Part shown: positions 1-64,000 of the stretch, piece by piece
Numbering within the stretch: the first letter of the stretch is position 1
Layout: each line of letters starts with the position of its first letter
Source: Lingula anatina
Lineage: Eukaryota > Animalia > Brachiopoda
Assembly: GCA_051362555.1 (NCBI GenBank)
Contig: CM120641.1
Coordinates: 2,356,001 to 2,420,000, forward strand
Reading direction: 5' to 3'
DNA length: 64,000 nt
Translations under genes and position numbers: made by a program
The notes under the pieces: model-generated
What the model was told of the DNA's origin: nothing
The model's database searches: none
Seen by the model: only the letters and a program-made list of their open reading frames with translations

Positions 1-981
1 TAAGTGGAAAACCATTTTACCTTTTGACTTGAAACTTACAGAACTGATGAATATTCATAATACGCAGGTCAAGTTCGAAAATCAGCATGATCGGGTCACT
101 TTTAGGTAATTTATGCTGTTTTTTCACTATTTTCAATATAAATGCAACACTGATAACACAATATAAGAAAAACGGATTGGCCAATTGTAATTATACTCAA
201 TCAATCTTAGTCAATCTTAGTCAATCTTACTAAAACGCAGGTTGAGTTCGAAAATAAGCATTATCGGGCCATTACTTAAGAAGTTATACTGTTTTTTCAC
301 ATTTCCTCAGATTCAATTATTAGGCAAGTTAACAGTCTCATTATTTAACTAATAAGATGCCTAAAAGTGTTTGTTTGATATTTCCTGCATTTTTACAACA
401 TTGTTAGTTGATTATGTAAAAAACATGGTAAACTTGTTATCATGTATTGTGTAATAAAGTGTCAAAAATGGAAATAAACTCATATCATTGCAGTTTGTCA
501 GATTCAATCATCCACTATGTTCAGAATCTCAGAATGGAGGAAATTGGACATTTAACACTGTTCTATTGATACTTTTCCCATCTCATCAATTTTCTTAGTT
601 GGACATATAAAAATGGCAGTAAAATGTTTATTTTGTTTTATGTTAAAAAAGTGTTAAAAATGGAAATAAACCCATTTCAGAACAGTGCTGTCTTGTTTAC
701 ATTTTGGCATTATCAAGGCATGACTTTGAAGTTCCATGGGCCTGAAGACCTTTGCTAGTCACATTTTCTGAATATCTGTGATACAAATATTTTATAATTA
801 AAAATTGATGGTCATTAAGCTGTTAAACATTATGTAATATTGCATCAAAATGTGAAGAAACCCCCATTTTGGGCACTGCTCCCATGATGACCATTTAAGG
901 AAAATCATGTCACTTACTGTTTTCAAACTTACAGGATAGAAACATGGGACTAAAATACAGCTTCAGTAGGCAATGCAGTCT

Positions 982-1022
<41 letters not shown>

Positions 1023-1455
1023 AGTTAAACAGTTTTTTGTGAAAATTTAATTTTTCACATATTGGCATTTTCAAGGTGTGACTTTAAAGTTCCATGATCT
1101 TGAAGACTTTTGCTTGTCACATTTTCTGAATGTCCATGTTACTAATATTTTATTAATAACATTTGATTGTCATTATGCTGTTAAACATTATGTAATGTTG
1201 CATCAAAATTTGAAGAAACCCCTATTTTGGGCACTGCTCCTATGATGACCATTTAAGGGAAATCATGTCACTTACTGTTCTCAAACTTACAGGAAAGAAA
1301 CATGGGTCTAACATACAGCTTCAATAGGCAACGCAGTCTGTTTGGTAAATTTTTCTGGCAATTTAACAGTTTTTTGTGAAAATTTAATTTTTCACTTATT
1401 TGCATCTTTATTTTCTGTTCTTTGTCTGTACATTTGACAGCTTTGCTGCCTTGTT
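1..1455 (+). mobile_element. Helentron-associated non-autonomous element (HINE/DINE-1-like), 5' part cut by the window edge
   Basis: Reverse-complement homolog of 16397-20184 with the same internal units. Ends in the subterminal repeat TGTCTGTACAT (1423-1433), a small stem-loop CAGC-TTT-GCTG and CTTGTT, the typical HINE 3' end. Confidence 0.75.
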
Positions 1456-1762
1456 ATTACTAGTAGGTTCAATGACACATAAATGTACATACATATACAA
1501 ACCTCCATGTGTAGTTGTACACATGGGCATTAAATACACACCAAAAAAATGTAGATCTATCCTATTGTTCTTCGTGTTTCATTTGTGCAGTAAAAGGGAG
1601 CTGCTGAAATGTTTTTTATGCTAATTATTTACAGAATGTTTCTGTTTTTCTTTTGCATATTTAATCAGGAACTCCCAGAGCTTAATTCAAATGTCTATAT
1701 ACTCAGTAACACATATGCACACCCACGCACTTATTACAATTTGACTTTGTTTATTCTTCCAG

Positions 1763-4410
1763 AAAAACAGCTAACATTGCTTCAAAACCACCTGGCAGAA
1801 AGATACAACCGTGAGATGAGCTGTGTGCAGCGGATCCCCTGGGATGATACAGACACCATGAACATTGATGATGTGTTTGTAGATCTGTCTCTCATCCAAG
1901 AACAAAAGGAAGGTGGTGGCGTCAAAAAGGAATCACTCGAGTCTTACCAGGATATCTTCAAACCAGAAATAAGACGGAAAAGAATCATTGTCAGAGGTAA
2001 AGCTGGGTGTGGCAAATCAACAATTGCTGCAAAAATTACAGTTGATTGGGCAAGGTTTAAGATTCAGAGTTCAAATAGAAGTTCATCAGAAATATGTCTC
2101 TATAGCAGAACAAAATGCCCCAAAACAGAAGAGAGTCCTTTACATTATCTTGAAAATATATCTCTTCTGTTTCTTATCAGGTTAAGGTTTCTTGACAAAG
2201 ACCAGACTCTGCTTGAATCAATCAAAGATCAGCTGATTGACCCATCCCTTGAAATTTCAGATGAAGCTCTGCAAATGTACATGCATTCTAATGCTGATAG
2301 AATCCTTATCATATTAGATGGTTATGATGAATATAACATAGATAGTGCCAACCCCCAGAATAACATATCCAAACTGATAAAAGGGGAAACATTTGCTAAT
2401 GTAACAGTAATTGTCACTTCACGCCCATGGAAAGCACATGAGTTGTCCAAACATAGGCCCACTGACGTGCATGTAGAAGTAAAAGACATGTCCCAGTATC
2501 AAATGAATAAATTCATCAGAAACTACTTCACAGGTAGAGATCCAGGTCTTTGGTCTGTTTTGGAGTATGTGGAGGAATTCCATCTATCCTTATCACCCAC
2601 CCCATTACTTTTACTCTTTGTATGCATTTTATGGGATATAAAAACTGCAGAAGAAATGCCCAATTCCCTCACGGCACTTTATCAAGAACTTGTAACCCTA
2701 CTGTCGGACAGATATGTAGCCCGTCAAGAAAATCAAGAAACTGCAGAATGTTATCTAACAGAAAAGGCAAATATTATCGGTAAAATGGCTTTAGATGGAC
2801 TGCTTTCCGGTAACCTTACCTTTGATGAGACTAATTCAAACATTAAGGATTTAGGGAATCAGATTTTTCACACAGGTATCATGTCTCGTACAAAACTTAG
2901 TAGCATTAGGAGAAAGGCTCACATATCAAGCTACTCATTTATCCACAAAACTGTGCAAGAATATTTTGCTGCAAAATACATGGTTGAAAGTTGTAAGGAA
3001 GTCTCTCAGTCAGAGTCAATTAAGACATTCTTAAGCCATGTTAACTGCTGGGCAAGGTTCGAAGATATGATAAATATCATACAATTTGTTTGTGGACTGT
3101 CTTCAGAAGTGGCAGCAGTGATCTTTTCTCATTTGCATAGCCTGGCTGACAAAGATGCAGATTTTAAATCTGCATATTTTGGATTCCTTAATCCTACTTT
3201 TATTCATCTAATAACTGAAATGTTGACAAACAATCGTGTTGTAGCCCGTGAACATATGCAATGGCTGAACCATCTCGAAAGTGAAGAGATCCGTAACATG
3301 CATCCCCCGATAGCAAATTGTATATTGCAATTCGCTCATCAGGTTACAGAGTGCAGCTTTACTGGCGAAGTAGATCTCAATGTTCACAAATTACAGTACC
3401 ACACCATCTTCCCCTCTTTGAAGAGGCTGGAGATCATTGCTGAGTTTAATGAAGAAAGTTGTCGTAATTATCAATGTGCTGATCTAGACTCAAAGTTCTT
3501 GTTAGGTAGTCCCATAGACCGTTTTGAAGTGTTAGAAGGCTTCGAATTTTTACTGTCCCTTGAACCTCCATTTCCACCTTTGGAGGAGTTAAGTATCCTC
3601 GGTTGCCTTCTCGTTTGGAATTTGGTTGATTTGTTCCAACTGTTATCTACGAAGAGAATGGTCAACCTTATTTGTCTAAATCTGGAAATTTCAAGTATGA
3701 CTGAGTGCTTAACGTGTCCGGCAGTAGGTAGGAGGTCCAAACCTAAAATAAAGGAAAATGTAAGAAATAAAACAGACCCATTCATAGTTACAGTACCTTT
3801 CCATCAAGATTACAGTCAACACCATATTTTAATTGACACCCTTTGTGACCTGGCCTCACAGCTGAAGCATTTGCCCAACTTAGAACGACTTGGACTTAGG
3901 AGTACTGATATAACACCCGTAGGACTGAAGTCACTGACAGACAATTTGCATCATGTACCTAGGTTGCATGATCTTGACATTTCTGGTAATTCTGTACACA
4001 TGGGTTTTGTTTCCAACATTGACGTTCCAACTGTTATGACAGATCTTTTCCGTAAACTCCAATCAATGAACATGACACGTTTAAATATACGTGACTGTGA
4101 CATTGGATTACTTGGTGACATGGCACCAGCAATGAAAGCTCTATCAGATAATCTTAAACAATGGAAGGAACTGTGGTATTTAGACATTTCTTATAATTCC
4201 ATAGGGGAAAGTATCTCTCATCTAGTCGAGTCGCTGAATAGCACAGATCTCCCTCTTCTTGAAAGATTGTATGTTGCTCAAAATAACATGTTGAGTAAGT
4301 CATTGCAAAACGGACTTGCTGAAAAACTAAAAGCAATGCCAGGCTTGAGGCATGATGTCCCAAGTTCGATTTCCCTTCCTCTTGCATTATCAATTACTCC
4401 CGATGAATGA
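1763..4410 (+). CDS. NLR-family immune receptor: terminal exon encoding NACHT NTPase, winged helix and LRRs (N-terminal exons probably upstream of the window)
   Basis: Walker A GKAGCGKS, Walker B ILIILDGYDE, sensor-1 VIVTSRP, PLLL, WH motif FIHKTVQEYFAA, and C-terminal RI-like LRRs (LERLGLRST, LHDLDISGN, LWYLDISYN, LERLYVAQN). Likely phase-1 acceptor ttattcttccAG at 1761-1762. AATAAA at 4979-4984. Confidence 0.9.
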
Positions 4411-5936
4411 TGTGTTTCGTAATATTGATCTAACTGTTAACTGACTGACCGTAATATTGATCTGATTGACCATCTTGTTCCCCTGAAAACTACCGACTAC
4501 CACAGGCGAATCCTTCCACTTTACGGACCTATCAGTTTTACAAAGAAGAATTTCCCCCTCTGTTAAAGACGTACATGAATCAGTCATCAACAAATCTGCA
4601 TGTCTAGTTTAAACTTGGACCCATTCTGTGTGAGTCCAAGGTTATCTCACACAAGAGGTGTGTATTGGCAAGTTTCCTGGTTTATTAGAACTTCTTTGAG
4701 AATTTGGCTTTATGTTATGTTATTGTATATACACATGTATATATACTGTTGCAGGTAATTCTGTTCACTAAAGCAATATCGGACAAAAAGACGTGCAATT
4801 TTAGCAAATACATGTCAAAATGCTTTGTAAATATCTATGTACATATAATTTAATCTTCATATTGTAAGAGTTCATAAACGTCATATGAAACAATTTTATT
4901 TGAAAGTGCATATATTGAACATTACTATGAGACGTATACTGTGTAATATTCCATAATAACAATAACAACAGAATTAGTAATAAAATTAACATTGTCAGTA
5001 AATAGCCGTCTTAGAGTTACTCTCATATACGCCTTATTGGACACTGCAAGATCCCTGTTGGTTTTTTTGGAAGGGGAAGGGAGCCGAACTCAATTTTTTC
5101 TTCTAAATACCCCCTCCCCATCACTGCCTTCATGTGAACAGAAATTACTTCTGCCATTATCAATGCGCAAGCTGCAAGATCCACGCTTTTTTTTTTTTTT
5201 TTAAGTGGACGGGAGTTGCATTCAATTTTTTCTACCTACTCATCACTGGTTTCATGTAAACTGAAATTTGTTGTTGTTATCAATGTACAAGCTTTAGTTG
5301 ACGAAAGAAATCCCAACTACAACATTGAGTTATTTCTTCTGATGACACTTTCTGTGCATGGAAGCTTCTTCGAAAACCTGTCACAATCGATTTTAAGCAA
5401 ATTTCATTTAGTACTTCTTTATAAAAATGCAAATAATTACATAATAATTACAAGCCACGTAAATGATAATACAAGCTTGCAGATATTAACTGGAGAGGGA
5501 CTGCATGCAAAACATGTTGGGAGACGCTCTCACATTCAAATTTAAAACGACCAAACGAGTAACAGGGAATCCATAACTTGATGTTTATTGTTTAGTTTTA
5601 AATTTATCAAAAAAAGGTAATGCGGCTACCAGTCGGTTGCACAAAGTTCAAATATTTGACTGAAGTCGCCGCTTTTTTTTTTTTTTTAATACACTGCCTT
5701 CACATAAGGACCATTCCACGGTAGTGCACCGAAGAATATTTTCCATCCTTTAACTATAAAGTCCAGGCATAGCATCAATAACACCAAACAACTCATTTCA
5801 TTGTTCTCTTTATTTCTCTGTCCACTTAAATTTTTTCTATAGTCCTTACAGTAACAAGGAACTTCTTTAAAGTCTTTCCAAATCTCGACAGTTAATAATC
5901 TTCACAGCGTTCCCCCATACTGTCCACTAGACCATG

Positions 5937-8556
5937 TTAACCCCAGTTCTCAGTGGTGTTAGCCCCTCCCCACTGGTTATCAGGGGCTGGGGCAGTACCT
6001 GCTGCTGACTGAGTGGGTGCAGACCAATCATCATTAGTGGCAGACCAGTCCTCTGTTGTTCCACCATAACCACCTGACATGGCTGCTGGGGCTGCAGGAA
6101 CACCTTCAGTGGACCACTAAGAAAACATTAAATGTGGAGAATATTAATGTCAGAATAGTTATTATTGAGCAATTAATGATAAAATGTGATAAATATTGGA
6201 AATCTCTATTGAATGTGTTGCTGCAAAATTCGTTCTTCAGATGACTTATCATATCATAAATGCACCATCCAACAATACAATTAAGTTATGTTAGACTTAC
6301 ATCAGCCACCTCAGCGGGGGCTCCCCCAGGGATGGGGGCATCAGTCCACTGTTCCTGGCTGTACTCTGGCCCAGTAGAGGGCAGGGCAGCAGCAGCAGCT
6401 GTGGCGGCAGCTTCACGGGCAGCCTGCTCTTCTTTCTCAGCCTAGAGGAAAAAAAGATGGTATGTTACAGGAGTTTGACCAGAGGATGCTAAGAACCTAA
6501 GACCTGCCCCCTTCTTCCTGTTTTTGCCCTTTTCTAAAATTCTATATAAAGGCCAAAAACTTTTTAAACCCTTTACCACACAAAGGAGGGAAATCTCCAG
6601 CAATGTTTAATCTAATCTATTATCTCAGCTTAATTCCTCCATCAAGGCAATCAATTACATAATGTTACACAATTCATAATATTAACAAATGCAACAGCTC
6701 TCTTCGTGTTTAACTGTTATCAGAACAGATACAACAGATATTTGTAATTTTTAAAACAACACAAATAAAACTGAGAGATTTAAACGAAAATCAAACAATA
6801 TGTGAGAAGTACCAAAAAACTTTTCCAAAGTGTTGGGAGTCATTACCTCTTCTGGGTCCCTGTAGAAGTAGAGATCCACCATGACATCCCAGGGGACATC
6901 ACGGCTGATTGTGCCACGCAGACGCAGGACTTCACGTGCCAGCAACCACCACATCAGACCAATAGAGTGAGGACCCTGGAAATATTACATTTATCTTTTA
7001 TCAAATTAATGATTTTGGATTTCCAAGTATGATTTTCACATCCTAATTACAATATTTATCTTCACTATTCCAAACTATTCTAAACCACCTCTCACACTTC
7101 CTTTCAGTCATCAGAATACAATTAGGAGACAGATATGAGGAGTTACAATGAAATCATTTAAAGAAATTTCAAGTTTTGAAAAAAAAAAAGGCCTCCTCAA
7201 GCAATGTTCATGTAACAAGCAGTTAAATCATTAACATCTCAAAACCTAAATACTGTAGACTCATTCAAACTTCAGATGTACCTTGTTGTTGCATGGGATG
7301 GCAATATCCACATATCTCAAGGGGGAGTCAGTGTTACAGAAGGCAATGACAGGGATGTTCACATAGGAGGCCTCAGTGACTGGCTGATGGTCAGTACGTG
7401 GGTCTGTCACAACAAGGAGACGCGGCTCACGGAATGCAGCCTTAAATATAAAAATACATTCATCATGAGATATTTTAAATGTCAAAATAAATAATTGATT
7501 AATTTTAACGTTTTTTTTTCAAATGCAGTCAACTTAACAGAAATTGTTTGAATCAAGGGTTATTATGTATCTAGATACTAAACAACAAGAGTGGAACATG
7601 AAGGTTGAGTACATTCACAAGACTTTGATCCACAAATGGAGACCCCAATGCATTTGACTCATGTTGTTTGGCCTTATAAGTAAAGAAAAACTGTTTCCTC
7701 ATCCTGTTTCACAGCAATAACTCAAAAGACCAATTGCACAACTGTGTTTCATTACCTGGATTTGGTTAGTGAATGTTCCAGGGGTAAACCTGCCAGCTAC
7801 AGGGGTGGAGCCCGTGGCCGAGGCAAACTTGAGCACTGCTCTCTGGCCGTAGGGTCTGGCCGAGATGACGCAGACTTCTGCTGGGTTCTCAATGGCTGCG
7901 ATGGCACGGGCAGCAAGCAGGATCTTCTCCCAGGTCTTCTTGATATTGATGATGTGAACGCCTGACAAAATGATTTAGATCAGCACAAATGAATTAAGTG
8001 AGAAAATTCAAAATTGTTAAGAAATCCACAAGTTTCATGTACATGTGCAGGATTCAAAAGGACAGCAGTGTCAGAAATAAACTTTTTAAACCCCTATTTT
8101 GTTTTTCTATCCTTCTAGGTACAGATCAAACACTCACTTATTATCCAGTGCTTGTAAAACTATAACAAATGTGAATTTGTTGAGAAACCTTTCTGCTAAG
8201 TATTACTTGCTTTTTCTATTTTTAAAGGGAATTTATTTACAATTCTGTATTTGCAGTAAGGTCCATGTGACAGCAGCTCTAAAGCAAAAAGATTTTCCTA
8301 AATATATCTAAAACCTGCAACATATCTAACCAGGTTGAAATCCAACAAAAAAAAAAAAAAAAAAAATTATTATAAATCATTGGCTAATAATGAGTGAACT
8401 TCAACACACACAAACACACTCACCATCAGGTTTGCGTTTATAAACATACTGCTCCATCTGGAAGTCCACATTGGTGGAGCCAAGATGAGCACCACTGGCT
8501 AAAAACTTGGTGACATCGTCTTCTTTCAAAGCGAGTACGTCTAGACCTCCAGACAT
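5937..8556 (-). CDS. RPSA: 40S ribosomal protein SA (uS2 / laminin receptor precursor), 6 coding exons, 315 aa
   Basis: Exons 8424-8556, 7756-7961, 7282-7440, 6847-6975, 6301-6441, 5937-6116; all GT-AG and frame-consistent (948 nt). Translation [26 protein letters not shown]...[26 protein letters not shown]...YFYRDPEE...ENWG*. AATAAA on the minus strand at 5809-5814. Confidence 0.97.
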
Positions 8557-9214
8557 CGTGGGTTGATCGGTGAGTTACGGTGATCAACCTGAAAGTAATT
8601 ACACCCTATGTTAAAAAACCTTAAAGTAATATAGTTAAACTACTAATATATTTTATGTAGTTGTATGGACAGGTGTTGAAAAGCAAAAAGACAATCCACA
8701 TATTACTGGGCATGGGTGGTGGGGGACATCACTTCTCAAATGAGAGATGTCCCAGGCTAACCACGCCTATGACCTAAAATTTAGTTTTTCTCTTTAACTA
8801 GTAAACCATTCCCTTTAGATCACTTAACGCTAGGGCTATTATCCCATTCACAAATGTCATCATAAAAACAGTTGTAATGCCATAATTGACACGTAGAGTT
8901 TAACCAAAAAATATATAAAAAACCAAATGAACTGGAGGACTACAATTTGAAATGTGCCACAGACACATCTCTAGCAATACTTGTGTTTTTAATGTTGCCA
9001 TTTTTCACGTGTGCCGCTTAGCTTCAAGGCTTTTCTAACATGTGGCCGAACTCGGCTGTCAAGATACTGGTTATCACAAAAAGTTAGGGTTAATTTTACA
9101 ACTAAAACAAACTGTCACGAAGGGCAAAGTTTTCTTATTTGTTGTCCACTTAATGGGATATTTCCAAAGCAGTCAAAGCACTCGTTTATTTGGGTAAACT
9201 CTGAGAGGACTTAC

Positions 9215-9257
9215 AAGTAGGCAATGCCAAATGGAGTGTCCACCGGAAAAGGAAGAG
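9215..9257 (-). other. RPSA: RPSA non-coding first exon beginning with a 5'TOP/TCT pyrimidine tract
   Basis: Minus strand reads CTCTTCCTTTTCCGGTGG... and ends at a GTAAGT donor (9209-9214). It splices to the acceptor at 8589-8590. This is the usual ribosomal-protein gene start. Confidence 0.85.
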
Positions 9258-9335
9258 TGAAAAGTGCGGGGTTTCTCACAAGGGCATTCTCAATGCGCAC
9301 GCGCAGTGCGTAAACGGAAGTCGCGTGGGAAAGAA
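9258..9335. promoter_or_regulatory. Bidirectional CpG-rich promoter between RPSA (-) and NTAN1/GEMIN7 (+)
   Basis: NRF1-like TGCGCACGCGCA (9294-9305) and ETS/GABP-like ACGGAAGT (9314-9321), with local CpG enrichment. Flanked by divergent first-exon donors at 9214 (-) and 9372 (+). Confidence 0.7.
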
Positions 9336-9371
9336 AATAGTAAGGAGGCTCGTGCTACTCGGGCATTCGTG
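9320..9371 (+). other. Putative non-coding leader exon of the NTAN1/GEMIN7 unit (5' end approximate)
   Basis: ATG-free segment right after the promoter motifs, ending in GTG|GTAAGA (GT at 9372-9373). Downstream acceptors at 9745-9746 and 10845-10846. Confidence 0.55.
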
Positions 9372-9786
9372 GTAAGAATTACATCTGTTACCGCTGCAGT
9401 TTGACTTATTATATCTATGGCAGTATGTCGATTTTTTAGTAACGATGTTTCTCTATAATTTAAAATTCACACTACAAGTTTAAACATAAGTGTAAATCTA
9501 AAAGCAGTGTGTGAAATCGTTTGTTTACCTGATCCCGAAGCCATGAACTTGAAGGCAAAATGGGAGTGTTGTCGCGTTGAACATAATGAAACCGCGACAC
9601 CTTTTTTCGTTTTCCTCATTCCTGAAGGCTACATTTAACTTGCCTGTAAAAAAGATTGCTTAGTATCTACAATGTGATGGTAATTTCGTGCATAGCAATT
9701 GAATTATATTGGGCCGTACTTAGTTTTGTTATCACTTTCACTTTAGGTTGGAAACCATTTTTAGAAACAGTCGCCGTGTTGGTCTC

Positions 9787-12700
9787 ATGCCATTGTTAAT
9801 CAAAGGAGGAGCATTAAAACGGGTTCCATCTTGTATACGAGATTTTTTTAATAAATACAATCATTTTAAGGTGAGTACTGTTTCTGTAGTTGTTATAGTT
9901 CTTTAGTTTAAACAATGTTTTGTTATTGTTATTTTGGAAGCCACCGTAATCTTTTGTGCAAAGCATTTTTCCCAATCGGAAAAAGAAAAAAAAATTAATC
10001 GGTTTCAATTTCAGGAATAAGCACATTATTTCCAATAGTATTGATAACTAAATTGAAAAGATAATGAGTACTGGAGAGAACAGAGATACGTACCTAGTAT
10101 GGCAGGCCGCAGGGGTTGTTACAAGGAATATGCCAGTACTTCTAAAAACCAACTGTTGTGTATCTTTAAATCACTCTGGTTGGTGCCTTAGAAAGGGATT
10201 TGAATCACTTTTTTGGCACTTTTCCCTTAATGCGAACTAATCTTTTTAAAAACAATGCATTATTGCATGTTTTCCATATTATTTATAGATTTATTTTTGG
10301 TCCCCATCAAAATTCATTGCTCATCATTGAACATTGAATCTATTTCAGTGCAAATGAAGTTTTAAACAATTAATATTTAAGAGATAACAACTGTTCCTTG
10401 TGGCAGGAAAAGTGTCATAAAATGAATTTTTCATCAAGACAGTCACATGTGCTGGTGTTAAAATGGAATTTATTATATTTCTATGAGTTGTTTACAGTGT
10501 ATTTATGGTGGATTTTAATCTGTTATGAAGAATTGTTATCCCTGTAGGTGATTTAATGTTAATTATTGTTTTATCAAAATTTTTTTTATTGTGAAATTGG
10601 TCTCCTATGAGTCTATGACTTAAATAAAAATAGCAAAGAACATTTCGTTTATTTGAATAATAATTTTATTGCTGTGCAGATAAATAAAGAATTCCTAATA
10701 TAAATTGAAAAAGATATTGGTGCTTTACATTATGTATGCTACTCATTCCTTCATTGTGTACTATTGTACATATTGTTATCGAATATTGGGAACAGTGAGT
10801 TGAAAACAAATGTCTACATTTATGAAACCAATTTTGACTCCAACAGATGAGTGAAGAACTGGAAAAAGTGCAAGAACTAAGAACGTACCTACGAGAGCGT
10901 TACCTAAGAGCCATGAACGCACTGGCTAGACGACCTATCACAGTGACTATGTTTGAGAAAACAATTGTGAATGCTGTTTTTGGCAGCAGTGATTTGGATG
11001 GACTACTACTACAGGTGACAGATCTGGAAACACCCACTGGAACTCATCCAAACGGACTGCTGAGGACCAGTGACATTCTATCTATTAATATTCATCCTCT
11101 CCAGGAAGAGAAATCATAACACATTGGTGACTACTCTAATATGTTTGCCAGGGAAGCTCATATAATTAATGGAAGACAATGCAGCATATCTTATTCAGTT
11201 CAAATGTGGCATTCCTGTGGATTCAGCAGAGCTTAAATAAGAATTTAGAATGAATATGTGCTACAAAAATATTTTGTATTTGTGTGACGTGCCAGTTCAA
11301 GTTAAAGAATTCTCAACCCAGTTTGTGAATTTAAAACATTAATGTTTCTGATAAATTTTCTTTGTTCATTTTATAAGGATCTTCTAAAGGTCAGATTCAA
11401 ATATTATTTCTAAATATTTCATATCCCTGATATTGTAAATTGTAACAATTTTTTTTAAATTTCAGTATTTTTATTGAATTTGAGTTAAACTATTAATATA
11501 TGAAAACCTGTTGGTTTCATAAGACAGCATATTAAGATTCATAGATTATTGACTGAAAAATATGTTCTGTGAAAGGGAAACATTTCTTACTACTTCTAGA
11601 ACTACAGCTGTTATGAATTCTGCAGAGTTTTCTAAATAAATGGATAGCTGAATTTGTAAATAACTGTGTTCTACCAGTGCATACTTATTTTATCAACTCT
11701 TCTCACTTCTGTAATATTTCATAAACAAAGTCCAAGGTAAGGGTATTGCAGGTTTACAGTTATACCAGGTATAAAAATTTGGTTTTGACTTGAAATCCTG
11801 CTATTCAAAGTAAATCTAAATGTTTCTACCCTTACCCTTTCCCCTTTTAGTGCTGGATCCCCTAATAGCATTCATGAATTAATGACAGTTTTTATTGGGG
11901 AGGGGGGGGGGTAAGGTGAATATTTATCCCCTATTGCAATTTCAGCAAATTGAATGAGGTGATGGTTTTAGTCCATTGTGACAGTTACAATATCATGAGT
12001 AGGATTTCTTCTATAAGGAGCTCTCTTTGTAATTTTTCTGTATTTTACTTGGTGTGTGTCTGTGTGTAGGGGGGGGGGGGGGGGTGTCCAAAACTTTTAC
12101 CGCCATGAAATCCTGCTCATTCTACCAGAATTATGAAGTTTTTGATTGTTCAAGGATGAGGTAGTTTCCAAAAGAAGTCAACCAGTAAGCAAGGTCGGAG
12201 CCCAGGGCTTGTTGTATGTGCTACAGAGAGAGTATGCAGGAACTGCACCAGAGGATGGTGAGTGCACAGGATCAGGATGACCTCAAGGGGTGGATGTTTT
12301 TGATGGTGATGTTAGTTTATCTGTCTGTTAGCAACATGATGCAAAATGTTATGGACTGATAGTGAAGAAATTTTCATGATAGGTCAAAAATGGGTTAACT
12401 TGAAAGTGATTAGATTTTGGTGGAGATCCTTAAATCAGTTAATGATTATATATGTATAGTCTAGCAAGTTAATTATTTATCTTGGCAGAGGTATGCAGTC
12501 TGTGATATATTGACATGATGATGGTGATGATGTTTGAGTTGATGCAGATTTCATTTTATTGTGAATCTCACTTGATCAGAAATTTTTTCACCTTAATAAA
12601 ACTCTAGGCTTTAATTCAGCTTCTGACAAATATATTTAATTAGATGAATGTGTTCTATCAAACTTCTATGTCATGCTCCATTATGTTTCAGATGTGATAT

Positions 12701-13125
12701 CTGTCCTGGGTTCTGAAGATGCCACTACATGCCACATTGTTATTATAAGGCATACAGGTTTGTTTTCCATTTGATAAGCTTACTACAATTTCTTTCACTT
12801 GTTTATATTTTGTAACTTTTACTCCTTGGGACAAAGTGAAGTAATAAATTGTAACTGTATTTGATTTTCTCCATTTAAAGGTAAATTATATTTTTGTAAT
12901 TTAAAGATATATTGCTACAGTAGTATACATGTTAGTGGTACTTAATTTTGAGAATAGTTGATGTTATGGTATAAATATTTTTGCCGGACTTCTATTAAGG
13001 AAATATTAAGGAATGGGAAATTTTGTGAATTGTGCTGCATGTGTTATGGACTGATAATGACAAAATTTGCATGAAAATGGGTTAACTTGAAAGTGATTAG
13101 ATATTGGTGATGATCCTTATATCAA

Positions 13126-13192
<67 letters not shown>

Positions 13193-16100
13193 ATATATAT
13201 ATATAAAGAAATGGATAATTTTGCATAATATCCATGGTTCCAGGTTCTGGAGCCACGTCTCTTGGACACTTTGATGGCTGTGATACTGAGAGGGCTGTCA
13301 GAGACATGGTCAAGTTGGTCACAAACCTCTCAGAAGGAAAGATGAATGGAAGGTACAGTAAAATAGTGATTAATGTTTGAGAAACAAATGATGTCTTTAC
13401 CATATTTGTACCATCTTTCAAATTCTCACTTAAATTAAGGCAATGACTCTTATGTCCAATTAAGTGGTGCTTCCCAAGGCATGAAGGTCCCTTTTGATGG
13501 AAATTAAAATGTAGAAAAATTTTGTAAGATGGTGAGAGTTGGGTTTGCAAACTGTCCAAATAATGAATGCAATAAATGTATAAGATGTCAGAATAGTTCT
13601 GTGAAGAATTCGGATAAATCTGATACCACCGGGGTTATTTCAGGATTGAGGTACACATGTATGGTGGCTTTATTGATGACCGGAATACCTCGGCAGAGCT
13701 GTCATTAAGTTTGCTTGGTAATGCTAACCAGCATAGTAATTAATCACTTGATAAGAGTTATTTGCTTTCATTGGTGATCAAGTTTTAATGTAACTGAATT
13801 TATGATTTAAAAAAAAATTTTTTAAGTTTTTTGTAAATCTAATGTAGTTGAATCTCAAAGCTTTAGACATGGAGTTAAATTGAAGAAATTCAATTGCAAA
13901 TGCAACTGAGTATTAGCGTGTATGACATCTTGGTTTCTAGATGTTTTATTCCATTAACTCCCTTTTAAATCATCAGATAACTATCTTGAAATTTTGATTT
14001 TTAGATGCACTTCACAAACAACCAGAAGATATCCATCTGATGACTGCTTGCATAACAGGTAGGGGGGAGCATCTGCAGGAGCATATTTTCTGTTAGATTA
14101 TAATTGTACATCTGATTCTGTACAATGATGATATGCTGTTTTCCTCTTATTTCCGTTTTGTAAAACCCTCAAAGTAGGATATGACAGTATGGATAGGTTT
14201 ATAAGCTGGTGAAAAAAAACTTTTTTTATTCTGTCCTCAAAATATTTACTGTCAATTTATATCAAATTTAATCACATTTATCAAATACATGTAACAATAG
14301 AATGATTTTTATCTCATTTTCTTAGTTAGAGGACTCAGTGCTTGTATACATTATAACATTCAGACTCTAACAATTGTTAAATGTGGCCATAAGCTGCAAA
14401 TGCCTGTTTAATTGACTAAAATGGACTATATCTTCTCATTGAATGATTTGGATTGCAGATCTTAATGATGAAGTTAGAGGTGGAATTCACTGGCCAGTGT
14501 TCTATGGAGTGGGTATGTGTTCCTGGAGCTTGTACAAATTTTAAAAAAATCAGAATGAGCATCATAAGTTGAGACAACCCAAATCAACTTGAAAAATAAA
14601 CTGGCCCCCGTTTCACAAAGAATCTTAAATCCGTAGTCGACTAGCTCGGGCTGGGTGACCTAGCTAGGTCGACTACGCTGCAGTCGACTTCAAAGTAACA
14701 GTTAAACATTAGCTTGTCATGGAACACTGCTGACGGACGTCTAGCGGTCAAAAACTTAAATCCGTAGTCGACTAGCTCGGGCTGGGTGACCTAGCTAGGT
14801 CGACTACGCTGCAGTCAACTAGGAGTGTTTCACAAAGATTCTTAAGTGGTTTTTTTCTTAGCTGCTAGTCGACGATGTCTAGCCTCCTCGGGAGGAGACT
14901 TAAGTCTGCAAGCTCAACTGAAACTCGGTAAATGAGAGCATACACAAAAATTTGGAAAGAACATACCTCCTTCAAGATATTGTGTTATAATATCCTTGAA
15001 TAGCACTGACATTTATGGAATATTGAAATAAAAAATAAAATGCCACTTCACCCAGCCGATCGCGTGTTTGTTTATGTTTTTGGTCACTAGACGTCCGTCA
15101 GCAGTGTTCCACGACAAGCTAATGTTTAACTGTTACTTTGAAGTTGTATCGAAGTTAAACTAATCAATAAAGTTCGAAAATAAACTTTGTTTGTGTTTTG
15201 GCTGATTTTTATTGTTGATAAACGATCATTCCCGGTCGAAAGAGGCCATGAAACGTCATGTCTTGTGAAACTTTAGAAATTTTACACCTCCTTTTCTTGA
15301 AGAGTTTCTCATGCGTCGACTATGCTAAGCACACTAAGCTAAGACGTTAGAATCTTTGTGAAACACTCCTAGTCGACTGCAACGTAGTCGACCTAGCTAG
15401 GTCACCCAGCCCGAGCTAGTCGACTAAGGATTTAAGATTCTTTGTGAAACGGGGGCCTGTGCTGATTTGAAAATCCAAGAAAAGTTATTTCTTTACTGGG
15501 TTTCAATATTTTGTGATGAAAAATAAGAAACAACTTTAATTTTATATTTAATTTCCAGCTGTCAATGTGAAAACTGGAGAGACTTTCAAAGCGTCGTTTC
15601 CTGACAAAGGTCCTGATATTCCCCTGAGGGCTGGTACCCATTTTACAGGGATGGAAGAGGTAGAAATTATACCTTTTGCATTCTGTGAATAAGAAAATTA
15701 TCATACTTTTTTAAATTGGTTTTTGGTGTCATTATGGATTTGTGTCATTGTAATTCTAATAAAAATCTGTCCCGTAGTATATATAATATAAATTATTTGT
15801 AGATAAATTATAAATTGTTTAAAAAAAAACAAACTGTTTACTGTTTAAGTATATTTGTTAAACATTTACATTTTTATTGAAACATTATTATTTTAAGACA
15901 ATTTTGATGTGGCTGTATCTTTTTATGTCAAGTTCAAATACTCAGATGAACTATTATGCATTGCATGCAATGGGATGATAGTAAGATGGAAGAAAGAATA
16001 CTAAATCACATAAAAGATTTACAAATGTTTCAGATGATGAACATGTATGACATGGAAAGAAAACTTTTAAAAATTGGTCCATTTTCTTACGGACCTTTTC

Positions 16101-19100
16101 CCTACATTGACCGCTTACTGCTGCTACCAGATGAGTACTACAGGATGGTGAGTTTCTTTTTTAATTTCACAAAAATCATCTTTTTTATAAAAGAAATAAT
16201 TTTGTATCATTCAGATTTCTTTTTTGTCATTGCAGTTATAATGAAGATTTACTGTGTAATTTTTACATATAAATTATACATTGTTTGCAAATGTACAAAT
16301 CTTACAATTACAGTGCTATTTAGATTTAAGCTTCTCATCCAGAAAAATGATGTTCATCTAAACAAAATAGTGTGTACTGCTATAATGTCTTTAAATAACA
16401 AGGCAGCAAAGCTGTCAAATGTACAGACAAAAAGCAGGAAATAACTATGCACAAAATAGGCTACTGTCAATTCTGATGCAAAAGTACATTATGTTAAACT
16501 GCAAATTCAACATCAAATTTTAATTATGCTCAACAGGTAATACCAATGTAAGTAAAATGTGTAACAAGCATAAGGCTTCAGGCCCATGGCAGTTCAAGTT
16601 CACACTTTGAAAATGTATAACTTCCAAAAAAAGGAGCCAATTAGACTGCTTTTCCAACTCGGGCTGCATTTTAGTCCTGTATTTCTTTTCTGAACGTTTG
16701 GCAATCATCAGTAACATGGTTTTCCCATAATGGTCATCATGGCAGCAGCACCCAAAATTGTGTTTTCTTCTATTCTGATGCAATATTACATAGTGGTTAA
16801 CAGCATAATGACCGTCAATTTTTAATAATAAAATATGCGTATCATGGATTTTCAGAAAATGTTACCAGCATGTGTCTTCAAGCCCATGGAACTTCAAAGT
16901 CACACCTTGAAAATGCCAATATGTGAAAAATTAAATTTTCACAAAAAAAAAACTGTTTAACTAGCAGAAAGCATTACCAAACAGACTGCATTGCCTACTG
17001 AAGCTGTATTTTAGTCCCATGTTTCTTTCCTGTAAGTTTGAGAACAGTAAGTGACATGATTTTTCTTAAATGGTCATCATGGGAGCAGTGCCCAAAATAT
17101 TTTTTTCCAAATTTTGATGCAATATTACATAACGTTTAACAGCATAATGACCATCAATTTTTAATAATAAAATATTAGTATTATGGATATTCAGAAAATG
17201 TGACTAGCAAAGGTCTTCAGGCCCATGGAACTTCAAAGTCACAACTTGAAAATGCCAAAATGTAAACAAGACAGCACTGTTCTGAAATGTTTTTTTTTTC
17301 CATTTTTAACACTTTTTTAACATAAAACAAAATTAGCAGTTTACTGCCATTTTTATATGATCAACTAAGAAAATTGATGAGATGTGAAAAATATCAATAA
17401 AACGGTGTCAAATGTCCAATTTCCTCCATTCTGAGTTTATGAACATAGTGAATGATTGAATCTTACAAACTGCAGTGATATGAGTTTATTTCCATTTTTG
17501 AAACTTTATTACACAATACACGATAACAAGTTTACCATCATTTTTACAAAATCAACTAACAATGTTGTAAAGATGCAGGAAATGTCAAACAAACACTTTT
17601 ACTTATCTTATTAATTAAATAATGAAACTGTTAACATGCCTAAAAATTGAATCTGAGGAAATGTGAAACAAGACAGCACTATTCTGAAATGGGTTTATTT
17701 CCATTTTTAACACTTTTTTAACATAAAACAAAATTAACAGTTTACTGCCATTTTTATATGATCAACTAAGAAAATTGATGAGATGTGAAAAATATCAATA
17801 GAACAGTGTCAAATGTCCAATTTCCTCCATTCTGAGTTTCTGAACATAGTGAATGATTGAATCTTACAAAATGCAATGATATGAGTTTATTTCCATTTTT
17901 GACACCTTATTACACAATACACGATTACAAGTTTACCATCATTTTTACAAAATCAACTAACAATGTTGTAAAGATGCAGGAAATGTCAAACAAACACTTT
18001 TACGTATCTTATTAATTAAATAATGAGACTGTTAACATGCCTAAGAATTGAATCTGAGGAAATGTGAAAAAACAGCATAACTACTAAAATAGTGGCCCGA
18101 TCATGCCGATTTTCGAACTTGATCTGCGTTTTAGTAAGATTGATTACTCCTGTGAGTTTCATGACAACAGGCCTATCAGTTTTCCTTGAAATGTGTTAAC
18201 AGTGTTGCATATATGCTGAAAAGTGAAAACAAGACAGCACTGTTCTGAAATGTTTTTGTTTTTTTTTTCATTTTTAACAATTTTTTTAAACATAAAACAA
18301 AATTAACAGGTTACTGCCATTTTTATACAATCAACTGAGAAAATTGATGAGATGGGAAAAATATCAATAGAATAGTGTTTAATGTCCAATTTCCTCCATT
18401 CTAAGATTCTGAACATACTGAATGATTGAATCTGACAAACTGCAATGATATGAGTTTATTTCCATTTTTGAAACTTTATTACACAATACACGATAACAAG
18501 TTTACCATCATTTTTACATATTCAACTAACAATGTTGTAAAGATGCAGGAAATGTCAAACAAACACTTTTACATGTCTTATTAGTTAAATAATGAGACTG
18601 TTAACATGCCTAAGAATTGAATCTGAGGAAATGTGAAACAAGACAGCTCTGTTCTGACATGGGTTTATTTCCATTTTTAACACTTTTTTTAACATAAAAC
18701 AAAATTAACAGTTTACTGCAATTTTTATATGATCAACTAAGAAAATTGATGAGATGGGAAAAATATCAACAGAGCAGTGTTAAATGTCCAATTTCTTCCA
18801 TTATGAGATTCTGAACATAGTGGATGATTGAATCTGACAAACTGTAATGATATGTGTTTATTTCCATTTTTGACGCTTTATTACACAATACACGCTAACA
18901 AGTTTACCATCATTTTTACATAATCAACTAACAATATTGTAAAGATGCAGGAAATGTCAAACAAACACTTTTATGTATCTTATTAGATCAGTAATGAGAC
19001 TGTTAACATTGCCTAAGAGTTGAATCTGAGGCAATGTGAAAAAACAGCTTAACTTCTAAAATAATGCCCCGATTGTGCTGATTTTCGAACTCAACCTGCG

Positions 19101-20567
19101 TTTTAGTAAGATTGACCACTCCTGTGAGTTTAATGACAATTAGCCCATCTGTTTTTCTTATATTGTGTTTACGGTGTTGCATATATGCTGAAAAATGAAA
19201 AAACAGCATAACTACTAAAATAGTGGCCCGATCATGCCGATTTTCGAACTTGGCCTGCATTTTAGTAAGATTGATTATTCCTGTGAGTTTCATGACAACA
19301 GGCCTAACGGTTTGCCTTAAAATGTGTTTACAGGGTTGCATATATGCTGAAAAGTGAAAAAACAGCATAACTTATACAATAATGGCCCGATCATGCTGAT
19401 TTTCGAACTTGACCTGCGTTTAATGAATATTCATCAGCTCTGTAAATATAAAGCCAAAAAGTAAAACTGCCCTCCACTTATCGTGTTTACAAGGAAAGTG
19501 CACGGCGCCGGCGCCGGCGACGGCGACAGCGACGACAGACGCAGGTGATGGCAAAAAAACAGCATAAATTCTACAATAATGGCCGGATCATGCTGATTTT
19601 CGAACTTGACCTGTGTTTTATGAATATTCATCAGCTCTGTAAATATAAAGCCAAAAAGTAAAACTGTCTTCCACTTATGGTGTTAACGCTGAAAGTGCAC
19701 GGCGACGGCGACGGCGACATGATCGGCGACGGCGACGACAGACGCAGGTGATGGCAATATGTACAGACACATCTGTGTCTGTACATAAAAACAGCATAAA
19801 TTCCCTAAAAGTGACCCGATCATGCTGATTTTCGAACTTGACCTGCGTATTATGAATATTCATCAGTTCTGTAAGTTTCAAGGCAAAAGGTAAAATGGTT
19901 TTCCACTTATCGTGTTATCGGTGCTGCATATATGCTGAAAAAAGTGAAAAAACAGCATAAATTCCCTAAAAGTGACCCGATCATGCTGATTTTCGAACTT
20001 GACCTGCGTATTATGAATATTCATCAGTTCTGCAAGTTTCAAGTCAAAAGGTAAAATGGTTTTCCACTTATCGTGTTATCGGTAAAAGTGCACGACGGCG
20101 ACGACGGCGCCGACGGCGACGACGGCGACGACAGACGCAGATGATGGCAATATGTACAGACACATCTGTGTCTGTACATAAAAAGGGTTAAAGGTTCCAT
20201 GAGTGATATCTCACTGCCTTTGTTAATGACATTTGTTAGTGTCAAGTCACATGCCAGTGATGACATGGATAAAATACTGTATCATGTATGGTATGTTTAC
20301 AGCCCCTGATTCTTGAAAATATTTGAATTGGACAGGATAAGACAAAAATCAATAAATTTTGTTCTGTTATTTCTCAGTTTTTAATGATTTTTTTAGCATC
20401 TCTCCACATCTCCAGCCCAGGAACCTTCAGGCTTTGAAGCCGATGTCAGGAAAACTTTGGAGCAAATCAAAAACCACCCAGACCCCATGAAAACAGTATT
20501 CATTGATGGAAAACCTAGGTTCTACAAAAAGGAAAAGGATGGTAACTGGGTCAGGGTCGACGGATGA
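9787..20567 (+). CDS. NTAN1: Protein N-terminal asparagine amidohydrolase (N-degron pathway), 10 coding exons, 309 aa
   Basis: Exons 9787-9870, 12155-12257, 12692-12757, 13244-13352, 13644-13717, 14005-14058, 14459-14512, 15559-15659, 16034-16147, 20397-20567; all GT-AG and phase-consistent (930 nt). Translation MPLLIKG...GAQGLLYVLQRE...LGSEDATTCHIVIIRHTG...HFDG...EVHMYGGF...AVNVKTGE...DKGPD...LKIGPFSY...LSTSPAQEP...GNWVRVDG*, matching remembered NTAN1 motifs including the catalytic ATTC cysteine. Confidence 0.93.
10847..11119 (+). CDS. GEMIN7: Gem-associated protein 7 (SMN complex, Sm-like fold), single coding exon nested in an NTAN1 intron
   Basis: RTYLRERYLR...FGSSDLD...QVTDLETPTG...LLRTSDILS matches the Gemin7 core (human RAALRERYLR...FGATDLD...LQTPIG...LLRCSDII, from memory). 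Acceptor ctccaacAG lies immediately before the ATG. AATAAA at 11635-11640. Confidence 0.9.
   Translation: MSEELEKVQELRTYLRERYLRAMNALARRPITVTMFEKTIVNAVFGSSDLDGLLLQVTDLETPTGTHPNGLLRTSDILSINIHPLQEEKS
12278..12505 (+). repeat. Degenerate short interspersed repeat (HINE-like), with a partial second copy at about 13040-13125
   Basis: TCTGTCTGTTAGCA microsatellite-like head and a core (TGTTATGGACTGATA...GGGTTAACTTGAAAGTGATTAGAT..TGGTG..GATCCTT) repeated at 13040-13120. The tail CTTGGCAGAGGTATGCAGTCT resembles DINE-like ends. Confidence 0.45.
13129..13205. repeat. (TA)n microsatellite
   Basis: About 75 bp of TA dinucleotide with one interruption, about 40 bp upstream of NTAN1 exon 4. Confidence 0.95.
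14604..15456. mobile_element. PIF/Harbinger-like MITE in NTAN1 intron 7
   Basis: Long TIRs GCCCCCGTTTCACAAAGAATCTTAAATCC... / ...GGATTTAAGATTCTTTGTGAAACGGGGGC. 3-bp TSD CTG at 14601-14603 and 15457-15459. No ORF. Confidence 0.88.
16397..20184 (-). mobile_element. Full-length HINE/DINE-1-like Helentron derivative with expanded internal tandem arrays, in NTAN1 intron 9
   Basis: Minus strand: T-run, palindrome ATGTACAGACAC-AGAT-GTGTCTGTACAT, (GTC/GCC)n microsatellite, then ~150, ~400 and ~350 bp tandem units. It ends with the 3' subTIR TGTCTGTACAT, stem-loop and CTTGTT at 16397-16429, identical to the end of the copy at 1423-1455. Confidence 0.8.
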
Positions 20568-23500
20568 AAACCTAGAATGTGTTTCGTTGAAATGGTTTCC
20601 TACTTACATTAGTGTTAAATTAATTCTATATGGAATTTCAGATAATTTTTCTCTGAAGTGAAAGTGTACAGTGTGCAATATATGAAGTTTTCATTCCAAA
20701 TTAACTTTTGACATCTGTTATTTGCCCTGTCAACTGTATATTCTGTGCTGGTTTTAAAAAAATATGTTTGCATTACATATAACTTTTTGTTCAGCAGAAA
20801 ACCTCAACATTAATTTACTTTTTCTGTTTACATTCATTGACAAGGGATAAGTGAATTTTATAATAATGCAAGTTTTGCTGGCAAATATTTATTATTCAAA
20901 TTGGAGTTTGAAGTTATGTTTCTCTTAACCATGTATTATGTTCTTAGTGTGTGGTGTTGGATAATATAATGAAGTCCATAATGTTGATTTTGCATACAAA
21001 ACAATTGTTATTAAAATAACTATAAATAATTTTTGATAACTGTTTTTGTCTGTGTTGCTCATACTGATTTAATGTGATTTTTGTCACTGAGTGTAGAATA
21101 ATGCTCAAATAATATCAATAAATGATCAACTGACTAAAAAGAAAGTTTTAGGTTCAACTGACTGCTACCTTATATCTTACATTGCAGCTGTATATTTCCC
21201 TTAAAATTTCAATTTAGTTTAACAATCAGCAGCTATATTTGGTATAACTACAAAACCACCATGTTCTTTAGATGCCTGCCATGTCACTTTCTTCTGGAAA
21301 AAAAACTCACTTCAGACTGAACACCTGACTTTCATTCCTCATGTGCTAAAGATCCAACTAAAATTAAAACCTTTAAAATATTGGTTGTACAATGATCTCT
21401 TTCTTAATAATTAATCCATTGTATTGGGTGGCTGTTGACAGGTATAAGGGGGCAGGGTATGGGAATGGACCACAGCACAGTGTAACGTTTTTTTTTTTTT
21501 TTTTTAATATTAAAACTTTTTATGTATTTTCCAAAATAATATTTTTGGGACATGCTGGTGGCCTTCTTTATTGAATCCTAAGTTTAAGGAGTGACATGTC
21601 CCAATGAAAATATATTACATATGATGATGGCAGTTTTTAAGCCAGATATACCTAGTGTTTTGACCTTGTCAAAAGTCTGGTCATAATGATAATTTGATAA
21701 ATATTGTGAAATCTCTTTAGAATTCTTTCAATGAAATTAATTATTTTAGGCTAGTAGCAGTATTTGTATGTCAGAGTTAGCCTTGGTATAAGTTATTTTA
21801 CAAAAGTGCATATTAAACAGGTGTTGTATGATTTTCCAGGTAAGTTAATTTTATAGTAAAAAATTAGAGCTGCTGCACCCTGTGAAAATCTTATTATCCC
21901 ATCAGGAATGTTGACCAATTTAACAATTGACATAAAGTGTATGAATTAATACAATCTGTTGCCTATAATATGTTAATGTCTTTATCGTGTGGGACTAATT
22001 TACATGATTATAGTTTCTCTACCTGGTCGCCATATGTGGTGTATGATTATTCTCCGAAGCACTTTGTAGTTCAAATTGATAAGTAATAGTACGTAGCTGG
22101 CTACACTTTCAGGGAGTTAATATAGGACAATGGACTTTAATACAGTCAAGTGCTGATTAATTTGTCACTGGACTCCCGCTCACTTTAGTAGGGTGAACCT
22201 GAAGAGATAATGACACCATTGTGGTTTTAATCAGTTTCAAGATCATTTAATTGTTATGGGGAGTAGAACACTCTGAAGAGATGTCTATCTGAATGATACT
22301 CTGCTGTACTAGTGTAGAATAGCATTGGAGAGCTGCAAACCACTCCCCCAAACTGCATGTACCATTGGGATAACATGAGAGGTAAATATTACAGCATTTC
22401 AAAATATTACCCAATTGTTTGCTCTGGTCATATTTGAGATATTTGCCGTTTACTGTAGTGATAGTTCTGTTGTGATGAGTGAGTGTTAAATGGACTAGAG
22501 GGTATCAAGGAAGGAATTATTGTGCTTCATTTACCCTTAGTATGTGGTCCTCTGTTCGATGTTGAACTAGCAGTGAAATGAACATGATTGAAGTGTAATG
22601 GGAAACTGGTAATGAAATGAGGTATGTAATTCTGAAGCTGTATTTTGCTGGTGTCTTTTTGTTATTACAAGGAAGTATTTGGGAGTAATTCACTCCATGT
22701 AAAATACAGAGAGAATATGCAGTTCTACCTGTTAATATACTAATGGAGATATATATGTATGGATGAATGACATTACTATTTCCGTGTAATGAAATTTTAT
22801 AATATATAAACAGACTAGACTGTATGGACTTCTTGGACCTAGAATTTGGTCTTTTTGATAGTTTGCAGCATACGTATCTTATTTTTAATACAACCCTTTT
22901 TATTTTTGGTGAGTTGAAATTTTAATTTTTTTCTTATAAAATTATGCTTTGCTGCCAAAATTTTGATAAGAAAGTTATTTTCTAGTGTCTAATTAAATAG
23001 GTGAAATTTTTTGAAGGGTGGTATAAATATTTGAAACTTTTTCAAATGATGACTTTACATGATTGAACAGGGCATATTATAACAAACCCTGAGTACAGAG
23101 AGTCAGTGAAAAATTCTAGTTAATGCAGCTACACTGTGGCTTTGTACACCAACATCTAATCTCCATACTCCGTTACACACCATAAAGAAAAGAAGAACCA
23201 CTTGAAATACAACACATTTAGAGTACACAACCTTAGTATGTAACCAGCAATAAAGAAAAGGAAAGGCACCTGAAATGCAAAACATTTAGAGTACACATTT
23301 GGAGGTTTATGTAGCAAGCAGGCAAGTTATTTCTCAAAACAGCGGCTCACTGTTTGCAATGTGGACCTGAATATTGTTGATGTCTGTTTGTAAACAAGAG
23401 GCTGGGTACAGGCTAGCTCCCTCAGGTGAGAGGTTCTTGATCTGTAAGTATGAACTGGGGCTTTTTTTAGATTAATATTACTGTTGGAGATTTGAAATTG

Positions 23501-24762
23501 GATGGATTCTTAACTGTAAACAGGAGATCTCTTATTGACCAGTGATTTCAAGTACAATGCACTGTGGGGTCTGTCTGTCTGTCTGTCTGTCTATCTGTGG
23601 AAGGACTCATTTTCTTATTGATCGTACTGTATGTCCTTAAGCCCATCTGATAATTTGATGGAGATGATAGGTTTAAGGCTTGTTGTCAACTTAATACCAT
23701 TAGTTTTTATCTTAAAAAATCTCCTTAAAAGCTCAGTGCATAAAAGTGAAAGACATACATGGTTTATACGAAGTCATGTAAGTAAGTTCAGTGCACTGAC
23801 ACTTGCATGTATATTTCATTCAATATCACACCACGTCTAACAGCATAATGAAGGTGTCAACCTTGACAGATTGCAATCAGATTTGGGGCACATCTCAAGT
23901 GATGGCAATTCAGGTTGAAACCTTTTGTAAATGTTTCAGAATTGAACAAAATTTATCAAATGTGAAGAGAGATTTTTAGCAAAATGGGTGTAAGAAGGTC
24001 CTGACCATGTATGTGTCTTTTCACTTCAAAAGTGATTTCATTAAGAGATATATTGACTGCATGGAACATAGCATAAATATATGTCTGTAATGTGAAGATA
24101 CATTCATGTGAGGATGTAAAACTAAATATGCTGTCATGGTATATACCACAATGTGGATCTCCCAGGTAGAATGGCCATATAGAATGTAGAAGTACATGTA
24201 TTTATGTATACAGTGCTGGTCTCAACCACAAATCAAGGTCAATTAATGGCTTAATTAGTCCTCAAAGATGGACTATGGTCTTTGGCTGTTGAGTCTTAAT
24301 TCAATCCATTTAGGATATGTCCATCTCTGTATAGCAAAATGTGTGAAAAAAATTGACGGTTATATTGATTGGCACATCATTGGCATATTGCTGTGTTAAA
24401 GAGGTAGAATTCTGGCAAATGGGATACCATCCAAGATAATGAACGAGTGTTTATGTATTCCTAAGATATGCTTGGCCAAAGATCTTGTTTATTTATAACT
24501 AAATACCTAACATTTTCATAAGAATATATTGGCTCAATTAACATGCTTCTGTATAATGTATGCTGCCTTTGATTAATTATGAACAAAATATATTTGTCTG
24601 AGAAAATGAAAAATTAAAACTGTTTACTTGGTTTTGACAAGCTTTCTGCGAAAGTGCTTTTGCTCTCAGGCAGTTATCATTGCATGAATGACAGTGCACA
24701 AGCTCACTGCCATAACCTTAGTATATGGGACTGTCAACGAGGAATGACAATTCAAGTGTAAT

Positions 24763-24797
<35 letters not shown>

Positions 24798-27700
24798 AGT
24801 CTGATGTGATGCTGTGGTAAAGACCGATTTTTGAATCTTGGAATGGAAAAATTATCAAATGATTTCAAATGCTCCATTAATTATAACTGCGAAGCATTTA
24901 CATTATTTGAGATGGAAAAAATAATATTAATATTTATATTTGTAATTTAATTTATAAGTATTTTTCTCATGTTACTTTCACGTGTGATTTGCTTATTAAG
25001 TGGTGATAGTAAGAATCAATTAATATGGAAAAGCATTTTGTAGATTTGTTTTATGCTGGTGCTTTTTATATGCTACATCAACGTCTATTACTCTGTATAT
25101 AGCTTCAACAAAAGAAATGTTTTTGAATACTCTGATATCACACTAATAGTAGACTTTGTACACCCTCACCATCTTAAGCTTCTAAATAATATTATATAGA
25201 ATACATGTTATTATAAAATTTTTCATCAGTTATCAAGAAGGTTATTCTCCTAAGGTAGGTGTCAGTATTAACATTAAGCTACTGTACAGTTATATGAAAG
25301 CTTTGGTACATGTAAATTGTATGCTATTATATTCTGAGGCTGAAAATGATTGTGCATTGAACTGCCTAACTCATCAATTTACAGGATTTCTTTATTACTT
25401 AATTAGAACCCAGTAATGTCTAGCGAAGTAATATGCCCAGATCACAGTCAACTTGCTCGCTTGCCACTATTGATGATATTGCCTTCGTTAGCCAAGGGTT
25501 TTCTTTAAGTGAGGCGTAGCTGTCAGTTTGTCAAGATGAGTTTCATATTGTTCTAATTCCCACATGCTTCATAAGTTGTGTCATTGACTGAATGTCTGCA
25601 GGGTCTGTAGTCGTCAGACGACATTATTGACACAGGGTACTTCATATTTGGATGCAGCCCCCACATCAAAGAATGCAGTGTGTGCATTTCCAGCCATTAC
25701 TGATAATGTGCCAAGAGAGATATGGGAGAGATAACGTTGCATTAGAAGATGAGCTCCATTAGCAGGAAGCAAATACTGCAAGATTTCTCACGACTAAAAA
25801 CGCTTTCTTCGTTTATTTTCTGACATTGCATCTATGGATAAAATTACCAGTGTTTTACTACTGTGCTGCAATGCAGACAAGGTAGGAAGATATTGAATTT
25901 GAGAAGTATCAAAGGTATAATGTGGTTGATTTTGCAATTGATTTATCAGTTTGAGATATAAACTGTAGCATCCATGGGTCATGGCACAGATGCGTTTCTG
26001 CTGTGTTAAACATGGTAGTACAGACAGAGTAGGGGAAAGTGATAATTAAGTGAAGAAGAACAACTTCTGTAATACTATATGGAAAATATTAGTTGGTCAA
26101 TTCTGTAATTATCATATGATTCTGAATTTCTACATCCAAAGATAAAATCATCCACATCAAAAAAGTGTTGCGAAAAATCTGACAGTATGAGGAATATATG
26201 ATAGTATAAATTAATCTATATAAGCTATAATTTTGTAGCCTCTATAGGGTAATTTTATGACCCCTATGACATGATGGCAACATAAATACCCCAATATTAA
26301 ACATGGCCAGTTTTGCCATCCTTGCTACATGGATACATGATTAATGAAGAAGCCTGTATCGTCATATTCTATGGGTTTCAATAATGTGGAATATTAATTA
26401 AAAATGACCTGGTCAGTGCATGCAGAGTGTGCTGTTTGAGTTAGTGAGTTCCATACTCAATAATTACATTGAAGACTAAAATGTCTGTGTTGCCATAGTA
26501 TAAGTCTAACAACACCTGCTCCTCATAGAAGGTCTCATTTATATAAATACAACTGAGGTGTGATGATGTCTTATATGTTATAATACATATAATTTTACCA
26601 GGTTTATGAAATATGGATTCTTTTTCTTGTTCGATTGTAGTTTTCAATGGAATCAGAATACACAGAATATATAGAAAGACTGGCTACTTCTGCTAATTGC
26701 ATTTAGAACATACCCAGGGTAATTGTCACATGACAAGGTTATGTTAGTGTGGATATCCCTGGACTTGGTGGTGTTTGCCAAGATGGAATATTGTGCCATT
26801 TGCTTCAGTCACCATGTGCTCAGAGAAAAGTACTATTTAAGGTTAAAGAGAGGGGGTGGGGTGGGGTGGGGGGGAATAACTGACCCTCCATACTCTCCTT
26901 TCCTATCTCTAGTGAAAAAAAGGATTTCCTAAATTTTCAACCCTTGTGAAGCAGTGGAATACCTTTTTATATAAATTTAATGGTAAAATGATGAAAATGT
27001 TGAGTGCATAGCTGTAACTACTGCCATACATTACCAATGCTATCAGGAATCTCTGCTGCATTTGTTCTAATCCTAACTGTTCTCTCTACTGCATTGTGAT
27101 GCATGTGTTCTGTTTGTTAAAAATGGAGAGAAACCTTCAGTGTTTTACTACATGGAAACCATAAAATATTATATTAACTCAGCTCAAGCCATTGATGTTG
27201 ATTTAATTCACTCTGAAGTATGTATGCAATATCATATAGTTGTGAACCTAACTGCGTCAAGTGCCATGAACAGCTGTTGACCATTACACTAATTATGGTG
27301 ATGTTGTAGAGGTTTCCCAAACAAAACTGCTGTAAATCAGTAGTCAGTAAACATTGAGAATGATCTTTATACTTTATAAAAGTTAAGTACACTTCAAATT
27401 AAGATTTTCAAATATGGGGGTGGTTGTAACAATAGTGTCATAATGTTGGGCTCAAGAAAATGTCCTCAGACAGATTTTTTTTCAGTCAAACCAATAGAAA
27501 TTTTCAAAAAAGAAGGCTAATATTTAGCTTAAATATTTTAAGTCTAAAGATCCATGTGATGTGCCATTGTTAACCCAGAGTAATGAGTAGGTCAAATAAG
27601 GCACACATTGTGGAACATGGTTTGCAATATGGAACAATAGTTGATGAATGATATGTCATTTTAGCTTGCAAGTTGTTATCTTACGTTTTATCTTATCATA

Positions 27701-30471
27701 CTGTTCTGCCTGCTTCGTCTCTCCCGTTCTTGGATGTACCAGGTGGAAATCATTCTCAGTCAATAAATCAAGACATTTTCTATTTGTTTTTCTTAGGGAA
27801 AGTTATTTCTGTATTGTGGGTGTAACTTGAGGTTGAGAGCTTTTCAGCTTATCTACTTAATTCTCCCTCTCCAGATGCACAGCATATCAGCAAATAAGAG
27901 TTCATCCTATCTCTTATGCAGACAACAAACATAAAAGCTAATAGTCAAGGCTAGCAGGTATGTACAAGTCATCTTCATTGGCCTTGACACTTGGGGTGGT
28001 ATTTCACACAGGAGTGTTCAGACTCTCTGAGCAGCCTGGTGACCTTCAGTGTATGTGTGTAATGTGATCTGTGCCATGTGACATAAGCTGTATATTCTGG
28101 GAGCAAGTGGCTGGCTGGTTCCTGTCCTTTGTTTCAGACAGTTGGAGGGAGTTTTGTCTGGTAAGAAACGTGCAAAAGTGGAAGCATGTGAAATTCAGCG
28201 AATCCTGATGGGGATGTGGAAACTTTACAGACAGACTGGTTCCATTTTAGATGAATTTGGCACCAGTTTACTTGCATTCCTTCTGAGTTCAGATTTAGAA
28301 CAGCTAGTACTGTAGTGTTTTCTATGGGCTACTTGCACTCCCTATTGCAGCCTATTTCAATGTATATGTGTTATCTTAAGGTAATATTATAGCTTGGCTG
28401 TCTGTCAAACAACAGGTACCCCAGAGAAGGAGGCACTTTGTATGTACACAGGGGAAGATTGTGTGGTATGAACAGCTTTAGGGTCCAGTAATATTCCAAT
28501 GTTTTAGTAGTGCATTGCCATCAGGCTCTTGGATGTGAACTTGATATTTGTTTATCTGGCGAGTTTATATTTTTTGTTATCCTTACCACAGTGAGCCAAT
28601 TTTCAAATTAATTCCCCAATTATAGAATGTAATGCAGACTTGGCACCAATTGGTGTAGTTTAAACAATGGACTGCAGGGTAACTGAAAGTCAGGAATTTG
28701 ATTTTTTTTCTCAACATGCCATTTGCTTAAACTTTATTTCTGTCTAGTAAATTGAAGACTTTGGAAAATAATTTTATGCAGCACGTAAATAAGTAGTAGT
28801 ACTGTAAAAATTATCAAATTGTCAGAGTTAGCAACTGGGTGCTTTTAGCATGTGAATTCTTCGAAAGGAAGTAAATATGTAGAGAATTTTTTGATGATGT
28901 CACTCTTTAATAAGAAAAGTTATAATGTTTGAGGCCAAAGGCTGTCAAATACAAATCAATCCATTACACTTGCTTACATGCTGGCAGCCTTTGATGCTGA
29001 GAGTAAGAAATAGGCTACTGGTACTGGTAGTTCTCTCGGAACTTCTTTGCTGATAGTGAAAGCTGTCGCTGTAATGCACCACCAGCCATTAGTATGGCCG
29101 CATGGTTTTGCGCGGCGTGTGAATTGAGGTTCTAAATGGCTGTCACCTCCTGTTCCAGCTTGCAGCCTGCTGGGTGGGACCCCGTTTCTAATGTCATTAA
29201 AAGTTTTCCTGCCAGATGACACACGGAGTGGCAATAAAACTGGTGATTGGCACATAGTTTAGAAATGTTTATGTATGTCAACCTAGTTCATGACATGTAA
29301 GGTGCACAGTAGCAAGTATGTGAATATATCTAATATGTAAACGTGTACATATTTATTCATTTATTGTTTTTGATTGAAACTACTGTCACATTTGCAGACA
29401 CCATCAATACCATAAAGGTTTCCAATATAGGGCAACGTTTCAGTAAAGTCGCTGACATGAGATTGGAAAGATTTTTTTTGTAATTTTAACCTAACTAGAT
29501 GTTAACTGAGTGCAAAAAGAAAACGGGTTTGCGATTTATTTTTTATTGCCACTAAAACAGTAGAAGCCATTCACATAACATGTAAAAAATCCTTTTTTCT
29601 CATGTGCCCACTGGCACATATTTTGGGAGGTGAACTGTGCCTATTACATAAACTAAAACAGTTGCAGTTTTTCATCGTACTGCCTCCCACTCGGTGGCAG
29701 TCATTGGGATTCTGGAAAATTTACCAAATTCTTTTTCCATGATGAAGCAATACTGCTTGGCCACAGATACATAATTATAGAGATTCTTTATTGATTATCC
29801 CTAAATGGCATACATGTTCAATGTGTAACAAAACGATTATAGTAGAAATAATTTCTCTTGAAATTTATTCTTTGCCATTTCTGCCAATGAGGACATTGAC
29901 AAAATTAAAGACTATAAAGTCCTGTTTCTTATTTTGTAAATTTTGAGATCTCATTATGGAGATGGAGACTGGTGAATTTCACCTATAATGATAGAAATTA
30001 GACATTTAAACCTTGGAAACTATCCTTATTTTCTCAACAGTTTTGAAAGGAAATGGGGCTTAAGGGAAAATTGGTGAAATCCCTAGGAAAATAGCAATGA
30101 TTATTATAATTTTTTTTTGTGCTGTGCCAAGGCTAAACATGCTGTTGCACATTTTATGCCTTTAGATTTCCTATTTGAACTTCAGAAAAAAGTTGGATCA
30201 TAATGAGAATATGCTATAAATTGTCTTTTAGTAGAGTCCTTGATAATATCTTATACTGTAGCCCTACTATTAATTGGACCATTGATAATCATAAATTGGT
30301 TTATCTAATTGAAATCACATGTAAATGTGTGAACTGCACTTCTCAAATTCTAGCATGTAGTAAGTGCCCTGTGTGAGGTTACAAGGTAATTGAATTCATG
30401 TCAGGTATTATGCAGAAAAATGCAGCAATGTTTCTGATTACAATGTTTCTCAATTTGTTCTAGGAACATAT

Positions 30472-30893
30472 TGTCGGAGACATTTAATAATTCATGGACG
30501 ATGTCTATAATTTCAAGTCATAACTTTTATTATTCTCCATAATACATTGTGTCAATTTTGAAGAGGCTGAGTAAGGCTTGTGTACCTGTCGCATTAAGAA
30601 GCCAGTGATAAGAAGTGCATGAAGCCATTGGCTGGAGTATGTACTAAAAGTGTGTAATATTGAATAGAGAATCAGAATGTACCTGAGCAGGCAACGAGTT
30701 CACATTAAACGATTGAAACTGGTCATTTTTGTCAGTGTGGATTTCCTCTGTAGCGTCTAGACGTAAAGATTTCGACCGCGAATCTGGAAGGCTATATACT
30801 AAAGCGTTATCCTAACTAAGATATCCAACGGTGTCCGCATTTCGAGCTCAAGTCTAAATTACGTTTATATCTAAAATTGCGTGGTTCCGGACA
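30472..30893 (+). repeat. 5' LTR
   Basis: TGTCGGAGAC...GTTCCGGACA; direct repeat of 38875-39296. Confidence 0.97.
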
Positions 30894-30898
30894 CGTTT

Positions 30899-30914
30899 TG
30901 GCGTCGCTCGCCAG
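30899..30914 (+). promoter_or_regulatory. Putative primer-binding site (primer tRNA not identified)
   Basis: TGGCGTCGCTCGCCAG begins 5 nt after the LTR. TGG-C fits a tRNA CCA end with a G discriminator (Ser/Asn/Arg-like). Confidence 0.6.
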
Positions 30915-30957
30915 TTAAATTTTTACGTTTCGCAAGAGGAATATCTGAGCTTACACA

Positions 30958-32037
30958 ATGGCCGAGGGGATGCAGCAACTCGTGGAGACGCTGCAAATAA
31001 TTGCACAGGACATTCAAGGAGGGCATGTGCGTTCTATCAAAGAGAAGAGAATAGAAGAGGCGGCTAAAGGTATAACAGTCTGCGACGGAGCGGTGGTGTC
31101 GGAGGTAAGATCGTACCTAGACGACTTAGAGGTAATGTATGCTTCTTTACATGATATTGTCGGGGGAGCAGTTAAATTGGTAACGAAAACGTCAAGGGGG
31201 GCCCTCAGGAGGGAGATAGAGAGGTTTTTGCAAACGCAGCCAGAAAGGTTGGAAACCCCGTGGAGAGTTATTAAAGAACACATTCAACGTTCTTTTTTGT
31301 CTGCGAATGAATCCGAGCGCCTTAAATCGGAATTGGAGGTTTTACGTCAAGCATCGTTCGAGACGTTGTTGGAATTTAATAGAAGGTTTAGGGAGGCGGC
31401 AAGTCGCGCGTACGCCGCTCCACGTGGCGCGGATACGGAAAGATTTATAGTAAGAGCCTATACGCGCGGATTGTTGAATCAGCAATTGGCTGAGGAATTA
31501 ATTGTCAGGGGCCGACCTGAGACTCTGGAGGCTGCCATTCAGTGGACCGAAAACGAAAATTGCGGGAGAGAAATCTTTAGGCAAATGACCACGCAGGGTC
31601 ACCACGCGCCGCAAACTAACACCATCACACAAAACAAATTCGCCGAGAAAGTTTTTTCACCCAGAGTAGAGGAAGATATGGACATATCTTCTGTTAACGT
31701 GGTCAATAAAGATACTGCACTGCTTTTATCTCAACTACAGGAAACCTCTAAACACATACAACAGGCACTAAAAGCACAGGAGCAAATGCAAACGCGTATA
31801 GCAAAAGTGGAAACGCGCGTATACAACTCCCCAAACCCCACTCCAAAATCGCACAAACATACACAGAGGCCACACCAACAGTCGCGTTCGCAGGGAAGTT
31901 ACAGTGTACCGCGAGGGGTCCGAGATAATACTGGCAGGCGTGAGGAGAGTACGATACGATGTTTTCACTGTAACAAACCGGGTCATAAAAAAGCGGAATG
32001 TTACCAACTCAGACGACAGAGGAACCATTTAAACTAG
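30958..32037 (+). CDS. gag: Gag polyprotein (capsid-like domain plus CCHC zinc knuckle)
   Basis: 359-aa ORF just after the PBS. MHR-like LRQASFETLLEFNRRFRE and knuckle CFHCNKPGHKKAEC (31960-32001). Confidence 0.92.
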   Translation: MAEGMQQLVETLQIIAQDIQGGHVRSIKEKRIEEAAKGITVCDGAVVSEVRSYLDDLEVMYASLHDIVGGAVKLVTKTSRGALRREIERFLQTQPERLETPWRVIKEHIQRSFLSANESERLKSELEVLRQASFETLLEFNRRFREAASRAYAAPRGADTERFIVRAYTRGLLNQQLAEELIVRGRPETLEAAIQWTENENCGREIFRQMTTQGHHAPQTNTITQNKFAEKVFSPRVEEDMDISSVNVVNKDTALLLSQLQETSKHIQQALKAQEQMQTRIAKVETRVYNSPNPTPKSHKHTQRPHQQSRSQGSYSVPRGVRDNTGRREESTIRCFHCNKPGHKKAECYQLRRQRNHLN

Positions 32038-35000
32038 TTACGGCAGGCGCTATGACCAAACCACTAAGTTATAGATTAGGCGTTTCACTATCCGTTAGCG
32101 GCGTGCAGTGCAAAAGTTTGATTGACAGTGGTGCCAGTTGTAGTTGCCTGCGTTTAGACATGTTTTTAAAGATCTGCAAAGCAACGGGTAGAACGTGTTT
32201 TTTAGAGAAGACAAACGAAATTTACAGTGTGTCGGGAGAGAAACTCGAGGTCAAAGGCAAAGCAAGAATAAAAATTGACGGGGCCAGCATTTTCGAGGTA
32301 GTAGTGATCGCGAATATTGAGCATGAAATGATACTGGGGATCGATATTTTAAAGAGCGGGAACGCGGAAATAAATTGTGTACAAAAAACAATGGTTTTCT
32401 TCGGCAAAGAATGGTCTTTGACCGACTACGGACGGCCAGGTCTGATCGCGGAAATAGTTCAGTTGCCACCGTCATCGGGAAATGACGATATTGACGCGAT
32501 GATCAACGAATACCGCGACGTATTTAGTTCTACCGAGAATCCCCTAGGCAAATGCGACCTGTTGCCGATGATAATCGACACCGGAGACAATAGACCCGTT
32601 CAACAACGAGCTTATCGCGCACCACTAGCAAAAAGGGAACTCATAGAAAAGGAAATACAAAATTTGCTCGATAATGACGTGATTAGGCCGAGTCACAGTC
32701 AGTGGAGTTCCCCGGTACTTCTTACGCCGAAATCGGACGGTTCCATGAGATTTTGCGTCGATTACCGCAAAATAAACGAGATAACAAAGGTCGATAGGTA
32801 CCCGTTGCCACTTATCAGCGACATCTTTGACAACATGGGAGGAGCGGCGTATTTTAGCGTCCTGGACCTGAAACAGGGGTTTCACCAGTGCACGTTAGAC
32901 GAGGCAGATATGCATAAAACCGCTTTTATTTGCCACAAAGGTCTATTTGAATACAAACGCGTCCCTTTTGGTTTGGTTAACGGACCTAATCACTACCAGA
33001 AGCTGTTAGATCGCGTTTTAAACGGCCTTATTGGGAAGTCGGTGTACTGTTACATAGACGACTGCGTGATTTTCTCGAAAACAATGGAGGAACATGTCGA
33101 ACATGTGCGTCAGGTTTTAGAAAGATTCCGCGAAGCTAACCTCAAAATCCACCCAAAGAAATGCGAATTTGCCAAAGGTGAAGTACATCTCCTTGGTTAC
33201 ATCATAAGCAAAGACGGGATTCGCAGCAATCCCGACAAATTACAACCAATTAAAAACATGCCGACGCCGCGGAAAGCGAAAGATGTTAGGTCCTTTTTAG
33301 GCACCTGTAACTATTATGCGCGTACGGTCCCTGATTTTGCGAGAGTAGCAGCCCCATTGTACAAACTAACGAAGAAAAACGAGCGATTTGAGTGGAGGGA
33401 AGAGCATCAGAGAAGTTTCGACAGATTAAAAGAACTGCTGATGTCCAACAAAGTGATGGCACACCCGCGAATAAACGAGCCGTACAAACTTTACACAGAC
33501 GCTTGTAATCACGCGATAGGCGGTGTTTTGGTGCAGACGGACGAGCAAGGGGAAGATAGAGTGATTCAGTATGTCAGCCACAAACTGTCACCTAGTCAAC
33601 AAAGGTATTCTACCATCGAAAAAGAAGCTTACGCGGTTATGTACAATGTCAACAAATTGCGACCGTATTTGTGGGGCGCGGATTTGACCATTTACACCGA
33701 TCATAAGCCCTTGAAAGCGCTATTTTCTTCTAAACTGCAAAATGCGAGATTGCAAAGATGGGCGGCAATTTTAGCTGAATACAATCCTAAAATTGAATAC
33801 ATAAAAGGCGCGAAAAACGTGTGCGCGGATTTTTTGAGTAGACTCCCATCAGAGCGCGAGGAAATAGCCATTATCGACACGGAAGAGGATTGGGTGGATC
33901 CAAGGTCATTTCCGGATAGCATGGCTTTACATAACATCCCAATTGAAGCCGATGGGTTAAATGTTGATGATATAAGACAACACCAAACCGCGGAATTTCC
34001 GGCGGAGATAGCTGAAGCCCAAAACGAAGACTCAGATTACGAAATTCTCCAAGGGATTCTTTACTCGGTCAGACCACCTAATCCGACAGAGCCCGATTAT
34101 CCGCGTTTATTGCTGCCTAAACAGTTCAGAAACAATATCATTGACCGCTGCCATAAAGATGTGGGACACATGTCCGTTTATAAAACCCTTTGTCGTGTCA
34201 GGGAATGTTATGTTTGGAAAGGGATGAGGAAACACATTTCTAAATGGGTAAAACGATGTCCGACTTGTCTAGCCCATAAAAGCACCCCCCAAAGAACGAC
34301 CCTAGGTGAATTGCCAATGCCCGCTTACCCATTTCAAATAGTGGGAATGGATTTGATCGGTCCGTTTCAAGAGTCACCAAAGGGGAACAGGTATTGTTTG
34401 AATGTTATCTGTCACTTAACAGGCTGGGCCGAAAGTTATCCCATTCCGGACAAGTCTTCAAAAGCAGTCGAATTGGCTTTAGCTACAGATTTCTTTCCCA
34501 GACATAGCATACCAGAAATTATCATCACAGATAGAGGGAGCGAATTTAGTGCGGGGGAATTTCGCAATTATCTTCAAACAATGGGTGTAGATCATAGGCG
34601 GACTACAGCTTATAATCCCAAATGTAATGGCAAAGTTGAAAAATTTAATCAATGTTTCAAAGGATTATTGGCCCGCCTTGTTAACAACAATACTCGCACC
34701 TGGGAAGAACAGATAGCTAATGCTTTGTTTGCTTACAGGAATAGCGTTTCCTCAGTGACGGGTTTCACACCTTTTTTCCTAGTTTATGGCAGGAACCCAA
34801 GGATGCCATTGTCAACATTGGTAGGTGCAACAAATAATCACCATCCTCTGAAAGGTCGGCTTAGTGACCTATCGGATTCTTTAACGGCAGCCCGAGATAA
34901 TCTTCAGGCAGCTAGACTTGAGAACAAAAGGCGATTCGATGCTAAGGCGAACGCCAACAAAATAGAGGTAGGTGATTCTGTTATTATCTTCGCACCTGAT

Positions 35001-35603
35001 AATGTGACGTTCGGATCTAAGTGGGACCCGATGTGGACAGTGACTAGACAAAGAGGCAATGTCTTCTGGGTAAGCCACCAGCAGACAGGTAAGTCACGTG
35101 TGGTAAACAGGGACAAATTGAGACTCGTGGACAGGGGTTTGGCGTGGGATCAAGTAAGACCACGTGCCCGCCGTGTATTTAAGAGACGACCCAACCCAGT
35201 AAGAGCTGAGTTGCAACTTGGTACCACGCCAGTCAACATCAACGCTCCCAGGGCAGAGGTCACTCAGCACGCGGCGGTAAGTAAGCCCGACAGGCGTAGA
35301 CACATAGCCGACAGGGACGAATCCGAGCTACCGGTAAGTGTTACAGGTGAGTCACAGGCAGCTTCACGCAGGCCGACACTGCATGCAAAACGCACGCACA
35401 ACACCATAACACGACACCATACGCCTACGCATTCACATAATACCAGGTTTAGGAAGCGATGTCTTCAGGCGACGGAACAGGGAGACGCGCTGTTGTCGCA
35501 GGTGGAAGGGGACGAAACAGGGGGTCCCCAGCCAGTCAAAATGTCAAGGATAACCGACAGTGGGTCGGAGGAGCATATGGAAGTCGACTCCATACAGAAA
35601 TAA
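31998..35603 (+). CDS. pol: Pol polyprotein (protease, reverse transcriptase, RNase H, integrase), probably made by -1 frameshift from gag
   Basis: PR LIDSGAS; RT RFCVDYRKIN, LDLKQGFHQ, PFGL, YIDD; RNase H YTDAC, EKEAYA, TDHKPL, ADFLSR; IN zinc finger H..GH..CPTC and D-D-E core (GMDLIGP, ITDRGSEF, GKVEKFN). Confidence 0.96.
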   Translation: MLPTQTTEEPFKLVTAGAMTKPLSYRLGVSLSVSGVQCKSLIDSGASCSCLRLDMFLKICKATGRTCFLEKTNEIYSVSGEKLEVKGKARIKIDGASIFEVVVIANIEHEMILGIDILKSGNAEINCVQKTMVFFGKEWSLTDYGRPGLIAEIVQLPPSSGNDDIDAMINEYRDVFSSTENPLGKCDLLPMIIDTGDNRPVQQRAYRAPLAKRELIEKEIQNLLDNDVIRPSHSQWSSPVLLTPKSDGSMRFCVDYRKINEITKVDRYPLPLISDIFDNMGGAAYFSVLDLKQGFHQCTLDEADMHKTAFICHKGLFEYKRVPFGLVNGPNHYQKLLDRVLNGLIGKSVYCYIDDCVIFSKTMEEHVEHVRQVLERFREANLKIHPKKCEFAKGEVHLLGYIISKDGIRSNPDKLQPIKNMPTPRKAKDVRSFLGTCNYYARTVPDFARVAAPLYKLTKKNERFEWREEHQRSFDRLKELLMSNKVMAHPRINEPYKLYTDACNHAIGGVLVQTDEQGEDRVIQYVSHKLSPSQQRYSTIEKEAYAVMYNVNKLRPYLWGADLTIYTDHKPLKALFSSKLQNARLQRWAAILAEYNPKIEYIKGAKNVCADFLSRLPSEREEIAIIDTEEDWVDPRSFPDSMALHNIPIEADGLNVDDIRQHQTAEFPAEIAEAQNEDSDYEILQGILYSVRPPNPTEPDYPRLLLPKQFRNNIIDRCHKDVGHMSVYKTLCRVRECYVWKGMRKHISKWVKRCPTCLAHKSTPQRTTLGELPMPAYPFQIVGMDLIGPFQESPKGNRYCLNVICHLTGWAESYPIPDKSSKAVELALATDFFPRHSIPEIIITDRGSEFSAGEFRNYLQTMGVDHRRTTAYNPKCNGKVEKFNQCFKGLLARLVNNNTRTWEEQIANALFAYRNSVSSVTGFTPFFLVYGRNPRMPLSTLVGATNNHHPLKGRLSDLSDSLTAARDNLQAARLENKRRFDAKANANKIEVGDSVIIFAPDNVTFGSKWDPMWTVTRQRGNVFWVSHQQTGKSRVVNRDKLRLVDRGLAWDQVRPRARRVFKRRPNPVRAELQLGTTPVNINAPRAEVTQHAAVSKPDRRRHIADRDESELPVSVTGESQAASRRPTLHAKRTHNTITRHHTPTHSHNTRFRKRCLQATEQGDALLSQVEGDETGGPQPVKMSRITDSGSEEHMEVDSIQK

Positions 35604-37561
35604 GAGGATGGGTTTCTAAAACGATAGTTTTAGGTTTATTGTTTTTGATTTTAACTCCAGGGATAAAAGGGGAGTTACAGAAGCTACCTGATGGTGTCCT
35701 AGTGACCCAGAGGCAGCCATTGAGGGTAACGAAAGCCGTATGGACGGTATTGGTAACCATAGATAAACCTCGGGTAATGAGGGAGGAGATTATGGATCGG
35801 TTCGGCAGCATTGAAGCCGAGTTGCGTAGAGCACGAAGGGGGGAGTATATCACCCCAGAGGACAGGGAACAGTGGCGACAGAGGATAACTAATAGCCTTA
35901 ACCTTTTCTACGAGTTAGAGGACTCTCAAGCGGCCGTACCAGCTCTGGCCAGGGCGGGTTCGGTCGGTCCGGGCGAAGGGCGTCATTCGTCTCGGACAAA
36001 AAGAGGGTTGTTTGACTTTGTGGGATCGGCGGCTAGTTTCCTTTTTGGCATCAGCACGGACAAAAGTGTTGACCAATGTCGTAAGTTAGTTCAACAGACA
36101 AGACAGGAAGGACGCCAAATAGCCCATCGGGTGGGTATGTTGGCGACGGTAGTAAATAAAACAATCAATACATTAAACACAAACATACAACACCTTAACT
36201 CGGTGCAACATTACTTAAGAGAAAGCGTAGCTAATCGTATCAACAGTCTCATCCAGGGATTAAATACAACGCAGAAGAACTTGACCAAGTTATTGGTGGC
36301 GTTCAATATTGAAAGAGCGGTAAGTAATTTTGAGAAATATATAGATCATCAGCGGGAAATCTCGGAAAGATTTCATCGACAAAAGATGTCCCTGGAATTA
36401 GGTAGGTTGACGGAACTATTATTGCCACCAAGGAAACTCAGGGAAATTCTATTAACGGCAACTTCCGGTAAGGAATTGAGATTTATTAATGATTTATTTT
36501 GGTATTACCGTTTTCTCACTGTTTCACCCATTCATGATGTTGACACATTAATTTACAGGGTTAACATACCATTGACACACAGTGCTCAATTTTGGCTTCA
36601 CAACATCCTCACTTTTCCGGTGCCCTATAATTCAAGCGGGCTGTCAGCACATGTTCAATTACCTTACGAAATGGTAGGCCTTAACCCCAAAACAGGTCAA
36701 ATATTTTTTCCCGATTCTTGCATAGGTGAAAATCCAGTCATTTGTGCGTCGGGTCCCTTTTATAAAACGGGTTTAAAATGTGAGCGCGCAATCATAACGG
36801 GAGACGTAAAACATAGGGAAGCGTGTAACATTAAAATATCTAAGAAATTAAATAAAGGAAAAGCAACAGAAATTAATCCCGGTCATTTTGTGATAATAAG
36901 TTGGGGCGAAACGTTATACACAAGGTGTGATAATTCGGAAGAACATTCCTTAAAAATCGACGCGGGTACTTACTTGATTAATGTCGATAACGGTTGCGAA
37001 ATACAAGGGAATGATTACACATTACCGGGCATAATTCATCAAATCGGTAAGGTCGAAATTCGCCCTATTTCTATAAACATGACTAAAAGGTTAAATTTGA
37101 AAGACATCATAGCGGAACAAGACGCCATCAAACTGCTTAAATCATTTGATTTAAAGGATATGGCGCTTGAATCTACTGTCCCATTGCAGAAGGTTTTGTG
37201 GGAAAGGGAAGACCCCTGGACAAAATGGGTACCCGATCAAGATAATATTTGGGGCTACCTAGGCACGTTTGCTTTGGTTTTTCTGGTACTGGGGTTATTA
37301 GCGTTCCTCACAAAACGATATTGGCTAATGAAATGTAAACATAGTATTTTTCAGAGAAAGCGGAGAACGGACGAGGCTAAACTGCAGACGATAGATGAAA
37401 CCAGCCAGGAAGCAACTGCGAGTCAGTTGACCGTAGTGCAGCCTAGCGCACCTCCGTTGGCTGAAGATGTTGTGTCACTGCAGACTGCAACGGGGAAACC
37501 CTTTCGCGCCTTGTACTCCAGAGATCCACTGGGGGTTTTAAAATATAATGATATTGAATAA
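35459..37561 (+). CDS. env: Envelope glycoprotein, class I fusion protein of baculovirus F / errantivirus type (true start probably spliced in near 35598)
   Basis: Signal-like IVLGLLFLILTPGIKG; furin site RTKR (35993-36004) followed by fusion peptide GLFDFVGSAASFLFG; heptad region; Cys-rich region; N-glycosylation sequons; TM GYLGTFALVFLVLGLLAFLT; basic cytoplasmic tail. Confidence 0.9.
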   Translation: MSSGDGTGRRAVVAGGRGRNRGSPASQNVKDNRQWVGGAYGSRLHTEIRGWVSKTIVLGLLFLILTPGIKGELQKLPDGVLVTQRQPLRVTKAVWTVLVTIDKPRVMREEIMDRFGSIEAELRRARRGEYITPEDREQWRQRITNSLNLFYELEDSQAAVPALARAGSVGPGEGRHSSRTKRGLFDFVGSAASFLFGISTDKSVDQCRKLVQQTRQEGRQIAHRVGMLATVVNKTINTLNTNIQHLNSVQHYLRESVANRINSLIQGLNTTQKNLTKLLVAFNIERAVSNFEKYIDHQREISERFHRQKMSLELGRLTELLLPPRKLREILLTATSGKELRFINDLFWYYRFLTVSPIHDVDTLIYRVNIPLTHSAQFWLHNILTFPVPYNSSGLSAHVQLPYEMVGLNPKTGQIFFPDSCIGENPVICASGPFYKTGLKCERAIITGDVKHREACNIKISKKLNKGKATEINPGHFVIISWGETLYTRCDNSEEHSLKIDAGTYLINVDNGCEIQGNDYTLPGIIHQIGKVEIRPISINMTKRLNLKDIIAEQDAIKLLKSFDLKDMALESTVPLQKVLWEREDPWTKWVPDQDNIWGYLGTFALVFLVLGLLAFLTKRYWLMKCKHSIFQRKRRTDEAKLQTIDETSQEATASQLTVVQPSAPPLAEDVVSLQTATGKPFRALYSRDPLGVLKYNDIE

Positions 37562-38012
37562 TTTCTTTTCATTTGTAAAGTAATTTTTTCTTTACATGGC
37601 GAGCTCGTAATTAGATTCATTAATATTAAATCATGTAAAAGGGGGTTTAGGGTATATCTAGCAAGAGCGGGTATACCCACCCCGCAGTTTGTCACGTAAA
37701 ATTATGAACTATCACGAATTACTTGTGGGGTAGATAACCTGATTGGTGTAATTGACGCGAACAAATTTTTTTTTCTCTTTTTCCGTTACGAATTGCAGGG
37801 CCCAGCGACAGAGCGATTCCGGTACACGACGCTAACGACTTTCTTTTTTATTTCCGTTAGAAATTGCAGCAACTACACAAAAGGATGACATATGCCGGCT
37901 TCCAATAATTGCTTTCCATTAAACCTTCATTACTTTCATGAAATTCACCATGCAATGTTTTGAGTGTACTTTTAGTGCGCAAGGAAATTCCCATTTCCAC
38001 AGACCAACCACC

Positions 38013-38225
38013 ATGTTTGGACAGATTTTAATTCGGGGGCTACGATGTGACAACGCCAGAGTGTGTGAATTGGTGTCGTCTGTGACCTACGCTGCACTCC
38101 GACGGTCTTCATCCCAGCTGCAAGTCTCTATTATCATCAGTACTCCGAGCGTCATGGTGGGCTACGATTCGTCTGTGTTCGGCTGGACGTCGTCATTTCG
38201 CATTGGCTACGCGCAATATATATAG
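38013..38225 (+). CDS. Candidate 70-aa accessory sORF between env and the 3' LTR
   Basis: Acceptor-like ttcccatttccacAG (38001-38002) followed by ACCAACCACC-ATG, a strong -3A context, in a GC/CpG-richer patch. No recognisable domain. Confidence 0.3.
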   Translation: MFGQILIRGLRCDNARVCELVSSVTYAALRRSSSQLQVSIIISTPSVMVGYDSSVFGWTSSFRIGYAQYI

Positions 38226-38858
38226 ACTCTGATTATAACAAAAGACTCATATTCTAGAAGGAATGAATTGTTAAAAGCAAATGGTCGAGAGACAACTCGA
38301 TAATTTTTTGTGCTGTCTGAGCATTGGATAAACCTATGTCCCTCTTCCTAAAATGAAAAAAAAAAAAAATTAGGGAGAGGCTGGCGCAGCCGGCTCTCAG
38401 CACCGTTTTACATTTGCTCCACGAGGTTGCTTGCTCTTACTCATTATAATTATAGAAGTATTGAACATCCTTAAACCATATAGCGTACCTATGAACATGA
38501 TGCGGACGACGTCATCATCACTATAAACTGGGAATCTTTCAATGCATTTACCTTTTGGCGATAATGCTTATGTTTAAAAATATTGAAGTTTGCACTGTAT
38601 ATATGTTTACGGAGTTGATAACATTTCTATTGTAATACCTATCTCTCAATGTATAATATTTTAGACTGTTCTTTATATTGTTACTTAACTATACCTATTC
38701 TGGTGTAAATATTTCATTCTGGTGTAAATATTTCATGGCACATAATTTCAACACACTGCTTACATTATTATTAAAACTTAAGGTACATAATATAACCCAT
38801 TTAATGCAGTACATATTAAGAAAGAAAAATGTCATAAATATTCTATTTTTCTTTGTTT

Positions 38859-38872
38859 GGGAAAGGGAGGAA
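38859..38872 (+). promoter_or_regulatory. Polypurine tract
   Basis: GGGAAAGGGAGGAA ending 2 nt before the 3' LTR. Confidence 0.85.
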
Positions 38873-38874
38873 TA

Positions 38875-39296
38875 TGTCGGAGACATTTAATAATTCATGG
38901 ACGATGTCTATAATTTCAAGTCATAACTTTTATTATTCTCCATAATACATTGTGTCAATTTTGAAGAGGCTGAGTAAGGCTTGTGTACCTGTCGCATTAA
39001 GAAGCCAGTGATAAGAAGTGCATGAAGCCATTGGCTGGAGTATGTACTAAAAGTGTGTAATATTGAATAGAGAATCAGAATGTACCTGAGCAGGCAACGA
39101 GTTCACATTAAACGATTGAAACTGGTCATTTTTGTCAGTGTGGATTTCCTCTGTAGCGTCTAGACGTAAAGATTTCGACCGCGAATCTGGAAGGCTATAT
39201 ACTAAAGCGTTATCCTAACTAAGATATCCAACGGTGTCCGCATTTCGAGCTCAAGTCTAAATTACGTTTATATCTAAAATTGCGTGGTTCCGGACA
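38875..39296 (+). repeat. 3' LTR
   Basis: Identical by eye to 30472-30893 and followed by the TSD ATAT. Confidence 0.97.
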
Positions 39297-41573
39297 ATAT
39301 GGCAGAAGGGTTTTTGAAGGAAATGGGTAAGGGGGGAGGAGGGTAGAAAAGTGACTCTCTTATCTAAAAGAAACCAGGGCCAGATTGATATTTTTTTGCC
39401 TACCACATGGCAGGGAACAATATCCTTACGACACTTTAAAAGACTGCCGGGTAAACTCATGCCAGTTACTCATTTTTGTTTCCAATCTTATATGCCAAGA
39501 TTGGGTCACAATTATGCAATTTGGCATGAAATTGTACCAAGGCCCTACACAATCAGGATTGGTGTGACATGCCATGTCATCTTATACCATGTTATCACGT
39601 GTAGCAATGTTCCTACTTACCTCAGTTGATGTGTTACACATGGAGGGATTAGTTTTCGATTAGTTTTAGATAGCTCCCGAACAGATTTGTTTTCATTTAA
39701 AGGGATGTTTACGTTTCAGTTTCCACTCAGACTGGTGCAGAATAGGCAGCATTTGCCATACCATGTGAAGCTTACCTCCCCCCCCCACCCCCTACCCCCC
39801 CCCCAAAAAAAAAAAAGAAGGGGTGGGTGGAAGGGGGGGTTTGAAGGCACTTTTGACATATTTGACATATGACATATTTGACTCTTATATATTATGACTT
39901 TTATATACTTAATCATAATACTGAATAAGATTAGGGGGTAGAGCATGAACAAAAGTGGGTAAGGGGGGTGATAGAAGCAGAAGGTAAGGAAGAGGTAAAA
40001 GTTCATTCAGTATACTAGTTTTGTTTCATATTAGATAAGGAAATAATTAGAACAGAAATTGATGTTGATGTTTCCCATTTTCATTAAAGAAACAAGTCTG
40101 GCATGATTCAACTGTTGATGTTTGCATAGCTCACCCCCTGCCAAAAAAGGCTTAGTCAGTCTGCATCACTTTGGGCAGGTAATAGAGGCTGGTGTTTTTG
40201 CAGTTACCCGCATATTACTTCAGCAGGAGAGAAGACATTTTTCAGAAAGTGAGTGTTTTATGTTGTTTGTTATTATGTAATTAGCAGTGATGATATACTG
40301 GTACTACTCATACTAGGTAGATATGATCAGTAACTGAGCAACCCATCTTGCAATATGAAATCTTGATTGAAAGCAAACAGACCTGTGTTTGCTCTAGATC
40401 TGGTTACTTCATGTTCAAAAAGTGAAAAGCAAAAAAGGTTTGCAGTATTTATAGCATGGCGTGGTTCTCATTCTATTTCAGTACCTTTATCTTAATTTGA
40501 AGCTTTTCTGAGAGAGGAGTTTGAGTGTAGTATGATAAAAGAAGGTTGATACCTGTTCAAGCGCAGTTTTCAAAATATTGTGGATAAAAGAGGTACAGAT
40601 CCCTTATTTTCATATTTACAGTTTCAGAACTGTTGCCCGAGGTTATAATTTTCTGCTAGTTTGTTTTCTATCTCAGATCTGTTAGTTAGGTAATGTGTTC
40701 TTGCTCTTCCATGCACTGAGGGGTGGAGGGGGACAGAGGGGGATACCCTAGTGGGCAGAGGGGGATACCCTAGTTTGTTATAAATTGTATTGCAATTTAT
40801 TACAATAATACATCCCTGATATTTTTTTCCTCAGGTTCAGTAACCAGCTGCTCTCATTTTACAGGATTCCCACTGAAATTTGTAAATTTTGATACAGAGA
40901 ATGTCTGGGAAAGAATGCTGTGGTTGCTTTCGTTTTGTTAGCTGATGACAGATGATTGATATTCATGGATGACATAGATTTCTTCACACTTACAAAGCAA
41001 ATAAACAGGATAGAAATTCAATTAAAATATGTTCTGTTTTATATTTTACTTATATTAATATTATGTAGAATATAACTTGTAAACTGGGCAGAAACGATCT
41101 GATCTTTTTTTCAGATACCAAATTTCTTAGCCTTTCAGACTGGCTTTATCCCATGACTAAAACTGTATTGAGCCATAAGGCTTGTTTACATTGGAGATGG
41201 GTCCACTTAACTTAGTACATCAACTTGCTGCCTGATTACATTCCAAACCTTTAAAAGGTAATCTAATCTATCAATTACAGTAGTGGATGGGGGTGGGGCA
41301 AAAGCGGGATTAGATTGGCCTCTTTTGATTACAGTGTAATCCTTTGGAAGTGCACTGTCTGAGCTGTTCCTTCTCTCTAAATTTTTCTTAGGCTTCTGAG
41401 CAGAGAGGTACAGGTGTGTCCAAAAATGGTCTTTTGGTCAGAAAAAATCTAGTCTGAATCAACTTTTGATCTGCTCCTAGTACCTGTAACTTCTCTGCCA
41501 TTTCTCAAGTTAAGCCAACTAATTCTGAAAAAGTTTAACCTTTTCTGAAAAAAATCCTTTTAAAATTGAAGCA

Positions 41574-41863
41574 TGGTTACAGGCCTGGGCCTAACTCAAC
41601 TGTAAGGGAGCATTCCCAAAGACTATTGAAATTGTTGCGTCTGTCCAACTTTTACTAAGTACAATTGATTTAATTGAATGACATGCCTCCTTGAGCAGCT
41701 AGGGGATAATTGAATCAGGGTAAATTACCCCCTAGCTGAGGCATGTCACTCAATTAAGCTGATTCCATTGATTGCAATTACCAAGAATCCCTCTGCGGAG
41801 TTGGACCAACCCAGCTAGCACAATAGGTGTATGGGAATGGGGTATAAGATGCCTCTGTAGCCA
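41574..41863. repeat. Old degenerate palindromic element (MITE-like)
   Basis: Nested inverted matches: CATTCCCAAAGACTATTG / CAATAGGTGTATGGGAATG, GTCCAACT / AGTTGGAC, and a central ~35-bp stem at 41670-41757. Confidence 0.55.
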
Positions 41864-44800
41864 GATAACTGAAGGTTTTTTACTAAAAAACAGGAAGAAA
41901 TTGGATTGAGATATTGAATGACCATAAGGTGATCAGATATGATCCATAATGTTCTTCACCTTATTTGTCTTCAATGGTACGACATATGATTATGTCTAAA
42001 GTCTCGGAAATCAACATCCATCAAGGCTGCATCTGACATTTATTAGGGTTATAGCTACACCTTGTGGTCTGTTTATGACAAAACTTGTTCACTCTGAGAA
42101 GTGTCTGCCCAGTGCAATAAGATGAAAGATAACAGATGGTGATCATGCTGTGAGCGTGGCATTTTCAGGGTGATTTGTTCTGATTCTTAATTTCATAAAC
42201 TAGCTATATATAAGATCGAATTAAAAATGTTATACATTGAGTTTTGTTCACGAAAAAAGTCAACTCCTTTAAATGAGAGTTTACAAAAAAATTCCACCCC
42301 TATCCTAGACTTATTTTATTATGTTATTATCATATTTTAATGAATGTTAAAATAATAGTAAAATAAAATAAAAAAGTAATTGAACCTTCAAAGGGAAGAT
42401 ATTATAATATAATATGTCTGATAATGTTTATTTTGAAAAAAAACTTCTAAATATTGGATGTGGCATAGAACCTGCCCAGTGCAGTGGGTGTCACCTGTTT
42501 GTTTCTAGGTTTTCAATAAAGTGTCTTCACAGTTAAAACTTTTGAACCCAGGCTGGTTTCATGTCTTTGCTCTAGGAGTTTTTATGTTTCAGCTGCTGTG
42601 GGGGACTGGTGATTCTGCTGCAGTTAATGTCACCAATATCTAAATACCTCATTCTTCAAATTCTCACACAAGGGGACTTGTACCAGTAAGGTATAGATAA
42701 ACAATCCATTTTTGTTGAAAAAAAAGTTGAAAAGAACCAGGGGGTGTATTGCTGGGTGGCAACATCTCACTGAACTCATGGTTACTTAGTATCAACAAAA
42801 ATGGTGTCTGTTTAGATAAGTTTTAAGGCTTATGAACTGGTACAAAACAATTTGGCCATACTTTTTAGACACCAGCTGTATGTGTTTTGATTTTTTAGAG
42901 CCCTGATCCTGTGAATATTAGATACATAAAGAAAATCCTAGAATTTACCAAGAATAAAAACAGCACATAGCTGGTTTTATTATTTTTTTTAATCTTAAAC
43001 TAAAACTAACACTTAAGCTTAAAGCAGTAGATGTCAGTGGTCCCTGGGTTGCCCTCAGGGGATATGGGGGGTAACGATGACCTGGGTATTAAACACCTCA
43101 TCCATGAGTATGCTATTATCAGGGGGAGGAGGTAAAAATTTCAGGTTGGTTGCAGGTATTGTTAGTTTTGTCAGCTACGTGATGGCTATGGGAAAATGAA
43201 GGTGTTAATGTGGGCCTTGGTGTACAGTAATAGCAACACTGGTGTTGGTGTAGTTAGTAGTTAGCAGTTATGTTCTCTGACCTCTCCCAAATCAGCATTA
43301 TGGAGTGCACACCTTAGTGTTGCACAGGTGTTGTGGTCTTCAAATGAATGCCCAGTGTCCAGGTAAAATGACCGCCTGTTTACTGAATGTAGACATATGG
43401 GAAAGATGTTAAAGTTTGTCTCTTTAAGGGTAAGTCTTTTTATCTATAATATTTTTGTCTCTTTGATAAAAAGGTCCATATTGTCCCTGGAGGTATGTGT
43501 TAGAAATAGTTTTGTAAGGAAGGTGGGGTTGTCAATTTTGATTAGTATGAGTACTAATAATAAGTTACAATGATGGCAGGTTCTCAAATCTAATGGAAGA
43601 GAAATGAAATTAAGTACAAGGAAAATTTTTTTTTATTGGCACTGTTGAATTTTAGTATGATCTTAAAGTATGCAATGGGATTCATCCTAAATATAAATGA
43701 GAGTGTAGCATTCCAAGCTGGTCAGAAGAATTTATTTTCTGAAGGAATCTTTTTTTTCATCAACAGTATTGTCAACAGAATGATTTTAACCACAGAGATA
43801 TTCAGAAAATAACTTTCCTGAATTCTTTTAAGTCCCAAGACTATCTCAGTTCCTATTACCAGTACCCCTGTATAATTTTACCAAATCAGTGATGGAGAGA
43901 GTAATTGCCAGGTAGAGGAAAGTCAACATCAGTACTCAGAAACTCAGCGTGGTTGGCCAGTGAGTGACCCCACTGAATGCTTACACAGCAAATGACGGAA
44001 CTGAAACATGTTTGAAAGCCCATGCTGAGCTGTACTTACATTAGGTAGTAGAACATGATCGATTTGCACAGAAACTTCTTGCATCAATACTTTACTCTAC
44101 TTAGGATGCAGGTGGAATATGGGAGTGCATTAAACAGATTGGTGCTAGGGGATGGTAATATAGTCAACTTTACATTCTTTTAATGGTGAAGAGTTTCATT
44201 AGAACTTGCTATGTAATTTCTGAATTGCGCCCAAGAATTCTGATTACATCTTGGATTACTGACTTGTTTCATAACTTTTAATCTTTCCAACTCCCATCTG
44301 TGGAGGTAGTTTTGACATTTCATAGTCTCATCTTTCTTTCAATTAAATGTGTGAGAAGCAAGTTATTTTTAGTGAGGAAAGGAGATGGGATCTGCACCAA
44401 AAGAAAGTGTCATCAGGGCTTGTGAGAACATATGCACCAAATTTTCCTTTTTTTTTCTTTAAATGTAAATGATAAATCCTTTCCTTTCTTTTCCTTTCTG
44501 TCACCATGTCACCCTGGTATAATGACATCTCTACGGATGTTTATCAACTTCCAACATTTACATGTAATTTTCAAAAATCATCTGAAACTCTGTGTGACAG
44601 TATCTCTTAAGTCTTTAGAAGAATTCTACATTCCTCTCCCAATGACATGTGGCAATGGTAAGTGTTATCAGGCAGATGATTATAGCTCCACCTTCTGTGG
44701 TTACAGTTTGGTCCCTGTTGTCATGCCTTTATGTCTAACATGCTGTCACTGTGGATTAAGGATTTCTGCACTAAAATGGCTTACTATGAGAAAATGATGA

Positions 44801-45990
44801 AAAAAAAAAAGACTTCTGATATAAGACATTGTAAAGTGGAGGGTTTGTTTTTCTGAGTTTTTGCACCGAGCTAGTAAGAAGCTCTTGTGAAATTTTAAGC
44901 ATTCCAAAACAAGCTTTACACAAAAACATTATTAAGCAATTACTTCACAAATTAAAAGAACAAATGAATAGAGGGGGGGATAGTTGTAATTCCTATCAAA
45001 AATACTTAAAATTTTCTCCTTTTTCAAACACATGATATTGCATCAAGCAAAGCAATGACTACAGACATGGCCATTTTGATAACCAGTCTATGATAACAAT
45101 CAGACATACTCTATCTGACAGACACAGAAAAAAAATGTGTTGAAAGTAAAATTGTTTCTTATTTTTCTTTTAATTTGTGCATTTGGTAGAGAAAACCATT
45201 TCAGCAGCAGGCCACAGCTGTTTGCTTGCAAGATGGCCACAAACACTGAAGTTTTCTCTGCTGCAACCTGCAGGATTCCTACAACTCATTGCCAGACCAG
45301 CGAAAGTAAAAACAAACCACAGATAAGATTAAGTCAAAAAAGTTTATATTGTTTAAGTTTCAGTTGACAAATGAAATACGATATCCTGCATCTGCCGCTT
45401 TTTAGTACCATCACCATGGAAACACTTTATCTTTGGGGAGTATGCTGGCAAGAGGGGTATGTGCGTGTGTGTAACTCTCCTGTTGATTGGCTCCAGATTG
45501 CATAAACTGCCTTGTTTGTGTGGCCTGGCAGTTGTGTTTGGATGGTGGAAGGGAGCAATATTGTTCTAAATTGGCCCAGGCGCTGCTCAGAACACAGCAG
45601 TTGGCGGTGCTGACCCGTTGGTGAAGGCCTTTGCTCATCCTATTGTTTAGAAAGTTGTCAAGGTCCAAGGGAGCTTGGTGTATACATATATTTCATACCC
45701 CTGTGATTGACTACCTCAACTCCTGTGTGGTTTTGATGGTTTTATGGACAGAAAAGAATGCCAAGTTTGTCTGACATAGCACTGCAAGAATGCCCAGTCA
45801 GTCGGCACCCATGCTGCTGCTGCTGCCAGTGAAATTTAAAACAGCATACCCTCTCTCCCTCTGGACTATCTGTTGCTGTCAGTTCCACCTGAGCATGATG
45901 GGATCAGTAACCATGGTATCAGTAGCGAGAGGAGGGATGTAAGCACTGCCTCTTGGTTCTTGTACTGTTGTTGTAACAGTACTCTGGCAA

Positions 45991-47494
45991 ATGGGTAATC
46001 AAGGCGGTAAACCTGAGGATTCTAGACTTCAAAAACCAGCTTCAAAGGCATCAGTTCACAGACGGGTAAGTGGAGCTGTGTCTCACCTGGCCACCCTATA
46101 ATTTTCCAGTCCAGTTGTAGTGATTATAGCTCTTCCTTTCAAAATGAACCATAGCATTTACTGTACATGTATGTTTGTTCATGGATGCTGTCTTTGGTAA
46201 TATTGCTGATATGTAGAGGGTTATTTAGTTGTGCATGTATTCCTAGATGGGATCATTGGGTCTGGCTAAATGTCTTGAAAAGTTTGAGGAGTAATAATAA
46301 TTCTTAAAAGAGTCCATAAACTTAAAATATTTGAAATGCACCTAAGGTCTTCCAAGTTTATCATTAAGGTTTTATTGCTGAAACATGTTTTTTCCATTTA
46401 GTTTTGGCATGGGAGTCTAGCGAGTTTCCTTTTGTTTTCCGCAAATGGTTTGCTATATCTTTATAAAAAATGTGCTCAGAACTATGTCTTCAGAGTTCTG
46501 TTCTCAAGTGACTGTTTCCTGCTTATTAAGAATGATTTATATCATAAAATAATACAAAAAGAAGCAGTTGTACATTTTCAGGAAGGGTAGAGTACTGGTA
46601 ATGGGGCAGTAAATGTTAGGATTTCTTGGTGTGGCCACTACACAGTATATTTTAAAATCTATAATCTGCATTAAAATATGATTAAAAATTTTAAAACTAT
46701 GTAACTGAGGCACATGGTTTGTATTTTATGATGCAACAGAAGCATCAAGGGTTAAGATTAATAAGCTGGAATAGTTAAAGCCTAATCCTTATTGTCTTTA
46801 GTTAAAAAACAACTTAAGTATCAAGAAAATCTTGTCATTTGATGTCTTTCTGCTTTCAAACAAAGCAGTTTCAATTAAATGCCATGTCTTAAATGATTAC
46901 AAAGTTTTGAAAATCTAATTGTATTGGAAAAATTAACTCTTTCATCTGATATTGCATTTTTGACCAATTCACCATTTTGATGAGAACAAAAAACTGTCTG
47001 AATGCAGTTCTCAGATAGCACATCTTGTCTTAAAGTTACAAAGAACTTAAAATATATGCCAAAATGGCTATAAACCGTAACTTCAACACCTCTGACCTTT
47101 CTGTGTTATTAAGATAAGCACCGCTCACCTGTCATTACACATCTTCCTATATACTTTTCACACCATAAGGGCCAGTGCTGGAACCTCAGGTACATACTTT
47201 TCTACATTATTGAAGGGTGTAGACTTAGGTAGTTATTTTAAATCAAATGCCAAAAAAAGTAACTGATGGATGATTCATATTGGGAAAATCTTGGGTAAAA
47301 AATTTTGGGAGGCTCTGATAGTGCAGGTATTTTGGGTATTTATTTGTAGGTGATGATAGTATTTAGAATTGAAATATTTCTGGAAAATTGACCGAGGTTA
47401 TGCATGTTTATTTTTAGTGAAAATGATATATTTTAAGGGTTTTAGGATGAAAATAGGTTTTTGATGTAAGTATGGTAGGCTGGAGTGTGTGTGT

Positions 47495-47525
<31 letters not shown>

Positions 47526-50500
47526 CACATGTTAGGATCATGTAAAAAGATAGGAAATGGCTCCTTCATTAATTTGAACCAACAGGAAATAACCCTTTTT
47601 ACAAATATACACAGAAAAATCTGCTTAAAAATTTAAAGTGTTTAAGTCCTGGATAAATTTTCTGAAAGTTGTAAGTGAAAAATGAAGATAAGCCATATGG
47701 GGGTTGTTCATCCAAAGTGAGTGACATGACAATGTTAAGGTGACTGTCTTGTAGCTATATATGTATAGGTACCCATTGCATGCTTGTATACATTATCATT
47801 ACCATGCTATGAGGCCAAATTTTTCATTTCCGTCCAGCAAAACTAAATGGATAGTACAGGAAAATCATTTTGAGTGGTAAATTTCAGTCCATGATGACTT
47901 GATTTGTAAAATTGTTGAGATAAACACATTGCATGTTTGTTCAATTTAGATTATTCCTGTATGAGAAAATTTGAATGCATGGGTCTTAGATCTGACCTAC
48001 AGAGACCTGCTTTGTGGCTTAATTTATGGTGTCAAAATGGAAAAAATGCTTATAGCCATATAAAGTGTTGGCCAAGTGTGAAAAAGTCACCTCCTGAAGT
48101 TAGGCAAGTGCAAAAGTTTTTTAAAAAAAATTTAAATTGTTATACTTAAAACAAATGGCCCTCTGGGAACCATGAATGCAAGATGAAAATCTCATTGAAC
48201 CAGGATCGAAAGCTTAATGAGAATTTGTTTATTCTGACCACTTCAACACACTCCCTTTTTCACAGCAGGACACATTCCGAACAAACTTTCAATATTTGTA
48301 TTTTTGATTTAATCAGCTCTTCTGTGGGGGATTGGTAACTTTACTATCACTCTAAACTGGAGACAGTTGGGAAGATTTTATCAACAGGCAAGCAGAACTG
48401 ATTGACATAGTGTATATAATACTCCTTCTGGGTGGTAGCTATGCATCATGTATTACAGTAGTGTGGATAGGTACCCAGGCATGTACTAGTACCAGTACAC
48501 TGTTCATATCAATCCACGTGGCTATTTCTCAGGAGATCAGAATCCGCTTGGGTTGATTCATGTAGCAATTAAGCAATGGATTGCTTGATAACCTGTTGTA
48601 GGTTAATTTTAAAACATTTGTGTCATCCAAGTCTGTGAAATAAAGAGTCCTTTTTACATCATAAACAAGGCAATTGAGGGAGTACAGTATTAACTACTCT
48701 GTACCTATACTAAGGAGATTGTGCATTTATGCTTATGGAGACAGTTACTTTGTTATATGATCATCATAAAAGGTCTTAATTGATTCAGAATTCATGTACT
48801 GGAGTTAATTGTGACGGAGCCAACCCTGTTAGCATAACCACAATAATATACAGTGTATTTGACTTCTATGTAAAAGACTTAAGTGGACACTTTTGGATCC
48901 ACATTCTAGCAGAAAGCAACAAGAAATTGATATACATCAGCCATACACAAGACGGATAATTATACATTCTGAAATTGGCATCTATTGTTTTTTTCTGATC
49001 CTTATCATCAATAATTGTTTGTACCTGTACATGTTAGTGATCAGTGTAAATACAGTAAGTTTAGGAAGATGAGGCCAAGTACAAGTAGCACTTATTTTTT
49101 TATATAACAAGCCAGATAATGATACATATGTATCATTGTATGGGGCACTCTGCCAAAAATGGCAGGTAACGCTATATGCCTACAGTTAATTCACTGGTTA
49201 CTATCCCATTACTGAAGATAATCAGGGTGGGGGAAGTATTTGAATTAGTTTAATACCTTGAGGTAGTGGATTCTTTAGTTATGATTTCACACAGTCAGCC
49301 ACAGTCTGGCAGTATAGTTGATACGGTATATTTTATATAGGACTCAACTTTCCATGTGCTTTTGAAGTACATTTGAATATAAAGCATGTATTTTACCTGA
49401 AGGTTTTAAAGGTTTAAGCCATGTAATTAATGAATGTCAGGACCCTGTTGAATCCTACAAAATCAGTTCAATATTGCAAATCTAATACTTTCCAATGGTG
49501 GAAAAGTTAAACAAAGTGTCTCCATTTTGCCGGTACATTCTGCTACAGGCGCTAAACCATTTAAACTGTAGGCCTGGAAGTGTGGCAACATTTCATATGT
49601 ACGTAGAGCCCAAGGCTAACTTTCAGAATGCAAATGTGAAGTTTTATAGCAGGTGTTTGGTATGCAATTGTCTAGAGATAACTAAATAACACACAACACA
49701 GAACAGGGGTCTTCATAACTGGTTCAGCTCTCACCCTCTAAGCATGGACAGATTTTTGGGGTGGAGAAAGCCAAACAAGTGGAAAGTGGTAATTTATTTA
49801 ATTGAAATCATCTGAGACTATTAACTTTAAATTGAATTCATTTGTGATTAACATTAAGGTCAATAGAAGGTGATGGTTAAATTTAATTAAGTTCTTTTAA
49901 GTAGGTTAAGAGACTGTGCCTTCTCCCCAATAGATACTCTCTGGGGTATGAGGTAAATTGTCCATTAAAGGGCAGTCAGGTACACAATAGGGTCAAACAG
50001 CCATGGTAAATTGGCCTTGGAAGCATAAATGACCCGAGGTCGCGGTGATTATGGCCCAGCTGTCCTGTGATCTTATTGTGACTGATACCAGCTAATGTTA
50101 ACTTGGAAAATTTATTGACCGGTGGAGTTTGTCAACATGCAAGTTTGAATAAAGCAAAGGTTCGGTCCTTTAACAGTTTGACAGAGGTACATGTGCTGGA
50201 GTTGATGTACTTCTGTTTGTGGCCTCTCTGTACATTAAGCAGGTGAGATGATAAGGGACGGAATCAGCTAGATATCATCAGCTAGGCCAGTCAGCTTGGT
50301 GGAAGGCACACTGTATCTCACGGACCAGTTGTGGTGTTGTCTGAGAATGTTATTCTTCCCTTGTATGATGTGAAAAAAAAACAGGATTTGAAATATGAAG
50401 AGGTTATTTATTTTTAAAGATTTCATTGTTTTGTTTGAATGGCAGTATTTATCTTTCATTGTTTGATTAGGGGCAAGATGAGGGTTACAAGAGCACAGTG

Positions 50501-53500
50501 TTACCATCAAGTTCCAAAGTCTGAAAAACATTTTTTTTCTACTGTATGAACTTCAATCTGTTACAAAATAAGTGCATATATTATCTTGTGGATAACATAT
50601 GTGAGTAAGTGTAGGAATTGTGTCATTAATGAATGAATACAGCTATTTTGTATTCAATTGAATGTTTCCTTTTAGCAAAACTGCATTTTCATATTTGGAT
50701 TGAATATGTGCTATTTTAGAGATTACACAACATTGAAGATTTATTTGTTGGTGGTTTGGTGATTATTTAAATTTCATGTAATTAACCTTCAGAAACTTTT
50801 TTTCAGCATCCTGGGCACTATCGCCATGACAGAATAGGGCATCCTCCACAAAATGGTTATCGTGACTATGGTCGATACAGTTACCATGACAACCAAGCTC
50901 AGTATCTAGCTCCTGACGGAAGGCGTTATGTTTATGGCCCCCCGAATCAGCCTAGTCACAAGAGGCACAAATTACCAAAATCAGACATAGAAGATGCCCG
51001 TTATCAGTCACAACCAGCTATTCACTTAGGTGGACCAGCAGATCAGCATCGATACTCCCAGGTAGACCAATATGCAAGTTTTGACCGTAAACCATACTAT
51101 TACTCACACACTGATATGCATGCAATGGATAGGAGAAATGATCTGTACTGGCACCAGGCTGGTCTCCTTCCACCTGTAGATAGTAAAACAGCCACCAAGA
51201 GATCTCATCCTTTATCAAGTGATTCAGATATGGATAGTAGTGCAAAACGTTTGTGGCCACAGGATCAGCGTGGTGGGATTCCTCCACCAAAACCACCCAG
51301 GCTGAAAGAGCATAATCCATCATCACCAGCAGCTTATCGAAGGGAAGATAAATCACCATCTCCGTCCATGAAGAGAAGGTTTCAATCACCTTCGCCAACT
51401 CGCCATGGTGACAGAAGGTCACCCAGTGGACGACCTCCTTCTCCAAAGCGAGGCCAGGTGCCCAGGAGCCGCAGTGCCGATATCAAAGAAAAAATGGATA
51501 AATTTGCTGAATTACAACGGCGGCGACGTGAATTAGACACTGCTTCAGATGAGGCAGCACCAGCATACCGTCGAGGTCCACCTCAACCCTATCATCCAGG
51601 TCCACCAGATCCCAGCATGCCTGATAACTACTATCACCCCTCAAGTCCATATCATAACTACTGGAAGCAACACCAGTACATTGATACTGACTCAGAGTTT
51701 GAGGAGGTGCTTAGACATAACATGGACTACAACATAAGGTATGGTGCTGATGGATATGGGTATAGACCACCAGTGAGGAGGAGGGAAGATGAGTATGTTC
51801 ATCTGAGGCCACAGAGTTATCCAGCCTCGGCCAGGCCTGGGGAATTACCTCATGAGAGAATGTATAGACCTGAAACAGATTTGGAGGCCCCACCCAGACC
51901 ACCCCCACCAAGATACCCACCAGATGCTACCTGGGAGAGGGGTGGCGAGCCCCCTTACAGAGGTCATGTGGCCCGTTCACATGACTCAGATGACATTTTA
52001 TTTGATGATTATAAAAAACAGCTGCAGGAGTTTCAGGCCATTCATAAAGCAGAGATGGGACCTTATGTGCAATTAGAGAACAAGGAGAACCAATATTATG
52101 GTTATCAGCCTGCTGCTTCCAGTCAGAGGTCACTTAACTTGACAGATGATCCTCCTGAAATCAATTATCAAAAAGAACTGGAGTTATTCCAAGAGAGTCA
52201 AAGACAGCAGAAACAGTCCCCTGGTTCAAAAAATTATGATGATCCTTATTCATCTGAATTTCAGTCAAGGCCACTCTCTTCTGAAGACCCAAGAGCAGAA
52301 TTATATAGCAAACCTAATAAATTCAGAAAATCAGGATTACCTGATCCAAGACAAATGCCCCTAGGGGAACTTAGTGTAGCTATTCCTGGAGAGTTACCAC
52401 CCACTTCAGAGGAAAGAGAAAACCAGTATCCTTTGGAAACAGCAAGATCCTTTGATCAAATGGATTATGTAGAAACTACACCAAAAACTAAAGGAAGAAG
52501 CAGGGATAGCTATACATATTCAGTCAATCCCCCGCCAGAAGACCTTAGAAGCCCTCAGCAGCTGGATTTTGTTGAATCTCTTGATGATTTTCCATCACGC
52601 TCCCAGGAGATTCTTGTCGTAGATAGGGAAGGGGAGTTGTACACATATGTGGAAGATGGTTCTGAAGATCACGGAAAGCTTCTTCCTGTACATACAAGGC
52701 AAAAGAGCATGTATGTGTATGATCCATCAGAAGGAGGAAAAGGAACCCATAGAGTACACCCAAAGAACAGACATCATAGGGATCCCTCAAATGTTGGAGA
52801 ACTAGACCATACTTATCACAGTAGGAGTGAAAGTGAAGCTGAAATGCAGCGTATTTGGCATTACAATCTTGTGTTTGGTGACGAATCAAAATCAGAGCCT
52901 CCACACCAGAATGGGAATCACAGTCCTTTTCAGCCAATCAAACATGACCGTGATGGTTCCATCATTGAGATTCAGTCTCCCAGCCAGCAAGCCGTCAAAC
53001 CTCAACAGATGTATGCTCAGAAGGTAAGACCTGTGCAATCAGAAGGTTATTCTGGACCTATCTATGTATTGGCAGCCAATAAGAATCAGGGGGAGATGCC
53101 ACCTGAGAAAAAAGAATCGTCAAGAAAGGTGTTTCAGTCGCCAAAACCAGCTGCCAAAGTGCCTTTGCAGTCCTCTGAACCTAAGCAAACTTCTAAGGAT
53201 TTGGGTGTGTCTAAATCAAAAGAACCTGTCCAAGAGGTAGACAAGAGCAAAGAACTAGCCAGAGAGAACCAAGAACCAGATGAGGTCCCTCGAGTTAATA
53301 TTGCACAGATTAAAGCAAGTCTCATGATGGCAGCTGCACACAAAGACAATGTATCTGATGCCATTGATAGTTTCAGGAAACTACCAGATGTTGAAGAACA
53401 AGTGTTCCAAATAAAATCAGGAAATATAAGCCATAAGCAAAAAGAAACTGAAAAGGAAAGACCTGTGCCTAAACCAAGAATCTCAGTTGTTAAAATGTCC

Positions 53501-55495
53501 CCTGCAGATACATCTGACAAGAAACCTTCCAATCATTCAACTGGTGCCACAAGTTCAGCAACAAAAGAAGCTCAAAAATTAAAGCTTATGAAGTCAAATG
53601 TGCCAAAGTCTGAACAGTCTAGTCAGAAGGAAAGGAAGCCAACTTCTCCCATTGAAGTTGCAAGTAAAAAGATTGACTCCATTATATTTGGCCCTTCGAA
53701 TCTAAAACACAGAGCCAAGGTATCGGATGCCTTGACAGAACTTGAAGAAATGTATGACAATCTTGATCTGAATAATGATGCTATTTTAGATGGTGCTGCC
53801 AGAAGAGATTACGTCCCCTTCAGAAGTCCGGACAATTTAGCTGGATCTGATTCAGGGTCAGGATCTGCAAAATCAAACCTCTCTGCATCTAATTTACAAA
53901 AACATCAAACAAAAACTGAACCAGCAAATCAGGGTTCTGGTAATCTGGAGTATACTAAAAAATGGCTCTCTGATGACGAGGTGAAGGCCACAGAGTCCAG
54001 ACATGACAGTGGGTATGCAGAGCAAGAGGACATAAGCCCCAGAGGGGATGTCCAAGGAAACATGGTGTTCATAAAACCCATGCCTAGAAAGGCAATGGAG
54101 AACTCTAGTGATGATAACAGTAACAAGCCTCAGAGCAGATCTGGGAGCTACTTGTCTTTACCCTCTGGGGTGTCACCCAGTGTATCTCAAGACAGTTTAT
54201 CTCAGAGATCACGCGGAGGATCTCCAAGAGCGAGAGCAGTTGTTGCTGATGCAGTTTTCGATGACATGAGTTACAGGAATGCTCAACGATCAAACACTGC
54301 TCAAGTGGAATGCCCGTCACCTAATACTCCTTCTCCAACTTCGGCCGATTATTTACGACCACGTCACACAGAGCCTGCTAGAGCACGCATGCGTCTTAGA
54401 CCAGAACGAGAACCAGATGTTCACCATGATGACTTAGCATATCGCAGATTGCGTAGGGATGTGTCCCCAGTACAAGCAAAGCTACCAAGATCAAAATCAT
54501 CAAATAAGCCAGTGGTTTATGAAAGTAGCCTTAGAACAAGGTCTTCTTCATTGGGGGAAATTTCTTATAATGTGACAAAAGAGAAACCACCAAGGCCAAA
54601 TAGTGGTAACTTTGAGAACAAAGAAAAGAAGAAGTTTGAACCCAAAAAACCTTCTGGAACAGGGGTGGCCATGATGATAGAACTGTTTAACCAACCAAAT
54701 GCATCAAAAAGTCTTCCTGATTTGACAGATCAGTCCATGTATAATGTTGAGTTGAATTCTTATGGCGACATTGTGTCAGATGAGGGCACAAAAGAAACAC
54801 TTATTCAGAAAGAGACTCATAAATCAGTACTCACTATGGCACCATTAAAAACTCAGACCCCTCGCACTGTCAAACAGCGCAATGAAAAACGAACGAAGCT
54901 CATTAAAATGCACCAGTCAAAATCAGAAGAAAAATCTGAAGATGATGGGTTTGATCCAAAGCAGTACAAGTGGCTTGTACTGATGAATGCTCCACGCAAT
55001 CCTGTTCATCCATGGCGAAGGTTGAGAGAATCCAGTCCTCTCAATAGTAGAACAGAAAGTAAAGAAAGCATCAGTTCTGTTGGATCAGAGGGATCACATG
55101 GTAAGATGATGTCACATGAAATGAGGGAGGGGCTTCCTCGCTCTTCAAAAACTTTTCTCAAGTTCAATGGGCCCCAGTATGACAGCTGCTCCTCAGATGA
55201 CGAGATTCTCTCTGAATATGACAACACTCGCAGGGTCTCTCTTAGGGTACGTTCTCACAGTACATCTGATCTAGGTGCTGACGATGGGAGTGAAACACAC
55301 CAGAGCTTATTTGAGCTGGTGCAGCTTTTTGAAGCCAAAATGAAAGCCCAGCGCCAAGCGTTCCGTAAAGAGATCAACCCAAGGGATGCACGCAGTCTGA
55401 GGCAGATGTATGGTTCTGATCCAAGTCTGACCAACAAACGCAGTAAGCAAGGTAGTGTACGATTTCGCTCAGTTTTGCACGTGCACATTCAGTAG
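45991..55495 (+). CDS. Large, mostly disordered protein, possibly LMO7/LIMCH1/Smallish-like; exons 45991-46065 and 50807-55495 (may splice out near 55443 to exons not seen)
   Basis: The 1459-aa ORF stays open upstream to a strong acceptor tttttttcAG at 50805-50806 (phase 0). An upstream phase-0 exon MGNQGGKPEDSRLQKPASKASVHRR ends in GTAAGT. Motifs VFDDMSYRN, PDVHHDDLAYRRLRRD and ALTELEEMYDNL recall LMO7-family repeats. Coding status is strong; the family call is weak. Confidence 0.75.
47485..47525. repeat. (GT)n microsatellite followed by poly-G
   Basis: Directly visible. Confidence 0.9.
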
Positions 55496-56933
55496 CTTGC
55501 AGCGAGGGCTAATTGGATTTACCCTAAATTTTAACCTGTTACTGTCATGCAGTATTGTTATTATTTTGAAAAAAATTAAGCACGTTTTTTGATGCATGAA
55601 AATGATGTTTGGGGTTGTTCATTATGGGCATTTGATGTAAAGAGAGCATAATCTGCACTATAACCAATCACCAATTAAGGTTGCACTTTTTTCTCTAACC
55701 ATTACCAAGTGGCTAACTGGGACACATTCAGATAACCAAAATGAAAAAAACGATAGGATTGTTTTACAACTTTATCTTATTCTACAAATCAACTCAATAA
55801 TTAAGAATTTTATAAATCTGTTAAGTTATGATGCCAGACTTCAACAAATGGGCAGCTCTTTTTAAGTAACAGATGTTTAAAAAACTTGAACAATAAACAT
55901 TATTTTCCTACCCTTTCTTTGATTTAAAGCACCATGTATCTGCAACACAAAGGGTGAAATTTATTATTTTTTTTTTTGGTATGTTGATATAAATAAAAAA
56001 GGAAAGAAGAGTATCAAAACATGCTTGCAAAAGTTTTTTTTTCACAATTGCCGAATTACTAAGATAAGGGATGATGTACACTCCCATTTTAGAACACTTT
56101 ATTACATTTTAAAGAAATATTAAAACAGTATTGTGTTTACATATGGGTTAGGTGACTTCATATTATTATTAATAGGAATGCCTTGTTAAATGATTTACCC
56201 TAAGACAACACTATGATAGCTGGTGAACACTTAATATTTGAGTGGAAATAGAAAAGAGTACTTGAATTTTATACAGTGTACCGGTAGAGTGTATAAGTCT
56301 TATTTTTGATAGATGAATAGTTATTGTTAATGTCGAGTATTAATCTTCAATACAGTGATGACTATTGTAAATCTTGCTTATCTTGGACTGCGTCTCTCTG
56401 TATTAGCATACTCGTTAACTTGGTATGGTGGGGTATCATGCATACTGCTCATATGGCTTACTTCCTTAACCATACATTATTTCCAGTTTTAACCCTTTAT
56501 TATTTCCCAGTATATGCTTGCATGCCTAAGGAATTGAAGACTGTACATTTTGTTTATTTCATTGTCAGCTTATCATGTGAAGCTAATGGTTTTTATGACA
56601 AGTTATTTATTGAATTTTCTTTTGGAAATATTTTTCTTTGCACGTAAACATTTGGTTACTAATCCCCTCTTTGTGAACAAGGAGTTTATAATTGATGGAA
56701 GTTTACAATTGTTTCTACTTATCTGCATTCAGTATGAGGCCTGTAGCCTTCTGTTTAAAATGGGAGGGGGTCTCTTTCTAAAAATGTGGACCCCTTTACC
56801 CCCTTAGTTGACCCAACTTTGGAAATGGCATAGAATATGGATCAAATTTTGATTAAGAGCAGACCTTTTTTGCCAAAAGGGTGATTCTTTTGACTCTCCC
56901 CCCAAACACCCTTGACTACAGACCCGAGTCTAA

Positions 56934-57191
56934 GGCTTCGTTCACATGGAATGTCTATTTTCTAAAAATCTATTTTCTATTCGCGCTACTTTATGATCAC
57001 GGTCTGTGCTCTGAATATCCCGCCGCGTAATTACTGGCAGCGCGAGCCAGTTACTTGTAGTAACTTATAGTAACTGGCTCGCGCTGCCAGTAATTACGCC
57101 GCGGGATATTCAGGGCACAGACCGTGATCATAAGACATACCGCGAATAGAAAATAGAATTTAAAAAATATACATTGCATGTGAATGAAGTC
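56934..57191. mobile_element. Near-fully palindromic Harbinger-like MITE
   Basis: Arms of about 120 bp: GGCTTCGTTCACATG...GCGAGCCAGTTAC / GTAACTGGCTCGC...CATGTGAATGAAGTC. Flanks TAA / TAT (imperfect 3-bp TSD). Confidence 0.82.
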
Positions 57192-60100
57192 TATGGCTGC
57201 ATTCACAACTAGATGATCCATGGACTAACAGATTGCCTGCAGGGATTACATGACAAGCTTTATAATTGGTCTGCCATATTGGATCTGCCGATATGTTAGT
57301 TTTCAGATCAATTGTGGTTGTGAATGGGGCTTATCAGGGCTAATGAATTTCTGCATGCCTTATTTGGTTCGGTTAACTATATTTTCTAAACCTTCACATC
57401 AAAAATACATAAACAGTCATGACTGTATCTTTTGGGTAACATTTAGTTAACCCGTTTTGTGTTTATGATTCAGATTTTAAATGTTGTGCAAACTTCTGTT
57501 TTACCTATGTCTTTTTTGCCATAAGGTTAAACTAATAGTGCAACTGCTTTATTCAAACAGATGCTTCCCCCTCTAACGTGTGAAAAATGAATTTTTTTCT
57601 TAATTGTTAAATGCCTTAAACTAAGAACAATTCACTGATTTTAAAATATGGCTCCATTTCATTCATAACATCATAATTTTCATAATGATGTTGGACTTTA
57701 CTTAATTGTGTTAATTAAATAAACACTTCATTTAAATAATGTAGTGAAGTTTGTCATGACTTTGATCAAGTGAAAGTGTTTTTTGGGCTCATCGAAATGA
57801 CAGTTGAACTTCTGTTTGAATGTTTGGAAATTAGAAAACACATGAAAAAGATTATTTATAAACTGTACGGAGAATGTACTGCTCCCAACCTGTAGATAAT
57901 AAAAAGTATCCAATTTGGACTTTTTCAGGACGCACCGAGGAAAGACCAACTTAGTTGTTCTCCATATTGATACATATAGAACTAAAATCATTAAAGCAGC
58001 TTTGATGTGGATGATAAGGCTTATTGGAGCTTCAGCACTGGTTAAATAATGTTTTGTTCCATTTCTAATATGGGTTATTTTGCCTTATTGCCTTATATTA
58101 ATACCATTGTATTATGTTTATATTTACTAATTAGTTAAATTACAAGGTGCTGAGCAGCAAAAAGTAATGCAAAACATATATCATCTTTTTTATTTGTGAC
58201 AATAATTTTAAAATCCAATACTCACATTGTACATTTTACAATTATTTTTGATTTGCAATGCAGGAACTATTTACTAGCTAGGTTTTCTCTTTTGTCATAC
58301 ATTTTTTAGAATATATATTCTTTATCTTCAGTTACAATACAGAGAAGCGAGTCTTCATAAGCCTTGATTTTATTTACTTTGTTGAATTTATGACAAACAT
58401 GTTGCTCTCTGTGGATGTGCAGAGATGCCCCTGTTAATTGACAGTGGGTAAAGGAATGATGAGAAGGTATAACCAATGGGATATGAATATAAGGTAGAAT
58501 TTGTATGTGTAAACTTCTGATATTTCTGATATGTGAGACTTCATAAACAATGTTGCCTTATTTGGGTTCTTGTTAGTGGTTTCCATATGTATAAAAATTA
58601 ATCAAATTAAACTAAAAGGTTTTAGGAGAGAAGCATGAAAGGGTGTCTTTTTTAATACTGTTAAAGTGACATGATTTTGATGAAAGATGGGAATGTTTCA
58701 GCACACCTTTGTTCAATCATATATTAATACTTATATATATCATGCATGAAAAACTTAATATATATCATTCATTTTACACATTTTTATTTTATATTACTTG
58801 TTTAGTCTTTAAAAAAATATTGGTATGCCAGTAATAATAATATACTGTTAAATGTACATATGCTCATTATTAATCAATATGGTAGGAAGTTACAGGTGTA
58901 TTTGCTTTTGCTGTAAGCAATTTTAAGGTCGGTTTTTGATCTGTTATTCTTGATATGAGGTGAAAAGTTAAAAAGGTTCTCAATCCATATCATATATCTA
59001 GTGGGCAAAAATGTATGTCACCTTGCAACAATATCCATTTCCTGGTTTCTCACCCTGGTGCTAATTTTGGTGTATGTTTGTTTGGAGAATAGTTAAAATA
59101 TTTTGGTGCAATATTTGAAGATTGAAATTAAGAAGTGAGATGGAGTTTGTAAATTCTTCTAATTTCATATTCTATCCTGGGGTTCTTAAAGCATGTGCAT
59201 AATTGATACTTTAGCAATTAGATATTTTGGTATGTATTTCTCTGTCTAAATAGTAATTCTGGCTCATGAAGATCATTGCCTTTGAAAGTTTCAGCCATTG
59301 CGATAGTGCAGATTTGAAGTACATCCAAGCACAATCATTGTCATTCAGTGCATGGGACTTGGAAGTTGAGGACTGAGAATACTTTTTCAGCTGTTATTGA
59401 AGTACTTCACTCAATGAAATGTATTGTACTCAGCAGCATTTTTTTATTATTTGCTAATGTATATTCAGATTATTAAAGCTTTGAAACTGAAGATACTTGT
59501 TGTTCTGTTGTATGTATGCCATTGCACCTGTATACATTGAACCTACTATAAAAGCTGTCACCAATTTCCCCAAATATTTAGTTTAGAAAATTTCCTGAAA
59601 ATCCTTTTGCCTTACATCTACTGAATGGAAACCAGCTATGATGTGCTAACATTAGAATAGCTAGATTAATTTATCCTTCAAATTTCTCTCCTTTGCACAT
59701 TTTCAGGCAAAACTATATTCAATAAAATGTAAAGTTCTTCAAAAAATCACATTGTTTTATCTTATTTTCTTATTCATGTTACAGGTGAAAAACTGACAAC
59801 ATTTGCCTTTTGTGAGAAAGTGAAATATTTGTACTTTTTGTGTCTGTTGTTGGATGTAGATGTTTTTACTCAATATTGTGTTGTCTACTTGTATTTTCTT
59901 TTACCTGCTTGTAGTTCATTCACTAGTGCTTACTATGAAGCTAACATTGACCATGCAAAACATTTTTATTTCTCTGTAGAATTTTAGAATTACAATTAAC
60001 ATTTGAATTTTGAGTGAATTTTAATTTCCATAAACTTGAGATGTAGTGTGTAGTGTAGTGTTTAGAATCAAAGTGTAACAGCATGATGGTAGATAGGTGC

Positions 60101-63100
60101 AGTGGGATACGTACAAGAGCTTCAAGGCCGACTAGTTTTTTTTTTTTTTCTAAAATGTCTCCAATGATGCTACAGACAGATTTTCATTGTTAATACTTTA
60201 ATGAGTTGTAGTTTTGCTGTTGTTTCAGGAAGGGCTAAACAGCTTTAGTGGTGCTTGGTCAAGTAAGAGAAATTTTTACCGTTGATTTTTTTATTTAATT
60301 CTGCTGCATGTTGCTATGGACACAAACAAGGCTTTACATTGTTTCATAAATGATTTGTGCCGTTTTGGAAAGAAGCTTCACATTTGTATGTGTTGACTCT
60401 AGGAGGTTTTGTTCTTTTTCTAAGATATTTTAATTTGTTAATGGTTTCAGTCTTGACTGCTGTGAATTGGATGTTCTTTGTTGTCAGCGTTAACTTAACT
60501 GTCTGTTTCAAAGGTGTTGCACACATTGCTAATGGCTAAAGTGTTGTGGGGATGTTTCCTAACATTTGTGTTGTCAATGTCTGCAGGATACTGTTGTTGC
60601 TGAAGTGTCCCATTGTTTACTTGTTTGATACAGGTGTTGTTAGGTCTGTTGTCCTGATTATGAGGTGTTCAAATTTGATGATTTGATCGTTTGACAAAAA
60701 AGTAATTGTACCTTTAATAACAATTTAAACTACCGTAAGTTTGTTTGGGATTTGTTCTTTTAAGCCTGGAAGTGCTGCATTTTGTGTTTGGTTTCAAATG
60801 TGGAACAAGTAACAAAAATGTAATAAAATCCACACATTGCATGTCAGTGTCAGAAGATCTTGGGGTCATGGCAGGTTTTAGATGAATAATAAAATGAAAA
60901 TTAACTCAAAAATTAAAAACTTTTAATCAAAATAAAAATATAATAAAAAATGTAAATGAAAAAATAATTTTGATTTTCCTAACAAAGGAAACAAAAAGAA
61001 GACAAAAAGTATATGGATAAAGCAACAAAGAAAAATCACTGATATTTCAAGGATAACCATCTCCCAAGATGGTGGAATGTTAGGAAATAACAGTCTGGCT
61101 GGCCTCTAAGTGTTTTCATATCTCTGAAACCTCGGCTCCAGGGAAAGGCATCCTAGCTAATTGGAATAAATGGGCTGATCACAGATCTTGTGTTTTAGCA
61201 ACCTTGCTTAGAAACATTGGTTGGAAACCAGCTAGTTGTGTTTATAAGCCATTTGGTATTTCTAGGAGGCTGGCAGACGTCCATATTTTTGGGTGTGTTG
61301 ATGGCACAATTTCTGGGAATATAAAGGTCCATGCACTCAATCTATATCAGGTGTTGCCTGTCTAAAAGCTTTCTTTGTTCTTAAACTTTTTTACGTTGTT
61401 GAGAGGCTGGATATTATGGCTTGTGCTGTCGGTAACATGCCCAGTCACTTATCCAAATTTACTTAAGTAGCCAGGTGATTGCTTTTAACATGGTGTATAA
61501 ATGTGGAACCTCCACACGGTTCTTGTAGAACAAGATCAAAAAGATTTTATACTAAATAGAATACAATAATCCAAAACATTTCTTATGTAAATACAGTGAA
61601 GTGCAATCAAATGAAGAGGGCAGATTTTAAACAGTCAAATAAAAACTTTATTTAAGAAATAAATACCAAAGTTTTATCATCATACAGCACAGTATTGGCC
61701 TTACTTTGACAGTGTGCCAGAAAAAAATTTGTGTAAAATCTGCATTTGTTCTTCCATCAGCCAATACCCTTCCAACACACGACATATTTGCAAGATGTCT
61801 GTGGTGCATATAGTCTCCATCGCTCTACAACTATCAAACTACTTCACAGTTTATCTGACATTTCAGATTTTTCTTGAATTAGCATCATAATATATTAAGT
61901 TTCACTTCATTAATTATACAGCAGCTGGAATTTTTAACATTGCTTTCCATCGCCACCCCCTCCCTGCCACTATACGGTGCCAGGAGTGTTCAAAATTTAG
62001 TATTGATCAAATCATATTTATTCTCAGGTGTCTCCCTGTAATAATGTAATCCTACCAAAGTCATACTTATCTTTCACAATAACAGCAAACTTGAAAGGTA
62101 GAATTAAATATGAAGTCAAATTTTAGAAATAAAATAAACAATTTAATAAATAAAGACAATAGCAGATACACTTCAGAATGCACGATTTGCATAAAAAATT
62201 TCCTCTTAAAGTTAGCAGCTAGCAAATTGAAGCATTTTACTGGTTTATTTACAGTAAAAGTTTTTCCAATTTGCCTCTCACACATTTTACAACCTGATAA
62301 ATTAAGATTTAGTGTTATAGGATACGAAAAATTACAGCTTTTGATGATAAATATGGGTGTTAGCCTATCTCAGAATTGTTGGGGTCATTTCATGGCCTAA
62401 AACACCCATATATGAAATTAATGACTTTTTGATTGTGTAAAAAAGAAAATGGGATCAGTTAGGTAACTTTTGATGATTTATGTTATGCACACATTTCATT
62501 GAACATTTTTTTGTAAAATCGCTGACTTAGACATGGAAAGGAAGGTATTATCTTCTGATATGAATATAGTTACAAACATATGGTAGAACGAGGTGTCAGT
62601 ATTATCCTTTGAAGTAATGCAGGTTTCAGGTAAACAAGGTCTATTTTTCTAGTTATAGGCTATTTAGACCGTAACGCTCGTTTGAAATCAAAGATGCAAG
62701 CCGGGTATTACCTAAAAGAATGGAATGACTCTTCAGATAAAGAAAATTTATAGAGATGTTCGTTGCATTTTACTAAACTAAGAAGAGAGATGAAACACTT
62801 TTGCCACTTTTGAAGAATAATTTTATTGTGACAGAAATCATTTTGACTAGCAATATATAACAGGTTAATGAATGTTTTTGTCTGGTGGCTGAATTGATCT
62901 GGATCTAAACAGGATCGGGTCTCAGTTTAAGTCTAAACACACCTAGAAATACTCACATTACCATTTAGTCAATATCACTTCATTATCTGCTTCTTTATCA
63001 GACACATATTTCAAATCTGGTGACAAGAATGCTCCTTTGAAATGGCACCTTGAAGGCTGTGCATGGTTGAGTTAAAGCAAGGAGATGCCCTCACAGCCCA

Positions 63101-63143
63101 GCAGGTGAAGTTCACTTTCTGAATAAAGAACTTGCATTGCTAA

Positions 63144-63360
63144 AGCCCCTTTTACACTGGAGGGCATCCTTTCTGCATCTCGCAGTATGGCCCCATTTAA
63201 GAGTAAAAAAAAAAAACTTTCCGTTGACAACTGGCTTATCATCGAGCATTCGTTCTGCAACCAACGCGATGCCAGTGCTTCCTTTTTATGACCATAGCGA
63301 TGCCAGATTCATGGTCAGACAAAGGATGCAGAAAGGATGCCGTCCAGTGTAAAGGGGGTC
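63144..63360. mobile_element. Harbinger-like MITE
   Basis: ~36-bp TIRs (CCCCTTTTACACTGGAGGGCATCCTTTCTGCATC / GATGCAGAAAGGATGCCGTCCAGTGTAAAGGGG). TAA TSD at 63141-63143 and 63361-63363. Confidence 0.8.
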
Positions 63361-64000
63361 TAATGAACGTCCAGGAGTTATTCACCCAACCTGCCACAAC
63401 TCATATGCTATAGCATTTTCTCATATATCATATGAAATTGTTTAAATTACATTATACATTTTGCGCAGTTTTATCTCTAAGTGAGTCCCCGGTTCAAACT
63501 AACTAAGAAATGTAAAGAAATTGATTGGAAATACATTATGGACAATAATAACCAAATTTCTGAATGTGATCCAATAACCCATCCGTGCCACATATTAAGG
63601 ATAAATTCCTGGCACAATCTGATAACATGTATGAACATTACCTGATTCCAGTAATCTTTTTTTTATCAAGTCTTGAAGATGACAAAAATAAGTTTACACC
63701 TGTGGAGCTGCTGAGCTCATACTGAATGTTTTCACCAGTGTCTAAAATAATTTGTCTAGTCAGAAGAAAAAGAGAATAAATACCATGTACTTTTCAAAGA
63801 CTTTACCACCAGCAATTTCACGTTTTAATGTTTTTTCTGAGAGTGCCGAAACAAATAATACAGTTGAGCCAATATCTCACCTTATCTCATACCAAGTCCT
63901 CATATAAATAATAATAATGTTAAAAAAACAAGGCAGTATCTTTGAGCTGGTCCCTAATGAACTTCTGCATTACCTGGCCTGTGTGCCGTTCTCTGTGGGT

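What the first reader, a model, noticed from the sequence alone, without database searches (positions are those of the whole stretch)
9320..12257. GEMIN7 nested same-strand inside NTAN1: two unrelated proteins from one transcription unit
Seen: the whole GEMIN7 CDS lies between NTAN1 coding exon 1 (9787-9870) and exon 2 (12155). It has an acceptor directly abutting its ATG (caacAG|ATG), its own AATAAA (11635), and no evident promoter of its own. Inference: GEMIN7 is an alternative terminal exon. Leader 9371 to 10847 gives native Gemin7. Splicing 9870 to 10847 is also in frame (phase 0) and gives a 118-aa protein with NTAN1's first 28 residues. Skipping the exon gives NTAN1. Because Gemin7 helps assemble snRNPs and U1 suppresses intronic polyadenylation, the choice could be an autoregulatory switch (speculative). 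The two genes are unlinked in human as far as I recall.
Basis: partly seen in the sequence, partly recalled or inferred. Interest (0 to 1): 0.78.

Follow-up and report, generated by a model that had tools for sequence, protein, structure and literature searches.

The report
Two unrelated genes share one start
In the lamp shell Lingula, the gene for the spliceosome-assembly protein Gemin7 sits inside an intron of the unrelated enzyme gene NTAN1, and RNA reads show both spliced from the same first coding exon, so Gemin7 likely carries NTAN1's first 28 amino acids, an arrangement until now best known from insects.

Summary
Confirmed and refined. An intact 90-codon GEMIN7 ORF (10847-11119; Pfam E 8e-24) lies same-strand between coding exons 1 and 2 of a 10-exon NTAN1 that matches Lingula anatina RefSeq NTAN1 at 307 of 309 residues.

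RNA reads (4 runs) show the NTAN1 start-codon exon (9747-9870) spliced either to GEMIN7 (9 reads, 2 runs, in frame) or to NTAN1 exon 12155 (18 reads, 3 runs). The proposed leader-to-GEMIN7 splice was not listed; all 12 listed leader joints go to 9747. GEMIN7 is therefore an alternative last exon whose mRNA encodes a 118-aa NTAN1(1-28)-Gemin7. Native Gemin7 would need leaky scanning past NTAN1's weak-context ATG (inferred). 10 of 11 listed GEMIN7 read differences are silent.

AATAAA 11635 is chance-level. The GEMIN7 junction reads come only from a diverged lineage, and no single run shows the whole mRNA. No NTAN1 link appeared in 184 Gemin7 proteins or 44 loci from other organisms.

This is a new member of a known class (Su(var)3-9/eIF2gamma, Rpb4/Ada2a). 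U1 autoregulation is untested.

The parts
9316..9371 (+). shared non-coding leader exon (start approximate; at least 56 nt long in X4)
   Evidence: joint 9371>9747 in X1 (6 reads) and X4 (6 reads); donor GTG|GTAAGA
9747..9870 (+). shared exon: 40 nt UTR plus NTAN1 codons 1-28 (ATG 9787, context CTC-ATG-C); its donor is used for both products
10847..11119 (+). GEMIN7 coding region at the start of an alternative last exon; acceptor AG directly before its ATG
   Evidence: Pfam, PDB, model, joint 9870>10847, silent differences
11120..11670 (+). GEMIN7 3' UTR, end not settled: candidate proximal site (AATAAG 11236 / AATGAA 11249, then a U/GU-rich stretch) and distal AATAAA 11635
   Evidence: depth bins; motif scan; inferred
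12155..12257 (+). NTAN1 coding exon 2 (acceptor ...TTCAAG|G), reached by skipping GEMIN7
   Evidence: joint 9870>12155 in X4, X7, X8
12692..20567 (+). NTAN1 coding exons 3-10 (12692-12757, 13244-13352, 13644-13717, 14005-14058, 14459-14512, 15559-15659, 16034-16147, 20397-20567)
   Evidence: joint 12257>12692
9214..9315 (-). RPSA first exon (pyrimidine-run, TOP-like start near 9257) and the short CpG-rich bidirectional promoter that also drives NTAN1/GEMIN7
   Evidence: opposite-strand reads and loose end at 9213, sequence, Pfam Ribosomal_S2; TOP and promoter labels from recalled knowledge

Best explanation
GEMIN7 is an alternative last exon of the NTAN1 transcription unit: the exon carrying NTAN1's start codon is spliced either to GEMIN7 or onward to NTAN1 exon 2, so one promoter makes two unrelated mRNAs, and the GEMIN7 mRNA likely yields a 118-aa Gemin7 that begins with NTAN1's first 28 residues. 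Shown: both splices from donor 9870, same strand, in frame, intact ORF under purifying selection. Inferred: the GEMIN7 mRNA also carries the 9371 leader (no single run shows both joints); it ends by polyadenylation inside the NTAN1 intron; the 28 extra residues are a tolerated tail on the Sm fold; part of the ribosomes likely scan past the weak NTAN1 ATG (C at -3) and start at the better-context GEMIN7 ATG (A at -3), giving native 90-aa Gemin7 as well. Likely origin: Gemin7's single coding exon, which in other animals often has an acceptor just before its ATG, landed in this intron and captured the host donor and a strong housekeeping promoter shared with RPSA.
For:: 9870>10847 in X7 (7 reads, 5 starts) and X8; 9870>12155 in X4, X7, X8; 9371>9747 in X1, X4; no row joining GEMIN7 onward to 12155. 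In X1 the shared exon has depth about 6 and GEMIN7 about 15 while NTAN1 exons 2 and 3 have under 1, so most shared-exon reads there probably belong to GEMIN7 mRNA (indirect); 10 of 11 listed GEMIN7 differences are silent (25% expected, P about 7e-6; only the best-supported rows were shown, 24 rows were not); after splicing, 9787 is the only ATG upstream of GEMIN7's. Gemin7 N-termini vary from a few to over 100 residues before the conserved helix, and the solved human chain lacks the tail. -3 purine bias is general in eukaryotes (PMC2241899 abstract); by eye 8 of 23 printed Gemin7 loci have an acceptor-like AG within about 70 nt before the start.
Against: The 9870>10847 reads come only from one study (X7, X8), whose reads are mostly 90-95% alike to the window, i.e. 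a diverged lineage. X1 and X4, closer to the window, list 0 such reads (X1 also lists 0 for 9870>12155). Counts are small (84-289 reads laid per run), and only 4 of 9 listed runs were laid. X7 has about 2 reads' worth of depth at 10684-10815, just upstream of the acceptor (retained intron or a minor private start). There are no protein data. Lack of a second ATG in the 81 nt after the start is not significant by itself (16% in shuffles).
Confidence: 0.8

Rival explanations
1. Same RNA structure, but the product is essentially native 90-aa Gemin7: ribosomes mostly bypass the weak NTAN1 ATG or the extended form is degraded, so exon 9747-9870 acts as 5' UTR for GEMIN7.
For: NTAN1 ATG context CTC-ATG-C versus AAG-ATG-A after splicing, with no ATG between. 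GEMIN7 keeps its own ATG exactly at the exon start. None of 184 Gemin7 homologs has an NTAN1-like N-terminus (best E 0.5).
Against: The same ATG must serve NTAN1, whose Met-Pro-Leu-Leu start matches human. First-AUG initiation is the default (established knowledge), and the junction is in frame.
Confidence: 0.3
2. GEMIN7 is mainly an independent nested gene with its own intronic start; the 9870>10847 reads are a minor read-in product or specific to the diverged lineage.
For: No junction read in X1 or X4. A little depth at 10684-10815 in X7. A donor-like site at 10795.
Against: Stranded runs X1 and X4 have zero depth at 10684-10815 and almost none elsewhere in the intron outside a repeat at about 10450-10510. 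The intron has no CpG-rich stretch. In X7 junction reads (7) are of the same order as exon depth (about 9-10).
Confidence: 0.12
3. The choice is a feedback switch: low snRNP (U1) levels favour intronic 3'-end formation and so more Gemin7, restoring snRNP assembly at the cost of NTAN1.
For: U1 suppresses intronic poly(A) sites, and the Pcf11 intronic site responds to U1 inhibition (PMC6428223, abstract and section 19). The GEMIN7:NTAN1-exon-2 depth ratio differs between runs (about 20:1 in X1, 1:3 in X4, about 1:1 in X7 and X8).
Against: The ratios rest on few reads and are confounded by library type and 3' bias. Both products use the same donor, so U1 binding there does not discriminate between them. 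No conserved regulatory element was found, and no sign of the arrangement outside Lingula, which a useful circuit might show.
Confidence: 0.12
4. The exon is a silent or decaying copy, and the working GEMIN7 is elsewhere in the genome.
For: No whole genome was available to exclude another copy. RefSeq holds two near-identical NTAN1 models on one scaffold, so the locus may be duplicated or allelically doubled.
Against: The exon is expressed in 4 of 4 runs, the ORF is intact, 10 of 11 listed differences are silent, and no Lingula-labelled Gemin7 appeared among the 17 hits.
Confidence: 0.04

Closest known systems
Su(var)3-9 / eIF2gamma locus of insects (PMC1435931, abstract and passages; PMC4528330, section read)
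   Same: One intronless exon for an unrelated conserved protein inside a host intron, same strand; common promoter and start codon; 3' alternative splicing; guest protein begins with the host's N-terminus; no useful isoform with both domains.
   Different: 80 shared residues versus 28 here. There the arrangement is about 400 Myr old and traced across eight insect orders; here it is seen only in two Lingula lineages. Here the guest keeps its own ATG right at the acceptor, so a tail-free protein is possible.
FlyBase 'genes with CDS overlap' (10 pairs and one triplet, e.g. Rpb4/Ada2a 21 residues, Glycogenin/CG44245 28 residues; PMC4528330 File S2 rows)
   Same: Shared promoter, first exon(s) and a short in-frame N-terminal segment between functionally distinct genes.
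   Different: Different genes and phylum. The terms Ntan1 and Gemin had 0 hits in the 12 supplements searched (one file not searched).
Cholinergic locus unc-17 (VAChT) / cha-1 (ChAT) (PMC3875643 passage)
   Same: Guest gene inside the first intron of the host, same strand, common 5' exon, choice by pre-mRNA processing.
   Different: The shared exon is non-coding and the two products act in one pathway; NTAN1 and Gemin7 have no known functional link.
Intronic-polyadenylation autoregulation of PCF11 and CSTF3 (PMC6428223)
   Same: An RNA-processing factor whose output could depend on early 3'-end formation.
   Different: There the intronic site truncates and lowers the factor; here it would create the factor. 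No feedback is shown here.

Membership tests
Gemin7 (PF11095) | Profile match above curated cut-off over the whole domain | tested here: met
   83.8 bits vs cut-off 25, profile 3-76 of 76
Gemin7 (PF11095) | Sm-like fold with N-terminal helix | tested here: met
   AlphaFold model H3-25 plus five strands, pLDDT 92; human Gemin7 chains are the only PDB hits
Gemin7 (PF11095) | Binds Gemin6 and Gemin8 in the SMN complex | not tested
   no partner sequences from this organism were at hand
NTAN1 (PF14736) | Full-length domain with Ser/Cys/His catalytic triad | tested here: met
   P0168 E 3.6e-102; window model 307 of 309 identical; residues aligned to human S69, C75, H92 are S, C, H
Genes with CDS overlap (Su(var)3-9/eIF2gamma type) | Two evolutionarily and functionally distinct proteins | tested here: met
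   different Pfam families; unlinked in human
Genes with CDS overlap (Su(var)3-9/eIF2gamma type) | Shared exon spliced alternatively to either gene, same frame | tested here: met
   joints 9870>10847 and 9870>12155 in the same runs X7 and X8; frame
Genes with CDS overlap (Su(var)3-9/eIF2gamma type) | Shared promoter and transcription start | tested here: inconclusive
   leader joint seen in X1 and X4, GEMIN7 joint in X7 and X8; no start mapping; no intronic promoter sign
Genes with CDS overlap (Su(var)3-9/eIF2gamma type) | Shared start codon actually used for both proteins | not testable with these tools
   needs proteomics or ribosome profiling
Genes with CDS overlap (Su(var)3-9/eIF2gamma type) | Guest is the only ortholog in the genome | not testable with these tools
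   no genome held; no other Lingula-labelled Gemin7
Autoregulatory intronic polyadenylation (PCF11/CSTF3 type) | Isoform ratio responds to the factor's own activity | not testable with these tools
   needs knockdown; run-to-run ratios are confounded

The most novel reading that the evidence does not exclude
Lingula has wired a snRNP-assembly factor into an snRNP-sensitive splice/polyadenylation choice: when U1 and other snRNPs run low, transcripts stop early and make Gemin7 instead of NTAN1, while a deliberately leaky shared start codon lets the same mRNA give tail-free Gemin7. This would be a natural feedback loop on the SMN complex that also couples it to the N-degron pathway and to a ribosomal-protein promoter.
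Probability: 0.1. Interest if true: 0.8.

Novelty: new member of a known kind. Interest (0 to 1): 0.52.

Why it matters
It extends a rare gene architecture, catalogued mostly in insects, to a brachiopod and to a new pair of conserved housekeeping genes, with direct splice-junction support. It may explain why no near-identical Lingula Gemin7 protein turned up in the protein collection: annotation likely folds the exon into NTAN1's intron, so apparent Gemin losses in other genomes deserve a look inside introns. At under 3 kb from promoter to the competing acceptor, the locus is a compact minigene for testing how a shared start codon, alternative last exon choice and U1 levels set the ratio of two unrelated proteins.

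Tried and rejected
Whole-genome search: no genome is held, so copy number is open. Only 4 of the 9 listed RNA runs were laid, so direct junction evidence in the window-like lineage and the 3' end remain open.

Conservation outside Lingula was not found. NTAN1 residues 1-28 against 184 fetched proteins (Gemin7 homologs and their cluster members): best E 0.5, and none starts with M-P-aliphatic-aliphatic. NTAN1 tblastn against 44 of 44 metagenome Gemin7 loci: best E 1.0. Only 16 of the 44 have 2.5 kb or more downstream and 6 have 5 kb or more, several are near-duplicates, and the organisms are unnamed, so this is a weak negative. Many database proteins are single-ORF calls that could not show a spliced N-terminus. 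Pfam scan of 150 of 444 flanking ORFs found no NTAN1 and no evident host gene. Pfam scan of 54 longer Gemin7 proteins found no clear host-derived domain.

Rfam over 5000-21000: 0 matches. The bacterial promoter scan is irrelevant here.

Literature: 0 papers for Gemin7+NTAN1, Lingula+Gemin7, NTAN1+brachiopod, Gemin7+Naa20A. For Gemin7+intron+nested (4 papers, 3 listed) and gemin7+cistronic (6), titles and abstract starts show no such locus. My recollection that fly Gemin7 is an isoform of an acetyltransferase gene was wrong: CG31950 is Naa38 (PMC6385987 passages). Earlier scan findings: none. AATAAA 11635 was rejected as stand-alone evidence. PMC8287938 was not read.

Full report
Identity and anatomy. 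The window carries a ten-exon NTAN1 on the + strand (coding 9787-20567). All nine coding introns are GT-AG, and the joined model gives 309 aa, 307 of 309 identical to Lingula anatina RefSeq NTAN1 P0168 and 306 of 309 to its second model P0169. The organism is therefore Lingula anatina or a very close lineage. The first coding exon (9787-9870) is residues 1-28 and aligns from Met1 with human NTAN1. Between it and exon 2 (12155) lies a 90-codon ORF, 10847-11119, that is Gemin7 by Pfam (E 8.2e-24), by PDB sequence match and by predicted Sm fold (pLDDT 92). The acceptor AG directly precedes its ATG. There is no second copy of either gene in the 64 kb. Upstream, RPSA runs the other way from a start about 60 bp from the NTAN1 leader; the stretch between is the only CpG-rich spot in 9000-11000.

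RNA evidence. Nine RNA runs under the same species label were listed and four were laid on 9100-13050 (84, 88, 289 and 197 reads laid). Listed joints: 9371>9747 (X1 6, X4 6), 9870>12155 (X4 5, X7 9, X8 4, X1 0), 9870>10847 (X7 7, X8 2, X1 0, X4 0) and 12257>12692 (1, 4, 2, 11). So the same donor is spliced to either gene within one run. No row was listed for 9371>10847 or for any splice from GEMIN7 onward to NTAN1; rows need three reads in one run. In the stranded runs GEMIN7 and NTAN1 are on the same strand. Limits: X7 and X8 are one study and mostly 90-95% alike to the window (a diverged lineage). In X1, closer to the window, the shared exon has depth about 6 and GEMIN7 up to 15.7, while NTAN1 exons 2 and 3 stay under 1, which points indirectly to the same structure. 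In X7 and X8 the last base of the shared exon reads as a silent change, so the frame is kept (my reading of the 'letter between' rows).

Selection. Of 11 differences listed in the GEMIN7 ORF, 10 are silent, including one in the stop codon, against 25% expected (P about 7e-6). The tool showed only the best-supported rows (24 not shown), and the rows pool several runs. The shared exon is looser (4 silent, 3 replacements), as expected for a variable N-terminus.

Which protein. The junction is phase 0 and gives 118 aa. After splicing, 9787 is the only ATG ahead of GEMIN7's. Its context is weak (C at -3, C at +4), whereas GEMIN7's ATG gains an A at -3 from the splice; a purine at -3 is the general eukaryotic bias (PMC2241899, abstract). 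I therefore expect the 118-aa form from the first ATG, with some 90-aa form by leaky scanning. This is inference; no protein data exist here. A tail should be tolerated: homologs carry from a few to over 100 residues before the conserved helix, and the solved human chains begin at about the same point as the 90-aa form. That NTAN1's Pro2 matters for activity, which would fix C at +4, is recalled and was not found in the passages searched in PMC7022378.

3' end. AATAAA at 11635 is real but unremarkable: 15 occur in 9,578 intronic bases. X1 depth collapses after about 11211, near AATAAG 11236 / AATGAA 11249 followed by a U/GU-rich stretch, while X7 and X8 have some depth at 11476-11607. Tandem ends are possible; this is not settled.

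Spread and origin. No NTAN1-like N-terminus was found among 184 fetched Gemin7-search proteins, and no NTAN1 exon in 44 Gemin7 loci from metagenome contigs. Flanks are short in most of these (16 of 44 with 2.5 kb or more downstream), so this only says the arrangement is not universal. Human GEMIN7 is on chr19 (PMC11077057 passage) and NTAN1 on chr16 (PMC3630198 passages). By eye, 8 of the 23 loci printed have an acceptor-like AG shortly before the Gemin7 start. An acceptor-plus-ORF cassette is thus a common form of this gene and would work at once if moved into a host intron (inference). No near-identical Lingula Gemin7 was returned by the protein searches, consistent with annotation having missed it, though I cannot see what the collection omits.

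Comparison with what is known. The architecture matches Su(var)3-9 inside eIF2gamma: one guest exon in a host intron, common promoter, 3' alternative splicing and a shared N-terminus (PMC1435931, abstract and passages). FlyBase lists 10 pairs and one triplet of this kind, several sharing 20-28 residues (PMC4528330, section part 2 and File S2 rows; one supplement not searched). unc-17/cha-1 is the non-coding-exon version (PMC3875643 passage). The kind is known. I found no paper on this pair (0 hits; the library lacks most subscription journals).

Autoregulation. U1 does protect against intronic polyadenylation, and PCF11 is a precedent for feedback (PMC6428223, abstract and section 19), but nothing here tests it. 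Run-to-run ratios vary (about 20:1 to 1:3) on few reads and different library types. I give it about 0.1.

Verdict. Real and expressed, with the shared-exon splice directly seen in a sister lineage; a new member of a rare known class. Interest 0.52.

Noticed in passing
L005:1582-2189 and L004:117-694: In two metagenome contigs from unnamed organisms an intronless GEMIN7 ORF is followed closely (about 25 nt to the next ATG in L005), same strand, by an intronless NAA38 ORF (human NAA38 E 2e-28; the two NAA38 ORFs are 71% alike). Likely a dicistronic GEMIN7-NAA38 mRNA pairing two Sm-fold genes, a second case of Gemin7 sharing a transcription unit; 2 of 44 loci show it.
   Followed up: partly
protein P0154: 163-aa protein with a weak Med21-like N-terminal part (E 3e-5, below the curated cut-off) ahead of a full Gemin7 domain; may be another shared-exon case or a gene-model fusion.
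   Followed up: no
window 9214-9330: RPSA (- strand, pyrimidine-run start near 9257) and NTAN1/GEMIN7 start about 60 bp apart at a CpG-rich bidirectional promoter with GCGCACGCGC and CGGAAGT motifs (NRF1-like and ETS-like by recall), so three genes hang on one promoter.
   Followed up: partly
RefSeq records behind P0168 and P0169: Two NTAN1 models differing at 5 residues, both on a 575,503-bp contig: tandem duplication or allelic double in that assembly; only one copy lies in this window.
   Followed up: no
window 12129-12157: NTAN1 exon 2 uses an AAG acceptor with a competing CAG about 26 nt upstream, and both alternative exons begin almost identically (G-ATGAG versus ATGAG); reads list only 12155.
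   Followed up: partly
window 30949-37561: LTR retroelement with open gag, pol (RT, RNase H, integrase) and a baculovirus-F-like envelope ORF.
   Followed up: no
window 1594-4410: Long single-exon NACHT plus LRR (NLR-like) ORF converging on RPSA.
   Followed up: no
window 14600-15460 and 16500-20000: By eye: an element with long inverted ends in NTAN1 intron 7, and arrays of repeats in the 4.2-kb last intron. A dispersed repeat at about 10450-10510 collects unrelated reads.
   Followed up: no
runs X7 and X8: Reads under the same species label are mostly only 90-95% alike to the window even in coding exons, suggesting a cryptic sister lineage.
   Followed up: no
window 50786-55495: 1,569-aa open frame with no Pfam match.
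   Followed up: no
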